A stretch of 64,000 nt of DNA, from the NCBI GenBank assembly GCA_963846985.1, contig CAWJYC010000012.1, positions 106,506 through 170,505 of the forward strand, given 5' to 3'. Shown here piece by piece: positions 1 to 64,000 of this stretch. Below the pieces are notes generated by a model that saw nothing but the letters and a program-made list of their open reading frames with translations, made no database searches and was not told the DNA's origin. Source of the DNA: an uncultured Actinomycetota bacterium (GTDB taxonomy: Bacteria > Actinomycetota > Actinomycetes > Mycobacteriales > Mycobacteriaceae). Numbering within the stretch: position 1 is the first letter of the stretch; each line of letters opens with the position of its first letter. The position numbers and the translations under genes were made by a program.

Positions 1-340
1 TCGCCGACACCATCAGGTAGCGGCCCACTCCGGCTGCCTCGGCCGCATCGGCGAGCAGGATCGCAGCGTCGCGGTCGACGGTCGTCTTGCGGTCGATGCC
101 GCTGCCAGGACCTGCTCCGGCCGCGAACACCACGGCGTCGGCACCGGCGAGTCGATCGGCCACCTCGTCGACCGAGGCGTTCTCCAGATCGAGGACGACC
201 GCCTCGGCACCCACGGCCTCGAGGTCGGCGGCCTGCGCCGGATTGCGGATCAGACCCGCTACCGAGTCACCGCGCGCGGCGAGCAACTGTTCGGTGAGCA
301 GGGCGATCTTGCCGTGTCCACCGGCGATGACGACACGCAT
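1..340 (-). CDS. NAD(P)-binding oxidoreductase (atypical SDR), 3' end runs off the window
   Basis: Read manually (not in ORF track): ATG at 340, MRVVIAGGHGKIALL...VVFAAGAGPGSG; Rossmann GxxGxxA motif. Confidence 0.85.
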   Translation of the reverse strand, partial: MRVVIAGGHGKIALLTEQLLAARGDSVAGLIRNPAQAADLEAVGAEAVVLDLENASVDEVADRLAGADAVVFAAGAGPGSGIDRKTTVDRDAAILLADAAEAAGVGRYLMVSA

Positions 341-343
341 CAC

Positions 344-784
344 TCAAGTCCCTTCTGTCGCGAACACCTGCGAATCATCGGCGAATGCCTTGAATTCCAA
401 GGCATTCCCCGCGGGATCGGTGAGAAACATGGTCCACTGCTCACCCGGCTGGCCCTCGAATCTCAGGTGGGGCTCGAGGACGAACTCGGTGCCGCTGCCG
501 CGCAGCCGGTCGGCGAGGCGATGGAATTCGGAGACGGACAGCAGGAGACCGAAGTGCGGCACCGGCACGTCGTGGCCATCGACCGCGTTGTGGGCGCGCG
601 CCGGGGCGGCCGGCGCCAGATGGGTGACGAGTTGGTGGCCCTGCAGGTTCCAGTCGACCCACGACTCCGCGCTACGGCCCTGCGGGAGGTCGAGCACCGT
701 GCCGTAGAAGTGGCGTGCCGTGGCCAGGTCGTCGACGGGTATCGCGAGATGGAAGCGGGGCATGGGGGAGTCCGGGACGCTCAC
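344..784 (-). CDS. VOC/glyoxalase family protein
   Basis: FHLAIPVDDL...HFG...TMFLTDPAGNALEFK motifs. Confidence 0.9.
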   Translation of the reverse strand: MSVPDSPMPRFHLAIPVDDLATARHFYGTVLDLPQGRSAESWVDWNLQGHQLVTHLAPAAPARAHNAVDGHDVPVPHFGLLLSVSEFHRLADRLRGSGTEFVLEPHLRFEGQPGEQWTMFLTDPAGNALEFKAFADDSQVFATEGT

Positions 785-793
785 CCCGCCACG

Positions 794-1627
794 CTATCTC
801 GACTCGAGGAAGGCACCGATCTCGCGGGCGGTCTGCTCGGGCTGGTCGAGCATGATCAGCACGTGCGCGTCGTCGACGTAGCGCAGGGTTGCGTTGGTCA
901 ACTCGGTCAGGCGACGGGCGTGAAGGTCCGGCATGACGGGGTTGTGGCTCCACAGCACCAGGACGTCGCCGTCGAAGCGAGCCAGGCTCTCCGTCGCCCG
1001 CACCAGGTCGTCGTCGTCGAACTTGGTCCGGGCGTACCGGACCAGGTCTCGACGGATTGCCTTGTGTTGCAGGGCATGACCGAACCAGTGATCGACGATG
1101 GGCTGGGGGATCGGCTTCTTGGCCATCATCCCGAACAGAAGGTACCGCCGTCGCATCCAGCCGATGCCGAGTTGGCGCATCGCGATCGACACCGTCAACG
1201 GGCTTCGAGTGACCAGCCAGGTGACCTTGCCGGGGAAGCCCGGCGGGAAGTTCTCGAACGCCTCCGACGGGCAGATGATCAGGCGACCAACGCGCTTGTC
1301 GCGGCCGGTGTCGGTGAGGAAGAGCGGGCCGCCCCAATCGGTGACGACGAGGTCGACGTCGGTGAGGTCGAGCGCATCGAGGAAGTCCGCGACGATGCCC
1401 ACCATGCCGGGCATCGTCAGGTCTGCGTCCGCCCGCATCGGCACCCGGTGTCCGCCCAGGGGAAGGATCGGCAGCAGGTACCGGAAGCCCGATGGCAGCA
1501 GGGGCAGCGTCAGGTCCCATTGGCTGTCATTCATCAGGACGCCGTGCAGGAGCACGACCGGGGGTCCGTCGCGATCGCCCTCGTCGCGGTACTCGATGGT
1601 GCCCGCTGCCAACTCGACCGACTTCAT
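794..1627 (-). CDS. alpha/beta hydrolase
   Basis: PVVLLHG oxyanion motif, TDWGG nucleophile elbow, C-terminal His (DAHVL). Confidence 0.9.
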   Translation of the reverse strand: MKSVELAAGTIEYRDEGDRDGPPVVLLHGVLMNDSQWDLTLPLLPSGFRYLLPILPLGGHRVPMRADADLTMPGMVGIVADFLDALDLTDVDLVVTDWGGPLFLTDTGRDKRVGRLIICPSEAFENFPPGFPGKVTWLVTRSPLTVSIAMRQLGIGWMRRRYLLFGMMAKKPIPQPIVDHWFGHALQHKAIRRDLVRYARTKFDDDDLVRATESLARFDGDVLVLWSHNPVMPDLHARRLTELTNATLRYVDDAHVLIMLDQPEQTAREIGAFLESR

Positions 1628-1641
1628 TCGGCGAACCTTCC

Positions 1642-1673
1642 CTAGAACGGCGATTCTAGAATATATGCTCTAG
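1642..1673. promoter_or_regulatory. Two overlapping palindromes, putative operators of the adjacent TetR
   Basis: CTAGAA-cggcga-TTCTAG (1642-1659) and CTAGA-atatatgc-TCTAG (1656-1673) between divergent hydrolase and TetR genes. Confidence 0.65.
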
Positions 1674-1693
1674 TGTGTCGTCAGGAGGCGAAC

Positions 1694-2308
1694 TTGGCAA
1701 GGTCCACCAGGGAGTCGATTCTCACCGCTGCCGTTGAACTGATGCGCCGCAAGGGTTTCGGCGCCGTTGGGATGAAGGACGTCGTCGCGGCGTCCGGTGC
1801 GCCGATCGGCTCGCTCTACCATCACTTCCCCGGCGGCAAGACGCAGATCGCCAAGGAGGCCCTCGTCAACGCGGGCGCCGCCTACGGCCTGTTGATCCCG
1901 ACGCTCGTCGCCTTCCACGATGACCTCGGAGAGGCGGTCGAGGCGGTGTTCGCGCAGGCCGCGGCCGACATGGCCGACACCGGATTCGCCAACATGTGTC
2001 CGGTCGGGACCGTGGCCGCAGAGGTCGCCGACACCGTGACCGAACTCCGTGAGGCGACGTCGGCGATCTTCGCCGGATGGCTCGACGGCGGGACCGCCTA
2101 CTTTGCGTCCAGGGGTGTTCCCCGGCGGGCGGCCCGCGACCTGACCGTCGCCGTCATCAGCGGGCTCGAAGGCGGGTTCATGCTGGCCCGCACCCTGCGC
2201 GACGTCGAACCCCTGATCGCCGTCGGCAGGGTGCTCGGCCGGCAGTACCGCGGAACGAAGTTGAGCCCAGGCGTGTCCCTACCTGGCACTGTCCCTGCGG
2301 AGCACTAA
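1694..2308 (+). CDS. TetR/AcrR family regulator (LmrA/YxaF-like)
   Basis: HTH ...[16 protein letters not shown]; CPVG motif; TTG start after AGGAGG at 1683-1688. Confidence 0.9.
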
Positions 2309-2311
2309 GGT
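2289..2311 (+). promoter_or_regulatory. RecA-NDp/PafBC-type DNA-damage promoter of ruvC
   Basis: cTGTCcctg-N8-TAAGGT is a partial match to tTGTCRgtg-N8-TAnnnT. Confidence 0.55.
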
Positions 2312-2312
2312 A

Positions 2313-2328
2313 TCGAACAGCTGTTCGG
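2313..2328. promoter_or_regulatory. LexA SOS box upstream of ruvC
   Basis: TCGAAC-AGCT-GTTCGG versus mycobacterial consensus TCGAAC-N4-GTTCGA. Confidence 0.85.
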
Positions 2329-2387
2329 GAACGGGCGGCCTTCACGGTGTGGAGAGCGGAGCGTGGACGTCGGATGGGGAAGTCGCA

Positions 2388-2942
2388 GTGCGTGTGATGG
2401 GCGTCGACCCGGGACTGACGCGATGCGGGCTCTCGGTCATCGAGAGCGGCCGCGGTCGCCAGGTCATTGCGCTGGACGTCGACGTCGTCCGGACGCCGTC
2501 CGATCAGCCGCTGCACAAGCGACTCCTCACCATTAGCGACACCGTCGAGCACTGGTTGGACACTCACCACCCGGACGTGCTCGCCATCGAACGCGTCTTC
2601 GCCAACCAGAACGCCAACACCGCGATGGGCACCGCCCAGGCCGGCGGGGTCATCGCCCTGGCCGCGGCCCGACGAGACATCGACGTGCACTTCCACACGC
2701 CCAGTGAGGTCAAGGCCGCGGTCACCGGGAACGGTCGCGCCGATAAGGCGCAGGTCACCGAGATGGTCACCAGAATCCTTGCGCTGCAGACCAAGCCGAC
2801 ACCGGCCGACGCTGCGGACGCGCTCGCGCTCGCCATCTGCCACTGCTGGCGGGCGCCGATGATCGCCCGCATGGCGGAGGCCGAGGCGGTGGCCGCCGAG
2901 CAGCGCCGCAAGTACGAGGCCAAGCTCAAGGCGGCGACGTGA
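2388..2942 (+). CDS. ruvC: Holliday junction resolvase RuvC
   Basis: [32 protein letters not shown]. Confidence 0.97.
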
Positions 2943-3529
2943 TCGCCTCGGTTCGCGGCGAAGTGCTCGACATCGCTCTCGATCATGCGGTCATCGAAGC
3001 CGCGGGCGTCGGCTACAAGGTGCTCACCACGCCCACCACGCTGGCGACCTTGAGGCGGGGCGCGGAGGCCCGGCTGATCACCGCGATGATCGTCCGCGAG
3101 GACTCGATGACGCTGTACGGCTTCGCCGACTCGGAGTCGCGCGACCTCTTCACGACGCTGCTGTCCGTCTCCGGCGTCGGCCCGAAGATCGGGCTGGCCA
3201 CGCTTGCGGTATACGACGCCCAGGCCCTGCGCCAGGCGCTGGCCGACGGCGACGTCACCGCGCTCACCCGGGTGCCCGGCATCGGCAAGCGCGGTGCCGA
3301 ACGCCTGGTCCTCGAACTGCGGGACAAGATCGGATCGGTCGCGTCGGCCGGCACCGGGTCCGCGGTCGGCGGCCATGCGGTCCGCGGATTGGTGGTGGAA
3401 GCCCTTGTCGGACTTGGGTTTGCGGCCAAGCAGGCGGAGGAGGCCACCGACCGGGTGCTCGCCGAGGACAGTGAGGCGACGACGTCCAGCGCACTGCGCG
3501 CCGCGCTGTCGATGCTGGGGAAGAAGTAG
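2939..3529 (+). CDS. ruvA: Holliday junction branch migration protein RuvA
   Basis: [32 protein letters not shown]; GTGA overlap with ruvC. Confidence 0.97.
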
Positions 3530-3532
3530 CGC

Positions 3533-4600
3533 GTGGGCCGCTTCGATTCCGACGATCTCGAGGACACCTCCGACCGCGAGGTGTCCGCGGCGCTGACGGT
3601 CGGGGAGGGCGACGTCGACGCCAGCCTCCGACCGCGCTCCCTCAAGGAATTCATCGGCCAACCGCGGGTACGTGAACAACTCCAACTCGTCCTCGAGGGC
3701 GCGAAGAACCGCGGCGGCACGCCCGACCACATCCTGCTGTCGGGTCCCCCCGGGCTGGGCAAGACCTCGCTGGCGATGATCATCGCCGCGGAACTGGGGA
3801 CGTCGCTGCGCCTGACGTCGGGTCCGGCGCTCGAACGCGCGGGTGACCTGGCCGCGATGCTGTCCAACCTCGTCGAGCACGACGTGCTGTTCATCGACGA
3901 GATCCACCGGATCGCGCGGCCGGCCGAGGAGATGCTGTACCTCGCCATGGAGGACTTCCGGGTCGACGTCGTCGTGGGCAAGGGCCCCGGCGCCACGTCC
4001 ATCCCCCTGGAGGTTGCGCCGTTCACGCTGGTCGGAGCAACCACCAGATCCGGCGCGCTGACCGGTCCGCTGCGCGACCGCTTCGGCTTCACCGCCCACA
4101 TGGACTTCTACGAACCGGCCGAATTGGAGCGGGTGCTCGCCAGGTCGGCGGGCATCCTGGGCATCGAGGTCGGCGCGGACGCCGCTGCCGAGATCGCCCG
4201 TCGCTCCCGGGGCACGCCCCGCATCGCCAACCGGCTGCTGCGACGCGTTCGCGACTACGCCGAGGTCCGGGCGGACGGCGTCATCACTCGCGACATCGCC
4301 AAGTCGGCCCTCGCCGTCTACGACGTCGACGAACTCGGACTGGACCGCCTCGACCGGGCGGTGCTCTCGGCACTGACCCGCAGTTTCGGCGGCGGACCCG
4401 TCGGGGTGTCGACGCTCGCGGTGGCCGTCGGCGAAGAAGCCACGACGGTCGAGGAGGTATGCGAGCCATTTCTGGTGCGAGCTGGCATGATCGCCCGCAC
4501 GCCGCGGGGCCGAGTGGCCACCGGCCAGGCCTGGACCCATCTGGGCCTGACACCGCCCAGCGGTGCACCCATCCTGGGGCAGCAGGGCCTGTTCGAATGA
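3533..4600 (+). CDS. ruvB: Holliday junction helicase RuvB
   Basis: [38 protein letters not shown]. Confidence 0.98.
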
Positions 4601-4613
4601 CCAAGGGAGTGCG

Positions 4614-5000
4614 ATGATCACCGCCGGTTTGATCTTTGCGGGGCTGGCCGCCGTGCTACACGTCTACATCTGGATTCTCGAGTCGTTCCAGTGGACGGCG
4701 CCACGCACCAGGGCGACGTTCGGAACGACGGCCGAGGAGGCCGAGAGCTCCCAGCTGCTGGCCTTCAACCAGGGCTTCTACAACCTCTTCTTGGCGGTCG
4801 TCACCGTGGTGGGGATCGCATTCACGATTTCGGGCGGCACCCGCGTCGGGGCGGCGTTGCTCTTCGCCGGGGTCGGATCGATGCTGGCCGCCGCCGCCGT
4901 GCTCTTGGCATCGGCGCCGGACAAGGCTCGGTCGGCGGTCGTCCAGGGGACCATGCCGTTGGTGGCGGTCGTACTGCTGGCCATCGGCTTCTCGACGTAG
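4614..5000 (+). CDS. DUF1304-like membrane protein
   Basis: LHVYIWILES...FNQGFYNLFLA...QG; four hydrophobic segments. Confidence 0.85.
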   Translation: MITAGLIFAGLAAVLHVYIWILESFQWTAPRTRATFGTTAEEAESSQLLAFNQGFYNLFLAVVTVVGIAFTISGGTRVGAALLFAGVGSMLAAAAVLLASAPDKARSAVVQGTMPLVAVVLLAIGFST

Positions 5001-6082
5001 TCGTCGCTGGGGCGGCCCACCACGTGCACGCGGTCGCCGCCCGAACGCTTGGCGCGGTACATGGCCCGGTCGGCCGACTCGACGAGGTGGTCGACGTGGG
5101 CGGGTATCTCCCGTGCGGCGACCCGAAACAGCGATTCGCTCGCCACCCCGATGCTGGCGGTCACGCGGGCCGGGGTGTGGGAGATCTCGCGGCGGATCCG
5201 CTCGGCGAGTCCAACCGCGTCGCGGCGGTCGCCCGATAGCGCGACGACGAACTCCTCCCCGCCAATGCGTGCGACCACGGAGTCGCCGCGGCGGGTATGG
5301 CGGAGGATCTCGCCGACGGCCACCAGTGTCTGGTCACCGGCCGCGTGCCCAGCGGTGTCGTTGACCCGCTTGAAGTCGTCCAGGTCGACCATCACCACGG
5401 TCAGATGCGCGGTGCTGACCCGGCTCGACTCGGCGGCGAGGATGCGCACCGACCGTTGGAATGCGCGGCGGTTGGGCAGATCGGTCAGGGGATCGACGTC
5501 GGACTTCTGCGCATCGATGCCGAGGGTGTGCACCAGCACCTGCACGCAGAACGGCACCGCAAGGATGCTGACGAACAGCACCAGCAGCCTGCTGACGGCC
5601 AGGGCGACGTCGCCCGCGGCGGCGATCTCCGCGGCACACGCGAGCGCCGTACCGATTGCGGTGGCCAGGGTGAGCACCAGGTACCGACTGGTGTGGAAGA
5701 ACGCGACATAGCCCGCCAGCGCGGCGAACGCGGTGCAGGTCTGCATTCCCATGCCTGGCCACACGTCCACGAGGCAGACCGTCGCGATCGCGATGTTGGC
5801 CACCACTACGAAGCCGGCGGACTGGTCCCGCGAGGGCCATCGGATCAACCACAGCGTCGCCATGACCGAGCAGCACCCGAAGACCACCACCGACAGCGCA
5901 CGGGTGACGGGTAAATGCGGACCCGCGGGAGTGAACAGCATCAGCAACGGCACCAGACCCAACGCCGCGACGATGGAGGCCATCAAGAGTCGGGTGAAGC
6001 GCTGAAGGTTGCGGACGGCGAGATACGCGGACAGCCATTGATAGTTGTCGGGCTGCCGCCACCACAGGCGAATCCAGTCCAC
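4778..6082 (-). CDS. Membrane-bound diguanylate cyclase (GGDEF)
   Basis: Multi-TM N-terminus; DPLTDLPNRR, DLDDFKRVND, GHAAGD, RIGGEEF, ADRAMYRAK; C-terminal tail overlaps the DUF1304 gene. Confidence 0.9.
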   Translation of the reverse strand: MDWIRLWWRQPDNYQWLSAYLAVRNLQRFTRLLMASIVAALGLVPLLMLFTPAGPHLPVTRALSVVVFGCCSVMATLWLIRWPSRDQSAGFVVVANIAIATVCLVDVWPGMGMQTCTAFAALAGYVAFFHTSRYLVLTLATAIGTALACAAEIAAAGDVALAVSRLLVLFVSILAVPFCVQVLVHTLGIDAQKSDVDPLTDLPNRRAFQRSVRILAAESSRVSTAHLTVVMVDLDDFKRVNDTAGHAAGDQTLVAVGEILRHTRRGDSVVARIGGEEFVVALSGDRRDAVGLAERIRREISHTPARVTASIGVASESLFRVAAREIPAHVDHLVESADRAMYRAKRSGGDRVHVVGRPSDDYVEKPMASSTTATNGMVPWTTADRALSGADAKSTAAAASIDPTPAKSNAAPTRVPPEIVNAIPTTVTTAKKRL

Positions 6083-6464
6083 GTTGCGCGTTTGCCCTTG
6101 CCGTTCGTGTGCCGATGCCGCCCAGGCGTGGTCTTGGCCCGCTGGCGAAACTCCCCTTCACCGGATGGTACAAGACACCTCGGGAGTTTGCCCATGGTCG
6201 ACGGAACTGCCCCCGGCGAGTTGCCCGGCGCGTCGCCGCGAGCCGCCATGCGGAACCGCGACACCGGCCGCTCGGGCGCTGATCAAACCTGCAAGCGAAC
6301 GGTTCTGGGGTTGCCGCACACGCGGCTGGCGACGGCTGGAGATTGGCGGAGGCGAGGTCGGCAGCGCGTGGACGCCCGTACCCCGTGACACGAGCTACCT
6401 TCGCTGGCGTCGCCAGTGCGACCGCCCCGGCGGCGGGCTGCCGGAGACTCCTGCGGTCGCGTCC

Positions 6465-6489
6465 GTTACGACCGTCGCAAGCCGGGTAC
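6465..6489 (+). promoter_or_regulatory. Possible SigF-type promoter
   Basis: GTTA-N15-GGGTAC just upstream of the RBS of the 6515 gene. Confidence 0.35.
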
Positions 6490-6514
6490 CCCCTCGAGCA
6501 CACGCAAGGAGGCG

Positions 6515-7222
6515 ATGATGACGAGAGAAGTGTCAGAAGAGCGCACGGCAGGCGGCAGGATGCGCATCCCGCGCAGCCGCGGCGCCGCCAGTGGACTGCT
6601 GGTGATCCTGCTTGGACTGTGGGGCGCGCTGGTGCCGTTCGTGGGGCCGTCCTTCAGCTTCGCCTACAACCCGGGCGACGGGTCGGCGTGGAGCGCCACC
6701 CGCGGCTGGCTCGAAGTGCTGCCGGGCGTCGTCGCGGTGATCGGTGGGCTTCTCCTGGTGCGCTCTCGCAACCGGGCGACGGCGATGCTCGGCGGCTGGT
6801 TGAGCGTGGCCGCAGGCGCGTGGTTCGTCATCGGTCGCGTGATGGCCACCACCCTGACGATCGGCGAGATCGGCGGTCCCGTGGCCGAGAACGAGATCAA
6901 GGCCGCGTGGCTGGAGCTGACCTACTTCTACGGCCTCGGCGCACTGCTCGTCTTCCTTGGCGCCATCGCGCTGGGCCGGCTGTCGGTCCGCAGTGTCCGT
7001 GACGTCGACTATGCGCAGCGGACGGTGGCGACCCGGCATGCCGATGACGTTGACGACCGCCGGGTAGGCGTCACGGAGCCGATCGGTGAACGAGTGGCCG
7101 ATCCGGCCACCGGACCGGTGCACGACCCGGCTCGCCACCCGGAGGAGCTAGAGCGGCCGCGCCGGAGTTGGCGCAACCCGCTCGGACGACGTCGTCGCGA
7201 CGTGACCACGGTCGCCCGCTGA
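6515..7222 (+). CDS. Conserved actinobacterial membrane protein
   Basis: AAGGAGG RBS; RSRGAASGLLVILLGLWGALVPFVGP, four TM segments. Confidence 0.8.
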   Translation: MMTREVSEERTAGGRMRIPRSRGAASGLLVILLGLWGALVPFVGPSFSFAYNPGDGSAWSATRGWLEVLPGVVAVIGGLLLVRSRNRATAMLGGWLSVAAGAWFVIGRVMATTLTIGEIGGPVAENEIKAAWLELTYFYGLGALLVFLGAIALGRLSVRSVRDVDYAQRTVATRHADDVDDRRVGVTEPIGERVADPATGPVHDPARHPEELERPRRSWRNPLGRRRRDVTTVAR

Positions 7223-7260
7223 GGGCAGTCGCGCCGCCGACGCTCTCGACGGCGTCGTGG

Positions 7261-8601
7261 TCAGAGGTCCTTGAGCACCAGCGCCAGCACGTCGAGACCC
7301 TCTTCGAGCAGTTCGTCGCCGATGGTGAGCGGGGGCAGGAACCTCAGTACGTTGCCGAAGGTGCCGCAGGACAGCACGATCACCCCGGCGGCGTGCGCGC
7401 CGGAACACAGGGCCTTGGTCAGGTCGGGATCCGGTTCCGTGGTGCCCGACTTCACCAGCTCGACGGCGATCATCGCACCGCGGCCGCGGACGTCGCCGAG
7501 GCGGTCGTCGTCGGCCTGTAGGCGCCCGAGGCGTTCCTTCATGAAGGACTCGATCTGACGTGCCCGCTCCACCATCGCGTCGGCCTCGATGGTCTCGATC
7601 GTCGCCAAGGCCGCAGCGCATGCGATCGGGTTGCCGCCATAGGTGCCGCCGAGGCCGCCGATGTGCGGGGAGTCCATGATCTCGGCGCGGCCCGTCACGG
7701 CGGACAGCGGTAGTCCGTCGGCGATGCCCTTCGCGGTGACGATGAGGTCGGGGTCGATGCCGTCGTGCTCGCAGGCGAACATCGCGCCCGTCCTGGCGAA
7801 CCCGGTCTGCACCTCGTCGGCGATGAAGACGACGTCGTTCTTCCGGCACCAATCGAGCAGGGTGGGCAGGAAGCCCTCGGCGGGAACGACGAACCCGCCC
7901 TCGCCCTGGATCGGCTCGATGATGACTGCCGCGAGGTTGCCCGCGCCCACCTGCTTGTCGATGACGGTCAGCGCGCGCTTGGCGGCGAGCTCCCCGTCGG
8001 TGGCGAGTTCCTTGCCGAACTCCGCGTCGCGGTACGGGTAGGACATCGGGGCGCGGTAGATCTCCGACGCGAACGGGCCGAAGCCGTGCTTGTAGGGCAT
8101 CGACTTGGCCGTCAGGGCCATCGTGAGGTTGGTGCGGCCGTGATACGCGTGGTCGAACGCGACGACCGCCTGCTTCCCGGTGTAGGTGCGGGCGATCTTG
8201 ACGGCGTTCTCGACGGCCTCGGAGCCGGAGTTGAACAGGGCCGAGCGGGCCTCGCCGCGGATGGGCGTCAGCCGGTTCAGGTGTTCGCACACCGCGACGT
8301 AGCCCTCGTAGGGCGTGACCATGAAGCAGGTGTGGGTGAAGTTCGCCGCCTGCGCGGCCACGGCTTCCACGACGCGCGGCGAGGCGTTCCCGATCGTGGT
8401 GACCGCGATGCCTGCGCCGAGGTCGATGAGGCGGTTGCCGTCGACGTCCTCGACGATCGCCCCGCCGGCCCGCGCCGCGTAGACCGGCATCGTGGTGCCG
8501 ACCCCGCGCGCGACGGCGCCGCTCTTGCGCTCGGTCAGCGCCTTGCTGTTCGGGCCGGGGATGGCCGTCGCGAGGTGGCGGCTCTGTTCGATGGTGCTCA
8601 C
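7261..8601 (-). CDS. gabT: 4-aminobutyrate aminotransferase
   Basis: Class III aminotransferase motifs NSGSEAVENA, EPIQGEGG, DEVQTGFARTG, AKGIADG; synteny. Confidence 0.93.
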   Translation of the reverse strand: MSTIEQSRHLATAIPGPNSKALTERKSGAVARGVGTTMPVYAARAGGAIVEDVDGNRLIDLGAGIAVTTIGNASPRVVEAVAAQAANFTHTCFMVTPYEGYVAVCEHLNRLTPIRGEARSALFNSGSEAVENAVKIARTYTGKQAVVAFDHAYHGRTNLTMALTAKSMPYKHGFGPFASEIYRAPMSYPYRDAEFGKELATDGELAAKRALTVIDKQVGAGNLAAVIIEPIQGEGGFVVPAEGFLPTLLDWCRKNDVVFIADEVQTGFARTGAMFACEHDGIDPDLIVTAKGIADGLPLSAVTGRAEIMDSPHIGGLGGTYGGNPIACAAALATIETIEADAMVERARQIESFMKERLGRLQADDDRLGDVRGRGAMIAVELVKSGTTEPDPDLTKALCSGAHAAGVIVLSCGTFGNVLRFLPPLTIGDELLEEGLDVLALVLKDL

Positions 8602-8980
8602 GTCATGACTCCTGCAAGAGGGTGGCAGTGCCGGGATGGGACGTTCGAAAGGTCCTCCACAACCCTAGTCGTCGCCGCGGAGGACGTGAACGGAAACGTC
8701 GGTGGGTAGACCTCTGACGGCGGATTGCGTCGGCGAAGAGCTCGACACTCGACGCATTCGGTGGCCGCCGGCGATTCGGCCGGGCGGCAGGATCCCCACC
8801 GCCGGCGCGCTGGGGGCCGGGACCGCCCGCGCAGGCACGTCCTGGACCGTCGTTCGCGACAGGGCCGCTCGGCGGTTCGTCGAGGTGATGGCACACTGGT
8901 CGAACAGACGAAGCGCCCGTGTGACCGCATCCGTGCCGGGGCGCCGTGACCGAATCATCGATACGAAAGTCAGAACTGCC

Positions 8981-9373
8981 ATGGATCTCGCCATCTTCGT
9001 CCCACTGCTCGTCATCATGGGCGCGTTCATGTTCTTCGCGTCCCGCCGGCAGAAGAAGGCCATGCAGGCCACCATCAACCTGCACGACTCGCTGGCCGTC
9101 GGCGACGAGATCATGACCACCGCCGGCCTCTTCGGCACGATCACCGAGGTGTCCGATTCGAAGGTCGACGTCGAGTTGGCTCCCGGCGTCGTCGTCACGA
9201 TGCTCAAGCTCGCCGTCAAGGAGAAGACCTCGGTCGACGACGACGAATACGAGGACGACGAATACGAGGACGACGGCGATGACGCCACCCAGCAGTCGAC
9301 GGCGCAGGAGCTCGACGCGCCCGTCGCCGGCACCGAGGTCACGTCCGACCCGGACCGACTCACCAAAGACTGA
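8981..9373 (+). CDS. yajC: Preprotein translocase subunit YajC
   Basis: Single TM, RRQKK, GDEIMTTAGLFGTI; precedes secD. Confidence 0.93.
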   Translation: MDLAIFVPLLVIMGAFMFFASRRQKKAMQATINLHDSLAVGDEIMTTAGLFGTITEVSDSKVDVELAPGVVVTMLKLAVKEKTSVDDDEYEDDEYEDDGDDATQQSTAQELDAPVAGTEVTSDPDRLTKD

Positions 9374-9442
9374 CGGCTGAGCACACAGCGCAACCACGTA
9401 CTCTTTGCGGGTTGACGTACCGATCTGAGGAGAACCAAGAAC

Positions 9443-11284
9443 GTGGCATCGCCTTCGGCGCCGGTGCATCCCTACCGCTACCTGACGCTCTTCCTGGTCT
9501 TGCTCATCGGTGCTTACCTGCTGGTGTTCCTGACCGGTGACAAGCACGCCAAGCCCAAGCTCGGCATCGACCTGCAGGGCGGCACCCGCGTCACTCTCAC
9601 CGCCCGTACCCCGGACGGCTCACCTCCCACCCGCGAATCACTGGCCCAGGCTCAGGAGATCATCAGCTCCCGCGTCGACGGGCTCGGCGTCTCCGGCTCG
9701 GAAGTCGTGGTCGACGGTGACAACCTGGTCATCACGGTGCCGGGCAACGACGGCAACGAGGCCCGCAACCTGGGCCAGACGGCGCGGCTCTACATCCGCC
9801 CCGTGATCCACCAGATTCCGGCGGCAGGTCAAGGCCCGCCTCCGGGTCAGGCACCGGCGGGTGCACCGCAGGGAATCCCCGGTGGCGCGCCCGGTCTCCC
9901 CGGCCAGCAGCCGGGGCTGCCACCCCTCATCTCGCCGGCCGAGCCCGGCGCGCCGATCGTCCCGCCCAGCCAGGAGGGACCGGGGCAGGCGCCTCCGGCC
10001 GGCGCCCCCGCGCCCGGCGCACCGGCGCCGCAACCGCGGCCCTACCCGGAGGAACCCGCGCCGACGCCTGCACCAGCTCCGGGTCCGGCACCCGCCCCCG
10101 CGCCGGCTCCCGGGTCACCGGCGCCGGGCCAGCCCGGTCCGGCGAAGCCACCCGGACCGCCCAACCCGCGGGCCGACCTGGCGCAGCGGATCTCCGACGA
10201 GAAGGCGCTCCGGCAGAGTGCCGATCAGCAGATCCAGATCCTGGCGCTGCAGTTCCAGGCCACCCGCTGCAACGACAAGGACGTGCTGGCGGGCAACGAC
10301 GACCCCAACCTGCCGCTGGTGACCTGCTCGCAGGACCACAAGACGGTGTATCTGCTCGACAAGTCGATCATCAGCGGCGAGCAGATCGAGAGCGCGTCGT
10401 CCGGCCTCGATCAGCAGCGTGGCCAGTACGTCGTCGATTTGCAGTTCAAGAGCCAGGGTGCCGACGTCTGGGCGAACTTCACCGCCGCCAACGTCGGCAC
10501 GCAGACGGCGTTCACCCTGGACTCCCAGGTGGTCAGCGCGCCGCAGATCAACGAGGCGATACCGGGCGGACGCACCCAGATCACCGGCAACTTCACCCAG
10601 GCCTCCGCCCGGGAGTTGGCCAACGTGCTGAAGTACGGCTCGCTTCCATTGTCGTTCGAGTCCTCCGAGGCCGAAACCGTCTCTGCGACATTGGGTTTGA
10701 CGTCGCTTCAAGCTGGGCTGATCGCCGGCGGAATCGGCTTGGCGCTGGTTCTGCTGTACTCGCTGCTCTACTACCGCGTGCTCGGCCTGCTGACGGCGCT
10801 GTCGCTGGTGGCGTCGGGTGCCATGGTCTTCGCAATCCTGGTGCTGCTCGGCAGGTACATCGGCTACACGCTCGACCTGGCCGGCATCGCGGGTCTGATC
10901 ATCGGCATCGGCACCACCGCCGACTCGTTCGTGGTGTTCTTCGAACGCATCAAGGACGAGATCCGGGAGGGCCGGTCGTTCCGGTCGGCCGTCCCGCGAG
11001 GCTGGGCACGGGCGCGCAAGACGATTCTGTCCGGCAACGCGGTCAGCTTCCTGTCGGCCGCGGTCCTCTACGTCCTGGCCATCGGCCAGGTCAAGGGCTT
11101 CGCCTTCACCTTGGGACTGACCACCATCCTCGACGTCGTCGTGGTGTTCCTGCTGACCTGGCCGCTGGTGTTCCTGGCATCCAAGTCGGTGATGTTGTCC
11201 AAGCCGGCCTTCAACGGCCTCGGTGCGGTGCAGCAGATTGCCCGTGAACGCCGCGCAGCCGCGACGTCCGCGGGAGGGAGGTAG
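9443..11284 (+). CDS. secD: Protein translocase subunit SecD
   Basis: [36 protein letters not shown]; Pro-rich periplasmic insert. Confidence 0.96.
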
Positions 11285-11288
11285 CGAC

Positions 11289-12596
11289 ATGGCCAAGCAT
11301 GATTCCAAGACCGACACCGACGCCGACGCAGTGACCGACGACGTGGCCGACGCAGTGACCGGCGACGCCACGTCGACCGCCGAGGAACTGGGCGCACCGA
11401 ACGCCGGGACCCCCCGCCACGGCTTCTTCGTCCGCCTCTACACGGGCACCGGCGCGTTCGACGTCGTCGGCAAGCGAAAGCTGTGGTTCGGCATCAGTGC
11501 CGCGATCGTCGCCATCGCGATCGTCAGCATCGCCTTTCGCTGGTTCACCTTCGGCATCGACTTCGAGGGCGGCACCCGGGTCTCGATGCCCGCCACCGGC
11601 GCGCACGGGCAGGTGACCACCCAGCAGGTGGAGGACGTCTTCAGCAAGTCGCTCGGGCGGGCGCCCGAGTCGGTGGTGCAGGTCGGCAACGGCGGCTCGG
11701 CAACCATCCAGATCCGGTCCGAGGAATTGAGCGAACCGGAGATCGAGAAGCTCCGCACCGGCTTGTTCGACGCGTTCCAACCCAAGGGCGACAACGGTCA
11801 GCCGAGCAAACAGGCGATCAGTGACTCGAAGGTGTCGTCGACGTGGGGCGGCCAGATCACCCAAAAGGCGCTCATCGCGCTGGCGGTGTTCCTGGTGCTG
11901 GTGGCCGCCTACATCGCCGTCCGGTACGAGAGGTACATGGCCGTCGCGGCGCTGGCCGCGTTGGTGTTCGACCTGCTGACCACCGCGGGGGTCTACTCCC
12001 TCGTCGGGTTCGAGGTCACGCCCGCAACGGTGATTGGCCTACTGACCATCCTCGGTTTCTCGCTATACGACACGGTCATCGTCTTCGACAAGGTCGAGGA
12101 GAACGTGCACGGGTTCGAGCACACCACCCGCAGGACGTTCGCCGAGCAGGCCAACCTCGCGATCAACCAGACCTTCATGCGCTCGATCAACACCAGCCTG
12201 ATCTCGGTGCTGCCGATCCTGGCGTTGATCGTGGTCGCGGTGTGGCTGCTCGGGGTGGGCACGTTGCAGGACCTGGCGCTGGTGCAGCTGGTCGGCGTCA
12301 TCGTCGGCACCTACTCGTCGATCTTCTTCGCCACGCCGCTCCTCGTCGCGATGCGCGAGCGCACCGACCTGGTGCGCAACCACACGCGTCGGGTGAACAA
12401 TCGGCGCAAGGGCTCATCGGCGAAGGCAGCGGGTTCCCTCGAGGAGGCCTCGACGGAGTCGGCGAGCGACGCCGAACCCGAGAAGGTGTCCGTCGCGTCT
12501 GCGCCGGCCGCTCCTGCACCGGAGAAGCCGGCGCCGGGTGCCAAGCCGGTCCGTCCCACCGGAAAGCCGTCGGGTAAGCGGAACACTCGGCGGTAA
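11289..12596 (+). CDS. secF: Protein translocase subunit SecF
   Basis: FGIDFEGG, GFSLYDTVIVFDKVEEN, RSINT, GTYSSIF. Confidence 0.96.
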   Translation: MAKHDSKTDTDADAVTDDVADAVTGDATSTAEELGAPNAGTPRHGFFVRLYTGTGAFDVVGKRKLWFGISAAIVAIAIVSIAFRWFTFGIDFEGGTRVSMPATGAHGQVTTQQVEDVFSKSLGRAPESVVQVGNGGSATIQIRSEELSEPEIEKLRTGLFDAFQPKGDNGQPSKQAISDSKVSSTWGGQITQKALIALAVFLVLVAAYIAVRYERYMAVAALAALVFDLLTTAGVYSLVGFEVTPATVIGLLTILGFSLYDTVIVFDKVEENVHGFEHTTRRTFAEQANLAINQTFMRSINTSLISVLPILALIVVAVWLLGVGTLQDLALVQLVGVIVGTYSSIFFATPLLVAMRERTDLVRNHTRRVNNRRKGSSAKAAGSLEEASTESASDAEPEKVSVASAPAAPAPEKPAPGAKPVRPTGKPSGKRNTRR

Positions 12597-12601
12597 CCCC
12601 G

Positions 12602-14257
12602 GTGACCGTCCGACCTCGGCGAGCAGCACTCCTGGCGGCCGTGGTGTCGCTGGTCGCCGGGACGGTCCTGATTGCGTGCTCGGGCGGCTCCGGCGACGAC
12701 ATCGACTACGCCGTCGACGGCCCGCTGATCACCTACAACACGACCACCGTGGTCGGCGCGGCGTCGGCGGGTCCGCAGGCATTCGCCCGGGTGCTGACCG
12801 GCTTCACCTATCACGGTCCCGAGGGCCAGGTCGTGGGAGACCGCGACTTCGGCACGGTCTCGGTCGTCGGCCGGGCCCCGCTCGTGCTGGACTACGCGAT
12901 CAACGACGCCGCCGTCTACTCCGACGGCAAGCCGATCACGTGTGACGACATGGTGCTGGCCTGGGCGGCCCAGTCCGGCAGGTTTCCCGGTTTCGACGCC
13001 GCCAGCCGCGCGGGCTACGGCGACATCGCCAGCGTCGACTGTGCACCCGGGCAGAAGAAGGCTCGGGTCTCATTCGTCCGGGACCGCGGTTTCGTCGACT
13101 TCGGCCAGTTGTTCGCCGCGACGACGATGATGCCCTCCCACGTCATCGCCGATGAACTGGGCGCCGGGGACGGGGCCGTCACCGCCGCCCTGCAGACCGC
13201 TGACCTGCCCACCGTCGACCGCATCGCGCAACTGTGGAACAGCACCTGGAACCTCACCCCCGATCTCGATCTCAAGCACTTCCCGTCCTCCGGGCCGTAC
13301 GAGGTGGGCTCGGTGCGCAAGGACGGTTCGGTCGAGTTGGTGGCCAACGACAGGTGGTGGGGCGCCAAGCCGGTGGCGGGCCGGATCACCGTCTGGCCGC
13401 GCGGCGCCGACGTCCAGGAGCGGATCAACTCCGGTCGGTACGACGTCGTCGACATCGCCGCGGGATCATCGGGAACCCTGACCCTGCCGGGGAACTACAC
13501 CCGCAGCGACAGCGCCTCGGCCGGCATCGAACAGCTCATCTTCGCCCCGAGCGGCGCACTGCTGGATCCGGCGGCCCGACGGGCCGTGGCGCTGTGCACG
13601 CCGCGGGACTTGATCGCCCAGAACGCCGAGGTGCCCATGGCGAACAGCCGCCTCAATCCCGCCGCGGAGGATTCGATCACGGCCGCCGAGAGCTCGGCGG
13701 AGGGCGGCCAGTTCAGCACGTCCAATCCGGTGGCGGCGCGCAACGCCATCGGGGCCAAGCCGCTGACCGTCCGGATCGGGTACCAGAGTCCCAATGCGCG
13801 CCTGGCCGCCACCGTCGGTGCCATCGCGAAGGCCTGCCAGCCTGCAGGCATCGCGGTTCAGGACGCGGCGTCGGACGCGATCGGGCCACAGGCGTTGCGC
13901 GACAACAGCATCGACGCCCTTCTCGCGGGCACCGGCGGAGCGGCGGGCGGCGGCTCGACGGGGTCGTCGGCGATGGATGCCTACGCGCTGTTCAGCGGGA
14001 ACGGCAACAACCTGTCCGGATATGCCAGCGAGCAGGTCGACGGTGTCATCGGCGCGCTGGCGGTGACGGCCGACCCGAAGGAGCTGTCGCGGTTGCTGGG
14101 GGAGGGCGCCCCCGTACTGTGGGGCGACATGCCCACCCTTCCGCTCTACCGTCAGCAGCGAACGTTGATCGTGTCGACGAAGATGACTGCCGTGAACGGC
14201 AATCCGACGCGATGGGGGGCGGGGTGGAACATGGACCGTTGGGCGTTCGTTCGATGA
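12602..14257 (+). CDS. ABC transporter substrate-binding lipoprotein (family 5, Rv2585c-like)
   Basis: Lipobox LIAC; [11 protein letters not shown]; SSGPY; synteny between secF and apt. Confidence 0.88.
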
Positions 14258-14267
14258 GGGGGACCCG

Positions 14268-14810
14268 ATGAGCGACTCGGGACGGGGCGACGAGGTCGCC
14301 GCGGTGATCGAATCGCTGATGCGTGAGGTGCCGGACTTCCCCGAGCCCGGCATCCAGTTCAAGGACCTCACCCCGGTGCTGGCCGACGCCCGCGGGCTCG
14401 CCACGGTGACCGACGCGCTGGCCGCGGTCGCCGAGGACGCGGACCTGGTGGCGGGCATCGACGCCCGCGGCTTCCTGCTGGGGGCCGCCGTCGCGACCCG
14501 GCTCGGCACGGGTGTCCTGGCGATGCGCAAGGGCGGCAAGCTGCCGCCGCCGGTGTACAGCGAGACCTACCAGTTGGAGTACGGCTCGGCAACATTGGAG
14601 ATCCCGGCCGACGGAATGGAATTGGCTGGCCGGCGCGTTCTGCTGATCGACGACGTACTGGCCACCGGTGGGACGCTCGCCGCGGCCGTCGCGCTGCTGC
14701 GGACCAGCGGCGCCACCGTCAGTGGTGCGGCGGTCGTGCTGGAACTGGCAGCTCTCGGCGGCCGGGGCAAGCTGCCGGACGTGGACGTCACCAGCCTGTA
14801 TGTCGTCTAG
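14268..14810 (+). CDS. apt: Adenine phosphoribosyltransferase
   Basis: [38 protein letters not shown]. Confidence 0.96.
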
Positions 14811-14888
14811 TGAGGGATCGCGCGAAGAATTGACGGGTTGACGGGGATATCCTCGAGCCATACCGGCGTGGGTCAGGAGGTGAGCACG

Positions 14889-17234
14889 GTGGCGGACGAT
14901 CACGCGTTGACGCAAACGCAGCCGATGCCGGTCATCAACCCCGATGCCGCCGCGCCCGAGGGCGCCAAGAGTTCGTCGAGCGCGTCGCGACGCGTCCGGG
15001 CCCGGCTGGCCCGCCGGATGACCTCGCAGCGCAGCGCGGTCAATCCCGTCCTCGAGCCGTTGGTGGCCGTGCACCGGGAGGTCTACCCGAAGGCCGATCT
15101 GGCGCTCCTGCAGCGGGCGTACGAGGTGGCCGAACTGCGGCATGCCGACCAGATGCGCCGCTCCGGTGATCCCTACATCACCCACCCGCTGGCGGTCGCC
15201 AACATCCTCGCCGAACTCGGCATGGACACCACCACCCTCGTCGCCGCGCTGCTGCACGACACCGTCGAGGACACCGGGTACACCCTCGAGGCGCTGACCG
15301 CCGACTTCGGTGTCGAGGTGGGCCATCTCGTCGACGGCGTCACCAAGCTGGACAAGGTGGTCCTCGGCAGTGCGGCCGAGGGCGAGACGATCCGCAAGAT
15401 GATCATCGCGATGGCCCGCGATCCCCGAGTGTTGGTCATCAAGGTGGCCGATCGGCTGCACAACATGCGGACCATGCGCTTCCTGCCCCCGGAGAAGCAG
15501 GCCCGCAAGGCTCGCGAGACGTTGGAAGTGATTGCGCCCCTTGCCCATCGCCTGGGCATGGCGACGGTCAAGTGGGAGCTCGAGGATCTGTCGTTCGCGA
15601 TCCTGCACCCGAAGAAGTACGAGGAGATCGTGCGCCTGGTGGCCGACCGGGCGCCGTCGCGGGACACCTATCTGGCCAAGGTGCGCGCCGAGATCGCCAA
15701 TACCGTCACCTCGTCGAAGATCAACGCGACCGTCGAGGGCCGGCCCAAGCACTACTGGTCGATCTATCAGAAGATGATCGTCAAGGGCCGCGACTTCGAC
15801 GAGATCCACGACCTCGTCGGGGTGCGGATCCTCTGCGACGAGATCCGGGACTGCTATGCGGCCGTCGGCGCGGTGCACTCGCTGTGGCAGCCGATGGCGG
15901 GCCGGTTCAAGGACTACATCGCCCAACCGAGGTATGGGGTGTACCAGTCACTGCACACCACGGTAGTCGGCCCCGAGGGCAAGCCGCTGGAGGTGCAGAT
16001 CCGGACCCGCGACATGCACCGCACCGCCGAGTACGGCATCGCCGCCCACTGGCGGTACAAGGAAGCCAAGGGCCGCAACGGAGTTCCGGCCAGCAACGCC
16101 GCGGCCGAGATCGACGACATGGCGTGGATGCGGCAACTGCTCGACTGGCAGCGGGAAGCCGCGGACCCTGGGGAGTTCCTCGAGTCCCTGCGCTACGACC
16201 TGGCCGTGCAGGAGATCTTCGTCTTCACGCCCAAGGGTGACGTCATCACGCTGCCGACGGGATCCTGCCCGGTGGACTTCGCCTACGCGGTGCACACCGA
16301 GGTCGGTCACCGCTGCATCGGGGCGCGCGTCAACGGCCGACTGGTCGCGCTGGAGCGCAAGCTCGAGAACGGCGAAGTGGTCGAGGTCTTCACCTCCAAG
16401 GCCTTGAATGCCGGCCCGTCGCGGGACTGGCAGACGTTCGTGGTGTCTCCGCGGGCCAAGGCCAAGATCCGGCAGTGGTTCGCCAAGGAACGTCGCGAGG
16501 AAGCCCTCGAGTCGGGCAAGGACTCGATCGCGCGCGAGGTGCGCCGCGGTGGACTTCCGTTGCAGCGCTTGATGAATGGCGAGTCGATGGCCGCGCTGGC
16601 CCGCGAGCTGCGCTACGTCGACGTGTCATCGCTCTACACCGCGGTCGGTGAGGGTCACGTCTCGGCGCGCCACGTCGTGCAGCGACTGGTGGCCCAGCTC
16701 GGCGGAGACGACGAGGCCGAGGACGAGATCGCCGAACGGTCGACGCCGGCCACCATGCCGGTGCGCCAACGCACCAGCGACGACGTCGGCGTCGCGGTTC
16801 CTGGCGCGCCCGGTGTGCTCACCAAGTTGGCGAAGTGCTGCACCCCGGTACCCGGGGACAACATCCTGGGGTTCGTCACGCGCGGCGGCGGCGTCAGCGT
16901 GCACCGCACCGACTGCACCAACGCCACGTCGCTGGAGCAGCAGTCCGAACGCATCATCGACGTCAAGTGGGCGCCATCACCGTCGTCGGTGTTCCTGGTG
17001 GCCATCCAGGTCGAGGCACTCGACCGTCATCGCCTGCTGTCCGACGTCACGCGGGTGCTGGCCGACGAGAAGGTCAACATCCTGTCCGCGTCGGTGGCGA
17101 CGTCCAACGATCGAGTGGCGATCAGCCGGTTCACCTTCGAGATGGGCGATCCCAAGCATCTGGGTCACGTGCTCAACGTGGTGCGCAACGTGGAAGGCGT
17201 GTACGACGTCTACCGGGTGACGTCCGCCGCCTGA
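14889..17234 (+). CDS. relA: Bifunctional (p)ppGpp synthetase/hydrolase Rel
   Basis: [40 protein letters not shown] and ACT domains; AGGAGG at 14875-14880. Confidence 0.97.
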
Positions 17235-17242
17235 TCCCGTCG

Positions 17243-17294
17243 AGTGGTCAGTTACGTTGCGCTCGTGGCAACTTGGCGTGTCGTAAGTGGCCAG
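17243..17294. terminator. Imperfect inverted repeat between convergent relA and cyclophilin genes
   Basis: TGGTCAGTTACG...CGTAAGTGGCCA arms. Confidence 0.35.
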
Positions 17295-17324
17295 CCGGCG
17301 CGGTTGGCGGCGTCGCGACGGTCC

Positions 17325-18338
17325 TTAGTCGAGCCGGACCGACTCGATGGTTACCCCGATCGCCGGTTTACCATCGTCGCCGCCGTCCTTGACGCCGCCG
17401 GCGGCGATCTTGTCGACGACGGCCAATCCCGTGTCGTCGATCGTGCCGAACACCGTGTAGGTCGGCGGCAGCTGCGAATCCTGATAGACGAGGAAGAACT
17501 GGCTGCCGTTGGTGCCCTGGCCGGCGTTCGCCATCGCGAGCGTCCCCCGCGGATACACCACCGGAGCCGCGAGTGCGGGGTCGGCGAGCCGGTACTGGTT
17601 GGTTGGGTACTCGTTGGGGAACCGGTAGCCCGGCCCACCGCTGCCGTCGCCGGCGGGGTCACCGCACTGCAGGACGCCGAGGGTGCTCGACGTGGTCAGC
17701 CGGTGGCACTGCGTCCTGTCGAAGAAGCCCTGCTGCGCCAGGCTGACGAAGTTGTTGACCGTGCAGGGCGACTTGCCGTTGTCCAGACTGACGCCGATGG
17801 CGCCGTCGCTGGTGGTGATCGTGGCATCGACGGTTGCGGGCGTGGTCGGCACGCGACCCGTGCGGGGCGGACTGACGGGCTTGCTGGTCGGCTCGGTGGT
17901 CGCCGGGTACTGGCAGTTGGCGCCCAGCGTGGCCGACGGTGTGAACGGCGGCAGCGGGCCAGCCGGCTGGGCCGACGTGGTGCCTGGCGAGTTCGGATAC
18001 CGGCCGCCGTTGAGTTCCTCGGCGAAGCGCACCAGCAGCCCGGCGAAGACGATGGTGGCCACGACCGCCAGCACCGTCAGCACGGCCACGACGTAGCTCA
18101 CCACCAGTCCGGCGACCGCCAGCCCGTGACCGCCCTCCCTGGTCCTCTTGATCTGCGACAGGGACATGTGCCCGAACACGATGCCGAGGGGGAAGAACAG
18201 GAACGCACAGACCAGCGACGCGACGGCCAGCCCATTGGTGCTCGGCGGCCGGGGTGGAGGCGGGTAGCCCCCGGGTCCTGGCATCGGACCGGGCGGCGGT
18301 GGGTACGCCCCGTACGGCGGCGGAGGCGGGTAGGTCAC
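17325..18338 (-). CDS. Membrane-anchored cyclophilin PPIase with DUF4190-like N-terminus
   Basis: Pro-rich leader, TNGLAVASL...GHMSLSQIKRT..G.GLA; CHRLTT, LQCGDP.GDGSGGPGY, GTLAMAN, NGSQFF. Confidence 0.9.
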   Translation of the reverse strand: MTYPPPPPYGAYPPPPGPMPGPGGYPPPPRPPSTNGLAVASLVCAFLFFPLGIVFGHMSLSQIKRTREGGHGLAVAGLVVSYVVAVLTVLAVVATIVFAGLLVRFAEELNGGRYPNSPGTTSAQPAGPLPPFTPSATLGANCQYPATTEPTSKPVSPPRTGRVPTTPATVDATITTSDGAIGVSLDNGKSPCTVNNFVSLAQQGFFDRTQCHRLTTSSTLGVLQCGDPAGDGSGGPGYRFPNEYPTNQYRLADPALAAPVVYPRGTLAMANAGQGTNGSQFFLVYQDSQLPPTYTVFGTIDDTGLAVVDKIAAGGVKDGGDDGKPAIGVTIESVRLD

Positions 18339-18359
18339 GCGGTCGGCCCTGGCCCGGCG

Positions 18360-19259
18360 TCAGTCGAGCTGGAGCGACTTGATCTGCACCGGCGTCTTCG
18401 GGGCGCCGTCGTCCGGCCCGCGCTCACCGGGAACGACGCCGCCGGCGGCGATCTTGTCGAGGGTCGCCAGACCCGTCGCATCGATCGTGCCGAACGCGGT
18501 GTAGTTCGGGGGGAGCTGCGAATCCTTGAACACCAGGAAGAACTGGCTGCCGTTGGAGCCCGGTGCGCCCGTGTTGGCCATGGCGAGGGTGCCTCGCGGG
18601 TAGACGACCGGCGATTGCAGCGCCGGGTCGTCGGGCCGGTACTGGTTGGTCGGGTATTCGTTGACGAAGCCGTAGCCGGGTCCGCCGGTGCCCTTGCCGG
18701 TCGGGTCACCACACTGCAGTACCGATAGGCCGGGTGACGTCGTCAGACGGTGGCACGGGGTGTCGTTGAAGTAGCCCTGCTGCGCGAGGCTGGCGAAGCT
18801 GTTCACCGTGCACGGCGCCTTGGCGTTGTCCAGCTGCAGACCGAGGTTGCCCTGCGAGGTGGTCATGCTGGCGCTGATCTGGGCCGGGTCGGTCGGAACC
18901 TTGCCCGACCGTGGCGGATTGTTCTTCTTGCTGGCCGGCTCGCTCGGGGTCGCCGGGTACTGGCAGTTGGCGCCGAGGTCGGCTGGGGCGACGAACGGAG
19001 GCAGGCCCGGGCCACCGGTCGGCGACTGGGATGGCCGCGCGCCGGTCGACGGAGTGGGTGTGTCGGCCGCTGCGTTGGTGTCGGGACTCTTGCTGGTGAA
19101 GATCACCGTCGCGACGACCGCGCCGATCACCACGAGCACGCCCACCACGGAACCGATGATGGTGAGCAGACGGCGCCGGCGCTGCTGGGCGGCGCGACGT
19201 TCGAGCTGCCGCTCCAGTTTGCGCTTGGCAGTCTCCCGCCGTTGTTCGTTGGTCGGCAC
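18360..19259 (-). CDS. ppiB: Peptidyl-prolyl cis-trans isomerase B
   Basis: MPTNEQRR start, TM anchor, cyclophilin motifs; divergent from MBL-hisS as in Mtb. Confidence 0.92.
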   Translation of the reverse strand: MPTNEQRRETAKRKLERQLERRAAQQRRRRLLTIIGSVVGVLVVIGAVVATVIFTSKSPDTNAAADTPTPSTGARPSQSPTGGPGLPPFVAPADLGANCQYPATPSEPASKKNNPPRSGKVPTDPAQISASMTTSQGNLGLQLDNAKAPCTVNSFASLAQQGYFNDTPCHRLTTSPGLSVLQCGDPTGKGTGGPGYGFVNEYPTNQYRPDDPALQSPVVYPRGTLAMANTGAPGSNGSQFFLVFKDSQLPPNYTAFGTIDATGLATLDKIAAGGVVPGERGPDDGAPKTPVQIKSLQLD

Positions 19260-19372
19260 CGCGTGGTCCTCCTCGTCGTTCGTGATCGGCAACGAGTGTG
19301 CCAGCAATCCCTGAGAACGGGTGCTGCGACCCTTGAATAGGGTGGAGATGCGGCGGATGGGAAACTGGTCGC

Positions 19373-20068
19373 GTGTTCATCACTGGTTTCCCGGCAGGCA
19401 TGTTGCAGTGCAACTGCTACGTCCTGGCGCCCAGTCAGGGTGCCGACGCCATCATCGTCGATCCCGGCCAACGGGCCTTCGGGCCGCTGCGCCGGATTCT
19501 CGACGAGAACCGGTTGACGCCGGCCGCGGTGCTGTTGACCCATGGGCACATCGACCACATGTGGTCGGCTCAGAAGGTCGGTGACACCTACGGTTGCCCG
19601 GTGTTCGTCCACCCCGAGGATCGCGTGATGCTCACCGACCCCATCAAGGGCTTCGGACCGCGACTGGCTCAACTGGCCATGTCGACGATGTTCCGCGAAC
19701 CGCGTCAGGTCGTCGAACTGGACCGCGACGGCGACAAGATCGAGCTGGGCGGCGTCACCGTCACCATCGATCACACGCCGGGGCACACCAGGGGTTCGGT
19801 GGTCTTTCGGGTGTCCGGTGCTCTGACGCCAGGCGATCCGGAGTTCCTGCCCGCGGGTCCGGCCGAGCTCGCCTTCACCGGCGACACCCTGTTCAAGCAG
19901 TCGATCGGCCGCACGGACTTGTTCGGAGGCAGCGGCCGCGACCTTCTGACGTCGATCGTGTCGAAACTGCTGGTGCTCGACGACGCCACCCTCGTCCTCC
20001 CGGGCCACGGCCCGACGTCCACGATCGGTGCGGAGCGTCGCACCAACCCCTTCCTCGAAGGACTCTGA
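19373..20068 (+). CDS. MBL-fold metallohydrolase (glyoxalase II-like, Rv2581c)
   Basis: THGHIDH, TPGHT, GDTLF, PGHG. Confidence 0.93.
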   Translation: MFITGFPAGMLQCNCYVLAPSQGADAIIVDPGQRAFGPLRRILDENRLTPAAVLLTHGHIDHMWSAQKVGDTYGCPVFVHPEDRVMLTDPIKGFGPRLAQLAMSTMFREPRQVVELDRDGDKIELGGVTVTIDHTPGHTRGSVVFRVSGALTPGDPEFLPAGPAELAFTGDTLFKQSIGRTDLFGGSGRDLLTSIVSKLLVLDDATLVLPGHGPTSTIGAERRTNPFLEGL

Positions 20069-20084
20069 CTGAAATGCCCCGCGA

Positions 20085-21344
20085 ATGAGTGACTTTCAGG
20101 CGCCCAAGGGCGTCCCGGACTACCTGCCGCCCGACTCGGCGCAGTTCGTGGCGGTCCGGGACGGCCTTCTCGAGGCCGCCCGCCGCGCCGGTTACGGCCA
20201 CGTCGAGCTGCCGATCTTCGAGGACACCGCGTTGTTCGCCCGCGGGGTCGGCGAGTCCACCGACGTGGTCAGCAAGGAGATGTACACCTTCGCCGACCGT
20301 GGGGACCGGTCGGTCACCCTCCGACCCGAGGGCACCGCGGGTGTCATGCGCGCGGTCATCGAGCACGGGTTGGACCGCGGGCAGCTGCCCGTGAAGCTGC
20401 GGTACTCCGGTCCGTTCTTCCGCTACGAGCGGCCCCAGGCGGGACGGTACCGCCAGCTGCAGCAGGTCGGGGTCGAGGCGATCGGAGTGGACGATCCGGC
20501 GCTGGACGCCGAGGTGATCGCCATCGCCGACGCGGGCTTCCGGTCGCTAGGCCTCGACGGGTTCCGGCTCGAGCTGACGTCCCTCGGCGATGAGACGTGC
20601 CGACCGCAGTATCGGGAGTTGCTGCAGGAGTTCCTCTTCACGCTCGACCTCGACGACGACACCCGCCGCCGTGCCGAGATCAACCCGTTGCGGGTGCTCG
20701 ACGACAAGCGCCCGCACGTTCGGGAGATGCTCGCGGAGGCGCCCCTCATGATGGATCACCTCTCCGACGTCGCCAAGCAGCACTTCGACACTGTGCTCTC
20801 GCACTTGGAGGCGTTGGAGGTGCCGTACGTCATCAATCCGCGGATGGTGCGCGGCCTGGACTACTACACCAAGACGACCTTTGAGTTCGTCCACGACGGC
20901 CTTGGTGCGCAGTCCGGCATCGGCGGCGGTGGCCGCTACGACGGACTCATGAAACAGCTTGGCGGACAAGACCTCTCGGGGATCGGGTTCGGCCTGGGGA
21001 TCGATCGCACGATGCTCGCGCTGAAGGCCGAGGGCAAGACCGTCGGAGAGACGTCGCGGGTGGACGTGTTCTGCGTGCCCATGGGCGACGCGGCGAAACT
21101 GCTGTTGGCCCGGCTGGCGGGACAGCTCCGCGCCGGCGGTGCCCGCGTCGATCTGGCGTACGGCGATCGTGGGCTCAAGGGCGCGCTGCGGGCGGCCGAT
21201 CGATCCGGCGCGGGATTCGCGGTGGTGGTCGGTGACCGCGACGTCGAGGCGGGCACCGTCGGCGTGAAGGACCTGGCGACGGGGGAGCAGGTCGAGGTCG
21301 CCTCCGACGCGGCGGTTGGGGAGATCCTCGCCCGATTGACCTAG
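20085..21344 (+). CDS. hisS: Histidine--tRNA ligase
   Basis: [38 protein letters not shown]. Confidence 0.98.
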
Positions 21345-21630
21345 CCCGGCGCCGGATGGTCGTCGCCTGCCGCGCGACTCGGTCGCTCCAATTCGATTCG
21401 CAGCGTGTGCATCTCGGCTCGTCGTGACGCGCGGCCCCGTCCACGCCGCTGAAGGACAGCGCGCTGGTCGTTACGACGGAGTAGGTGCGCCAACGCCTTT
21501 GGCTGCCATCCGGCGCGTAGACCGCCTCGAACGGCGTTCAAAGGCGAGCGAATCCTGTCACGATGAAAAGCCCTGCGTCGAGCGGCCCAGTGAGGCAGTG
21601 CGGCCGAGGCGCATGGCAGCATCGGCGAAC

Positions 21631-22062
21631 GTGCGGGTCTTGGTGCAGCGGGTGACGTCGGCGCGGGTGGTGGTGGGCGGCGACGTCGTCGGCGAGATCC
21701 GGCCCGTCGGGCAGGGGCTGCTGGCGCTGGTGGGCATCACCCATGGAGACGGCGCGGACACCGCGAACCGGATGGCGGAGAAGCTCTGGCGGTTGCGGAT
21801 CCTCGACGACGAGCGGTCGGCCGCAGATGTCGGCGCGCCGATACTCGTGGTGAGTCAGTTCACGCTGTACGCCAACACCATCAAGGGTCGCCGGCCGTCG
21901 TGGAATGCGGCGGCACCGCGAGCCGTGGCAGAGCCGCTGGTGACGGCCTTCGGCGAGGCGCTGCGCCGGTTGGGAGCGGACGTGGCGACGGGCGTCTTCG
22001 GTGCCGACATGGCCGTCGAATTGGTCAACGATGGGCCGGTGACGCTGTTGCTCGAGCTGTAA
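21631..22062 (+). CDS. dtd: D-aminoacyl-tRNA deacylase
   Basis: VQRV, SQFTL, KGRRPS, FGADM, NDGPVT. Confidence 0.95.
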
Positions 22063-22118
22063 CGAGTGACGGGTGGGGCGGATGTAACGGTCCGGTACCG
22101 TTCGGCGATGTGACGATC

Positions 22119-22547
22119 ATGCGAACTGCGACAAGCAAGCTCGGGGCGGCCTTCGGCATCGCGGCTCTGGTGGCCGGCGCAGGTCTGGCGAGCCAGGCCA
22201 CGTCGAGTGCCGAGCCCGCCGCGCACCAGGTCCGGTACACGCTCGTCTCCCAGGCCGATGCCGACTTCGACCTGTTCTACCTGGTGAAGCAACCCGCGGA
22301 CAAGGCGGCGTACAACGCCGATTCCTACACCTACCTGAAGAAGGACGAGGTCACCCTCGCGGCGGGTGTGCCATGGGTGTTCGAGACGACGCTCGCCGAT
22401 CCGCAGTGGGCAATTCTGACCGTGAGCAGCACCACTCACGGCATGCGCGCCGCTCCGAACCCGCACTGCGACATCGCCGTCGATGGTCAGGTAGCCGTGC
22501 AACAGGACGCGCCGTACAACCTGCAGTGCCAGCTCGGGCAGTGGTGA
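22119..22547 (+). CDS. Secreted mycobacterial protein
   Basis: Signal peptide ending SSA-EP, HQVRYT, conserved Cys pair (PHC...LQC). Confidence 0.8.
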   Translation: MRTATSKLGAAFGIAALVAGAGLASQATSSAEPAAHQVRYTLVSQADADFDLFYLVKQPADKAAYNADSYTYLKKDEVTLAAGVPWVFETTLADPQWAILTVSSTTHGMRAAPNPHCDIAVDGQVAVQQDAPYNLQCQLGQW

Positions 22548-22583
22548 CGGGGTCCGTTCCGACCCATCCGCCCCCGGAATGAA

Positions 22584-22621
22584 CTATGGGCTGGCAAGGT
22601 TTTCACCCTGCCAGCCCATAG
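22584..22621. terminator. Intrinsic terminator hairpin between convergent genes
   Basis: CTATGGGCTGGCA...TGCCAGCCCATAG, 13-bp perfect stem. Confidence 0.8.
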
Positions 22622-22633
22622 ATCGTGAAGTTC

Positions 22634-22837
22634 TTAGATCGCGGTAACTCCGGTGGCCTGGGGGCCCTTCGCACCTTGTCCGACGTCGAACTGAACCCTC
22701 TGAGCCTCTTCCAGCGAGCGGTAGCCGCCGCCTTGGATCTCAGAATAGTGGACGAAGACATCCGGGGAGCCGTCGTCGGGGGCGATGAAGCCGAAGCCCT
22801 TTTCGCTGTTGAACCATTTCACAGTTCCCTGTGCCAT
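22634..22837 (-). CDS. cspA: Cold-shock protein (CspA family)
   Basis: [15 protein letters not shown] (RNP1), DVFVHYSEI (RNP2); may be a paralogue. Confidence 0.95.
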
Positions 22838-22951
22838 ACTCTTTTACTTCTTTCATCAGGAGCGGATGTGTCTTACACCCGCCGGAAAGTCTACTGCACA
22901 AACGGCTGCTCATCTCACTAAAGATCGCCAAAGATCATCATTGACTTCCGA

Positions 22952-22967
22952 TCGAACATATGTTCGC
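22952..22967. promoter_or_regulatory. LexA SOS box
   Basis: TCGAAC-ATAT-GTTCGC downstream of TTGACT (22941-22946) and 7 nt before the ATG at 22975. Confidence 0.88.
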
Positions 22968-22974
22968 ATGGATC

Positions 22975-23988
22975 ATGCGATGGGACCGCCAGGGCGTAGC
23001 GGTGGAGGACGGCTCGCTGCCTGGCCTTCAACGCATCGGATTCGTGCGATCGGTTCGGACGCCGCAGTTCGATGGGATCACGTTTCACGAGGTGTTGTGC
23101 AAGTCCGCGCTCAACAAGGTGCCCAACGCCAGCCAATTGCCGTTCCGCTTCACGGTCAACGGTTATCGCGGGTGCAGTCACGCCTGCCGCTACTGCTTCG
23201 CCCGTCCCACCCACGAATATCTGGACTTCGACAGCGGCAACGACTTCGACACGCAGGTCGTGGTGAAGACCAACGTCGCCGAGGTGCTGGGCCGGGAGCT
23301 CACCCGGAAGTCGTGGACGCGGGAAACCGTCGCGCTGGGCACCAATACCGATCCGTACCAGCGTGGGGAGGGTCGATATGCGTTGATGCCGGGCATCATT
23401 GGCGCCCTCGCGCACTCGGGGACGCCGTTCTCCATCCTCACCAAGGGCACGCTGTTGCGCCGTGACCTGCCGCTGCTGATCGACGCCGCCCACACCGTCG
23501 ACGTCAGCGTGGCGGTGTCCCTGGCGATGGCCGACCCAGCCCTGCACGCCGAGGTCGAACCCGGCACGCCCGCGCCGCGGGCGCGCCTGGACCTGATTCG
23601 GGCCATCCATGCCGCCGGACTGCACTGTCACGTGATGGTGGCGCCGGTGCTGCCCATGTTGACCGACTCCGCCGACCAGCTCGATGGACTGCTCGGGCAG
23701 ATCGCCGCCTCTGGCGCAACCAGCGCCACGGTGTTCGGCCTGCATCTGCGCGGTTCGACGCGCGGCTGGTTCATGAACTGGCTCGCCCGCTCGAAGCCGG
23801 AACTGGTCGACGAGTATCGCCGGCTGTACGGGCGCGGGGCATATTTGCCCAAGGAATACCGCGACGCGCTGCGGGGCCGGGCGGCGCCGCTTCTTGCCAA
23901 GCACGGGTTGACGGGTGGCCACCGGTCGTTCCGGATGGCGTCGGCGCCCCCGCTGGTTGCTGCCGAGATGCCGCCGACGCTGTTCTGA
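22975..23988 (+). CDS. Rv2578c-family radical SAM protein (SplB-like, DNA-damage inducible)
   Basis: GCSHACRYCFAR (CxxxCxxC), GTNTDPYQ, LTKG; SOS box. Confidence 0.92.
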   Translation: MRWDRQGVAVEDGSLPGLQRIGFVRSVRTPQFDGITFHEVLCKSALNKVPNASQLPFRFTVNGYRGCSHACRYCFARPTHEYLDFDSGNDFDTQVVVKTNVAEVLGRELTRKSWTRETVALGTNTDPYQRGEGRYALMPGIIGALAHSGTPFSILTKGTLLRRDLPLLIDAAHTVDVSVAVSLAMADPALHAEVEPGTPAPRARLDLIRAIHAAGLHCHVMVAPVLPMLTDSADQLDGLLGQIAASGATSATVFGLHLRGSTRGWFMNWLARSKPELVDEYRRLYGRGAYLPKEYRDALRGRAAPLLAKHGLTGGHRSFRMASAPPLVAAEMPPTLF

Positions 23989-24059
23989 CATCCGGTAGCG
24001 GCGGGGTTGCCCGGGCGTATGGTCCCTGCCAGGTTCTCGTTGGAGCGGAGAGGCACGCG

Positions 24060-24815
24060 ATGACAGTCGTCCTGGTTCACGGGGTGCCCGAGACTGCAGC
24101 GGTCTGGGATCTCCTGGTCGATCGGCTGGCCGATCTCGGCGAGGCGGACGTCCGCCGGCTGTCGCCGCCCGGGTTCGGCGCACCCGTCGGCGACGGGTTC
24201 GAGGCGACGATCGACGGTTACCGCGACTGGCTCATCGCCGAGCTGGAAACGATCGACGGACCGGTCGACCTCGTCGGGCACGACTGGGGCGGTGGCCACG
24301 TGCTGAACCTGGTGATGAACCGAGCCGACCTGGTGCATACCTGGACCTCGGACATCTGTGGGGTGTTCGACCCCGATTACGTGTGGCACGACCTCGCCCA
24401 GCAGTGGCAGACGCCCGGTGTCGGGGAGACGGCCGTCGCCGAGTTCGCCGCGATGAGCGTGGCCGACCGAGCCGACTTCCTCACCGGTGCCGGAATGGCG
24501 CCCGACATCGCGAGCCGGGTGTCGCCCGGCATCGACGGGGTGATGGGGGCGTCGATCCTGACGTTGTATCGGTCGGCGGCACAACCCGTCGTGGCCGAGG
24601 CGGGCCGAGAACTCGAACGCGCCGCGGCACGACCGGGGCTGGCGCTGCTGCCGACCGAGGACTCCTACGTTGGGACCGACACGCAGAAGCGGCGCGCCGC
24701 CACCCGCAGCGGAGCCCGCATCGAGGTGCTCGACGGGCTCGGCCACTGGTGGATGACCGAGGATCCCGAACGTGCCGCCCGCGTGTTGATCGACTTCTGG
24801 AACGCGCACCGGTAA
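24060..24815 (+). CDS. alpha/beta hydrolase (epoxide hydrolase-like)
   Basis: LVHGVPE, GHDWGG, GHWW. Confidence 0.88.
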   Translation: MTVVLVHGVPETAAVWDLLVDRLADLGEADVRRLSPPGFGAPVGDGFEATIDGYRDWLIAELETIDGPVDLVGHDWGGGHVLNLVMNRADLVHTWTSDICGVFDPDYVWHDLAQQWQTPGVGETAVAEFAAMSVADRADFLTGAGMAPDIASRVSPGIDGVMGASILTLYRSAAQPVVAEAGRELERAAARPGLALLPTEDSYVGTDTQKRRAATRSGARIEVLDGLGHWWMTEDPERAARVLIDFWNAHR

Positions 24816-24861
24816 TTAACGCTGCCCTATTGAGCATGTGTGCAAAGGGGCTTGTATCGAT

Positions 24862-24903
24862 CGGTACTGGGGCGTACCGTCTGCCCGGTACCTTTCCGTA
24901 CCG
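24862..24903. promoter_or_regulatory. Tandem palindromic operators CGGTAC-N6-GTACCG
   Basis: Copies at 24862-24879 and 24886-24903, just upstream of the P450 RBS. Confidence 0.7.
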
Positions 24904-24918
24904 AACTGGAGGTCAGAC

Positions 24919-26280
24919 ATGGGTGAGGCGACGACCGAGCCGGTGCGACTACCGCCAGCGCCGCGGATCCCCAAGGTGATCCAGGGCCTCGCCTTCGCCG
25001 TCGACCGCGACCGCGCCATCTCGAGCGTGGCCCGCCGCCATGGCTCGGAGTTCACGCTCAACCTGCCGATCTTCGGTAAGGCTGTCGTGATCAGCGATCC
25101 GGCGCTGGTGAGGGAACTCTTCACCATGAACACCGACCTCGTCGCCCGCGCAGGCACGCTCGGGGAGGTGCTCGGCCCCGGCTCCACCTTCAGCCTCGAG
25201 GGCCTGGCCCATCGCCAGCGCCGGAAGCTGCTGGTGCCGCCCCTGCATGGTAAGCGGATGCCCGGCTACGAGAAGATCGTCGAAGAAGAGGTGCTGCGGG
25301 AAGTCGCGACCTGGTCCGACGGCGAGGAGTTCGCCAGCATGCCGTCGATGATGCGGATCACCCTCAACGCCATCCTGCGAGCGGTCTTCGGCGCCGACGG
25401 CGCGGCGCTCGAGGAACTGCGGGAACTGCTACCCACCATGGTGCTCACCTCGTCGCGCCTCGCGGTGCTGCCGCCCGCGGTCCGGCGCGACCTTGGTCCG
25501 TGGAGTCCGGCCGGCCGCGCGGCGGCGCTGCGCCGCCGTTACGACGCGATCATTGCCGAGTTGATCGCCGATGCGCGGCGCGACCCCGGGTTCGACGCCC
25601 GCACCGATGTCCTGGCCCTGCTGCTCCGCGCCCGCTACGACGACGGCTCGCCGATCTCCGACGACCACGTCGCCGACGAGCTGCTCACCTTGCTCGCAGC
25701 GGGACACGAGACCACGGCGACCACCTTGGCCTGGGCCGTCGAACGGTTGCGACGACACCCCCGGCTGCTCAGCCGTCTCACCGAGGAGGTCGATGCCGGC
25801 GGGTCCGATCTGTTGCAGGCCACGATCTTCGAGGTTCAGCGAACCCGGCCCGTCATCAACGCCTTCGCCCGCCGTAGCAAGACCCGAATCCGTTTGAGAG
25901 AGTGGGTGATTCCTGCTCACCACACCATCATCGTCAGCATCTCACTGGCCCACGCCAACTCGCGGAACTACGCCGATCCCGGCACGTTCGACCCAGACCG
26001 CTTCGTGGGCAACCCGCCCGACAACTACTCGTGGATTCCCTACGGCGGCGGTGTCCGGCGCTGCATCGGAGCCGCTTTCGCCAACATGGAGATGATGGTG
26101 ACGCTTCGAACTCTGCTGCGCGAGTTCGAGATCCGCGGTACCTACGCGGCCGATGAACCGGCCCGCTCCCGCGGCGTCGCGACCGCACCGGGCCGCGGTG
26201 GGCTGGCCTGCGTCTACCGCCGGGCCGCACGCGTGCCGGGCACGGCGGCGACGACCGTCGCCCAGGGGGCCTCGGCGTGA
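24919..26280 (+). CDS. Cytochrome P450 (CYP138-like)
   Basis: AGHETT, EVQR (ExxR), FDPDRF, PYGGGVRRCIG heme motif; GGAGG RBS. Confidence 0.93.
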   Translation: MGEATTEPVRLPPAPRIPKVIQGLAFAVDRDRAISSVARRHGSEFTLNLPIFGKAVVISDPALVRELFTMNTDLVARAGTLGEVLGPGSTFSLEGLAHRQRRKLLVPPLHGKRMPGYEKIVEEEVLREVATWSDGEEFASMPSMMRITLNAILRAVFGADGAALEELRELLPTMVLTSSRLAVLPPAVRRDLGPWSPAGRAAALRRRYDAIIAELIADARRDPGFDARTDVLALLLRARYDDGSPISDDHVADELLTLLAAGHETTATTLAWAVERLRRHPRLLSRLTEEVDAGGSDLLQATIFEVQRTRPVINAFARRSKTRIRLREWVIPAHHTIIVSISLAHANSRNYADPGTFDPDRFVGNPPDNYSWIPYGGGVRRCIGAAFANMEMMVTLRTLLREFEIRGTYAADEPARSRGVATAPGRGGLACVYRRAARVPGTAATTVAQGASA

Positions 26281-27188
26281 GCGCCCCCGAGGAGCACGTG
26301 GTCGACGTCGGCCGCGGCATCCAGCTGTGCCACGACGCATTCGGCGACCCGGCCGATCCACCCGTGCTGCTGATCGCTGGCCTCGGCCAGCAGAAGCACA
26401 CCTGGCCTTCGGAGTTCGCTGCCGACCTGGCCGCGGCGGGGTACCGGGTGATTCGATTCGACAACCGGGACGTGGGCCGCTCGACGCATGCCGAGTTTCC
26501 GCCGCCGAAGCCATGGGCGATCCTGCGCGGCGGCAGCGACCGACGCCAGTATCACCTCGGCGACATGGCCCGCGACACCGTCGGTCTGCTGGATGCGCTC
26601 GGCCACCGGGACGCCCACCTCGTCGGGGTCTCGATGGGCGGCATGATCGCCCAGACCGTCGCCGCTCAGCATCCTGGCCGGGCGCGGAGCCTGACGTCGA
26701 TCATGTCGACGACCGGTGCCCCGCGGATCGGCCGACCCGCACCGTCGACCTGGTGGCTGTTGGCGACGTCTCGGCCCGCCCGCAGCCGGACCGAGGCATG
26801 CGATGCCGCGGTGAAGACGTTCCGCCACATCGCGTCTCGCGGATTTCCCTTCGACGAGCAGTGGGTGCGGGACAAGGCAGGCCTCGCGTGGGATCGTGAC
26901 CCCACGTCGGCGGGCACCACCCGCCAGTTGGCCGCGATCTTTGCCTCGGGTGACCGGACCGCCGAGCTGCGGCACGTCGACGTGCCAACCCTGGTGATCC
27001 ACGGCGACCACGACCGGATGGTCAACCCGACCGGAGGCGCCGCCACCGCCGCCGCCATTCCCGGCGCGCGACTGGAGACCATCGTCGGCATGGGGCATGA
27101 CCTGCCGGTGGGCGCCTGGGGCCGCCTCCGCGAACTGATCCTCGACCACCTCACCCACTCGACCTCCAACCAGAAGGACAGCCGATGA
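26277..27188 (+). CDS. alpha/beta hydrolase (LipG-like esterase)
   Basis: FDNRDVGRS, GVSMGG, HGDHD, GMGHDLP; GTGA coupled to the P450. Confidence 0.9.
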   Translation: MSAPEEHVVDVGRGIQLCHDAFGDPADPPVLLIAGLGQQKHTWPSEFAADLAAAGYRVIRFDNRDVGRSTHAEFPPPKPWAILRGGSDRRQYHLGDMARDTVGLLDALGHRDAHLVGVSMGGMIAQTVAAQHPGRARSLTSIMSTTGAPRIGRPAPSTWWLLATSRPARSRTEACDAAVKTFRHIASRGFPFDEQWVRDKAGLAWDRDPTSAGTTRQLAAIFASGDRTAELRHVDVPTLVIHGDHDRMVNPTGGAATAAAIPGARLETIVGMGHDLPVGAWGRLRELILDHLTHSTSNQKDSR

Positions 27189-28066
27189 GAACGTCAGCCG
27201 CCACCGTCATCAGTGGCACCACGGTGGTCATCACCGGAGCCGGTTCGGGGATCGGCCGTGCGCTGGCGCAGCGGCTCTCAGCGCACAGCTGTCCGGTGGC
27301 CATCGCCGACGTCGACGAGGGCGCGCTGAAGGAGACCGAAGCCACGCTCGCTGGGCCGACGCTCACCAGGGTGCTCGACGTCCGAGACGCGCAGGATCAA
27401 CTGGCCTTCGCCGAGGAAGTCGCCCAGTGGGCGCCGAGACCGCTGGGCGCGGTGTTCAACAACGCGGGCGTCGCCGTCTCCTCGACGGTGCTCGACACGG
27501 TGGTCGAGGATGACCAGTGGCTGTGGGACATCAACTTCCACGGCGTCGTCAACGGCACCAGGGCGTTCCTGCCGCTCCTGGTCGAACAGGACTCCGGAGC
27601 GATCGTCAACACCTCGAGCGTGTTCGGTCTGGTCGGCATGCCAACCCAGAGCGCATACTGCGCAGCCAAGTTCGCGGTCCGCGGCTTCACCGACTCGTTG
27701 CGCCAGGAGCTGCGTGGCTCGGGCGTCCGGGCCATCAACGTGCATCCCGGCGGCATCAACACCAACATCGTCCGCAATGCCCGGTTCCGTCGCGATCCAT
27801 CGGGCGAGGGCCGAAGCCACGAGCAGATGGTCAAGGAGTTCGCCGCAATCACGATGACCCAGCCCACGAAGGCGGCCGAGATCATCCACCGGGGGGTGGA
27901 GGGCGGTAGGGCGCGGATCCTCGTCGGGCCCGACGCGCACTTCTTCGATGCGCTCGCGCGGCTGGCGCCGACCCACTACTACGACATCCTGACCCGGGTC
28001 GAGTCCCGGCTGCGGGGGAGAGCCCGCGCCGAGGTCGCCGCCCAACCGGTGCCCGCGGAGAGCTGA
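27185..28066 (+). CDS. SDR oxidoreductase
   Basis: TGAGSGIG, NNAG, YCAAK. Confidence 0.93.
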   Translation: MRTSAATVISGTTVVITGAGSGIGRALAQRLSAHSCPVAIADVDEGALKETEATLAGPTLTRVLDVRDAQDQLAFAEEVAQWAPRPLGAVFNNAGVAVSSTVLDTVVEDDQWLWDINFHGVVNGTRAFLPLLVEQDSGAIVNTSSVFGLVGMPTQSAYCAAKFAVRGFTDSLRQELRGSGVRAINVHPGGINTNIVRNARFRRDPSGEGRSHEQMVKEFAAITMTQPTKAAEIIHRGVEGGRARILVGPDAHFFDALARLAPTHYYDILTRVESRLRGRARAEVAAQPVPAES

Positions 28067-28073
28067 CCGTTTC

Positions 28074-29339
28074 CTACTCGCGCCTGCGTTTCACCTGATT
28101 GAACGGCACGCCGCGGTCGGGGGCGTGCTCGCGTGGGAAGCCGAGGATCCGCTCGCCGATGACGTTGCGGGCGATCTCCGTGGTGCCGCCACCGAGGGAC
28201 GCGGCCTGGCGCGAGGGGTAGCGGTCGCCGTAGGAGAACAGGCCGCTGCCGTCGTCGACGACGCCCGCGGGTCCCGCGATCGCCAGGGCCGTGTCGATCT
28301 CGAACTGGACGGTCTCGGCGTGGGTGATGCGGATGATGGAACCGGCTGCCGCGGGCAGGGTTCCGTCGAGGACCCCGTGATAGACGTGATCGACCAACTG
28401 CTCCTGGACGGCGCGGCGCACCAACGCGCGGCCGGCCTGTTCGCGGACGCGCTCGTTGTCGGTCTGACCGGTGGCTCGGAGCAGCCCGACGTAGTCGATG
28501 GGTTGATCGGTCGCACCCTCCGCGCCGATACCGCTCGCGAACTCGGAACCGCCGCCGACGGCGCGGCGCTCGTGGAACATCTGCCGCGAGGCGACGGCCC
28601 AGCCATCGTTGACGGCTCCGACGACCGCGTCGTCGGACAGTTCCAGGTCGTCGAAGAACTCCTCGCAGAACTCGTTGCCGCCGTCGACCTGCATGATGCG
28701 GCGCATCGTGATGCCGGGGCTGTTGATCGGCACCAGGAACATCGTCAAGCCCTCGTGCTTGGGCACGGTCCAGTCGGTCCGCGCCAGCAGCAGGCCATAG
28801 TCGGCGGCGAAGGCGCTGGTACTCCAGGTTTTGGCGCCGTTGACGACCCACCTGTCGCCGCGGCGGTCGGCGCGGGTGATGACCCCCGCGAGGTCGGAGC
28901 CACCGTTGGGCTCCGACAGCAGTTGCACCAGGATCTCGTCGCCACGGATGGCGGCGGAGATGCGGTCCCGCTTCTGCTGCTCGCTCGCGGTGTCGAGAAG
29001 CGTTGCCGCACATATGGTGAACGTCGGCGTGTTGAGGATCAACGGTAATTCGTAGTCGCGAGAGACGGTGTCGAAGGCGCGCTGGTAGGCGATCGGAAGG
29101 CCCAGCCCGCCGTACTCGCGCGGGAAGCAGATGCCCGCGAATCCGCCCGCGTAGAGCATCCGCTGCAGTTCGCGAGCCCGCTGCCACGGGGCGTCCTCGC
29201 CGCGGTCGCACCCGGGCGGATTGGCGGGGTCTACGCGAGGCATGTTGTCGGCCAACCACTTACGAGCCCGATCGGCGAACTCGGTCACCGACTCCGACGT
29301 CGCGGGCGCCGAGGTGGTCGCCGCCGTGGTCTCGGTCAC
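28074..29339 (-). CDS. Acyl-CoA dehydrogenase
   Basis: SEPNGGSDLA, NGAKTWST, EFCEEFFDD, GGGTTEIARN; GTG start overlapping the upstream stop. Confidence 0.9.
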   Translation of the reverse strand: MTETTAATTSAPATSESVTEFADRARKWLADNMPRVDPANPPGCDRGEDAPWQRARELQRMLYAGGFAGICFPREYGGLGLPIAYQRAFDTVSRDYELPLILNTPTFTICAATLLDTASEQQKRDRISAAIRGDEILVQLLSEPNGGSDLAGVITRADRRGDRWVVNGAKTWSTSAFAADYGLLLARTDWTVPKHEGLTMFLVPINSPGITMRRIMQVDGGNEFCEEFFDDLELSDDAVVGAVNDGWAVASRQMFHERRAVGGGSEFASGIGAEGATDQPIDYVGLLRATGQTDNERVREQAGRALVRRAVQEQLVDHVYHGVLDGTLPAAAGSIIRITHAETVQFEIDTALAIAGPAGVVDDGSGLFSYGDRYPSRQAASLGGGTTEIARNVIGERILGFPREHAPDRGVPFNQVKRRRE

Positions 29340-30490
29340 GAGGCAGACTCCAGTTCGTCGGTGAGCGCTTCGGTGATGGCGAAGACACGCAGGTTGTGGT
29401 CCTCGGGCGTGCCGAACATCGAGCGGTACAGCGTGACCCGGCGCAGATAGAGGTGAAGGTCGTGCTCCCAGGTCACGCCGATGCCGCCGTGCATCTGCAC
29501 GCACGACTGCAGCATGGCGGGGGCGTGCTCCCCGAGGTAGCTCTTGGCCACGCTGACGGCTAGGTCGGCGTCGTCGGAGCGATCGGCGACCGCGGTGATG
29601 GCGGCCCGGGTCGTGGCCCGGGACGCCTCCAACCAGATCTTCATGTCCGCGTACTTGTGCTTGAGGGCCTGATACGACGCCAGCGGACGGCCGAAGGTGT
29701 ACCGGTCCAGCGCCCACTGAACCGTGAAGCCGAAGACCGTGTCAAGGATGCCGACGACCTCGGCACACTGCAGTACCGCGGCGATCTGGCTTTGCCGGGC
29801 GATCAGCGCCCGGGTCTGCTCGGCCGAGCCGACGACGGCGTCGGGTGCGATTTCGACGCCGTGGAAGGTGACTCGGGCGTACCGCTTGAGGAGATCAAGG
29901 GAGCGCTGGGCCTCGACCGACACACCGGCGGCGTCGGCCGGGACCAGAAACTGCCGCACCGCCCCGTCGCACTCGGCGACGACGAGGAACACTCCGCTCT
30001 CCGGGCCCGCTTCGACCCGATCCTTGACACCGTCGATGCGAAAGCCAGTGCCGCTGGGGGTCGCCGTGACCGTCGTGACGTCGGGCGCCCAGGCGCGACC
30101 CGGTTCGTACACCGCCCAGGACGCGACCAGGTCACCGGCGACCAACGCGTCGATGGTGGTGGAGTGCGCCTCGGCATTCTCCGCGTCGACCAGTCCGGCA
30201 AGCACCGTGTTCACGGGATGCAATGGGCCCGGGGCCACGGTGTGTCCCACCTGCTCGGCGACGAGGGCGAGGTCGCCGACGCCGTCCCCGGAGACGCTGC
30301 CGCCACCGAGGTCCTCGGGAACCAGCATGCTGGCCCAGCCGAGCTCGGCGGCGCGCTGCCACCAGCCGGCGTCGAACGACGTTTCCGCTGCGTGCAACTC
30401 GCGCACCCGATCGATCGAGGCTTCCCTGTCCAGAAAGGCCCGAGCGGTCGAGGCGAAGAGCAGCCGCTCCGGTGAGGCGACTTCAGTCAT
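29336..30490 (-). CDS. Acyl-CoA dehydrogenase (likely partner subunit)
   Basis: RYTFGRPLASYQALKH, QMHGGIGVTWEH. Confidence 0.9.
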   Translation of the reverse strand: MTEVASPERLLFASTARAFLDREASIDRVRELHAAETSFDAGWWQRAAELGWASMLVPEDLGGGSVSGDGVGDLALVAEQVGHTVAPGPLHPVNTVLAGLVDAENAEAHSTTIDALVAGDLVASWAVYEPGRAWAPDVTTVTATPSGTGFRIDGVKDRVEAGPESGVFLVVAECDGAVRQFLVPADAAGVSVEAQRSLDLLKRYARVTFHGVEIAPDAVVGSAEQTRALIARQSQIAAVLQCAEVVGILDTVFGFTVQWALDRYTFGRPLASYQALKHKYADMKIWLEASRATTRAAITAVADRSDDADLAVSVAKSYLGEHAPAMLQSCVQMHGGIGVTWEHDLHLYLRRVTLYRSMFGTPEDHNLRVFAITEALTDELESAS

Positions 30491-30530
30491 GCGCGTGCAC
30501 TCCGCTTTTCGCTCGTCGGGAAGTGGAACG

Positions 30531-31760
30531 TCAGGCCAGGACGAGGGCCGGCACGTCCGGCTTGTGGACGATCTGGTTCGGCACCTTGAACAGGTCGATC
30601 ATGTTGCCTCCCATGACCTTTCGCACACCGTCGGCGTCGAGTCCGTGGGCCTCGAGATCGTCGACCAGGTTGATCGGATCGGCCAGGCCCTCCGGGTGCG
30701 GCCAGTCCGAGCCGAAGATGATGTGGTCGACGCCACACAGGTCGGCCATCTGCTTGAAGTCGTCCTCCCAGAACGGCGCGACGTAGACGCATCGCTTGAA
30801 TGCCTGAATCGGATCCTCCGGGAAGGCGTCTGGCATCTTCTTGAAGACGTCATTGAACTGGTAGAAGAGGTAGGGCACCCAGGATGCGCCGTTCTCCACC
30901 GACAGAATTCGCAGATCCGGGTTGCGGGTCAGCGCTCCGTGGCAGACCAGCGCGGCCATGGTGTCCTCGATGGGGCGCTTGCCCATCGCGACCATCCGGA
31001 ACGAGGTGGGCGCGAACGGCTTGAACTCGTCGCCGGGCTCCCAGTCGTTGAGGTAGGAGGAGTACCCACTGTCCGACGCGTGCATTGACACCGGGATGCC
31101 CGCGGCGACACACGCCTGCCAGAACGGGTCGAACTCGGGAAGTCCCAGCGACCGGCTGCCGCGGTAACCCGGTACCGGTGCCGGCCTGACGAGGACCGTC
31201 TTCGCGCCGCGCTGCACGCACCACTCGAGCTCCTCGAGCGCGCGGTCGACGTTGCCGAGGTTGATCACCGGGGTCGAGAAGATGCGGTCTTCGTAGTTGA
31301 ACTGCCACGTCTCGTACATCCACTGATTCAGCCCGTGGACGATGTCGAGGATCAGGTCGGGATCGTCCTTCAGGCGTTCTTCGACGAGGGAAGCGAGGGT
31401 CGGAAACATCAGGGTGTAGTCGAGGCCGAGCCCATCGAGGACCTCGAGTCGCGCCGCGGGATTGCGGAAGGCGGGGATGGCCTTCATCGGCTTGCCCATC
31501 ACCTCGCGGTAGCTCTTGCCGCCGCTGCCGTTGCGGAAGTAGTCCTCCTGCGCGCCGGGCCGGGCCACCACTTCGAAGGTCGGGTTCGGGATGTAGTCGC
31601 TGACCTGATTGCGCACCATGATCTTGGTGCGGCCGCGGACGTCGATGTAGTCGATGACGCCCTTGCGGTGGTCGGGAAGGAACTGGGTCAGCGCTTCCTT
31701 CGGCTCGTAGAAGTGGTTGTCCGCGTCGAACACGGGATAGGACAACGTGCGTGAGGGCAT
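30531..31760 (-). CDS. Amidohydrolase family 2 protein
   Basis: DADNHFYE, FPT, FDPFW, SMH, ENG, FGSDWPH. Confidence 0.92.
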   Translation of the reverse strand: MPSRTLSYPVFDADNHFYEPKEALTQFLPDHRKGVIDYIDVRGRTKIMVRNQVSDYIPNPTFEVVARPGAQEDYFRNGSGGKSYREVMGKPMKAIPAFRNPAARLEVLDGLGLDYTLMFPTLASLVEERLKDDPDLILDIVHGLNQWMYETWQFNYEDRIFSTPVINLGNVDRALEELEWCVQRGAKTVLVRPAPVPGYRGSRSLGLPEFDPFWQACVAAGIPVSMHASDSGYSSYLNDWEPGDEFKPFAPTSFRMVAMGKRPIEDTMAALVCHGALTRNPDLRILSVENGASWVPYLFYQFNDVFKKMPDAFPEDPIQAFKRCVYVAPFWEDDFKQMADLCGVDHIIFGSDWPHPEGLADPINLVDDLEAHGLDADGVRKVMGGNMIDLFKVPNQIVHKPDVPALVLA

Positions 31761-31791
31761 GTCCGTCTCCTAGAGAGTCAGGTATGTCGGA

Positions 31792-31812
31792 AGTGGTAAT
31801 GACGTTACCACT
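31792..31812. promoter_or_regulatory. Palindromic operator upstream of the amidohydrolase operon
   Basis: AGTGGTAA-tgacg-TTACCACT; related site GAGAAcgacgTTACC at 32511-32525. Confidence 0.7.
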
Positions 31813-31871
31813 CGGATCGCCCGGAATGAACCATTGCCGGGGAACGGTCTGCTGACCGTCGAACTCGCAGC

Positions 31872-32510
31872 TCAGGACGTCTTTGGTGAGAGCGCTCGCA
31901 GGCAGAACTCGTAGATGTGACTGCCGTCGAGCGGGGTGCCGTTGAGTTCGGCGCCTAGGACGCGCAGGCGCATGGCACCGAGGACCGATTGCATGATCAG
32001 CGTCGCGGTCGGGTCGACGTCGACGGCGGGGTCGAACGACCCGTCGCGCACTCCGCGCTCGATGATGTCCTTGATCAGGACGTTCACCGGCGCCAGCACT
32101 CGGGCATACTCGCGCGGCATCGTCTCGGCCAGGTGGTCGTTGTAGAACGTTAGGCCGCGGTTGATGCTGTCCTGCGTGGTCGAGGCCGCGGGTGCGCTGA
32201 TCTTGGCGATCAGCAAGCGCAACGCCTCGGCGGCCACCAGCGCGTCGGTCTCGGCGCGCCAGCGCAGCGTCGATTCGCTCATGATCCTGTCGACGAGCGC
32301 CAAAAGCAGTTCGTCCTTGGTCGAGAAGTGTTGGTAGAACGATCGCAGCGACGTCTTGGACCGTTCGACCACCTCGAGCACCGTGAAGTCGGTTCGGCCG
32401 GTCTCGCCGAGAATGGACAACGCCGACCGCATGAAGCGGCTCGCCCGGGACTCCTCCGCGACATCCGCCTCCCCGGCGTCCGCCGTCGGCCGCTCGGTCG
32501 CCTTCGCCAC
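31872..32510 (-). CDS. TetR family regulator
   Basis: DFTVLEVVERSKTSLRSFYQHFSTKDELL HTH. Confidence 0.9.
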   Translation of the reverse strand: MAKATERPTADAGEADVAEESRASRFMRSALSILGETGRTDFTVLEVVERSKTSLRSFYQHFSTKDELLLALVDRIMSESTLRWRAETDALVAAEALRLLIAKISAPAASTTQDSINRGLTFYNDHLAETMPREYARVLAPVNVLIKDIIERGVRDGSFDPAVDVDPTATLIMQSVLGAMRLRVLGAELNGTPLDGSHIYEFCLRALSPKTS

Positions 32511-32571
32511 GAGAACGACGTTACCGTTTCGGTAGAACCGGCGGTGCGGTTGCCGCTAAGGTGACGCACCG

Positions 32572-33450
32572 ATGACCGAATGGTTTCTGTTCCTGCCCCA
32601 GGTGCGGCTCGGAATCCCCGAGATCGTCAGGCGCGCGCGGGCGGCGGAGGCTGCCGGCTTCAACGGCATCGCCCTGATCGACCACCTCGAGGCGCCCGGC
32701 GCCGTGCACCAGGGAATCTGGGAGGCGATGACCGTGGCGACGTGGGTCGCCGCGCACACCGAGCGGTTGCGGATCGGGCACCTGGTGTTGTGCGACGCGT
32801 TCCGCCATCCCGCGGTGCTGGCCAAGGAGGCGGTGACCCTGGCCGCTGCGTCGGGAGACCGGTTCGAACTCGGACTTGGCTGGGGCTCGTGGCCGCAAGA
32901 ATTCGAGCGGTTCGGGTTGGCCGACGGCGACGATCCGCCCGCCCGCGTCGCCCGGCTCAGACGCACCCTCGGCCTGCTCCGCCAGTACTGGGGCGAGGCC
33001 GACGCCGACGGGGTGGTCCAAGAACCGCGGCCGGAACGTCGAATTCCCTTGGTGCTGGGCGGAACTGGTAAGAAGACGATGGACCTGGTGCGTGAGTTCG
33101 CCAACTGGTGGAACGTTCCCTCTCACCAACTCGACCGGCTGCCGGAGTTGTTGCCGACCGTCGGCGACGTCCGCGTGTCCATTCAACAAATGGTCGGATT
33201 CATCGGTGCAGCCGCCGATCGCGACGAGGTGACGGCCGTCAGCACCCGCCGCTTCGGGCACCTGGGCAGTGGCCTGGTCTGTGGGGACGCGACCGAACTG
33301 GGCGAGCACTTCGCCGCCATGTCAGACCGCGGCGTGGAGCGTTTCTACGTCTGGTTCGCCGATTTCGCCGAACCCGCGACGCTCGCCGAGTTCGCCGAGA
33401 ACGTCATCGCACGGCACGAATCAACCCGAGAGGCACGATATGTCGATTGA
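32572..33450 (+). CDS. LLM-class flavin/F420-dependent oxidoreductase
   Basis: AEAAGF..DH, TERLRIG, RHPAVLAK, SGDRFELGLG. Confidence 0.9.
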   Translation: MTEWFLFLPQVRLGIPEIVRRARAAEAAGFNGIALIDHLEAPGAVHQGIWEAMTVATWVAAHTERLRIGHLVLCDAFRHPAVLAKEAVTLAAASGDRFELGLGWGSWPQEFERFGLADGDDPPARVARLRRTLGLLRQYWGEADADGVVQEPRPERRIPLVLGGTGKKTMDLVREFANWWNVPSHQLDRLPELLPTVGDVRVSIQQMVGFIGAAADRDEVTAVSTRRFGHLGSGLVCGDATELGEHFAAMSDRGVERFYVWFADFAEPATLAEFAENVIARHESTREARYVD

Positions 33451-34321
33451 CTCCGACCAGGCCGAGTGGACGGTCGAAGGGCTGCTCGAGCTCTTCGACG
33501 TGCAGCCCGACGGCGCCGACCGCTTCATCGGTCAGAGCGGCATTGCAGCCGCCGACGAGCGGCAGGTGGTGGAGGGCACCCAGGTGTTGGCACAGGCAAT
33601 CGTGGCTGCGGGCAAGCGCTTTCCCGAGAAGTCCGTCCGGTCGGCGTCCGCGGTCTTCGCCCGTGCCGTCGTCGTCGGCCCGCCGGTCGAGCTGAGTGTC
33701 GACGTCGTCGCCGAAGGCCGAACCACGGCGACGGCGGTCATCGCGGCGTCGCAGAACGGCAAGCGCTGCATCACCGTCACGGTGCTGGCAGACGTGCCGT
33801 CGCCGGACGTCATCCGGCATCACCTGCCCAGACCGGACGTCGCGGCGCCCGCCGAGGCCAACGTCTCGCAGATGCCGATGGCCGGACGTCAACTCCGGCT
33901 CGTCGACGTGGTCGACGTCAACAGCCCCGACGAGGTCGGACCGCCGGAGTTGCATGCCTGGTTGCACTACGAGCCGATTCCGAGTCGGGACGAACTGGCC
34001 AAGGCATTGATCGCGTATTTCACTGGACACCTTGGCATTTCGACGACTATGCGCGCGCACCCTGGCATCGGCACCGCGCAATCGCATTTGACGGTGTCGA
34101 CCGCACCGATGACCATCTCGGTGAGCTTCCACGAGCCGTTCGCGTGGGACGGCTGGATCCTGTACGCCCACGAGAGCACCCAGGTGGGCGCCGGCATGTC
34201 CTACGTCCGGGGCACGGTCCACACCGAGGCGGGTGAGCTGCTCGCCTCGTTCAGTCAGGACGCTCTGATCCGGCCGCTGCGGACCACCGACACGTCGATC
34301 GCGGCGGAGTCCCGCCTCTAA
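33440..34321 (+). CDS. Acyl-CoA thioesterase II-like (double hotdog)
   Basis: VEGTQVLAQAI, ISVSFH, GELLASFSQDALIR. Confidence 0.85.
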   Translation: MSIDSDQAEWTVEGLLELFDVQPDGADRFIGQSGIAAADERQVVEGTQVLAQAIVAAGKRFPEKSVRSASAVFARAVVVGPPVELSVDVVAEGRTTATAVIAASQNGKRCITVTVLADVPSPDVIRHHLPRPDVAAPAEANVSQMPMAGRQLRLVDVVDVNSPDEVGPPELHAWLHYEPIPSRDELAKALIAYFTGHLGISTTMRAHPGIGTAQSHLTVSTAPMTISVSFHEPFAWDGWILYAHESTQVGAGMSYVRGTVHTEAGELLASFSQDALIRPLRTTDTSIAAESRL

Positions 34322-34343
34322 CCCCGCCTCTAACCCCGCCTCT
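34311..34343 (+). repeat. 12-bp tandem repeat (CCCGCCTCTAAC, about 2.75 copies) spanning the thioesterase stop
   Basis: cccgcctctaac cccgcctctaac cccgcctct. Confidence 0.85.
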
Positions 34344-34362
34344 GGTCCCCGCCGAACGTGCG

Positions 34363-34897
34363 TCAGGCCGACAGCGGCTTGGCCACGTCCCACGCGTGGT
34401 GGACGACGTCGTGCAGGTGATACTGGGCGATCGTCGCGATCGTGAATTCGCTTTCGTTGCTTCGCAATCCGCGTCGAGACCAGGCCGTCTGGCGGCACCG
34501 CGCCGTACGCGTCCGCGACGGTTGCGGCGGTCCGTTGGAGTTCCGCCGCGACGACGGCCGGGTCCTGCGAGCCGTAGTCCTCGACGAGTGCGGTCTCGTC
34601 CTGATCCCAATCGGGAAACTGCGGATCGTCCTCGGCCAGCATCAGGCGAACGCGCTCGGCGAACACCCGGTGCACGTCGCGGACGTGGCAGCCGTACTCC
34701 AGCACCGACCACACCCCCGGCGCGGGTCGGGCGGCCACCGACGCGTCGGCCAGTCTGGCCGTCCAACCGATGGCGTCCTGCCGGATCCGGTCGGCGACGT
34801 CGACGGGTCGTACTGCTCCGGCGTCGTAGCCGCAGTCCGGACAGGGTTCCTGCAGCACCCAGGTCCAGTCCTTGGTGTCCGGTTCGATGCCGGTCAT
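34363..34897 (-). pseudogene. DinB/YfiT-family protein, frameshifted (+1) at about 34485
   Basis: DTKDWTWVL..CPDCG, WSVLEYGCHVRD, WDQD in frame; C-terminus AWSRRGLRSNESEFT...HDVVHH in another frame; span 535 nt = 3n+1. Confidence 0.8.
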
Positions 34898-34898
34898 C

Positions 34899-35804
34899 TC
34901 ACTCGTGCAGATCCTGCGCCGAGAAGGTGTCGCACTGCTTCACGTCGCCGGTGCGATAGCCCTCGGTAAACCAGTACTGCCGCGCTGCGGAGGAACCATG
35001 GGTCCAGGACTCGGGGTTGACCTGCCCGGTCGCCGACTTCTGGATCCGGTCGTCGCCGACCGAAGCGGCCGCAGAGAGCGCGTCTCCGATGTCCTGATCG
35101 GTCAACGGCTTCAGGTAGGTGACGTCGGTGCCCGGCTGCTTGGTGATCGCCGCGTAGTGCGCCCAGATACCGCCGTAGCAGTCGGCTTGCAGTTCGGTGC
35201 GCACGCTGTTGCCCTCCGCGCCGCCGGGACCCTGCTGCGCGCGGCCGATGGTGCCCTGCAGGTCCTGGACGTGGTGGCCGAACTCGTGGGCGACGACGTA
35301 CTCCTGCGCCAACGGGCCACCGCTGGAACCGAACTTGTCGACCAGTTCGGCGAAGAAGGACGTGTCGAAGTACGCCGTGCCGTCGCCGGGGCAGTAGAAC
35401 GGGCCGACGTCGGTGGTGGCCGGCCCACACGCGGTCTGTACCTGATTCTTGAAGAGTCGAACCTTGGGCCGGGTGTAGCCGGGCAGCAACTGTGCCCACA
35501 CGCCGTCGACCGAGTTACCCGTCGCCACCACCCGGCATTCGACGATGTTGTTGGCGTCCGCGCCGGTCTTGCACTGGCTCAGGTCGAATCCCGGTGCACT
35601 GACGCCAGGATTGCCGTATTGCCCGGCGCCGGTGCCGCCTTGGGGGAGCACGGTGCCGGGGTCCACGCCGAGGAAGAGGGCGACCACGACGACCAGCAGG
35701 CCGCCGATGCCGCCACCGACCGCGATGCCGCGGCCGCCGCCCCCTCCACCGCTCGACGACGAGGTGCTCGTGTCGATCTGCATACCTTCGTTGAAGGTCA
35801 TCAC
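34899..35804 (-). CDS. Neutral zinc metallopeptidase (YpfJ/Rv2575-like)
   Basis: GPFYCPGD, AHEFGHHVQ, ELQADC, THGSS. Confidence 0.93.
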   Translation of the reverse strand: MMTFNEGMQIDTSTSSSSGGGGGGRGIAVGGGIGGLLVVVVALFLGVDPGTVLPQGGTGAGQYGNPGVSAPGFDLSQCKTGADANNIVECRVVATGNSVDGVWAQLLPGYTRPKVRLFKNQVQTACGPATTDVGPFYCPGDGTAYFDTSFFAELVDKFGSSGGPLAQEYVVAHEFGHHVQDLQGTIGRAQQGPGGAEGNSVRTELQADCYGGIWAHYAAITKQPGTDVTYLKPLTDQDIGDALSAAASVGDDRIQKSATGQVNPESWTHGSSAARQYWFTEGYRTGDVKQCDTFSAQDLHE

Positions 35805-35875
35805 TCACCCCGTCCGTCGACCCCGCAGATGGTTCCACGCCAGCCGGTTCAGCTTCCCACACTACGATTCGTGCG

Positions 35876-37363
35876 GTGGCCGCCCAGCGCGAAACCGTGG
35901 AAGCTCCGACCGTCGCGCACACGTCGTACGGGGAGTTGCGCGGCAGCACCGACGGCGGCGTCAACGTCTGGCGGGGGATCGCCTACGCCGAGCAACCGGT
36001 GGGCGATCGCCGCTTCCGGGCGCCGACGCCACCCGAGCCGTGGGGCGGCATCCGCGACGCCGTCGAGCACGGTCCGCTACCACCGCAGGGCCGGTCCTTC
36101 GTCGGCGGTGGACGAGACGACCCGAAGGTGCGCGACGAGGCGTGCCTGACGCTCACGGTGTGGTCGCCGGACCCCGGCGGCTCGCTGCCCGTGATGGTGT
36201 GGATACCAGGGGGCGCCTTCGTGTACGGCGCGGGTCAGCTGCAGCTCTACAACGGCAGCCGACTGGCGGCCAACGGCAACGTCGTCGTGGTCAACGTGAC
36301 CTACCGGCTCGGTGTGTTCGGCGGCTTCGAACTCGGCGACCTCGGCCCCGGGTTCGACGACAACCTCGCCCTGCGCGACCAGGTGGCGGCACTGCAGTGG
36401 GTGCGCGACAACGTCCACGCCTTCGGCGGCGATCCCGACCAGGTCACCGTGTTCGGCGAATCAGCCGGTGCCACTTCGGTGTTGGCGATGTTGGCCAGCC
36501 CACTCGCCGAGGGGCTGTTCAGCCGCGCGATCGCCCAGAGCCCGGCATTGCCCCTGATCGCCGATCGCGAGACCCGGGCGCGGCAGGCCCGGGCGTTCGT
36601 CGAGCGGCTCGGGGTGTCGATCGACGAGGTGCGGTCGCTGCCGCAGCGGCGGCTTCGTCAGGCCGCGGGCCAGCTTCAGCGGGACAGCGTCGCGCATACG
36701 CCCACGCTGGCGTACGGGTTGACCCACGGCGTCGACTCCCTGCCGCGACATCCGATCGACGCCGCGCGGCGCGGGACGATCGCGACGATCCCGCTGATCA
36801 TCGGGAGCAACAGTCACGAGGCCTCGATGTTCGCGTGGGGCAGGCCGCCGATGTTGCCGACCACCCAACCGCTCGTCGACGACTACTTCGCGCGCACGGC
36901 ACCCGACGCCCGGGACCGGGTGCTGTCCGCCTACCCGGACCATCCCCGGCGCCGAGCCCTCGTCGCGCTGGGGTCGGACGCGATGTTCTGTGCTCCCGCT
37001 TGGGCTTTCGCCGACGCTCATTCCGCGCACGCGCCCACCTACGTGTACCGCTTCGACCACGCCGCCTGGAGCTTGCGACTGCTCGGGCTGGGGGCGACGC
37101 ACGGCAGCGAGATCGTCCACGTCCAGCACAGCTATGGCTCATACCTGGGCCGCAAGGTTCATCCCCTCGGCAGGCGGGTGCAGCCGTCGGTCGGCAGACG
37201 CATGCAGCGGACCTGGCTGGACTTCGCGACCGGCGGGCTCGGCGAGGAGTGGCCCCGCTACGAAATGCCGTCGCGACTGACGCGGGTGATCCGGTCCACC
37301 CGCGACGACACCGTGCCCGACCCGGACTCCGCCAGGCGATCGGCGTGGGAGGGGCTCTACTGA
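35876..37363 (+). CDS. Type-B carboxylesterase
   Basis: GIAYA, PGGAF, YRLG, FGGDPDQVTVFGESAG; probably leaderless (TACGAT-N7-GTG). Confidence 0.93.
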   Translation: MAAQRETVEAPTVAHTSYGELRGSTDGGVNVWRGIAYAEQPVGDRRFRAPTPPEPWGGIRDAVEHGPLPPQGRSFVGGGRDDPKVRDEACLTLTVWSPDPGGSLPVMVWIPGGAFVYGAGQLQLYNGSRLAANGNVVVVNVTYRLGVFGGFELGDLGPGFDDNLALRDQVAALQWVRDNVHAFGGDPDQVTVFGESAGATSVLAMLASPLAEGLFSRAIAQSPALPLIADRETRARQARAFVERLGVSIDEVRSLPQRRLRQAAGQLQRDSVAHTPTLAYGLTHGVDSLPRHPIDAARRGTIATIPLIIGSNSHEASMFAWGRPPMLPTTQPLVDDYFARTAPDARDRVLSAYPDHPRRRALVALGSDAMFCAPAWAFADAHSAHAPTYVYRFDHAAWSLRLLGLGATHGSEIVHVQHSYGSYLGRKVHPLGRRVQPSVGRRMQRTWLDFATGGLGEEWPRYEMPSRLTRVIRSTRDDTVPDPDSARRSAWEGLY

Positions 37364-37437
37364 TGTCCTCGGGTTGGGCACCATGCCCGGCACTACACTG
37401 AGGCGTTCGTTCGACAGGCCATTCCCAGGGAGTTTTC

Positions 37438-39213
37438 GTGTTGCGCAGTCATGCCGCCGGTTCGTTGCGGTCCACCGATGCCGGCCAGAAGGTCACATTG
37501 GCCGGTTGGGTGGCGCGTCGGCGTGATCATGGCGGGGTGATCTTCATCGACCTGCGCGACGCATCCGGGATCAGTCAGGTGGTGTTCCGCGATGCCGAGG
37601 TGCTGGCCCAGGCGCACCGGCTGCGGGCCGAATTCTGCATCGCCGTCGAGGGAATCGTGGAGGTCCGGCCCGAGGGCAACGCCAACACCGACATCCCCAC
37701 CGGTGACATCGAGGTCAACGCGTCGTCGCTGACCGTATTGAGCGAGAGTGCGCCGCTGCCCTTCCAACTCGACGAGACCCCGGGCGAGGAGGCCAGGCTC
37801 AAGTACCGCTATCTGGACTTGCGCCGCGAGGGTCCGGGCAACGCCCTTCGGCTGCGGTCTCGGGTGAACGCCGCGGCACGCGGCGTGCTGGCCGGCCACG
37901 ACTTCGTCGAGATCGAGACGCCGACGCTGACCAGGTCGACGCCCGAGGGAGCGCGGGACTTCCTGGTACCCGCGCGCCTGCAGCCGGGTTCGTTCTACGC
38001 GCTGCCGCAGAGCCCGCAGTTGTTCAAGCAGTTGCTGATGGTGGCGGGCATGGAGCGCTACTACCAGATCGCCCGCTGCTATCGAGACGAAGACTTCCGC
38101 GCCGACCGTCAGCCGGAGTTCACCCAGCTCGACATGGAGATGAGCTTCGTCGACGCCGATGACGTCATCGCGGTGTCCGAGGAGGTGCTCAAGGCCCTCT
38201 GGGCGCTCATCGGCCACGAGTTGCCGACGCCGATTCCACGCATCACCTACGACGAGGCGATGCGACGGTTCGGTTCCGACAAGCCCGACCTGCGTTTCGG
38301 AATCGAACTCATCGACTGCACGGAGTACTTCTCCCAGACCACCTTTCGCGTGTTTCAGGCACCGCACGTCGGCGCCGTCGTCATGCCGGGTGGTGCTTCG
38401 CAGCCGCGCCGCACGCTCGACGGCTGGCAGGAGTTCGCCAAGCAACGCGGGCACAGGGGGTTGGCGTACGTGCTCGTCGCCGAGGACGGCACACTGGGCG
38501 GCCCGGTCGCCAAGAACCTGACCGACGCGGAGCGCGACGGCCTCGCCGGCCACGTCGGCGCGGCCCCAGGAGATTGCATCTTCTTCGCGGCTGGCCCGGT
38601 GAAGTCGGCGCGAGCGCTGCTGGGCGCCACGCGCATCGAGATCGCCAAGCGGCTCGACATGATCGACCCGACGGCGTGGGCGTTCACCTGGGTGGTCGAC
38701 TGGCCGCTCTTCGAACCCGCCGACGACGCCACGGCGTCCGGTGACGTCGCCGTCGGATCGGGAGCGTGGACGGCCGTGCACCACGCGTTCACCTCACCCA
38801 AGCCCGAATCGGAGTCGACGTTCGACACCGATCCCGGCAGTGCGCTGGCCAACGCCTACGACATCGTCTGCAACGGCAACGAGATCGGCGGTGGGTCCAT
38901 CCGCATCCATCGTCGCGACGTCCAGGAACGGGTGTTCGCGATGATGGGCATCGATCATGACGAGGCTCAGGACAAGTTCGGATTCTTGTTGGATGCCTTC
39001 ACCTTTGGCGCGCCACCCCACGGCGGCATCGCCTTCGGCTGGGATCGCATCACGGCGCTGCTGGCCGGTACCGACTCCATTCGTGAGGTGATTGCGTTCC
39101 CGAAGTCGGGTGGCGGGGTGGACCCGCTGACCGACGCGCCTGCTCCGATCACCGCCCAGCAGCGCAAGGAATCGGGAATAGACGCCAAGCCGAAGGCCTT
39201 GACTGAGTCGTGA
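37438..39213 (+). CDS. aspS: Aspartate--tRNA ligase
   Basis: [44 protein letters not shown]. Confidence 0.98.
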
Positions 39214-39659
39214 GCGACATCGACAGAGGGAAACTGGTGGCCGACGCCGACGCGCTCGGGGACTTCAACAAGGCCATCGTGGACGAATTTCGCACCAACG
39301 GCGGCAAGGTGGGTGGACCGTTCGAGGGCGGCACGCTTCTGCTGCTGCACACGATCGGCGCCAAGTCGGGGCAGCCGCGACTGTCGCCGCTGGCTTACCT
39401 CACCGTCGACGGCAGAATGCTGATCGTCGGGTCATACGCCGGGGCCCCCAGGGATCCGGCCTGGGTGCACAACCTTCGGGCCAATCGGACGGCGCGCATC
39501 GAGGTGGGTACCGAGTCCTACGACGTCGACGTCCGGGAACTGCCCGACGACGAGCGCGAGGCGATCTACCCGAAGATCACCGAGGCCGCCCCGGTGTTCG
39601 CCGACTACCAGGCCAGGACCACCCGCTCGATCCCGCTCTTCGAGCTGACGCGCGCCTAG
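39210..39659 (+). CDS. Deazaflavin (F420)-dependent nitroreductase/quinone reductase family protein
   Basis: [40 protein letters not shown]. Confidence 0.9.
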
Positions 39660-39958
39660 CCCGATCCGGTCGGAGACGGCCGGGACGACATGCTGGAGTC
39701 GGGCGGCGGCGAGGTCTTCGGCGCGGTATCGGGCGGCGTCGTGCCCGCCGACGTGGTTGGCGCGATGCTGACTTCGTTGTCGTAGTCGTAGTCGTTGTCG
39801 TCGTCGTTGCTCTGCTTGTCGCTGGCGTAGCCGGCAAGCATTGCGATGGTGGCGGCGGCGGGGGACAGGGCCAGCAAGCCGAAACGGCCCGCGCGGTGGA
39901 GGGTGGTCACCGCCGAGGCACATCCCAGAAGTCGGTGAGCAAATCTCCTATGAGCCAC
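39656..39958 (-). pseudogene. Probable decayed Thr/Pro-rich lipoprotein
   Basis: Signal-like segment ending LAGY instead of LAGC; 11 Thr codons (39775-39807) lie out of frame. Confidence 0.45.
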
Positions 39959-40069
39959 TGGTGACGCGTGTTAGCTAAGCTAGTGGACCCCGAAGAAAAG
40001 CTTTACCCGATCTTGACCATGTGTTGAATCAGCTCACCGACGATAGCTAACGTGACTAGCCTTCACCTG

Positions 40070-40771
40070 GTGGAACTCGGGGTTTTGGGACCTCTTCAGG
40101 TCCGGCGGAACGGTGCGCCGGTCTTGATTCCGGGCGCCAAGCCACGTGCCATCCTGACGATGCTCGGGTTGCACGGTGGTGCTGTCGTGTCCGCGGAGAC
40201 GTTCTTCGAGTTGCTCTGGGGCGAGCATCCGCCCCGCACAGCTGCGAAGGCCCTGCAGACCCACATCTCGTCGCTGCGTCGAGTGTTGGGCGACGGGTTC
40301 GTTCTCACGAAGGGGGCGGGTTGGGCCCTGGCCGAGAGCGAGCTTGATGCGTCGCGTTACAGATCGGCCGCCCGACTGGGACGCGATGCCGCTGCCGCCG
40401 GTGACATCAGCCAGGCGGCGGCCTGCTTCGAGGAGGCACTTGCCCTGTGGCGAGGGGTCCCCGAACTGCCGGATGGCCGGCGCGGAACGTCGGAGAAGAC
40501 TAGATGGGTCGAGGGCCATGCCGCGCTGGTGGAGGATCGGGCCGATGCGCTGCTGGCAACGGGCCGCGCCGGAGAGCTGGTCGGAGACCTCGAGGCCGCG
40601 GTGGCCGATGCGCCGCTGCGCGAAAGGCGTTGGGGCCAGCTGATGCTCGCGCTGTACCGCGCCGGCAGACAGGGTGATGCTCTCAGCGCTTATCAACGGG
40701 CACGGACTTGTTGGCCGACGAATTGGGAGTCGATCCCGGGCCGGAGCTTCGTCGACTCGAGACGGCGATAG
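40070..40771 (+). CDS. N-terminal part of giant regulator: SARP/AfsR-type wHTH + BTAD (frameshifted at about 40708)
   Basis: MELGVLGPLQV, LQTHISSLRRVL, ALALWRG, PLRER.WGQLMLALYRAGRQ.DAL.AYQRAR; TAGCCT-N7-GTG suggests a leaderless start (ORF track uses 40052). Confidence 0.88.
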   Translation: MELGVLGPLQVRRNGAPVLIPGAKPRAILTMLGLHGGAVVSAETFFELLWGEHPPRTAAKALQTHISSLRRVLGDGFVLTKGAGWALAESELDASRYRSAARLGRDAAAAGDISQAAACFEEALALWRGVPELPDGRRGTSEKTRWVEGHAALVEDRADALLATGRAGELVGDLEAAVADAPLRERRWGQLMLALYRAGRQGDALSAYQRARTCWPTNWESIPGRSFVDSRRR

Positions 40772-43700
40772 TCGCACAGAGTGCCGAGTTGGAAGTCGTT
40801 GCAGCACAGAATGTTGCATCTGTGATGCGGGCGGTGACCTTTCTGCTCACCGACATCGAGGGCTCGACAGCCGCGTGGGAGGCAGAGCCCAATGTGATGG
40901 CGTCGGCACTGGCACGCCATGACGAACTGGTCGAACAGGTCGTTACGTCGCGGGCGGGACGGCTGATCAAGACGCGCGGCGAAGGCGATGCCACGTTCTC
41001 GGTGTTCGAGCGGCCGTCGGCGGCTGCCGCCGCAGCAATCGAGTTGCAAGACGCGGTCGCTCAGGAGCCGTGGACACTACGGGCGCCCATCCGTATCCGG
41101 GTGGCCTTGCACACCGGGGAGGTCGAGCTACGCGACGGTGACTACTTCGGTCGGGCGGTCAACCGCGCCGCCCGCCTGAGGTCGCTGGCCGTAGGCGGAC
41201 AGACTCTGTGCTCGGGCGCAACCGCCGAGCTCGTCATCGACTCACTACCCGAGCACGTCATGCTCGCCGATCTGGGGTTGCGTGAGTTGCGTAACCTCGC
41301 CCGTCCCGAACATGTCTTCGAGTTGCGACTGGCAACCGCTGAAGTCCACGCTCAACCGCCGACAAGCGATTCGCCGATCGAACGTCCCGGCCTGCCTACG
41401 GTTCTGATTGGTACGGGGCCGTTTGTCGGCCGCGGAAACGAGCTCGAGCGGCTCTACGCCGCCTGGCAGACCGCGCTCGGCGGTGGGACCCGCGCAGCGC
41501 TGATCGCGGGGGAGCCGGGCGTGGGCAAGACGCGTCTGGCGGGCGAATGGTCGCGACAGGCCTACGAACACGGTGCGGTCGTGCTCTACGGCCGTTGCGA
41601 CGAAGACCTGGGGGCGCCATATCAGCCCTTCGCCGAATCGCTGCGGTCACTGGTGCCGTGTGTGGGCACTAACCGGTTACGCGGTCTGCGCGGCGTCGAA
41701 GCCCTACTGTCCCTTGTCCCCGGGCTGACCGATGTCGTGCCTGATTTGGCTATGCCGACGCGGGCCGACCCGGACACCGAGCGCTACGCGTTTTTCGACG
41801 CTGTCGTTGCGCTGCTGGAAACGGCGTCCAAGGAAGTGCCGGTTGTCCTGGTGCTCGACGACCTGCACTGGGCGGCCAAACCAACGCTGCTGCTGTTGCG
41901 ACATCTGCTGCGCTTCGGCGAAAACGCCCGGTTGCAGATCGTCGGCACCTACCGCAGCACCGACCTCGATCGCTCCCACCCGCTGGCGGCGATGCTCGCC
42001 GACCTGCACCGCGACGGCACGTCCAGCCGTATCAATCTCAGCGGCCTGGATGAGGGCGACGTCACGGCGTACGTCGCCAAGGCCGGCTACGACGACGAAG
42101 AGCTCGGCCGCGCGTTGGCGTCTGTCACGGGCGGCAACCCGTTCTTTCTGATCGAGGCTCTGCGGCATGTCGACGAGAGCGGCGGCGTATGGGACCCGAG
42201 CACCCTGCCGCAGGGGGTGCGGGAAGCCGTGAGCCGCCGACTATCTCGCCTTCCAAACGAGACCAACAAAGCTCTTGCCGCAGCTGCCGTCGTCGGCAGC
42301 CGGTTTGCCCTAGACCTGGTCGAGCGGGTGGTCGGCGACGATTTGGTCGACGCGTTCGACGAGGCGGCCAAAGCCGGCATCGTCATCGAAGAGCCCGGCG
42401 GTTACTACCGCTTCAACCACGCGATCGTCCGCCAGTCGCTGCTTGCCGAACTACCTTCGGTGCGGCGCATGCGACTCCATCAGCGCATCGCGACAACGCT
42501 GGAGGCCGAACCCGGCGGCGACGAGCTCCTCGCTGAGCTGGCCCACCACTACTTCGAATGTGCCTGGGCTGGGAACGCGGCCAAGGCCGTCGAGTATTGC
42601 CGGCGTGCAGCCGACCAGGCGATGACACGACTCGCTTATGAAGGCGCCGCCGATCTTTACGGCCACGCTCTGCACGCGATGGACGAGCTTGACGAGGAGC
42701 TTCCTGACCGTGACGACCAGGTCGCCGACCTACTGGTGGCACGCTGCGAGGCTCTCCTGGCCGCGGGCGACGTGGCTTCGGCCGCGGGTACGGTCGCGCA
42801 ATTGCAACAGGCAACTGTCGACTCCGCGCGGCTGTCGGCGTGGGCGACCTGCTTCGACGGACAGCTGTCGATACTGGTCCATCCCGAGCGACTGGACGAC
42901 GTGGAAGCCGGGCTAGAAGCCGCCGCACACAAATTGGCCGAAATGGACGATGCCGCAGGGGAAGCGAAGGCACATACCGTCCGCGCCCAGTGCCTGGCAC
43001 GGCTCGGGCGAATTGGCGACTGCGAAATCGCGTTGGACGACGCTCTCACCGCGGCGCGGCGCGCGCGCGATCACCGCCGGGTCAACGCCGTGCTTGCCGG
43101 CGCACCGCTTGCGGCGCTCTGGGGTCCCAACCCGGTTCCGCGCGCGGGCGGACGATGCCTGGATGTCGTGCGGCTGTTGAGAATCACGACCGACTCGCCG
43201 GCGGTCGAAGCGACGTCGACGCGATGCCAGGCCGTGTTGGAGGCCTTCCGTGGCCGCGACGCGGCCGCCCGCCGGATGATCGACTCAGCTCGGCGGACGG
43301 TCACAGAACTCGGTCTGCGCCATGCGGTGCTGGAGGTCGAGCAGTTCGCCGGCATCGTCGAGCTGGTCTTGGACGACCCGGCTGCGGCCGAACCGCATCT
43401 GCGTAAGGCCTGCAACGGTTTTCGCCGGATGGGCCTGGATGCCGATACCGCCGAGACCGCTGCGTTACTAGGCCGCGCGTGCCTGGAGCTCAACCGGAAT
43501 TCCGAGGCGGACGAATTATGCACGGAGAGTGAGCGACTCGCAGGCAACGCGCTGAAGGCTTCGATTGCCTGGCGCACACTGCGGGCGCAATTGCTATCGC
43601 ATAGTAGTGACCACGTGGAGGCTCGGCGCGTCGCGCAGGCCGCCATTGCCCTAGCCGAGCGGACAGATGGATTGGTCGACCACGGCGACGCCTGCCTGTC

Positions 43701-46700
43701 ATTGGCAACGGTGCTGGGTGCGGCCGGTGACGCGGCCGGGGCGCGAGCCGCCGCGGAGCGGGCGGCGGGCTTGTACGAGCTGAAAGGTGCTGCGGCACTA
43801 GCCGAGCGGGCGCGCCGTGCGCTCGACGAACCCAGTATCACTTCTGGCCCCACGCCACCCGAACTACCGCCGGTTATCGAGCTCGACACTGCATGCGTAC
43901 GAGCGGGTGAACGCGTCGCGGTTGCTGTTAATCGAGGCGACTGGGACGAGTATGAGCGGCTCATTGCTCCCGGGGCTTCCCTCGAGAGTCGGCGGAAGAT
44001 CATCGGCTTCAAGCCGACCGACGTCCCCTTCGACGACTGGCAACGTCAGAACAGACGAATTCTCGAGACGGGTGAGACGCGGCTCGACTATATGTTTGTC
44101 GCTGTGCGAGGTGAGCGCCTCGCCTTGTCTCGATTGAAGGTGGGCACCGGCGATTCGAGCCCCGGTGCGCCAATCGACGAATTCCTCCAGGTGTACGGCA
44201 TCGACGAGGAGGGTCGGGTTGCGTTCCAGATCTGGTTCGATGTCGAAGACATGGACGCTGCAATCGCCGAGCTCGATGCCGTGCAGGCGCGATTCGAGGA
44301 ACAACGCTCACAAACGCGGTGCCTGGAGAACACGGCCACGCGCGTATTCGAGCGAGTCTGGTCGCAATTTGCGGCGGGTGACTGGAGTGCCTTGTCTGAA
44401 GCCGTATCCGAAAGTTACTCCGGCATCGATCACCGAAGGGTCGTCAACGCAGAGAACCAACATGGCCGAGACGCGGTGGTCAACGATCTGAAGGCCGCCG
44501 CCGATGTCGGCTTCACGATATCGATGGTGGGTGTCATTGCGGTTCGCGGCGAGCACCTCGCTCTCACACGTGTCCGTGCGTCGGGCCGCGATCCCGAGGC
44601 GATTCAAAACGATGCCCTCAACGTCATCGAGATCGATTCCGATGAAAGGATTCTGGCAGCCGTTACGTTCGATCTGGAGGACTTCGACGCCGCCATCGCG
44701 GAGCTCGAATGTTGTTATCTCACAGGCGAAGCTGCCGTCTACGCGCGCACCTGGTCTGTCGTTGCAGCTGCTTATGACGGTTTCAACCGGCGCGAGCCCC
44801 TGGCGACTGCGCCCGACTGGGTGAACATTGACCATCGGCGCGGCGCAGGTTTCGCCTCCGGCGACATGATGGCCTACGTCGAAGCGGCCTGGGAAGACTC
44901 GCCTGACACCAAGATCTACATCGGGGCGGTGCATCGGCTCAGCGATATCGGAGCGGTCGTCAGCCATGTGGCGCGCGGGATCTCTCAACAGGGCTTCGAC
45001 GGCGAATGGCGGGACGTCAATCTCTTGGCGATCGAGGGCGATGTGGTCAGCCGCTCCGAGCTGTTCAACGAGGCAGACCTCGACGCCGCGATCGCGAGAT
45101 TCGATCAGCTCAGCAGGCCGACGCCGCGGTTCGAAAACGCAGCAAGCCAGGTGGCTGACCGTTTTCAGGCACACTTCGCGGCGCGCGACTGGGCCGCCAT
45201 GGGAACGATTCTGGCTGACGAGTTTTCCAGTGACGATCGCCGTCGGGTGGTGGGCGCGGGAGTCCGCGATGGTCGACATGCCGAGATCGCGGACATGGCC
45301 GCAACCGCCGACCTGGGCATCTCGCACGTTAAGTCGACTGTCTTGGCCACCCGCGGGGATCGCCTCACACTTATGCGTGGCAGCTTCTCGGGCCGCGATC
45401 AAGGGCCCGGAGCATTTCACTCAGAGGCGCTCGGCATAGTCGAAATCGACCGCTCCGAGCGGATCATCGCATTTGTCACCTTCGACCTCGACGACATCGA
45501 CGCCGCCCACGCGGAGCTAGATGCCAGGTACTGCGCCGGGGAAGCGGCGCCGTATTCGCGCGTGTGGTCGGTCATCGTGGGGGCTTATGCCGCGCTCAAC
45601 CGGTGCGAAATGCCTTCGACGACCCCCGATTGGGTGAACATCGATCACCGGCGAGGTGCATCGTTCGCGCCCGGTGAACTGCCTGTGTTACTCGCCAACT
45701 GGAACCCGCCTGACCTGAGCTTTTCGATCGAGGCGGTGCATCGGCTGAACGAGCTCGGGGCGGTTTTCAGCTCCGTGTCGCACGAGACCTCCCAGGACGG
45801 CTTCGCAGCTGAGTGGCGGACAACCGATATTTTGACGGTCGACGGCAACATGGTTAACCGCTGCGAAATTTTTGAGGAGGCCGATCTAGACGCCGCGATC
45901 ACGACGTTCGATGAGCTGAGCCGGCCGGCACCGCGGTTGGAAAACACGGCAAGTCGCGTGTACGGACGCCTCCGGGCATACTTCGCGGCGCGCGACTGGG
46001 CCGCAATGGCGGCGATTCTCGCCGATGACAGTTCGATGAACGATCGTCGTCGGATCGTGGGCTCCGAGGTCCGTCGCGGCCAGGATGCCACGATGGCCGC
46101 ATGGCGGGCGATCGCCGAGGTAGGCGTAACGAAAACCACGTCAGTGGTCATCGCCGCCCGCGGGACGCGTCTTGCAATGTGTCGTACTCAGGCCTCGACA
46201 AGCGGTGGGTTGAACGCAAATGTGTTCCAGATCGTCGACATCGACGCCGACGAGCGGCTGCTGGCGGTGGTCACGTTCGACCTCGAAGACTTCGATGCTG
46301 CTATCGCGGAGCTCGACGCCCGATACCTGGCCGGCGAGGGCGGGGCTTACGCCCAAACGTGGTCGGCCCTCACCATGGCCTTCGCCGCGGTCAACAGACA
46401 CGAATTACCCAAGCTGACGCCCGGTTGGGTCAATATCGACCACCGACGCGGAGCAACTTTCGCGGCCGGTGACATGACCGCTTACATCCACGACTTATGG
46501 AACGACTCGCCGAACATCAATATGTACGTCCAGGTCGTGCATCGCCTAGACAGCCTTGGAGCAGTGATTACCCAAGCGGCGCATGGCACTTCACAACAAG
46601 GCTTCGAGGCCGAATGGCAGGAAAACTCGATTTTCATGTTCGACGGTGACCTAGTCAGCCGCTGCGAGCTCTTCGACGAGGAAGATCTAGACACCGCGAT

Positions 46701-49700
46701 CGCGACGTTCGATCAGCTTGGCGTCCCGGCACCGCAATTAGAAAACACGGCGAGCCGGGCCAACGCGCGCTACGTTGCCTGCTTTAATGCGCGCGACTGG
46801 GACACAATGGCTTCGATTCTGGCCGACGACTATTACAGCGACGACCGGCGTCGGATAACTGGCACCGGGACCCGCCGCGGTCGGGGTGCCGAGATCGAGA
46901 ACCTCCAAGTGCTTGCGGATTTTGGAACGACCGTGACGGTCGAAGTCATCGCGACTCGTGGCGACCGAATTATCGTCACGCGAACCCACGCCTCAACGAA
47001 CCAGCAGCATGGGTCCCATGCCGAGGCGCTCCTGCTCGTAGAGACCGATGTAGACGGCCGTTTCGCGGCGACCATCATGCTCGACGTCGAGGACATCGAG
47101 GCAGCCTTTGAAGAACTCGATGCCCGATACCGCACAGGCGAAGCCGCCGCGCACGCGCACACGTGGAGGGTAATCGCGGGTGTTTTCGTTGCGCACAATC
47201 GGCGCGAAGTCGCGGCGACGACACCAGATGTGGTGAGTATCGACCACCGCCGGGTGGCCGGATTTGCGCCCGGTGAAGGTTTCGAATACATCCGTGCCGG
47301 GTGGGAGCTGGACCAAAGCCTCAACATCTACATCGAGGCAGCGCATCGGGTGAACGACCTTGGCGCGGTTTTCACTTGGGCGGGACATGGAACCTCGCAC
47401 GAGGGCTTCGACGCCGAGTGGCGGGGTGTCACGCTGCTGACCGTCGACGGCGAAATGGTTTCCCGCATGGAAGTATTCGACGACACAGGTCTCGACTCCG
47501 CCATCGCGAGGTTCGATCAGCTCAGTCGCCCTGCACCGCAGTTGGAAAACGCAGCCTGCCAAATAGGTGACCGCTTCATGGCGCATTTCGCGGCGGGCGA
47601 TTGGGACGCCATGGCAGAAGTTCTGGCCTACAACGTGTCCAATGAAGACCGCCGTCGGGTTATCAGCACCGGAATCTTCGATGGTCGAGACGCCCAGGTG
47701 GCGAACGCGCGGGCGATGGCCGAGCTGTGGTCGAGAAATATGACGCGGGCCGTCTTGGCGACCCGCGGCAGGGACCTTTCCCTCGCACGTCTTACTTTGT
47801 CGGGCAACGGGGTCGAAGCCTTTCTTACCGAGTTTCTCGTCGTCATGGAGATCGATGCCGACGAGCGGATCACGGCTATTATTGTGTTCGATCTCGAAGA
47901 CATCGACGCCGCCATAGCGGAACTCGACGCCCGATACCTCGCTGGAGAAGCGGCCGCCCATTCAAGAGCTTGGTCGGCGATTGCAGGGGTATACGCCGCG
48001 CTCAATCGCGGTGAGATGGCCGCGACTGCAACAGACTTGGTAGACATCGACCATCGTTCACTCGAAGCGATCGGGTCTGGCGACCTTATGGCGTACCTCC
48101 GGGTTGCGTCGGAAGATGCGCCACGGAGCGGCATTTATATTGAGACTGTCCATCGGCTGACGGATCTCGGCGCGGTCACCACCCATGTGGCGAAGTCGAC
48201 GTCACGAGAAGGGTTCGACGCTGAATGGCGTATAACTAGCTTCTTCATAGTCGGCGGCGATCGAGTTAACCGCTACGAGTATTTCGACGAGGACGATCTT
48301 GAGGCCGCGCTCGCCGGCTTCGACGCACTACACCGGCAGACGCCGCGCCTCGAAAACACCGCGGCCCGAGCTTATGAGCGGTTGCAAGAGTGCTTCGCGG
48401 CCCGCGACTGGGACGCCCTGGCTGAAACACTGGCCAACGAAGCGTTTCACGACGACCGCCGCCGCGTGGTGGGCGGATTCCGCGAGGGCCGCCATGCCGT
48501 GGCCGCCGAATTCTCGGTGTTCGCCGAGATCGGCGTCAAGCGCATTACTTTCGACCCCATTGCCATCCGGGGCAGCAGCCTGGTCCTGAGCCGTTCGCGG
48601 GCCTCCGGTCGTGACCGGCGAGCCGACGCCTTCCGCACCGATGTCCTCAGTATCGCCGAGATCGACGCCACCGAGCGGATCAAGGCGCTCATCACTTTCG
48701 ACCCCGACGACTTCGACGCCGCCTTCGAGGAGCTCGAAAAGCGCTATCTCGCCAGTGAAGCCGCTGCCCACGCGCACGTCTGGTCCGTCATCGCCAGTGG
48801 CTTCGGAGCGCTGAGGCGGAGCGAGCTACCGCTGACCACGCCCGAGTGCGTAAGTATCGACCACCGACGGACAGCCGCGTTCGCGCCAGGTGAGCTGAAC
48901 GCCTATACCCGTGCCGCGTTCGACCTCACGGCAGATCACAGTATCTACGTCGAGGCGGTGCACCGCCTGAACGACGGCGGCGCGGTTTGCACTCATGTCA
49001 CACATGGGGTTTCACACGAAGGCTTCGCCGCGGAGTGGCGGGAGGTCGATATTTTGATGGTCGAGGGCGACATCGTCGGCCGCTGTGAACTTTTTGAGGA
49101 AGCTGACTTTGATGATGCGGTCGCAAAGTTCGAAGAGCTCAGTCTGCCAACGCGGCGGCTAGAGAACGCGGCAAGCCGAGTGGCCGAAATCTATTGGAAG
49201 TACTTCGGCACCCGCCAGTGGGGTGTGATGGCGGATATCATCGCCAGCAATTTCGTCAGCGACGATCGTCGGCGCGTGGTAGGCGCGGGTAGCCAACACG
49301 GCCTTGAAGCCACGATCGAAGACATGCGGGTCCTCGCTGACATCTGGTTCGAGAACGTCGCCGCGACCGTCATTGCGATCCGTGGGCAGCGTCTCGCCCT
49401 TATGCGAATCGGCATTTCAAGCGGCGAGCACGGGCCGGAGTCGTTCGTGACAGAGGTGCTTGCTGTAGGGGAGATCGACGCTGACGAGCGGCTCGTAGCG
49501 GGAATTTCTTTCGACCTCGACGATATCGACGCCGCCCTCGAGGAACTCGACGCGCGATACATTGCAGGCGAGTCGGCAGGCCCCGCCCGCATTTGGTCGG
49601 TCGTCGCGTCCTCCTACGCCGCGTTCAACCGGCACGAAGTCCCGGCGGCGGACTGGGTCACAATCGACCACCGGCGAAGTACTCCGTTCGAGCCCAGCAA

Positions 49701-51579
49701 TATGACCCCGTCCATCCGCACCATTTGGGACCTCACGCCAAACCTCAGCATCCATATCGAGGCGGTTCATCGGCTCGACAGCTTTGGAGCGGTCATAACC
49801 CATGAGGGCCATGGGACCTCTCACGACGGCTTCGACGCCGAGTGGCGGGCGGTGGACATCCTGATGGTGAACGGCGACCGGATAACCGGCTGCGAACTAT
49901 TCGACGAGGCAGACCTCGACGCCGCGCTCGCCCGCTTTGAAGAGCTGCATCCACGGCCCGGGCGGCTGGAGAACGCCGCAAGCCAAGCGGCCGACCGCTT
50001 CTTTTCGCACTTGGCGGCTCGGGAGTGGGCGGCGATGGCCGAGATCCTGGTCGAGGACAGTTTTAGCGACGATCGTCGTCGTGTCGTGAATGCCGGGCTA
50101 TGGCACGGTCGCGATGTTGTGATTACAGCACTGCGCGATACCACCGCTTTCGGGGTTCTTATCGGAGTTTCAACGGTCATCGCAACCAGAGGGCGCCGAC
50201 TCGCCCTCGGCAGTGTGCGATGGTCGGCCAACGACCAAGGCGCAGACGCGTTTCAGAGCGAGGCGCTGTGCATTAGCGAGATCGAAAGCGACGAACGGCT
50301 CACCGCGATCATTATTTTCGAGCCGGACGACAACGAGGGTGCCATCGCTGAGCTCGATGCTCGCTACCTCGCCGGCGAAGCCGCCGCCGACGCGCATACA
50401 TGGTCGCTGGTTGCGAACGCTTACGCCGCGTTCATCAGGCACGAATTACCTGAGCTGAGCTCCGACTGGGTCAACGTCGATCACCGGCGTGGCGCAGCGT
50501 TCGCGGGCGGCGAGATGACCGCCTACCTCCAGGACTTGTTTGACGACGTGCCCGATATCCATGTCTACGCCGAAGTCGTGCATCGCCTGGGCAATCTCGG
50601 AGCCGTCGTCAGCCAGACTGGGCATGGCACGTCGCAGATGGGCTTCCAGGCCGAATGGCGGGAGATCGTGATTTTCGTGTTTGACGGCGATCTGCTCAGC
50701 CGTTACGAAATCTTCGACGAGGCGGACCTCGACGCCGCCCTCGCGCGGTCCGACGAGCTGCAATCGCGGCCGCCACGGCTGGAAAACGCGGTAAGTCAAG
50801 TGGATCAACGGTTTTGGACGCAGTTCGCAGCCCGCGACTGGGACGGGATAGCGGAGCTTCTCGCCGACGACATATTGACAGAAGATCGTCGGCGGGTGGT
50901 GAATGCCGGGGTCCGGCATGGTCGAGATAGCCACATCGCGGAGGTGCGATCTGTCGCCGAGGTGGGCGTCGAGAATGTCACGTCGACCATCGTCGCGACC
51001 CGTGGCTCGCGGCTCGTACTGACTCGTATCAGCGGCTCCAACCGCGAAGTTGGGGCCGGTGAACTCAGTGCCGAGGTGCTCAACATTGTTGAAATTGACG
51101 CCCAACGACGGATTTCGGGCCGCGTCGGGTTCGACACCGACGACATCGCTGCCGCCTTCGAGGAACTCGACGCTCGATACCTTGCAGGAGAAGCGAAGCC
51201 GTACGCGAAAACCTGGACGGCAGTCGCTGGAGCCTATGTGGCGTTCAATCGACACGAAATCCCTGCCGCGCCTGATTGGGTGAACGTCGACCATCGGCGA
51301 GGGACAACAGTTGGACCTGGCGACATGGCCGCCAATATCCAGGCCACGTGGGACGTCGCGCCAAACATCAGGCGATCAATCGAGGCCGTCCACCGGTTGG
51401 ACAACCTAGGCGCGGTCGTCACGCATACGGCGCAGGGGACGTCGCGAGAGGGCTTTGATGCTGAGTGGCGGCTGGTCGCACTTTTGACGTTCGAAGACGA
51501 CCTAATCAGCCGCGCCGAGCTCTTCGATGAAGCAGACCTCGACGCCGCGCTCGCCCGCTTCGATGAACTACGCGCGTAG
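40708..51579 (+). CDS. Giant multidomain protein: BTAD end, class III cyclase, STAND AAA ATPase, helical/TPR region, 19 SnoaL/NTF2-like domains
   Basis: LADELGVDPGPEL; TFLLTDIEGST/GEGD/DYFGRAVNRAARL; FVGR, GEPGVGKT (41509), VLVLDDLHWA (41845), GGNPFF; repeats from 43879. Confidence 0.92.
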   Translation: MLADELGVDPGPELRRLETAIVAQSAELEVVAAQNVASVMRAVTFLLTDIEGSTAAWEAEPNVMASALARHDELVEQVVTSRAGRLIKTRGEGDATFSVFERPSAAAAAAIELQDAVAQEPWTLRAPIRIRVALHTGEVELRDGDYFGRAVNRAARLRSLAVGGQTLCSGATAELVIDSLPEHVMLADLGLRELRNLARPEHVFELRLATAEVHAQPPTSDSPIERPGLPTVLIGTGPFVGRGNELERLYAAWQTALGGGTRAALIAGEPGVGKTRLAGEWSRQAYEHGAVVLYGRCDEDLGAPYQPFAESLRSLVPCVGTNRLRGLRGVEALLSLVPGLTDVVPDLAMPTRADPDTERYAFFDAVVALLETASKEVPVVLVLDDLHWAAKPTLLLLRHLLRFGENARLQIVGTYRSTDLDRSHPLAAMLADLHRDGTSSRINLSGLDEGDVTAYVAKAGYDDEELGRALASVTGGNPFFLIEALRHVDESGGVWDPSTLPQGVREAVSRRLSRLPNETNKALAAAAVVGSRFALDLVERVVGDDLVDAFDEAAKAGIVIEEPGGYYRFNHAIVRQSLLAELPSVRRMRLHQRIATTLEAEPGGDELLAELAHHYFECAWAGNAAKAVEYCRRAADQAMTRLAYEGAADLYGHALHAMDELDEELPDRDDQVADLLVARCEALLAAGDVASAAGTVAQLQQATVDSARLSAWATCFDGQLSILVHPERLDDVEAGLEAAAHKLAEMDDAAGEAKAHTVRAQCLARLGRIGDCEIALDDALTAARRARDHRRVNAVLAGAPLAALWGPNPVPRAGGRCLDVVRLLRITTDSPAVEATSTRCQAVLEAFRGRDAAARRMIDSARRTVTELGLRHAVLEVEQFAGIVELVLDDPAAAEPHLRKACNGFRRMGLDADTAETAALLGRACLELNRNSEADELCTESERLAGNALKASIAWRTLRAQLLSHSSDHVEARRVAQAAIALAERTDGLVDHGDACLSLATVLGAAGDAAGARAAAERAAGLYELKGAAALAERARRALDEPSITSGPTPPELPPVIELDTACVRAGERVAVAVNRGDWDEYERLIAPGASLESRRKIIGFKPTDVPFDDWQRQNRRILETGETRLDYMFVAVRGERLALSRLKVGTGDSSPGAPIDEFLQVYGIDEEGRVAFQIWFDVEDMDAAIAELDAVQARFEEQRSQTRCLENTATRVFERVWSQFAAGDWSALSEAVSESYSGIDHRRVVNAENQHGRDAVVNDLKAAADVGFTISMVGVIAVRGEHLALTRVRASGRDPEAIQNDALNVIEIDSDERILAAVTFDLEDFDAAIAELECCYLTGEAAVYARTWSVVAAAYDGFNRREPLATAPDWVNIDHRRGAGFASGDMMAYVEAAWEDSPDTKIYIGAVHRLSDIGAVVSHVARGISQQGFDGEWRDVNLLAIEGDVVSRSELFNEADLDAAIARFDQLSRPTPRFENAASQVADRFQAHFAARDWAAMGTILADEFSSDDRRRVVGAGVRDGRHAEIADMAATADLGISHVKSTVLATRGDRLTLMRGSFSGRDQGPGAFHSEALGIVEIDRSERIIAFVTFDLDDIDAAHAELDARYCAGEAAPYSRVWSVIVGAYAALNRCEMPSTTPDWVNIDHRRGASFAPGELPVLLANWNPPDLSFSIEAVHRLNELGAVFSSVSHETSQDGFAAEWRTTDILTVDGNMVNRCEIFEEADLDAAITTFDELSRPAPRLENTASRVYGRLRAYFAARDWAAMAAILADDSSMNDRRRIVGSEVRRGQDATMAAWRAIAEVGVTKTTSVVIAARGTRLAMCRTQASTSGGLNANVFQIVDIDADERLLAVVTFDLEDFDAAIAELDARYLAGEGGAYAQTWSALTMAFAAVNRHELPKLTPGWVNIDHRRGATFAAGDMTAYIHDLWNDSPNINMYVQVVHRLDSLGAVITQAAHGTSQQGFEAEWQENSIFMFDGDLVSRCELFDEEDLDTAIATFDQLGVPAPQLENTASRANARYVACFNARDWDTMASILADDYYSDDRRRITGTGTRRGRGAEIENLQVLADFGTTVTVEVIATRGDRIIVTRTHASTNQQHGSHAEALLLVETDVDGRFAATIMLDVEDIEAAFEELDARYRTGEAAAHAHTWRVIAGVFVAHNRREVAATTPDVVSIDHRRVAGFAPGEGFEYIRAGWELDQSLNIYIEAAHRVNDLGAVFTWAGHGTSHEGFDAEWRGVTLLTVDGEMVSRMEVFDDTGLDSAIARFDQLSRPAPQLENAACQIGDRFMAHFAAGDWDAMAEVLAYNVSNEDRRRVISTGIFDGRDAQVANARAMAELWSRNMTRAVLATRGRDLSLARLTLSGNGVEAFLTEFLVVMEIDADERITAIIVFDLEDIDAAIAELDARYLAGEAAAHSRAWSAIAGVYAALNRGEMAATATDLVDIDHRSLEAIGSGDLMAYLRVASEDAPRSGIYIETVHRLTDLGAVTTHVAKSTSREGFDAEWRITSFFIVGGDRVNRYEYFDEDDLEAALAGFDALHRQTPRLENTAARAYERLQECFAARDWDALAETLANEAFHDDRRRVVGGFREGRHAVAAEFSVFAEIGVKRITFDPIAIRGSSLVLSRSRASGRDRRADAFRTDVLSIAEIDATERIKALITFDPDDFDAAFEELEKRYLASEAAAHAHVWSVIASGFGALRRSELPLTTPECVSIDHRRTAAFAPGELNAYTRAAFDLTADHSIYVEAVHRLNDGGAVCTHVTHGVSHEGFAAEWREVDILMVEGDIVGRCELFEEADFDDAVAKFEELSLPTRRLENAASRVAEIYWKYFGTRQWGVMADIIASNFVSDDRRRVVGAGSQHGLEATIEDMRVLADIWFENVAATVIAIRGQRLALMRIGISSGEHGPESFVTEVLAVGEIDADERLVAGISFDLDDIDAALEELDARYIAGESAGPARIWSVVASSYAAFNRHEVPAADWVTIDHRRSTPFEPSNMTPSIRTIWDLTPNLSIHIEAVHRLDSFGAVITHEGHGTSHDGFDAEWRAVDILMVNGDRITGCELFDEADLDAALARFEELHPRPGRLENAASQAADRFFSHLAAREWAAMAEILVEDSFSDDRRRVVNAGLWHGRDVVITALRDTTAFGVLIGVSTVIATRGRRLALGSVRWSANDQGADAFQSEALCISEIESDERLTAIIIFEPDDNEGAIAELDARYLAGEAAADAHTWSLVANAYAAFIRHELPELSSDWVNVDHRRGAAFAGGEMTAYLQDLFDDVPDIHVYAEVVHRLGNLGAVVSQTGHGTSQMGFQAEWREIVIFVFDGDLLSRYEIFDEADLDAALARSDELQSRPPRLENAVSQVDQRFWTQFAARDWDGIAELLADDILTEDRRRVVNAGVRHGRDSHIAEVRSVAEVGVENVTSTIVATRGSRLVLTRISGSNREVGAGELSAEVLNIVEIDAQRRISGRVGFDTDDIAAAFEELDARYLAGEAKPYAKTWTAVAGAYVAFNRHEIPAAPDWVNVDHRRGTTVGPGDMAANIQATWDVAPNIRRSIEAVHRLDNLGAVVTHTAQGTSREGFDAEWRLVALLTFEDDLISRAELFDEADLDAALARFDELRA
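43879..51576 (+). repeat. Intragenic array: one lone domain + nine ~801-813-nt A+B SnoaL-like units
   Basis: Unit starts (EN[T/A]) at 44326, 45133, 45940, 46741, 47545, 48352, 49162, 49969, 50782; recurring RDW, DRRR, ELDARY.AGE, IDHRR, VHRL, GF.AEWR, FDE.DLDAA. Confidence 0.93.
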
Positions 51580-51793
51580 GTTCGACTAAAGAAAGCGGCA
51601 GGTCGAGCCTGAGACCGGTTTCACGCAAGATTTGGCCACCGGATAGATCGCCACCTCTCTCAAGCTGGGTCAAGGGCTTTCGTAGCAAGGATCGTCGGCG
51701 GGCAGTGAACCTCAGTCGTCGAAGACCCCGTGATTCATTGGTGAGAGAGATATTGGCGCTCAACGGCATGGCTCGCAATGGGCGTGATGCAAT

Positions 51794-51816
51794 GCCCCCG
51801 TCGGTGGGACAGGGGC
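51794..51816 (-). terminator. Possible hairpin terminator after the thiolase gene
   Basis: GCCCCcGTC-ggtgg-GACaGGGGC. Confidence 0.35.
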
Positions 51817-51835
51817 GCCAGTCGTCGTTCGAGGA

Positions 51836-53032
51836 TCACAGCCGTTCGATGATGGTGGCGTTCGCCATGCCGCCGCCCTCGCACATCGTCTGCAACGCGA
51901 AGCGTCCGTCCCGCTGCTCGAGCGCGTTGACCATGGTCGTCATGATGCGGGCGCCGCTGGCGCCGAGCGGGTGACCGATGGCGATGGCGCCTCCGTTGAC
52001 GTTGGTCTTGGCAAGGTCGGCTCCGGTATCGCGCGCCCATGCCAGCACGACCGGCGCGAAGGCCTCGTTCACCTCGAACAGGTCGATGTCGGCCAGCGTC
52101 AGTCCCGCGCGGGCGAGCACCTTTTCGGTCGCCGGAATGACGCCGGTCAGCATGTAGAGCGGGTCGGACCCGACCACCGTCATGGTGTGAATGCGGGCCA
52201 GCGGCCGCAGTCCCAGTCGGCGGGCGGCGGCGCCACTCGTGATCATCACCGCGGCGCTGCCGTCCGACAGCGGCGAGGAATTGCCGGGCGTAATCTCCCA
52301 ATTGATTTGGGGGAAGCGGGCCGCGTAGGCCTCGTTGAAGAACGCGGGCCGCAGGCCGGCGAGGGTGTCGACCGTCGTACCCGGGCGGACGATCTCGTCG
52401 GTCGACAAGCCGGCGATCGGCGCCAACTCGTTGTCGAACAGACCCTCCTTGGTGGCGCGGGCGGCCTTCTCGTGGCTGTTGGCGGAGAATTCGTCGAGTT
52501 CGGTGCGCGACAGACCCCACTTGGCGGCGATCAATTCGGCGCTGATGCCCTGGGGAACAAGCCCTTCGGAGTAGCGCTGTGCGAACGCCCTACCGAAGGG
52601 ATCGCTTCCCGGAAGTACGGAGCTGCCCATCGGCACCCGGGACATCGACTCGACGCCGGATGCGATCACGATGTCGTAGGAGCCAGCCAAGACGCCTTGA
52701 GCCGCGAAACTGATTGCCTGCTGGCTACTTCCGCACTGGCGGTCGACGGTGGTGCCGGGCACGCTCTCGGGGAATCCAGCGCCGAGCAACGCGTTGCGGG
52801 CGATGTTCACGGATTGGTCGCCCACCTGGGTGACCGCGCCCGCAATCACGTCGTCGACCGTGCCCGGGTCGATCCCGGTGCGTTCGACGACCTCGCGCAG
52901 ACTGTGGGCCAGCAGGTCGGCAGGCAGAATGTCGTGCAGGGCTCCGTTGGCCTTGCCCTTGCCGACCGGGGTGCGGACGGCGGCGACGATGACGGCATCG
53001 CGATCGGAATACTGGGCCTTCGAAGCGGACAT
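51836..53032 (-). CDS. Thiolase (acetyl-CoA C-acyltransferase)
   Basis: RQCGSSQQA, NEAF, GHPLGASG, MCEGGG. Confidence 0.95.
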   Translation of the reverse strand: MSASKAQYSDRDAVIVAAVRTPVGKGKANGALHDILPADLLAHSLREVVERTGIDPGTVDDVIAGAVTQVGDQSVNIARNALLGAGFPESVPGTTVDRQCGSSQQAISFAAQGVLAGSYDIVIASGVESMSRVPMGSSVLPGSDPFGRAFAQRYSEGLVPQGISAELIAAKWGLSRTELDEFSANSHEKAARATKEGLFDNELAPIAGLSTDEIVRPGTTVDTLAGLRPAFFNEAYAARFPQINWEITPGNSSPLSDGSAAVMITSGAAARRLGLRPLARIHTMTVVGSDPLYMLTGVIPATEKVLARAGLTLADIDLFEVNEAFAPVVLAWARDTGADLAKTNVNGGAIAIGHPLGASGARIMTTMVNALEQRDGRFALQTMCEGGGMANATIIERL

Positions 53033-53056
53033 GGTGTTCTCCTAGGTGACTCGCCG

Positions 53057-53114
53057 CTGAGTACTGCTGTCTATACTTAGATGTAACACCCTCGGTCTAT
53101 CGACAACAACCCAG
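53057..53114. promoter_or_regulatory. Two 24-bp imperfect palindromes (CTnnGT-N12-ACnnAG), putative HxlR operators
   Basis: CTGAGTA...TACTTAG (53057-53080) and CTCGGT...ACCCAG (53091-53114) between divergent thiolase and regulator. Confidence 0.5.
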
Positions 53115-53121
53115 CTGTGGA

Positions 53122-53628
53122 GTGATGTACATGACAGTCCTGCAAGGGCCGCTCGCCGATCGCGACTCGTGGTCGGCGGCAGGCCGCTGCCCCATCGAGA
53201 AGACGATGGGTCTGGTGGGCACCAAGTCGGCGATGCTGATCATGCGGGAGGCCTACTACGGCACCACGCGCTTCGACGACTTCGCCCGCCGGGTCGCCAT
53301 CACCAAGGCCGCCACCTCCGCCCGGCTCTCGGAACTGGTCGACGCCGGACTGCTGACCAAGCAGCCCTACCGCGAGCCGGGTCAGCGCAGCCGCGACGAG
53401 TACGTCCTCACCGAGCAGGGCACCGCGTTCATGCCCGTCGTGTGGGCGATGTTCGAGTGGGGCAGGGGCTACTTCGACGACATTCCGCTGCGACTGTCAC
53501 ATCTCGACTGCGGCGCCGAGGCGACCGTCGAAATCCGTTGCGCCGCAGGTCATGACGTACCGCCCGACGAGTTGGCGGTCCGGGTGGCCCGGCCCGCCAG
53601 GGTTTCGGGTGGCGAGCGCAGGGGATAA
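53122..53628 (+). CDS. HxlR-family winged-helix regulator
   Basis: CPIEKTMGLVG.K, GTTRFDDF, RLSELVDAG, EYVLT..G; start may be 53131. Confidence 0.88.
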   Translation: MMYMTVLQGPLADRDSWSAAGRCPIEKTMGLVGTKSAMLIMREAYYGTTRFDDFARRVAITKAATSARLSELVDAGLLTKQPYREPGQRSRDEYVLTEQGTAFMPVVWAMFEWGRGYFDDIPLRLSHLDCGAEATVEIRCAAGHDVPPDELAVRVARPARVSGGERRG

Positions 53629-53637
53629 CGTGCGCCT

Positions 53638-54567
53638 GTGCTGCACTTGCGTGTCATCGCGCCCGAGGACCTCCGCGACGAGGTGATCGCCACCTTGCGC
53701 GATGAGGTCGGTGTGGCGAATCTCCTCTTCTATCCCGGCGCCGCCCTCGACCCGGCCGGCGACGAGATCACCGCCGACGTCGCCCGCGAATGTGCGAACG
53801 ACCTGATCCGACGGCTCAAGGCCCTCGACGTGCAGCACCGCGGCGCCATCACGCTGGAAGTCCTCGACACCGTCCTGTCGACCCGGGCCCACCGCGCCGA
53901 GGACGCGGCGCACGGCGATCCGGCCGACGCCCTGCTGTGGGACGAGCTGATCGGTCGCACCCGCGAGGAGTCGACCCTATCCGTCACCTTCGTGACGTTC
54001 CTGACCCTGGCCTGTCTGATCGCCGCCATCGGTGCGCTGACCGACTCGACGGTCACAGTCGTCGGCGCCATGGTTCTGGGCCCAGAGTTCGGTCCGCTCG
54101 CGGCGGTGGCGGTGGCGATCGTCCAGAGGAGCTGGGGCCTGGCGCGACGCGCACTGCTGGCCCTGGCCGTCGGCTTCCCGGTGGCGATGGCCATCACGGC
54201 GATCGCGACGCTGGCGGGGCACGCCCTCGGCTGGGTGGATCTCGAGACCATCCGCCGGGTCAAGGCGGTGGACTTCATCTTTCAGGTCGGACCCGTGTCC
54301 CTCGTCGTCGCGCTGCTGGCCGGCGCCGCCGGCATGCTGTCGCTGGTCTCCGCCAAGTCCGCCGCGCTGGTCGGCGTCTTCATCTCCGTCACCACCGTGC
54401 CCGCAGCCGGATTCGCCGTCGTGGCGGCGATCCTGGGGGATTGGGACGTGGCCGCCAGGTCGGCCATCCAACTGGTGGTGAACCTGGTCGGCATCGTGGT
54501 GGCGGGCATCGTCGTGCTGGTGTTGCGGCGGCGCAGCAAGCTGATTCCCCGGTTCGCCCAGACCTGA
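53638..54567 (+). CDS. DUF389-like membrane protein
   Basis: VVGAMVLGPEFGP, LVGVFISVTTVPAA; multi-TM. Confidence 0.85.
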   Translation: MLHLRVIAPEDLRDEVIATLRDEVGVANLLFYPGAALDPAGDEITADVARECANDLIRRLKALDVQHRGAITLEVLDTVLSTRAHRAEDAAHGDPADALLWDELIGRTREESTLSVTFVTFLTLACLIAAIGALTDSTVTVVGAMVLGPEFGPLAAVAVAIVQRSWGLARRALLALAVGFPVAMAITAIATLAGHALGWVDLETIRRVKAVDFIFQVGPVSLVVALLAGAAGMLSLVSAKSAALVGVFISVTTVPAAGFAVVAAILGDWDVAARSAIQLVVNLVGIVVAGIVVLVLRRRSKLIPRFAQT

Positions 54568-54621
54568 GCCGGGCCCCTTCGACGGTGCACCCCCCGGCCG
54601 GGTGTGGTGGGATCAACGCCT

Positions 54622-57600
54622 ATGGGTATCAAGGTGGCGCTGGAGCATCGCACCAGTTACACGTTCGACCGGCTGGTGGAAGTGCATCCGCACGTCGTCC
54701 GATTGCGTCCGGCGCCGCACTCGCGCACTCCGATCGAGGCCTATTCGCTACAGGTCGAGCCCGCCGACCACTTCGTCAACTGGCAGCAGGACGCTTTCGG
54801 CAACTTCCTGGCCCGGCTGGTGTTCCCGAGCCGGACCCGCGAGCTGACGATCACCGTCGGCCTGATCGCCGACCTGAAGGTGATCAACCCCTTCGACTTC
54901 TTCATCGAGGACTTCGCGGAGAAGTGGCCCTTCGAATATCCGAAGGCGCTGCTCGAGGATCTCAAGCCGTACCTGCGGCCGGTCGACGAGGACGGCGAGG
55001 GATCCGGTCCCGGCGAGCTCACCCGCGACTGGGTGAAGAACTTCACGGTGCGCCCGGGTACGCGAACCATCGACTTCCTGGTGGCGCTCAACGGCGCCGT
55101 CAATGCCGACGTCGGATACAGCGTCCGCATGGAAGCCGGCGTGCAGACGCCCGACCACACCCTGCGGACCGCGATCGGCTCGTGCCGTGACTCCGCCTGG
55201 CTGCTGGTCTCCGTGCTGCGCCAGATGGGCCTCGCCGCCCGGTTCGTCTCGGGCTACCTGGTTCAGCTCACCTCCGACGTCAAGGCGCTCGACGGTCCGT
55301 CGGGACCGGTCGCCGACTTCACCGACCTGCACGCCTGGACCGAGGTATACATCCCGGGCGCCGGCTGGATCGGACTCGACCCGACCTCGGCGCTCTTCGC
55401 GGGCGAGGGCCACATCCCGCTCTCGGCGACCCCGCATCCGGCCTCCGCCGCGCCCATCACCGGCGCGACCGAACCCTGCGACGTGACACTCGACTTCTCC
55501 AACGTGGTGACGCGGGTGCACGAGGATCCGCGCGTCACGCTGCCCTACACGCCGGCCGCGTGGGATTCGATCGTCCGACTGGGTGCCGCCGTCGACGCGC
55601 GGATGACGGCCGGCGACGTCCGGCTGACCATGGGCGGCGAGCCGACGTTCGTGTCGATCGACAACCAGGTCGACCCCGAATGGACCACCGACGCCGACGG
55701 CCCACACAAGCGCGAACGCGCATCGGTGCTCGCCGCCCGGCTCAAGTCGATCTGGGCGCCGCAGGGGTTGGTGCAACGGTCGCAGGGCAAGTGGTATCCC
55801 GGCGAACCCCTGCCGCGCTGGCAGATCGTCCTGCACTGGCGCACCGACGGACAACCGCTGTGGACCGACGCAGCCCTGCTGGCAGACCCGTGGGCCGAAC
55901 CCCCCGCCGAACCCGCCCCCGCCGACGCGGCGCAGCGGGTGCTCGGCGCCGTCGCGGCTGGGTTGGGTCTGCCCGACTCACAGGTCCGGCCCGCCTACGA
56001 GGATGCCCTCGGGCGACTGGCCGCCGCCGCCCGTGAGCCCGCCGGGGAACCGGTGACCGATGCCGACGATCTCGCCGTCGACACTCCCGATGCAAGGAAC
56101 GCGCTGCTGGCCCGGCTCGACCAATCGGTCACCGAGCCCAGTGCCCACGTGCTGCCGCTGCACCGCCGCGAGGACGACTCCGGTTGGGCCAGTGCGGATT
56201 GGCAGCTGCGGCGCGGCCGGATCGTGCTGCTCGCCGGCGACTCACCGGCCGGGCTGAGACTTCCACTCGATGCGGTCAGCTGGCAGCCGCCCCGCCCGTC
56301 GCACGACGCCGATCCGCTGGCGCCCCGCGGCACCCTGGACGTTGCCGCCGGAGCCGAGGACGCCGAGATCGAAGCAGCCGACGGCGCCCCCATCACGGCG
56401 ATGGTCGCCGAGGTCCGCGGTGGAGTGCTCTACGTGTTCCTGCCGCCGACCGAGGAACTCGAGCACTTCGTCGACATCGTCTCGCGCCTCGAGGCGGCTG
56501 CGGCCAAGGTCGACTGCCCGCTGGTGGTGGAGGGCTACGGTCCGCCGCCGGACGAACGGCTGACGTCGATGTCGGTCACCCCCGATCCGGGCGTCATCGA
56601 GGTCAACGTTGCACCGACCGCCAGCTTTGCTGCCCAACTCGAGCAGCTCGAAACCCTGTACGAGGAAGCCAGACTCGCGCGGCTGTCGACCGAGTCGTTC
56701 GACTTCGACGGCACCCACGGCGGCACCGGCGGCGGCAACCACATCACCCTCGGCGGCATCAGCCCGGCCCAATCGCCGATGCTCCGCAGACCCGACCTGC
56801 TGGTGTCGATGCTGACGTACTGGCAACGGCACCCGTCGCTGTCCTATTTGTTCTCCGGACGATTCATCGGCACCACCTCCCAAGCCCCGCGTGTCGACGA
56901 GGGACGCTCGGAGTCGCTCTACGAGCTCGAGATCGCGTTCGCCGAGATCGACCGCCTGACGTCGGGGGAGCCCGGGGACACCGCCACCGACGAGCCGTCG
57001 GACACCACTTCCATTCCCTTACATGGTCATTCCGCAAGCTCCATTCCCTTACACGGTCATTCCGCAAGCTCCATTCCCTTACACGGTCATTCCGCAAGCT
57101 CCATTCCGTGGGTTACCGATCGGGCCCTCCGCCACCTCCTCACCGACATCACCGGCAACACCCACCGCGCCGAGTTCTGCATCGACAAGCTCTACAGCCC
57201 GGACAGTGCACGGGGCCGGCTCGGCCTGCTGGAGCTTCGCGGCTTCGAGATGCCACCGCACTACCAAATGGCGATGGTGCAATCCTTACTGGTTCGCTCG
57301 CTGGTGGCGTGGTTCTGGGACCAGCCGCTGCGTGCCCCGCTGATCCGTCACGGCGCCAACCTTCATGGTCGATACCTGTTGCCGCACTTCATCATTCAGG
57401 ACATCGCCGACGTCGCGGCCGATCTCCGCGCGCACGGCATCGACTTCGACACCAGCTGGCTCGACCCGTTCACCGAGTTCCGCTTCCCGCGGGTGGGCAC
57501 CGCAGTCTTCGATGGCGTCGAGATCGAGCTGCGCGGCGCCATCGAACCGTGGAACGTCCTCGGCGAGGAGTCCACTGCCGGCGGCACGGCGCGTTACGTC

Positions 57601-58059
57601 GACTCCTCGGTCGAGCGACTCCAGGTGCGCCTCATCGGCGCCGACCGGCACCGCTACGTCGTCACCGCCAACGGCTATCCGATTCCGCTACTGGCCACCA
57701 GCAATGCCGACGTCCAGGTCGGCGGCGTCCGATACCGGGCCTGGCAGCCGCCGAGCGCCCTGCACCCCAGCATCACCGTCGACACGCCACTGCGCTTCGA
57801 GCTGATCGACACCGCCTCCGGCACGTCCCGGGGCGGCTGCACCTACCACGTCAGCCATCCCGGTGGCCGGGCCTACGACAACCCTCCCGTCAACGCCGTC
57901 GAGGCGGAATCGCGGCGGGGCCGACGCTTCGAGGCCACCGGCTTCACGCCGGGCCGGGTCGACATGTCCGACATCCGGGAGAAGCAGGCCCGCCAGTCCA
58001 CCGACGTGGGCGCGCCGGGCATCGTGGATCTGCGTCGGGTGCGTACCGTTCTGCGTTGA
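54622..58059 (+). CDS. Transglutaminase-like + DUF2126 (putative amidoligase) protein, Rv2566-like
   Basis: GSCRD, DLHAWTEVY, GWIGLDPT catalytic triad; GGEPTF, TPDPGVIEVN, GTGGGNH, NTHRAEFCIDK. Confidence 0.92.
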   Translation: MGIKVALEHRTSYTFDRLVEVHPHVVRLRPAPHSRTPIEAYSLQVEPADHFVNWQQDAFGNFLARLVFPSRTRELTITVGLIADLKVINPFDFFIEDFAEKWPFEYPKALLEDLKPYLRPVDEDGEGSGPGELTRDWVKNFTVRPGTRTIDFLVALNGAVNADVGYSVRMEAGVQTPDHTLRTAIGSCRDSAWLLVSVLRQMGLAARFVSGYLVQLTSDVKALDGPSGPVADFTDLHAWTEVYIPGAGWIGLDPTSALFAGEGHIPLSATPHPASAAPITGATEPCDVTLDFSNVVTRVHEDPRVTLPYTPAAWDSIVRLGAAVDARMTAGDVRLTMGGEPTFVSIDNQVDPEWTTDADGPHKRERASVLAARLKSIWAPQGLVQRSQGKWYPGEPLPRWQIVLHWRTDGQPLWTDAALLADPWAEPPAEPAPADAAQRVLGAVAAGLGLPDSQVRPAYEDALGRLAAAAREPAGEPVTDADDLAVDTPDARNALLARLDQSVTEPSAHVLPLHRREDDSGWASADWQLRRGRIVLLAGDSPAGLRLPLDAVSWQPPRPSHDADPLAPRGTLDVAAGAEDAEIEAADGAPITAMVAEVRGGVLYVFLPPTEELEHFVDIVSRLEAAAAKVDCPLVVEGYGPPPDERLTSMSVTPDPGVIEVNVAPTASFAAQLEQLETLYEEARLARLSTESFDFDGTHGGTGGGNHITLGGISPAQSPMLRRPDLLVSMLTYWQRHPSLSYLFSGRFIGTTSQAPRVDEGRSESLYELEIAFAEIDRLTSGEPGDTATDEPSDTTSIPLHGHSASSIPLHGHSASSIPLHGHSASSIPWVTDRALRHLLTDITGNTHRAEFCIDKLYSPDSARGRLGLLELRGFEMPPHYQMAMVQSLLVRSLVAWFWDQPLRAPLIRHGANLHGRYLLPHFIIQDIADVAADLRAHGIDFDTSWLDPFTEFRFPRVGTAVFDGVEIELRGAIEPWNVLGEESTAGGTARYVDSSVERLQVRLIGADRHRYVVTANGYPIPLLATSNADVQVGGVRYRAWQPPSALHPSITVDTPLRFELIDTASGTSRGGCTYHVSHPGGRAYDNPPVNAVEAESRRGRRFEATGFTPGRVDMSDIREKQARQSTDVGAPGIVDLRRVRTVLR
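57010..57107 (+). repeat. In-frame 30-bp tandem repeat (about 3.3 copies), SIPLHGHSAS
   Basis: TCCATTCCCTTACA(C/T)GGTCATTCCGCAAGC at 57010, 57040, 57070 plus a partial copy. Confidence 0.95.
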
Positions 58060-60767
58060 TGGCGTTACGTACCAGCGGCCCACCGGAGCCCTTTTCCGCC
58101 GCGACCGGCTTCGACGTCGGTGCCGACGACCTGTTGGCCCAGTACCGCGCCGCCCGCGCGCAGCAGTCGCTCTTCGACGTCCGAGGTGCGGCGGGCAACG
58201 GCTACGACGAATTCGTCGACCCCGCAGGCAACGTCCGGCCGGCGTGGCGGGAACTGGCCGAATGCGTCGGCGAGCGGGGCCGGTTCGGTCTCGACCGCTT
58301 GCGCTCGGTGGTGCGTGGCCTGGTCGACGACGACGGCATCACGTTCGTCCAGGTCGACCATCCCGCCGGGCCGGGCCGCGGCGACGGGGGCGTGGTGCTG
58401 CATGGTGACGCCGTCACCAACGGGGACGGCACCCAGGTGCCCGGGCCGTGGCACCTCGACTCACTGCCCATGCTGGTCTCGGCAGCGGACTGGGACACCC
58501 TGGAATCCGGGCTGGTGCAACGCTCCCGGCTGCTGGATGCCGTGCTGACCGACCTCTACGGTGCCCGCCGCTCGATCACCAGCGGGGTGCTGCCGCCGCA
58601 GTTGCTGTTCTCCCATCCCGGCTACATCCGGGCGGCCCGCGGCATCGAGGTGCCGGGGCGCCACCAACTGTTCCTGCACGGAGTCGACGTCAGCCGCGAT
58701 GGGTCGGGGCAGTTCATCGTCAACGCGGACTGGACTCAGGCGCCGTCGGGAGCCGGATACGCGCTGGCCGACCGGCGCGTGGTCGCGCACGCGTTTCCCG
58801 ACCTCTACGAGCGCATCGCGCCCCGGCCCGCGTCACCGTGGGCCCAGGCCTTGCGCCTGGCGCTCATCGACGCCGCCCCCGAATCGGCCGAGCAGCCCGT
58901 CGTCGTGGTGCTCAGCCCCGGCATCCACTCCGAGACGGCCTTCGACCAGGCCTACCTCGCCAGCGTCCTCGGCTTCCCGCTGGTCGAGAGCGCCGACCTG
59001 GTGGTGCGCGACGGCACGTTGTTCATGCGGTCGCTGGGCACGCTGAAGCGGGTCGACGTGGTGTTGCGTCGGGTCGACGCCGCCTACGCCGATCCGCTGG
59101 ATCTGCGGGCAGATTCGCGGCTCGGCGTCGTAGGCCTCGTCGAGGTGCTGCGTCGGGGCGCGGTCACCGTCGTCAACACCCTCGGCAGCGGGATCCTGGA
59201 AAGCTCAGGGCTGCAACGGTTCATCCCCGAGCTGGCCGATCTGCTCGTCGGCGAAACGCCGCAGCTGCCGGCGGCGCCGATGTACTGGGGTGGCATCGAC
59301 GTCGAACGGTCACATCTGCTGAGTCACCTGTCGTCCCTTCTGATCCGACCGGTCACCGGGGGCGAGCCGATCGTGGGCCCCGCGTTGACGGCCGCCGAGC
59401 GTGATGACCTGGCGGCGAGGATCGGCGCCAGCCCGTGGCAGTGGGTCGGCCAGGAACTGCCCCAATTCTCCTCCGCGCCAACCGATCACTCGCGCACCGG
59501 ACTGTCGCCCGGCAGTACGGGCATGCGGCTGTTCACCGTCGCCCAGCGTGGTGGCTACGCACCGATGGTCGGCGGACTCGGCTACCTCCTGGCGTCGGGC
59601 GATGCCGCCTACCGGATGAATACCCTTGCTGCCAAGGACATCTGGGTTCGATCGCCCACCAGGGTGACGGCCGAGCGGACGCCCACGCCCGCGGTGGAAC
59701 TGCCGGCGATGACTCCCAGCCCCACCAGGGCGGTCAGCTCGCCGCGCGTGCTGTCGGACCTGTTCTGGCTGGGTCGGTACTCCGAGCGCGCCGAGAGCAT
59801 GGCCAGACTGCTCAACATCACCCGCGAGCGATACCACGAATTCCGCTACCGGCAGGACATGGCGGGCAGCGAGTGCGTCCCGGTGCTCCTGGCCGCACTC
59901 GGGCGAATCACGGGCACCGACACCGGCGCCGCAGGCGACGACGCCGAGATGATCGCCATCGCCCCGACCACGCTGTGGGCGCTGACCGCCGATCGGCATC
60001 GGGCGGGGTCGCTGGCGCAGTCGGTCGAGCGGCTCGGGCTGTCGGCCAGGGCGGTGCGCGATCAGATGTCGAACGACACGTGGATGGTGCTCGCCGCGGT
60101 CGACCGCGCGGTCCTGCGTTCGTCGGGCACGCCACCCGATTCCCACACCGAGGGCGAGGGCTACCTGGCAGCCGCGCACAGCCAGACCCTGGCGGGGATG
60201 CTGGCACTGTCCGGGGTGGCGGCGGAGTCGATGGTGCGCGACGTTGGCTGGACGATGATGGACATCGGCAAGCGCATCGAGCGCGGCATCTGGCTGACCG
60301 CCCTGATGCAGGCCACCCTGACGACCGTGCGCAGCGCGGGCGCCGAGCAGACCATCACCGAGTCGACGCTGGTGGCGTGCGAGTCCTCGGTGATCTACCG
60401 CCGACGCACCCTCGGCAAGGTCAGCGTCGCCGCGGTGGCGGACCTGGTGCTCTTCGACGAGGAGAACCCGCGCTCGCTGGCCTTCCAGTTCGAGCGGTTG
60501 CGCGTCGACCTCAAGGCCCTTCCCTCGTCGTCGGGATCCACCCGGCCCGAGCGTCTCATCGACGAGGTGGCGGCCCGACTGCGACGGCTCGACCCCGCGG
60601 ACTTGGAAGACGTCAGCGACGGCACGCGGGTCGAACTGGACGGACTGTTGAGCAGCATTCACGGCAACCTGCGAGACCTGTCCCGCGTCATCTCCGCGAC
60701 GCACCTGTCGCTGCCCGGCGGCATGCAGCCGCTGTGGGGTCCCGACGAGAGGCGGGTCGTGCCGTGA
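58059..60767 (+). CDS. Circularly permuted ATP-grasp type 2 + alpha-E domain protein, Rv2567-like
   Basis: YDEF, QRSRLL, TQAPSGAGY, RVDVVLRRVD, KDIWV; LFWLGRYSERAE and GKRIER alpha-E motifs; TGATG coupling. Confidence 0.9.
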   Translation: MALRTSGPPEPFSAATGFDVGADDLLAQYRAARAQQSLFDVRGAAGNGYDEFVDPAGNVRPAWRELAECVGERGRFGLDRLRSVVRGLVDDDGITFVQVDHPAGPGRGDGGVVLHGDAVTNGDGTQVPGPWHLDSLPMLVSAADWDTLESGLVQRSRLLDAVLTDLYGARRSITSGVLPPQLLFSHPGYIRAARGIEVPGRHQLFLHGVDVSRDGSGQFIVNADWTQAPSGAGYALADRRVVAHAFPDLYERIAPRPASPWAQALRLALIDAAPESAEQPVVVVLSPGIHSETAFDQAYLASVLGFPLVESADLVVRDGTLFMRSLGTLKRVDVVLRRVDAAYADPLDLRADSRLGVVGLVEVLRRGAVTVVNTLGSGILESSGLQRFIPELADLLVGETPQLPAAPMYWGGIDVERSHLLSHLSSLLIRPVTGGEPIVGPALTAAERDDLAARIGASPWQWVGQELPQFSSAPTDHSRTGLSPGSTGMRLFTVAQRGGYAPMVGGLGYLLASGDAAYRMNTLAAKDIWVRSPTRVTAERTPTPAVELPAMTPSPTRAVSSPRVLSDLFWLGRYSERAESMARLLNITRERYHEFRYRQDMAGSECVPVLLAALGRITGTDTGAAGDDAEMIAIAPTTLWALTADRHRAGSLAQSVERLGLSARAVRDQMSNDTWMVLAAVDRAVLRSSGTPPDSHTEGEGYLAAAHSQTLAGMLALSGVAAESMVRDVGWTMMDIGKRIERGIWLTALMQATLTTVRSAGAEQTITESTLVACESSVIYRRRTLGKVSVAAVADLVLFDEENPRSLAFQFERLRVDLKALPSSSGSTRPERLIDEVAARLRRLDPADLEDVSDGTRVELDGLLSSIHGNLRDLSRVISATHLSLPGGMQPLWGPDERRVVP

Positions 60768-61678
60768 CCTCCACGTCGACGACGAGCCGGGCCTACGAGA
60801 TCACGCACCGGACGATGTACCACTACTCCGACGACGTCACCAGCTCCTACGGTCGCGGCTTCCTCACCCCGAGGGACTCGCCGCGGCAGCGCTGCCTGGC
60901 GCACACGCTGACCATCGAGCCCGAGGCCGCCGACAGTTCGACCAGCCGCGACGGGTACGGCAACACGAGTTCGTACTTCCACGTCACCCAACGACACCGC
61001 GCGCTGACCATCACGAGTCATTCGGTGGTGGAGGTGGATTCGCCACCGGCGACGCTGTATTCGACCGGTTCGGCGCTCGCGCCGTGGGAGATCTCGCGGC
61101 CGGTGGGCACCGACGGCGCGCTGGCGGTCGAGTTCACGCTGGATCTGCAGCAGCCGGAGATCACCGAGGCGGTGCGGGAGTACGCCGCGCCGAGCTTCCA
61201 GCCGGCCCGGCCGCTGATCGACGTGCTGCGCGATCTGAACACCAGGATCAACCACGACTTCACCTACCGCTCTGGGTCGACGACGGTATCCACCCAGGTC
61301 GGCGAAGTTTTGGCGGCGGGAGAGGGGGTATGTCAGGATTTCGCTCGGCTCGCGATCGCCTGCCTGCGCGCCAACGGTCTCGCCGCGAGCTACGTCTCGG
61401 GCTATCTTGCGACGGACCCACCTCCTGGAAGGGAACGAATGGTCGGGGTCGACGCGACACACGCCTGGGCATCGGTGTGGACACCGCAGAATCAGTGGTT
61501 GGGATTCGATCCGACCAACGACCAGATGGTCGACGAACGATACGTGGTGGTGGGTTTCGGCCGCGACTACGCCGACGTCCCGCCGCTGCGCGGCATCATC
61601 TACACCGACTCGGAGAGCAGCAAGATCGACGTATCCGTTGACGTAGCCCCATTCGACGGAGGAAACATTCGTGCGTGA
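60764..61678 (+). CDS. Transglutaminase-like protein, Rv2569c-like
   Basis: YEITHRTMYHY, GVCQDF, YVSGY, THAW, DPTN, GRDYADV. Confidence 0.92.
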   Translation: MTSTSTTSRAYEITHRTMYHYSDDVTSSYGRGFLTPRDSPRQRCLAHTLTIEPEAADSSTSRDGYGNTSSYFHVTQRHRALTITSHSVVEVDSPPATLYSTGSALAPWEISRPVGTDGALAVEFTLDLQQPEITEAVREYAAPSFQPARPLIDVLRDLNTRINHDFTYRSGSTTVSTQVGEVLAAGEGVCQDFARLAIACLRANGLAASYVSGYLATDPPPGRERMVGVDATHAWASVWTPQNQWLGFDPTNDQMVDERYVVVGFGRDYADVPPLRGIIYTDSESSKIDVSVDVAPFDGGNIRA

Positions 61679-62732
61679 CTTCATCTGTCCCAACTGCGGC
61701 CAGCACCTGGCCTTCGAGAACTCGGTCTGCTTGAACTGCAAGAGCAAGCTGGGTTTCTCGCTCGACGACATGGCGTTCCTCGTGATCGCGTCGGGCCCCG
61801 AGAGCGAGCACGGCGGTGCCGTCGACGCCAGCGAGTATCAGCTGTGCGCCAATCTTCATGCGGCAGAATGCAACTGGTTGGTCGAGGTGGCACCGGTGCG
61901 CAGGCTGTGCACGTCGTGTGCGCTGACCCGGACGCGACCCAGCGACGCCGACAAACCTGCCATGGCGGCCTTCGCAGTCGCGGAGAAGGCCAAGCGTCGG
62001 CTGATCGTCGAGCTGGTCGACCTCAAGCTGCCGATCGTCGGGCGCGACGAGGACCCGAACTACGGGCTGGCCTTCGACCTGTTGTCCAGTCAGTTCGAGA
62101 AGGTGTTCACCGGTCACGAGGACGGGGTCATCACCCTGGACCTGGCCGAGGGCGACGACGTGCACCGCGAGCAGCTCAGAGTCGCGATGGCCGAGCCGTA
62201 CCGGACCCTGCTCGGCCACTTCCGCCACGAGATCGGGCACTACTACTACTACCGCCTGGTCGGTACGGCGTCGGAGTATCAGCAGCAAGCCCACGAGCTG
62301 TTCGGCGACGCGGAGTCTGATTACCAGGCGGCGCTGGACCGGCACTACAGCGAGGGCGCGCCGCCCGGGTGGGAGCAGAACTACGTCTCCTCCTACGCAA
62401 CGATGCATCCCGCCGAGGACTGGGCCGAGACCTTCGCCCACTACCTGCACATCCGCGACACCCTGGACACCGCCGCAGCCTTCAGCTTCGCCCCCGCAGC
62501 GGCGACGTTCGAACGAAGGAACCTGGGGCCCAGCGGGTTCGACTCGATCATCGACATGTGGCTCCCGCTGTCGTGGGCGCTCAACATGGTCAACCGCTCC
62601 ATGGGCCACGACGACCTCTACCCCTTCGTGCTGCCACCGAAGGTGCTCGAGAAGATGCGGTTCATCCACACCGTCATCGACGAGGTGACCTCCGATCCGG
62701 CGAAACTCGCCGCAGCGGGCGGCGCGGCGTAA
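61671..62732 (+). CDS. Zinc-ribbon + zinc metallopeptidase (Rv2568c-like)
   Basis: CPNC..FEN..C..C; LLGHFRHEIGHY; HPAEDWAETFAHY. Confidence 0.9.
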   Translation: MRDFICPNCGQHLAFENSVCLNCKSKLGFSLDDMAFLVIASGPESEHGGAVDASEYQLCANLHAAECNWLVEVAPVRRLCTSCALTRTRPSDADKPAMAAFAVAEKAKRRLIVELVDLKLPIVGRDEDPNYGLAFDLLSSQFEKVFTGHEDGVITLDLAEGDDVHREQLRVAMAEPYRTLLGHFRHEIGHYYYYRLVGTASEYQQQAHELFGDAESDYQAALDRHYSEGAPPGWEQNYVSSYATMHPAEDWAETFAHYLHIRDTLDTAAAFSFAPAAATFERRNLGPSGFDSIIDMWLPLSWALNMVNRSMGHDDLYPFVLPPKVLEKMRFIHTVIDEVTSDPAKLAAAGGAA

Positions 62733-62781
62733 CCCCAACCGGTGCTTGACCAGCGACACACCGTGGAGCACCATCACGCAG

Positions 62782-63087
62782 ATGATTCACGTCCACGGTG
62801 CCCGCCTCGCGTCCGCACTCCTCGTTGGTGCCGCCGTGCTCGGCCTCAGCGGGTGCAGCCACGTGATCGACGCCGACAGCGCGCAGAAGTCGGTGACCGA
62901 CTTCGTCTCCCAGCACACCAAGTTCACCCCGCATGACGTCACGTGCCCCTCGGGAACCGACGCCAAGGTCGGCGAGGAGTTCGACTGCACCTTCACCGGT
63001 CCCGACGGCGACTACGTCGCGCACCTGAAGATCACCAAGGTCGACGGCTCCGACGTGCTCTACGACATCGAGACGAAGCTGGCGTAG
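62782..63087 (+). CDS. DUF4333-like lipoprotein
   Basis: Lipobox LSGC; VTCP...KVG..FDC. Confidence 0.75.
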   Translation: MIHVHGARLASALLVGAAVLGLSGCSHVIDADSAQKSVTDFVSQHTKFTPHDVTCPSGTDAKVGEEFDCTFTGPDGDYVAHLKITKVDGSDVLYDIETKLA

Positions 63088-63159
63088 CCCGGTCACCGAT
63101 CGGTCACGGACCCGGCGCGGCGCGCGGCGAGGATGCCCGACGTTCCTAGGCTTTGCGAC

Positions 63160-63999
63160 GTGAAGGATCGATACGGCTCCGACGTCCTGGCCCGAAACCC
63201 GCACGCGCCCAAGCGAGTGCGTTCCACCGAGATGGCAGCCGACATCGGGCTCGTCGTCGAGGACGTGCAGACCGGCTACGTCGGCGCCATCGTGCGCATC
63301 GAGTACGGCCGCATGGAATTGGAGGACTTCGACGGGCACCGGCGTCCGTTCCCCATCGGGCCGGGATATCTGGTGGACGGCACGCCGGTCATCCTCACCG
63401 CGCCCAAGCGCACCGGGCCGGCCGGACCGGCGCGCACGGCGTCCGGATCGGTTGCCGTCGCCGGCGCTCGCGCGAGGATTGCACTGCCCAGCCGCATCTA
63501 CGTCGAAGGGCGCCACGACGCCGAACTCGTCGAACAGGTCTGGGGTGCCGATCTGCGGGTGGAGGGGGTGGTCGTCGAATATCTCGGCGGCATCGACGAT
63601 TTGGCCGCCATCGTCGCGGACTTCGATCCCGGGCCCGGCCGTCGGCTCGGGGTGCTGGTGGACCATCTGGTCACGGGGTCCAAGGAGGCCCGCATCGCCG
63701 ACGCCGTCCGCGGTGGCCCCGGTGGAGCCCACACGCTGGTGGTGGGCCACCCCTACGTCGACGTCTGGCAAGCGGTGAAGCCCGAACGGCTCGGCTTGTC
63801 GCGGTGGCCGGTGATCCCACGCAACGTCGAGTGGAAGCACGGCATCTGCGACGCCCTGGGCTGGCCGCACGACGATCAGGCCGACATCGCCGGCGCATGG
63901 CGGCGCATCCGCGGCACCGTCCGGGACTGGAACGACCTGGAGCCCGCCCTCATCGGCCGCGTCGAGGAACTCATCGACTTCGTCACCGCGAGTTCCTGA
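63160..63999 (+). CDS. DUF3097-family protein (Toprim-like)
   Basis: DRYG.DVLA, RTASGS, RIYVEGRHDAELVE.VWG, GVLVDHL. Confidence 0.88.
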   Translation: MKDRYGSDVLARNPHAPKRVRSTEMAADIGLVVEDVQTGYVGAIVRIEYGRMELEDFDGHRRPFPIGPGYLVDGTPVILTAPKRTGPAGPARTASGSVAVAGARARIALPSRIYVEGRHDAELVEQVWGADLRVEGVVVEYLGGIDDLAAIVADFDPGPGRRLGVLVDHLVTGSKEARIADAVRGGPGGAHTLVVGHPYVDVWQAVKPERLGLSRWPVIPRNVEWKHGICDALGWPHDDQADIAGAWRRIRGTVRDWNDLEPALIGRVEELIDFVTASS

Positions 64000-64000
64000 G

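Follow-up and report, generated by a model that had tools for sequence, protein, structure and literature searches.

A giant mycobacterial STAND-type protein with SARP, nucleotidyl cyclase and a putative sensor array of 19 NTF2/SnoaL-like domains

We describe a single gene whose product is, with a probability that we put at roughly 55%, a cytoplasmic one-protein signalling ATPase of the STAND class (NLR/MalT/AfsR-type), in which TPR repeats and 19 NTF2/SnoaL-like cones would form the sensor arm, the cones would provide diversified pockets, and cAMP and transcription would be the outputs. The gene spans positions 40052-51579 (+ strand) of the window, that is, of the whole 64,000-nucleotide stretch of DNA that was analyzed, and encodes 3,842 aa once one T is restored. 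Three of our observations are new relative to the initial annotation of this DNA: a conserved core contrasts with a divergent array, the AF2 and Foldseek analyses returned a two-cone fold, and the conservation of the repeated units is inside out. The earlier interpretation, a chemical surveillance receptor with a library of ligand pockets and two outputs, is partly supported overall, and the fast evolution of the array and the variability on the cavity side appear to strengthen it.

Taken together, the array and the cavity pattern suggest an unstudied kind of bacterial chemical sensor. Our full-text literature search found no functional study of the SARP-cyclase-STAND-NTF2-array architecture, which agrees with the earlier remark that no functional description was known. 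A survey of conflict systems in eLife (2020) mentions NTF2 only once, in another context. According to the index, the word BTAD occurs twice in a 2004 survey of actinobacterial cyclases (PMC2447327), and these occurrences may or may not concern a BTAD-cyclase fusion.

Results and discussion

Signalling core

The Pfam models Trans_reg_C, BTAD, Guanylate_cyc, AAA_16 and TPR_12 all matched the translated gene, which bears out the set of SARP, cyclase, STAND ATPase and TPR regions that had been read from the sequence by eye. An OmpR-type winged helix is present at residues 30-81 of P0002, the product of the upstream reading frame (Trans_reg_C, 33.8 bits; cut-off, 26.2). BTAD follows directly (104.7 bits); it is split by a 1-nt break at 40707 and continues in P0001, the product of the downstream frame. 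Among the PDB sequences, the SARP part matched AfsR (8hvr/8k60) and EmbR (2fez) with E-values of ~1e-28.

The score of the cyclase domain was modest (Guanylate_cyc, 35 bits; cut-off, 21.9), and its matches in the PDB were Ma1120, Rv1900c/LipJ and GRESAG4, with E-values from 1e-11 to 5e-18. The first metal Asp (TDIEGS), the Lys (IKT), the Asp of GDYFG, and the Asn and Arg of VNRAAR are all present and are invariant in the orthologues. The second metal site is atypical, reading K-T-R-G-E-G-D with a 2-residue insertion, and either the Glu or the Asp of GEGD could serve there. The initial annotation had described the metal-binding Asp and N..R motifs as intact; this stands for the first Asp, the Asn and the Arg, and the second metal site departs from the usual form.

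The ATPase was recognized by AAA_16 at residues 238-411 (102.3 bits; cut-off, 32.6), and its translation contains the STAND motifs Walker A (GEPGVGKT), Walker B (VLVLDDLHW) and GGNP. TPR_12 matched three stretches within residues 560-1060 (33.3 bits; cut-off, 30.1), and a phmmer search of the PDB with the STAND and TPR part gave no match. The SARP and the cyclase lie upstream of the NTPase, and TPR_12 and the NTF2 array lie downstream of it, so that the effector-NTPase-sensor order proposed earlier is the order found (Table 1).

Table 1. Features of the receptor gene in window coordinates; residue numbers are those given by the analysis.
Feature	Coordinates	Strand	Evidence
SARP module: OmpR-type winged helix (~residues 30-81) and most of BTAD, frame 1 to the break	40052..40707	+	Pfam, PDB sequence matches
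Frame break, one T missing	40705..40709	+	Sequence; public contigs X24, X2
BTAD end (LLADELGVDPGPELRRLE...) and linker, in the frame of the large ORF	40708..40827	+	Translation; BTAD and cyclase in one protein in all relatives
Class III nucleotidyl cyclase domain (P0001 residues ~41-215)	40828..41352	+	Pfam Guanylate_cyc, PDB matches
STAND NTPase (AAA_16 / NB-ARC-like)	41419..42387	+	Pfam AAA_16, motifs
Helical/TPR-like arm (residues ~561-1050)	42388..43857	+	Pfam TPR_12, identity profile
A0, lone A-type NTF2-like domain, more divergent, array start	43879..44292	+	A-type HMM, AB profile
A/B pair 1 (residues 1196-1464)	44293..45099	+	Own HMMs
A/B pair 2 (residues 1465-1733), modelled unit	45100..45906	+	Own HMMs, AF2, Foldseek
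A/B pair 3 (residues 1734-2000)	45907..46707	+	Own HMMs
A/B pair 4 (residues 2001-2268), with the best Pfam SnoaL_2 stretch (2021-2096)	46708..47511	+	Own HMMs, Pfam
A/B pair 5 (residues 2269-2537)	47512..48318	+	Own HMMs
A/B pair 6 (residues 2538-2807)	48319..49128	+	Own HMMs
A/B pair 7 (residues 2808-3076)	49129..49935	+	Own HMMs
A/B pair 8 (residues 3077-3348)	49936..50751	+	Own HMMs
A/B pair 9 (residues 3349-3623) and stop codon (51577-51579)	50752..51579	+	Own HMMs, translation

The array of NTF2/SnoaL-like domains

Using our own HMMs, we delimited 10 A-type and 9 B-type domains of ~135 aa each, which amount to the 19 SnoaL/NTF2 domains counted previously. A lone A-type domain (A0) comes first, and nine A+B pairs with a mutual identity of 43-53% complete the array. 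Pfam SnoaL_2 gave 90 bits in five stretches. A0 was detected by the A-type HMM (57.8 bits, residues 1058-1190) and by the AB profile (E 2.5e-20), and the array start, 'HEL A A B A B', is likewise found in the relatives.

The AF2 model of one A/B pair (pair 2) reached a pLDDT of 94.4 and a pTM of 0.91 when a 120-row alignment was used as input, and a pLDDT of 60.6 when the nine own units alone were used; a pTM of 0.91 points to a rigid A/B pair. In Foldseek, the modelled pair matched Lsd19 and MonBI-MonBII (E 1e-11), and the single domains matched ketosteroid isomerase (KSI; TM 0.74, rmsd 2.6 A), with limonene epoxide hydrolase (LEH) also among the matches. Profile matches in the PDB were obtained for both halves of the A/B unit (best E 3e-6). 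As modelled, the units have an NTF2-like fold with two NTF2/ketosteroid-isomerase-like cones each, a match far beyond chance and in keeping with the fold expected earlier.

Tandem Repeats Finder detected no tandem repeats at the DNA level, and the repeats are too diverged for a recent amplification. Given that the units within one protein are old and dissimilar (~50% identity), there is no concerted evolution among them.

Variability on the cavity side

We analyzed couplings between alignment columns by DCA, which sees variable columns only, and 196 of the 200 top couplings fell within one domain. Couplings from helix to strand chose one face of the strands in 24 of 25 cases in A and in 23 of 24 in B. 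This helix-facing, cavity-side face scored 2.74 bits in A and 2.11 bits in B, against 1.24 and 1.28 bits, respectively, for the outer face. The hypervariable columns in A are 19, 23, 42, 44, 62, 66, 69, 92, 94, 96, 108, 110, 112, 125 and 127, and polar and charged residues appear in several columns of the cavity side. The outer face hardly varies in either cone and carries many paired charges (R93, R95, E109 and E115; E240, R242, R256 and E258). The alignment thereby shows inside-out conservation, with a hypervariable, co-evolving cavity side and nearly invariant outer sheet faces.

One feature on the inside appears to be fixed. In the D-[DH]-R-R motif, the Asp has the strand parity of an interior residue and is aligned with the catalytic Asp in the EDP of MonB; this Asp and the Arg (D46/R48) are invariant in every cone, at the position of the enzyme Asp. 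Since every cavity retains the invariant Asp/Arg, the pockets would be variations on one theme rather than unrelated. A variable cavity side combined with invariant outer faces is the pattern predicted by a set of diversified pockets, and from conservation and covariation we infer that the cones may enclose open ligand cavities. A plastic hydrophobic core could produce part of the same variability pattern, and the invariant Asp/Arg might have a different role, either as a salt bridge buried in the structure or in catalysis.

We also considered an LEH-like catalytic triad built from the conserved E/R pairs of the B domain. This candidate was dropped because strand parity puts the pairs on the outer face.

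Relatives, distribution and evolution of the array

The intact fusion is the norm in Mycobacterium, where it occurs in 94 of 201 genomes, and its carriers include M. intracellulare and M. scrofulaceum group organisms. We found 828 long relatives. The best 120 of these 828, which come from named Mycobacterium species, share 82-90% identity across the first 1,060 aa and combine PF00486, PF03704, PF00211, PF13191 and PF12680 in a single protein. As the initial annotation had supposed, these homologues exist as poorly annotated entries: their annotation is generic only ('BTAD domain-containing putative transcriptional regulator'). A variant in Solirubrobacterales has a zinc ribbon where Mycobacterium has the SARP, and all 10 of the 10 distant array proteins tested begin with the cyclase, followed by AAA_16. 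The SARP is specific to the Mycobacterium branch; across the wider family, cyclase-STAND-TPR-array forms the conserved core.

Identity to the relatives is 80-98% up to residue ~1000 and then falls to 35-80%, and the TPR-like arm is the most conserved segment (95-98% identity, residues 800-900). The survey of unit number proposed earlier showed that the arrays of the relatives comprise 2-17 pairs and are not collinear, with units only ~55% identical. The 961 units collected formed 557 clusters at 70% identity; a twin more than 80% identical within the same protein existed for just 0.4% of them. At equal dS (~0.6), dN/dS was 0.10 for the core and 0.22-0.39 for the units; the array is thus constrained, yet 2-4 times freer than the core. 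These results show that the array is the fast-evolving part of the receptor.

The genomic location is different in each relative, and twice it is beside toxin-type genes (HipA; a faint zeta-toxin-like match). The neighbours in the window are housekeeping or metabolic genes (AspRS, F420H2 quinone reductase and thiolase). No conserved neighbour gene was seen in the window or at the loci of the relatives, which suggests that the receptor protein is self-contained. SARP regulators bind direct heptamer repeats near -35; we searched the flanking intergenic regions for short direct and inverted repeats and found no convincing SARP-box. The GC3 of the receptor gene is 0.72-0.76, against 0.86 for its neighbours.

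The low GC3 and the location that varies between species are compatible with an accessory or conflict gene as well. In such a case, the protein would be an NLR-like conflict or anti-phage sensor, whose hypervariable array recognizes foreign proteins or phage-made molecules, whose cyclase makes a cyclic-nucleotide alarm (a Pycsar/CBASS-like logic), and whose SARP induces the response. The contrast between a conserved core and a hypervariable repeat array at the C-terminus would suit this role, as would the patchy presence of the family, which besides its distribution within the genus is limited to only two families among 401 Actinomycetota genomes, and the several loci in some genomes. In addition, STAND-type conflict systems are reported to use cNMP cyclases commonly as their effectors (PMC7159879). 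However, a comparison with the known anti-phage STAND systems of PADLOC gave no family match to residues 1-1060 or to the A/B unit at E <= 0.01, and the SARP gave only weak matches to TPR models. There is no adjoining gene for a cNMP-dependent effector, the variable residues are placed inside the cones and not on the surfaces that a protein-recognition array would use, and the average dN/dS is below 0.4. In addition, an identical 2,467-aa protein is found on at least 24 M. intracellulare-type contigs, so that the receptor is stable within a species. We therefore regard a conflict sensor as rather unlikely.

Proposed mechanism

In the reading that we prefer, a small-molecule receptor, the invariant outer faces would fix the cones together as a scaffold, and the variable cavities would bind members of one class of small molecules, mostly hydrophobic (lipid, steroid or polyketide-like) and with a common polar group, which the Asp/Arg would recognize. 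Occupancy of the cavities would relieve autoinhibition via the TPR arm, and the NTPase would then swap ADP for ATP and oligomerize. Oligomerization would pair the cyclase domains, which are obligate dimers, to yield cAMP, and would also cluster the SARP domains on DNA to activate transcription.

We tentatively consider a wider view, which is possible but on balance doubtful. The family may represent an unrecognized NLR-like receptor class in mycobacteria and Solirubrobacterales, in which a combinatorial library of up to ~35 NTF2 pockets is carried on an invariant scaffold, each pocket being adapted to its own member of one chemical class, and in which a species-specific 'chemical repertoire' is read as cAMP and transcription. 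If this were true, the family would do for small molecules what repeat-based recognition does in innate immunity. Known STAND/NLR switches either read proteins with solenoid sensors (LRR, WD40 or TPR) or have one ligand, whereas a chain of complete ligand-cone domains is predicted here. It is the putative cavities rather than the surfaces that diversify, and between species with ~85% identity in the signalling core the domain number varies ~eight-fold. If the cavities do bind ligands, a single bacterial protein would be able to monitor many related small molecules in a way that is new, and biosensor design might draw on the array as a scaffold that already offers natural pocket variants. The predicted output, cAMP, is a central signal in mycobacterial physiology.

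Alternatively, the array may be a structural scaffold, spacer or oligomerization device and not a sensor, the true input reaching the protein via the TPR arm or, as in AfsR, by phosphorylation. NTF2-like domains also serve as hubs, as in the association domain of CaMKII. The nearly invariant outer faces with their paired charges are what would be expected of fixed interfaces, the A/B pair is apparently rigid, and the TPR region is the segment under the strongest conservation. Further, the sigma factors ECF41 and ECF56 have a C-terminal SnoaL_2 extension which, for example in the ECF56 factor SigG1, is regulatory and not catalytic (PMC7730460). These factors resemble the receptor in that a SnoaL_2-type domain is fused to an actinobacterial transcription regulator; however, theirs is a single domain acting intramolecularly on a sigma factor, with no STAND ATPase, cyclase or array. 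A scaffold would leave unexplained why no part varies more than the cavity side, which also co-evolves, why the units fall into so many clusters with near-identical twins almost absent, and why the Asp/Arg is kept in every cone. For these reasons, we find a purely structural array quite improbable.

The reading frame and the missing T

The gene is interrupted in the window. The upstream ORF, 40052-40771 (+), gives a SARP of 239 aa with a BTAD that is cut short after ...AYQRAR, and the downstream ORF in the next frame, 40708-51579 (+), encodes 3,623 aa and begins LLADELGVDPGPEL, the continuation of BTAD. The sequence at the break is gcacggac|ttgttg. In the closest public DNA, the ACTTG of the window is ACTTTG, so that a short T run is one T shorter here. 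The extra T, after 40707, is present in a near-identical public contig (run X24; 3 mismatches in 569 nt) and also in a more distant one (run X2). With the T restored, 3,842 codons are open without a stop; the earlier reading of ~3,840 aa after one repaired base is therefore correct. The frameshift itself, which had been noted as well, is present in the window and absent from the closest public DNA. The absent T reflects an error of the assembly or else a lesion that is specific to the strain and very recent.

If it is a lesion, then the gene in this strain might be a fresh pseudogene, or a split gene giving a free SARP and a cyclase-STAND-array protein from an internal start codon. The SARP is truncated, the other genes of the window are intact, which indicates that the assembly is not generally error-ridden, and P0172, a 90%-identical relative, is likewise listed without SARP Pfam domains. 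However, the 10.9-kb downstream frame has neither a stop nor a second shift, and the T is present in the most similar public DNA. Slips in base calling or assembly typically occur in short T runs such as this one, and the source genome is a 70%-complete draft. Decay or splitting of the gene thus seems very unlikely. X24 aside, the public runs contained only small shares of the stretch.

Comparison with known systems

The receptor resembles the AfsR-type 'large SARP' proteins (Streptomyces AfsR; PDB 8hvr, 8k60 and 8jke), which have an N-terminal OmpR-type wHTH and BTAD followed by a STAND ATPase and TPR. In AfsR, however, no cyclase separates the SARP from the ATPase, and the TPR forms the C-terminus, without an NTF2 array. 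In Rv0386, Rv1358 and Rv2488c of M. tuberculosis, a class III cyclase is fused to an AAA_16/STAND ATPase, and a helical region and a DNA-binding domain are also present. They are a precedent for a mycobacterial cAMP-plus-transcription protein, but their LuxR-type HTH is C-terminal and they have no NTF2 array, whereas the receptor has an N-terminal SARP and a C-terminal array. The TOMM system kinase/cyclase fusion protein (NCBIfam TIGR03903) aligns over cyclase-AAA_16-TPR (residues 124-792, E 1.7e-37), with a score of 129 bits that is far below the family cut-off of 706. The receptor lacks the kinase and the TOMM context, and the TOMM protein lacks the NTF2 array.

NLR/STAND immune receptors (Avs, bNACHT and fungal HET-E-type) have variable LRR, WD40 or TPR sensor repeats. 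They share with the receptor the effector-NTPase-repeat order and the combination of a conserved switch with a fast-evolving repeat sensor of variable copy number. In contrast to their 24-45-aa solenoid repeats, the repeat of the receptor is a complete 135-aa ligand-cone domain as modelled, and its variability appears to lie inside each domain rather than on a solvent-exposed surface.

The cone fold itself is that of Lsd19, MonBI-MonBII, KSI and LEH, and Lsd19 and MonB also have two tandem cones. These are free-standing one- or two-domain enzymes with 9-19% identity to the units, whereas members of the receptor family carry 5-35 domains on a signalling ATPase. That the cones are themselves enzymes (SnoaL, epoxide-hydrolase or isomerase-like), forming a multi-active-site catalyst or a sink for reactive lipids or epoxides coupled to signalling, is the least credible of the readings: the best PDB relatives are indeed two-domain epoxide hydrolases, joined by LEH and KSI, and the invariant Asp aligns with their catalytic Asp, but the sequence similarity is weak, only the equivalent of the EDP Asp was seen to align, other catalytic residues not being identified, 19-35 active sites fused to a STAND switch would be without precedent, variable active-site walls are atypical for a single-substrate enzyme, and the two domains of Lsd19 are oriented differently from the A/B pair of the receptor (TM 0.40).

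Gene structure and signalling core

The giant gene consists of two overlapping ORFs, the second lying in the next frame. In translation, the BTAD of the SARP ORF is senseless beyond ...AYQRAR, and its normal continuation, LLADELGVDPGPEL, is found at the start of the large ORF; the frame breaks between gcacggac and ttgttg. Contigs from two public runs both carry an extra T behind 40707, and one of them is nearly identical to the window (3 mismatches in 569 nt). With this T restored, the frame is open over 3,842 codons, in agreement with the single-base repair and the product of about 3,840 aa proposed in the initial annotation. No second lesion was found in the 10.9 kb downstream of the break, and the remaining genes of the window are intact. 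Therefore, the frameshift reflects either an assembly error at a short run of T in this 70%-complete draft genome or a strain-specific mutation of very recent origin, and we consider it quite improbable that the giant gene is a fresh pseudogene in the source strain. Among the relatives, P0172 has the core most similar to the query (90% identity; 95% query coverage). It is 3,111 aa long and is listed without SARP Pfam domains; a split or truncation at the point where the window's gene breaks may be the reason.

Features of the giant gene and its surroundings in the window
Feature	Position	Strand	Details
SARP ORF	40052-40771	+	239 aa
Large ORF	40708-51579	+	3,623 aa
Class III cyclase	large-ORF protein, residues about 41-215	+	Pfam 35 bits; PDB relatives Ma1120, Rv1900c, GRESAG4
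STAND ATPase	large ORF	+	Pfam AAA_16 102 bits; GEPGVGKT, VLVLDDLHW, GGNP in translation
Helical region	large ORF	+	TPR_12 above Pfam threshold
AspRS	37438-39213		GC3 0.86
F420H2-dependent quinone reductase	39210-39659	+	PF04075
Overlapping ORF	39432-39923	-	163 aa; no Pfam match
Thiolase	51836-53032	-	GC3 0.86
HxlR regulator	53122-53628
DUF2126	54604-58059		GC3 0.86

The predicted order of SARP, cyclase, STAND and TPR was borne out by Pfam matches in each segment (Trans_reg_C, BTAD, cyclase, AAA_16 and TPR_12). The SARP ORF scored 33.8 bits for Trans_reg_C and 104.7 bits for BTAD, and matched the AfsR and EmbR structures with E about 1e-28. In the cyclase, the Asp, Lys, Asp, Asn and Arg residues are kept, without variation among orthologues, from which ATP is predicted to be the substrate. 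Its second metal site is unusual, with GEGD and a two-residue insertion. Residues 124-792 of the large-ORF protein (window about 41077-43083; cyclase-AAA_16-TPR) align with NCBIfam TIGR03903, named 'TOMM system kinase/cyclase fusion protein', with an E of 1.7e-37 and a score far below the family cut-off. This alignment suggests that cyclase-STAND proteins form a wider clade whose sensor and effector ends differ.

Array and fold of its units

From residue 1058 to the C-terminus of the large ORF, custom HMMs identified 19 domains of about 135 aa each, 10 of type A and 9 of type B, in alternation. The first, A0, stands alone and is more divergent; after it come nine A+B pairs, which share 43-53% identity with one another. 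The 19 tandem SnoaL/NTF2 domains described initially were thus recovered in number. The array is not detectable as a tandem repeat at the DNA level, and no further copy of the repeat was found elsewhere in the 70%-complete draft of the source genome.

AlphaFold with an alignment of only the protein's own nine units was unconvincing (pLDDT 60.6). With an alignment of 120 diverse units, pair 2 was modelled with a pLDDT of 94.4 and a pTM of 0.91, which indicates that the A/B pair is a rigid two-domain body. In a Foldseek search of the PDB, the whole pair matched the two-cone epoxide hydrolases Lsd19 and MonBI-MonBII (E about 1e-11) with a TM of only 0.40, so that the mutual orientation of the cones is different. 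Single domains matched ketosteroid isomerase (TM 0.74, rmsd 2.6 A), limonene epoxide hydrolase and many NTF2-like proteins, and both halves of the unit sequence profile matched NTF2/SnoaL proteins. The repeats are thus NTF2/SnoaL-like cones, as had been proposed.

Inside-out conservation of the cones

The result that bears most on function is the distribution of variability within the cones. Column entropies were calculated for 883 non-redundant Mycobacterium units. Nearly invariant residues, many of them polar and many hydrophobic, are E12, N13, W31, D46-R-R-R, G58-R59, A83, R85-G86, L89, L91, R93, E115 and F128-D129 in the A domain, W156, N167-R168, D182-H183-R184, H216-R217, G222, E240-W241-R242, R256, E258 and F260 in the B domain, and the linker helix ELDARYLAGEAA. 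On strands, the hypervariable columns recur at i/i+2, and on helices at i/i+3-4. Mean-field DCA on 1,215 units, which sees only variable columns, placed 196 of the top 200 couplings within a single domain, and the helix-strand couplings almost always chose one strand face (A domain: beta1 5/5, beta3 7/8, beta4 7/7, beta5 5/5; B domain: beta2 7/8, beta3 10/10, beta4 6/6). Given that the helices of an NTF2 cone lie on the concave side of the sheet, the chosen face is probably the cavity side.

For this cavity side the mean entropy was 2.74 bits (A) and 2.11 bits (B), against 1.24 and 1.28 bits for the outer face, and several cavity-side columns (19, 23, 107, 112 and 125, among others) tolerate charged, polar and Gly-to-Trp residues. 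The pattern thus appears to be the reverse of an ordinary globular domain, with a frozen outside and an inside that varies and co-varies. The outer face carries many paired charges (R93, R95, E109, E115, E240, R242, R256, E258) and is presumably frozen because it forms the A/B and inter-pair interfaces. Invariant on the cavity side are D46 and R48 in A and D182 and R184 in B; the invariant Asp aligns with the catalytic Asp of the MonB EDP motif. A plastic core could be the source of part of the entropy and coupling pattern.

Evolution of the array and the core

Against seven relatives, the core showed 80-98% identity in every 100-aa bin to residue about 1000, with a peak around residues 800-900 in the TPR region, and identity fell to 35-80% right at the start of the array. 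Relatives with about 85%-identical cores contain from 2 to 17 full A/B pairs. The best counterparts of the window's units in a relative are non-collinear and typically 50-80% identical; across 120 relatives the best match had a median of 55%, and the best anywhere was 65-80%. The 961 units from 121 Mycobacterium proteins formed 557 clusters at 70% identity and 185 at 60%. In this set, units had closer counterparts in other proteins (median 74% to the nearest) than among the paralogues of their own protein (median 56% to the nearest), so the unit types are older than the species. Only 0.4% of the units had a same-protein twin of more than 80% identity, and neither concerted evolution nor recent amplification in tandem was apparent; the arrays are mosaics that arose by gain, loss and reshuffling.

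For L012, the closest relative compared at the DNA level, the core gave a dS of about 0.65 and a dN/dS of about 0.10. Units at matching dS (0.54-0.64), which are therefore plausibly orthologous, gave a dN/dS of 0.22-0.39. Purifying selection thus acts on the array, which is therefore not junk, but the constraint is 2-4 times looser than in the core.

Distribution of the family

The unit profile was found in 2,957 of 1.84 billion representative proteins (994 at E <= 1e-30). Many of these measure 2,000-5,200 aa and match the profile in as many as 15 stretches. When the N-terminal 1,060 aa were searched against proteins of 1,992-6,341 aa, 828 matches were obtained. The best 120 of these are 82-90% identical to the query across 1,060 aa and carry wHTH, BTAD, cyclase, AAA_16 and SnoaL_2 on a single polypeptide; their named sources are Mycobacterium cookii, kyorinense, branderi, noviomagense, paraense, heidelbergense, triplex, scrofulaceum, intracellulare, timonense, fragae and paraseoulense. 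Homologues had been expected among uninformative database entries, and these 120 are indeed annotated as 'BTAD domain-containing putative transcriptional regulator', 'class 3 adenylate cyclase' or 'hypothetical protein'.

The array occurs in 94 of 201 genomes of the window's genus (73 of 150 high-quality genomes). Some have two or three loci (genome G184: C2 and, twice, C7; genome G171: C4 and C8), so that the family also grows by whole-gene duplication or acquisition. Among 401 Actinomycetota genomes the array was found in only two families. The second comprises uncultured soil bacteria of the Solirubrobacterales, whose genomes often contain two loci each (MAG contigs L013-L044). These carriers have genomes of about 3 Mb. 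In this distant branch an N-terminal double zinc ribbon replaces the SARP, and all 10 proteins tested have the cyclase followed by AAA_16. The conserved syntax of the family is cyclase-STAND-TPR-array, and the SARP is a Mycobacterium-type addition. Array proteins apparently without a core turned out to be truncated arrays.

The initially suggested survey of unit number and neighbourhood thus gave 2-17 full pairs, and the gene neighbourhoods of three relatives and the window all differ, so there is no conserved partner gene among them. GC3 of the giant gene (40708-51576) is much lower than in the neighbouring genes, at 0.76 over the core and 0.72 over the array, and overall GC is down to 0.61-0.63 across the array. 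This suggests that the giant gene is accessory or horizontally moved, or under weak codon selection.

Proposed mechanism and alternatives

The present analysis establishes the architecture and the fold, and shows that the fused form is conserved, that the array evolves fast and that the cones are conserved inside-out. The mechanism proposed here draws on the STAND precedents MalT, AfsR, Apaf-1 and NLRs, and on class III cyclases, which are obligate dimers whose active sites lie at the interface. The array, together with the TPR arm, would hold the ATPase closed until the cavities are occupied by members of one ligand class, whose common polar group would be read by the Asp/Arg and whose differing hydrophobic bodies would be read by the variable walls. 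ATP-dependent oligomerisation of the opened ATPase would then pair the cyclase domains, producing cAMP, and cluster the SARP domains, activating promoters. We give this reading as a whole, a STAND receptor with cavity-gated cAMP and transcription output, a probability of about 0.55; within it, far more confidence attaches to the generic STAND part than to the specific idea about ligands.

It seems unlikely that the protein is a conflict or anti-phage NLR. A patchy distribution, variable genomic location, low GC3 and a hypervariable sensor would all fit such a role; however, no PADLOC model matched, there is no adjacent cyclic-nucleotide effector, the protein is stable within M. intracellulare, and the variation lies inside the cones rather than on surfaces. 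That last feature also makes it rather improbable that the array is a pure scaffold or hub, which would account for the invariant outsides but leave the variable insides unexplained. Catalytic cones, suggested by the aligned Asp, are very improbable.

The component parts of this putative receptor are already known. SARP-STAND-TPR is the AfsR type, and M. tuberculosis Rv0386, Rv1358 and Rv2488c, three genes that published papers treat jointly, provide a cyclase-ATPase-HTH precedent. In ECF56 sigma factors, an appended SnoaL_2 domain has a regulatory role (PMC7730460), and PMC2447327 may already mention a fusion of BTAD and cyclase. No description was found in the literature searched of a STAND protein whose C-terminal arm is built from an array of complete NTF2 cones, nor of how such an array evolves, in line with the earlier remark that no functional description of this architecture was known.

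Flanking genes

The locus is flanked by AspRS on one side and by a DUF389 membrane protein and a 1,151-aa transglutaminase/DUF2126 protein on the other (53638-58059). These flanks resemble the aspS (Rv2572c) to Rv2566 region of M. tuberculosis; therefore, the giant gene, the thiolase and the HxlR regulator may be an insertion into a conserved block. The quinone reductase gene lies directly upstream of the giant gene, and the M. intracellulare relative has another about 3 kb upstream (contig L010, 4388-4819) among otherwise different neighbours. This may be a coincidence, since such genes are numerous in mycobacteria. The 163-aa ORF overlapping the end of the quinone reductase gene contains three copies of a degenerate 16-nt direct repeat (TCGTTGTCGTAGTCGT) and is probably not a gene.
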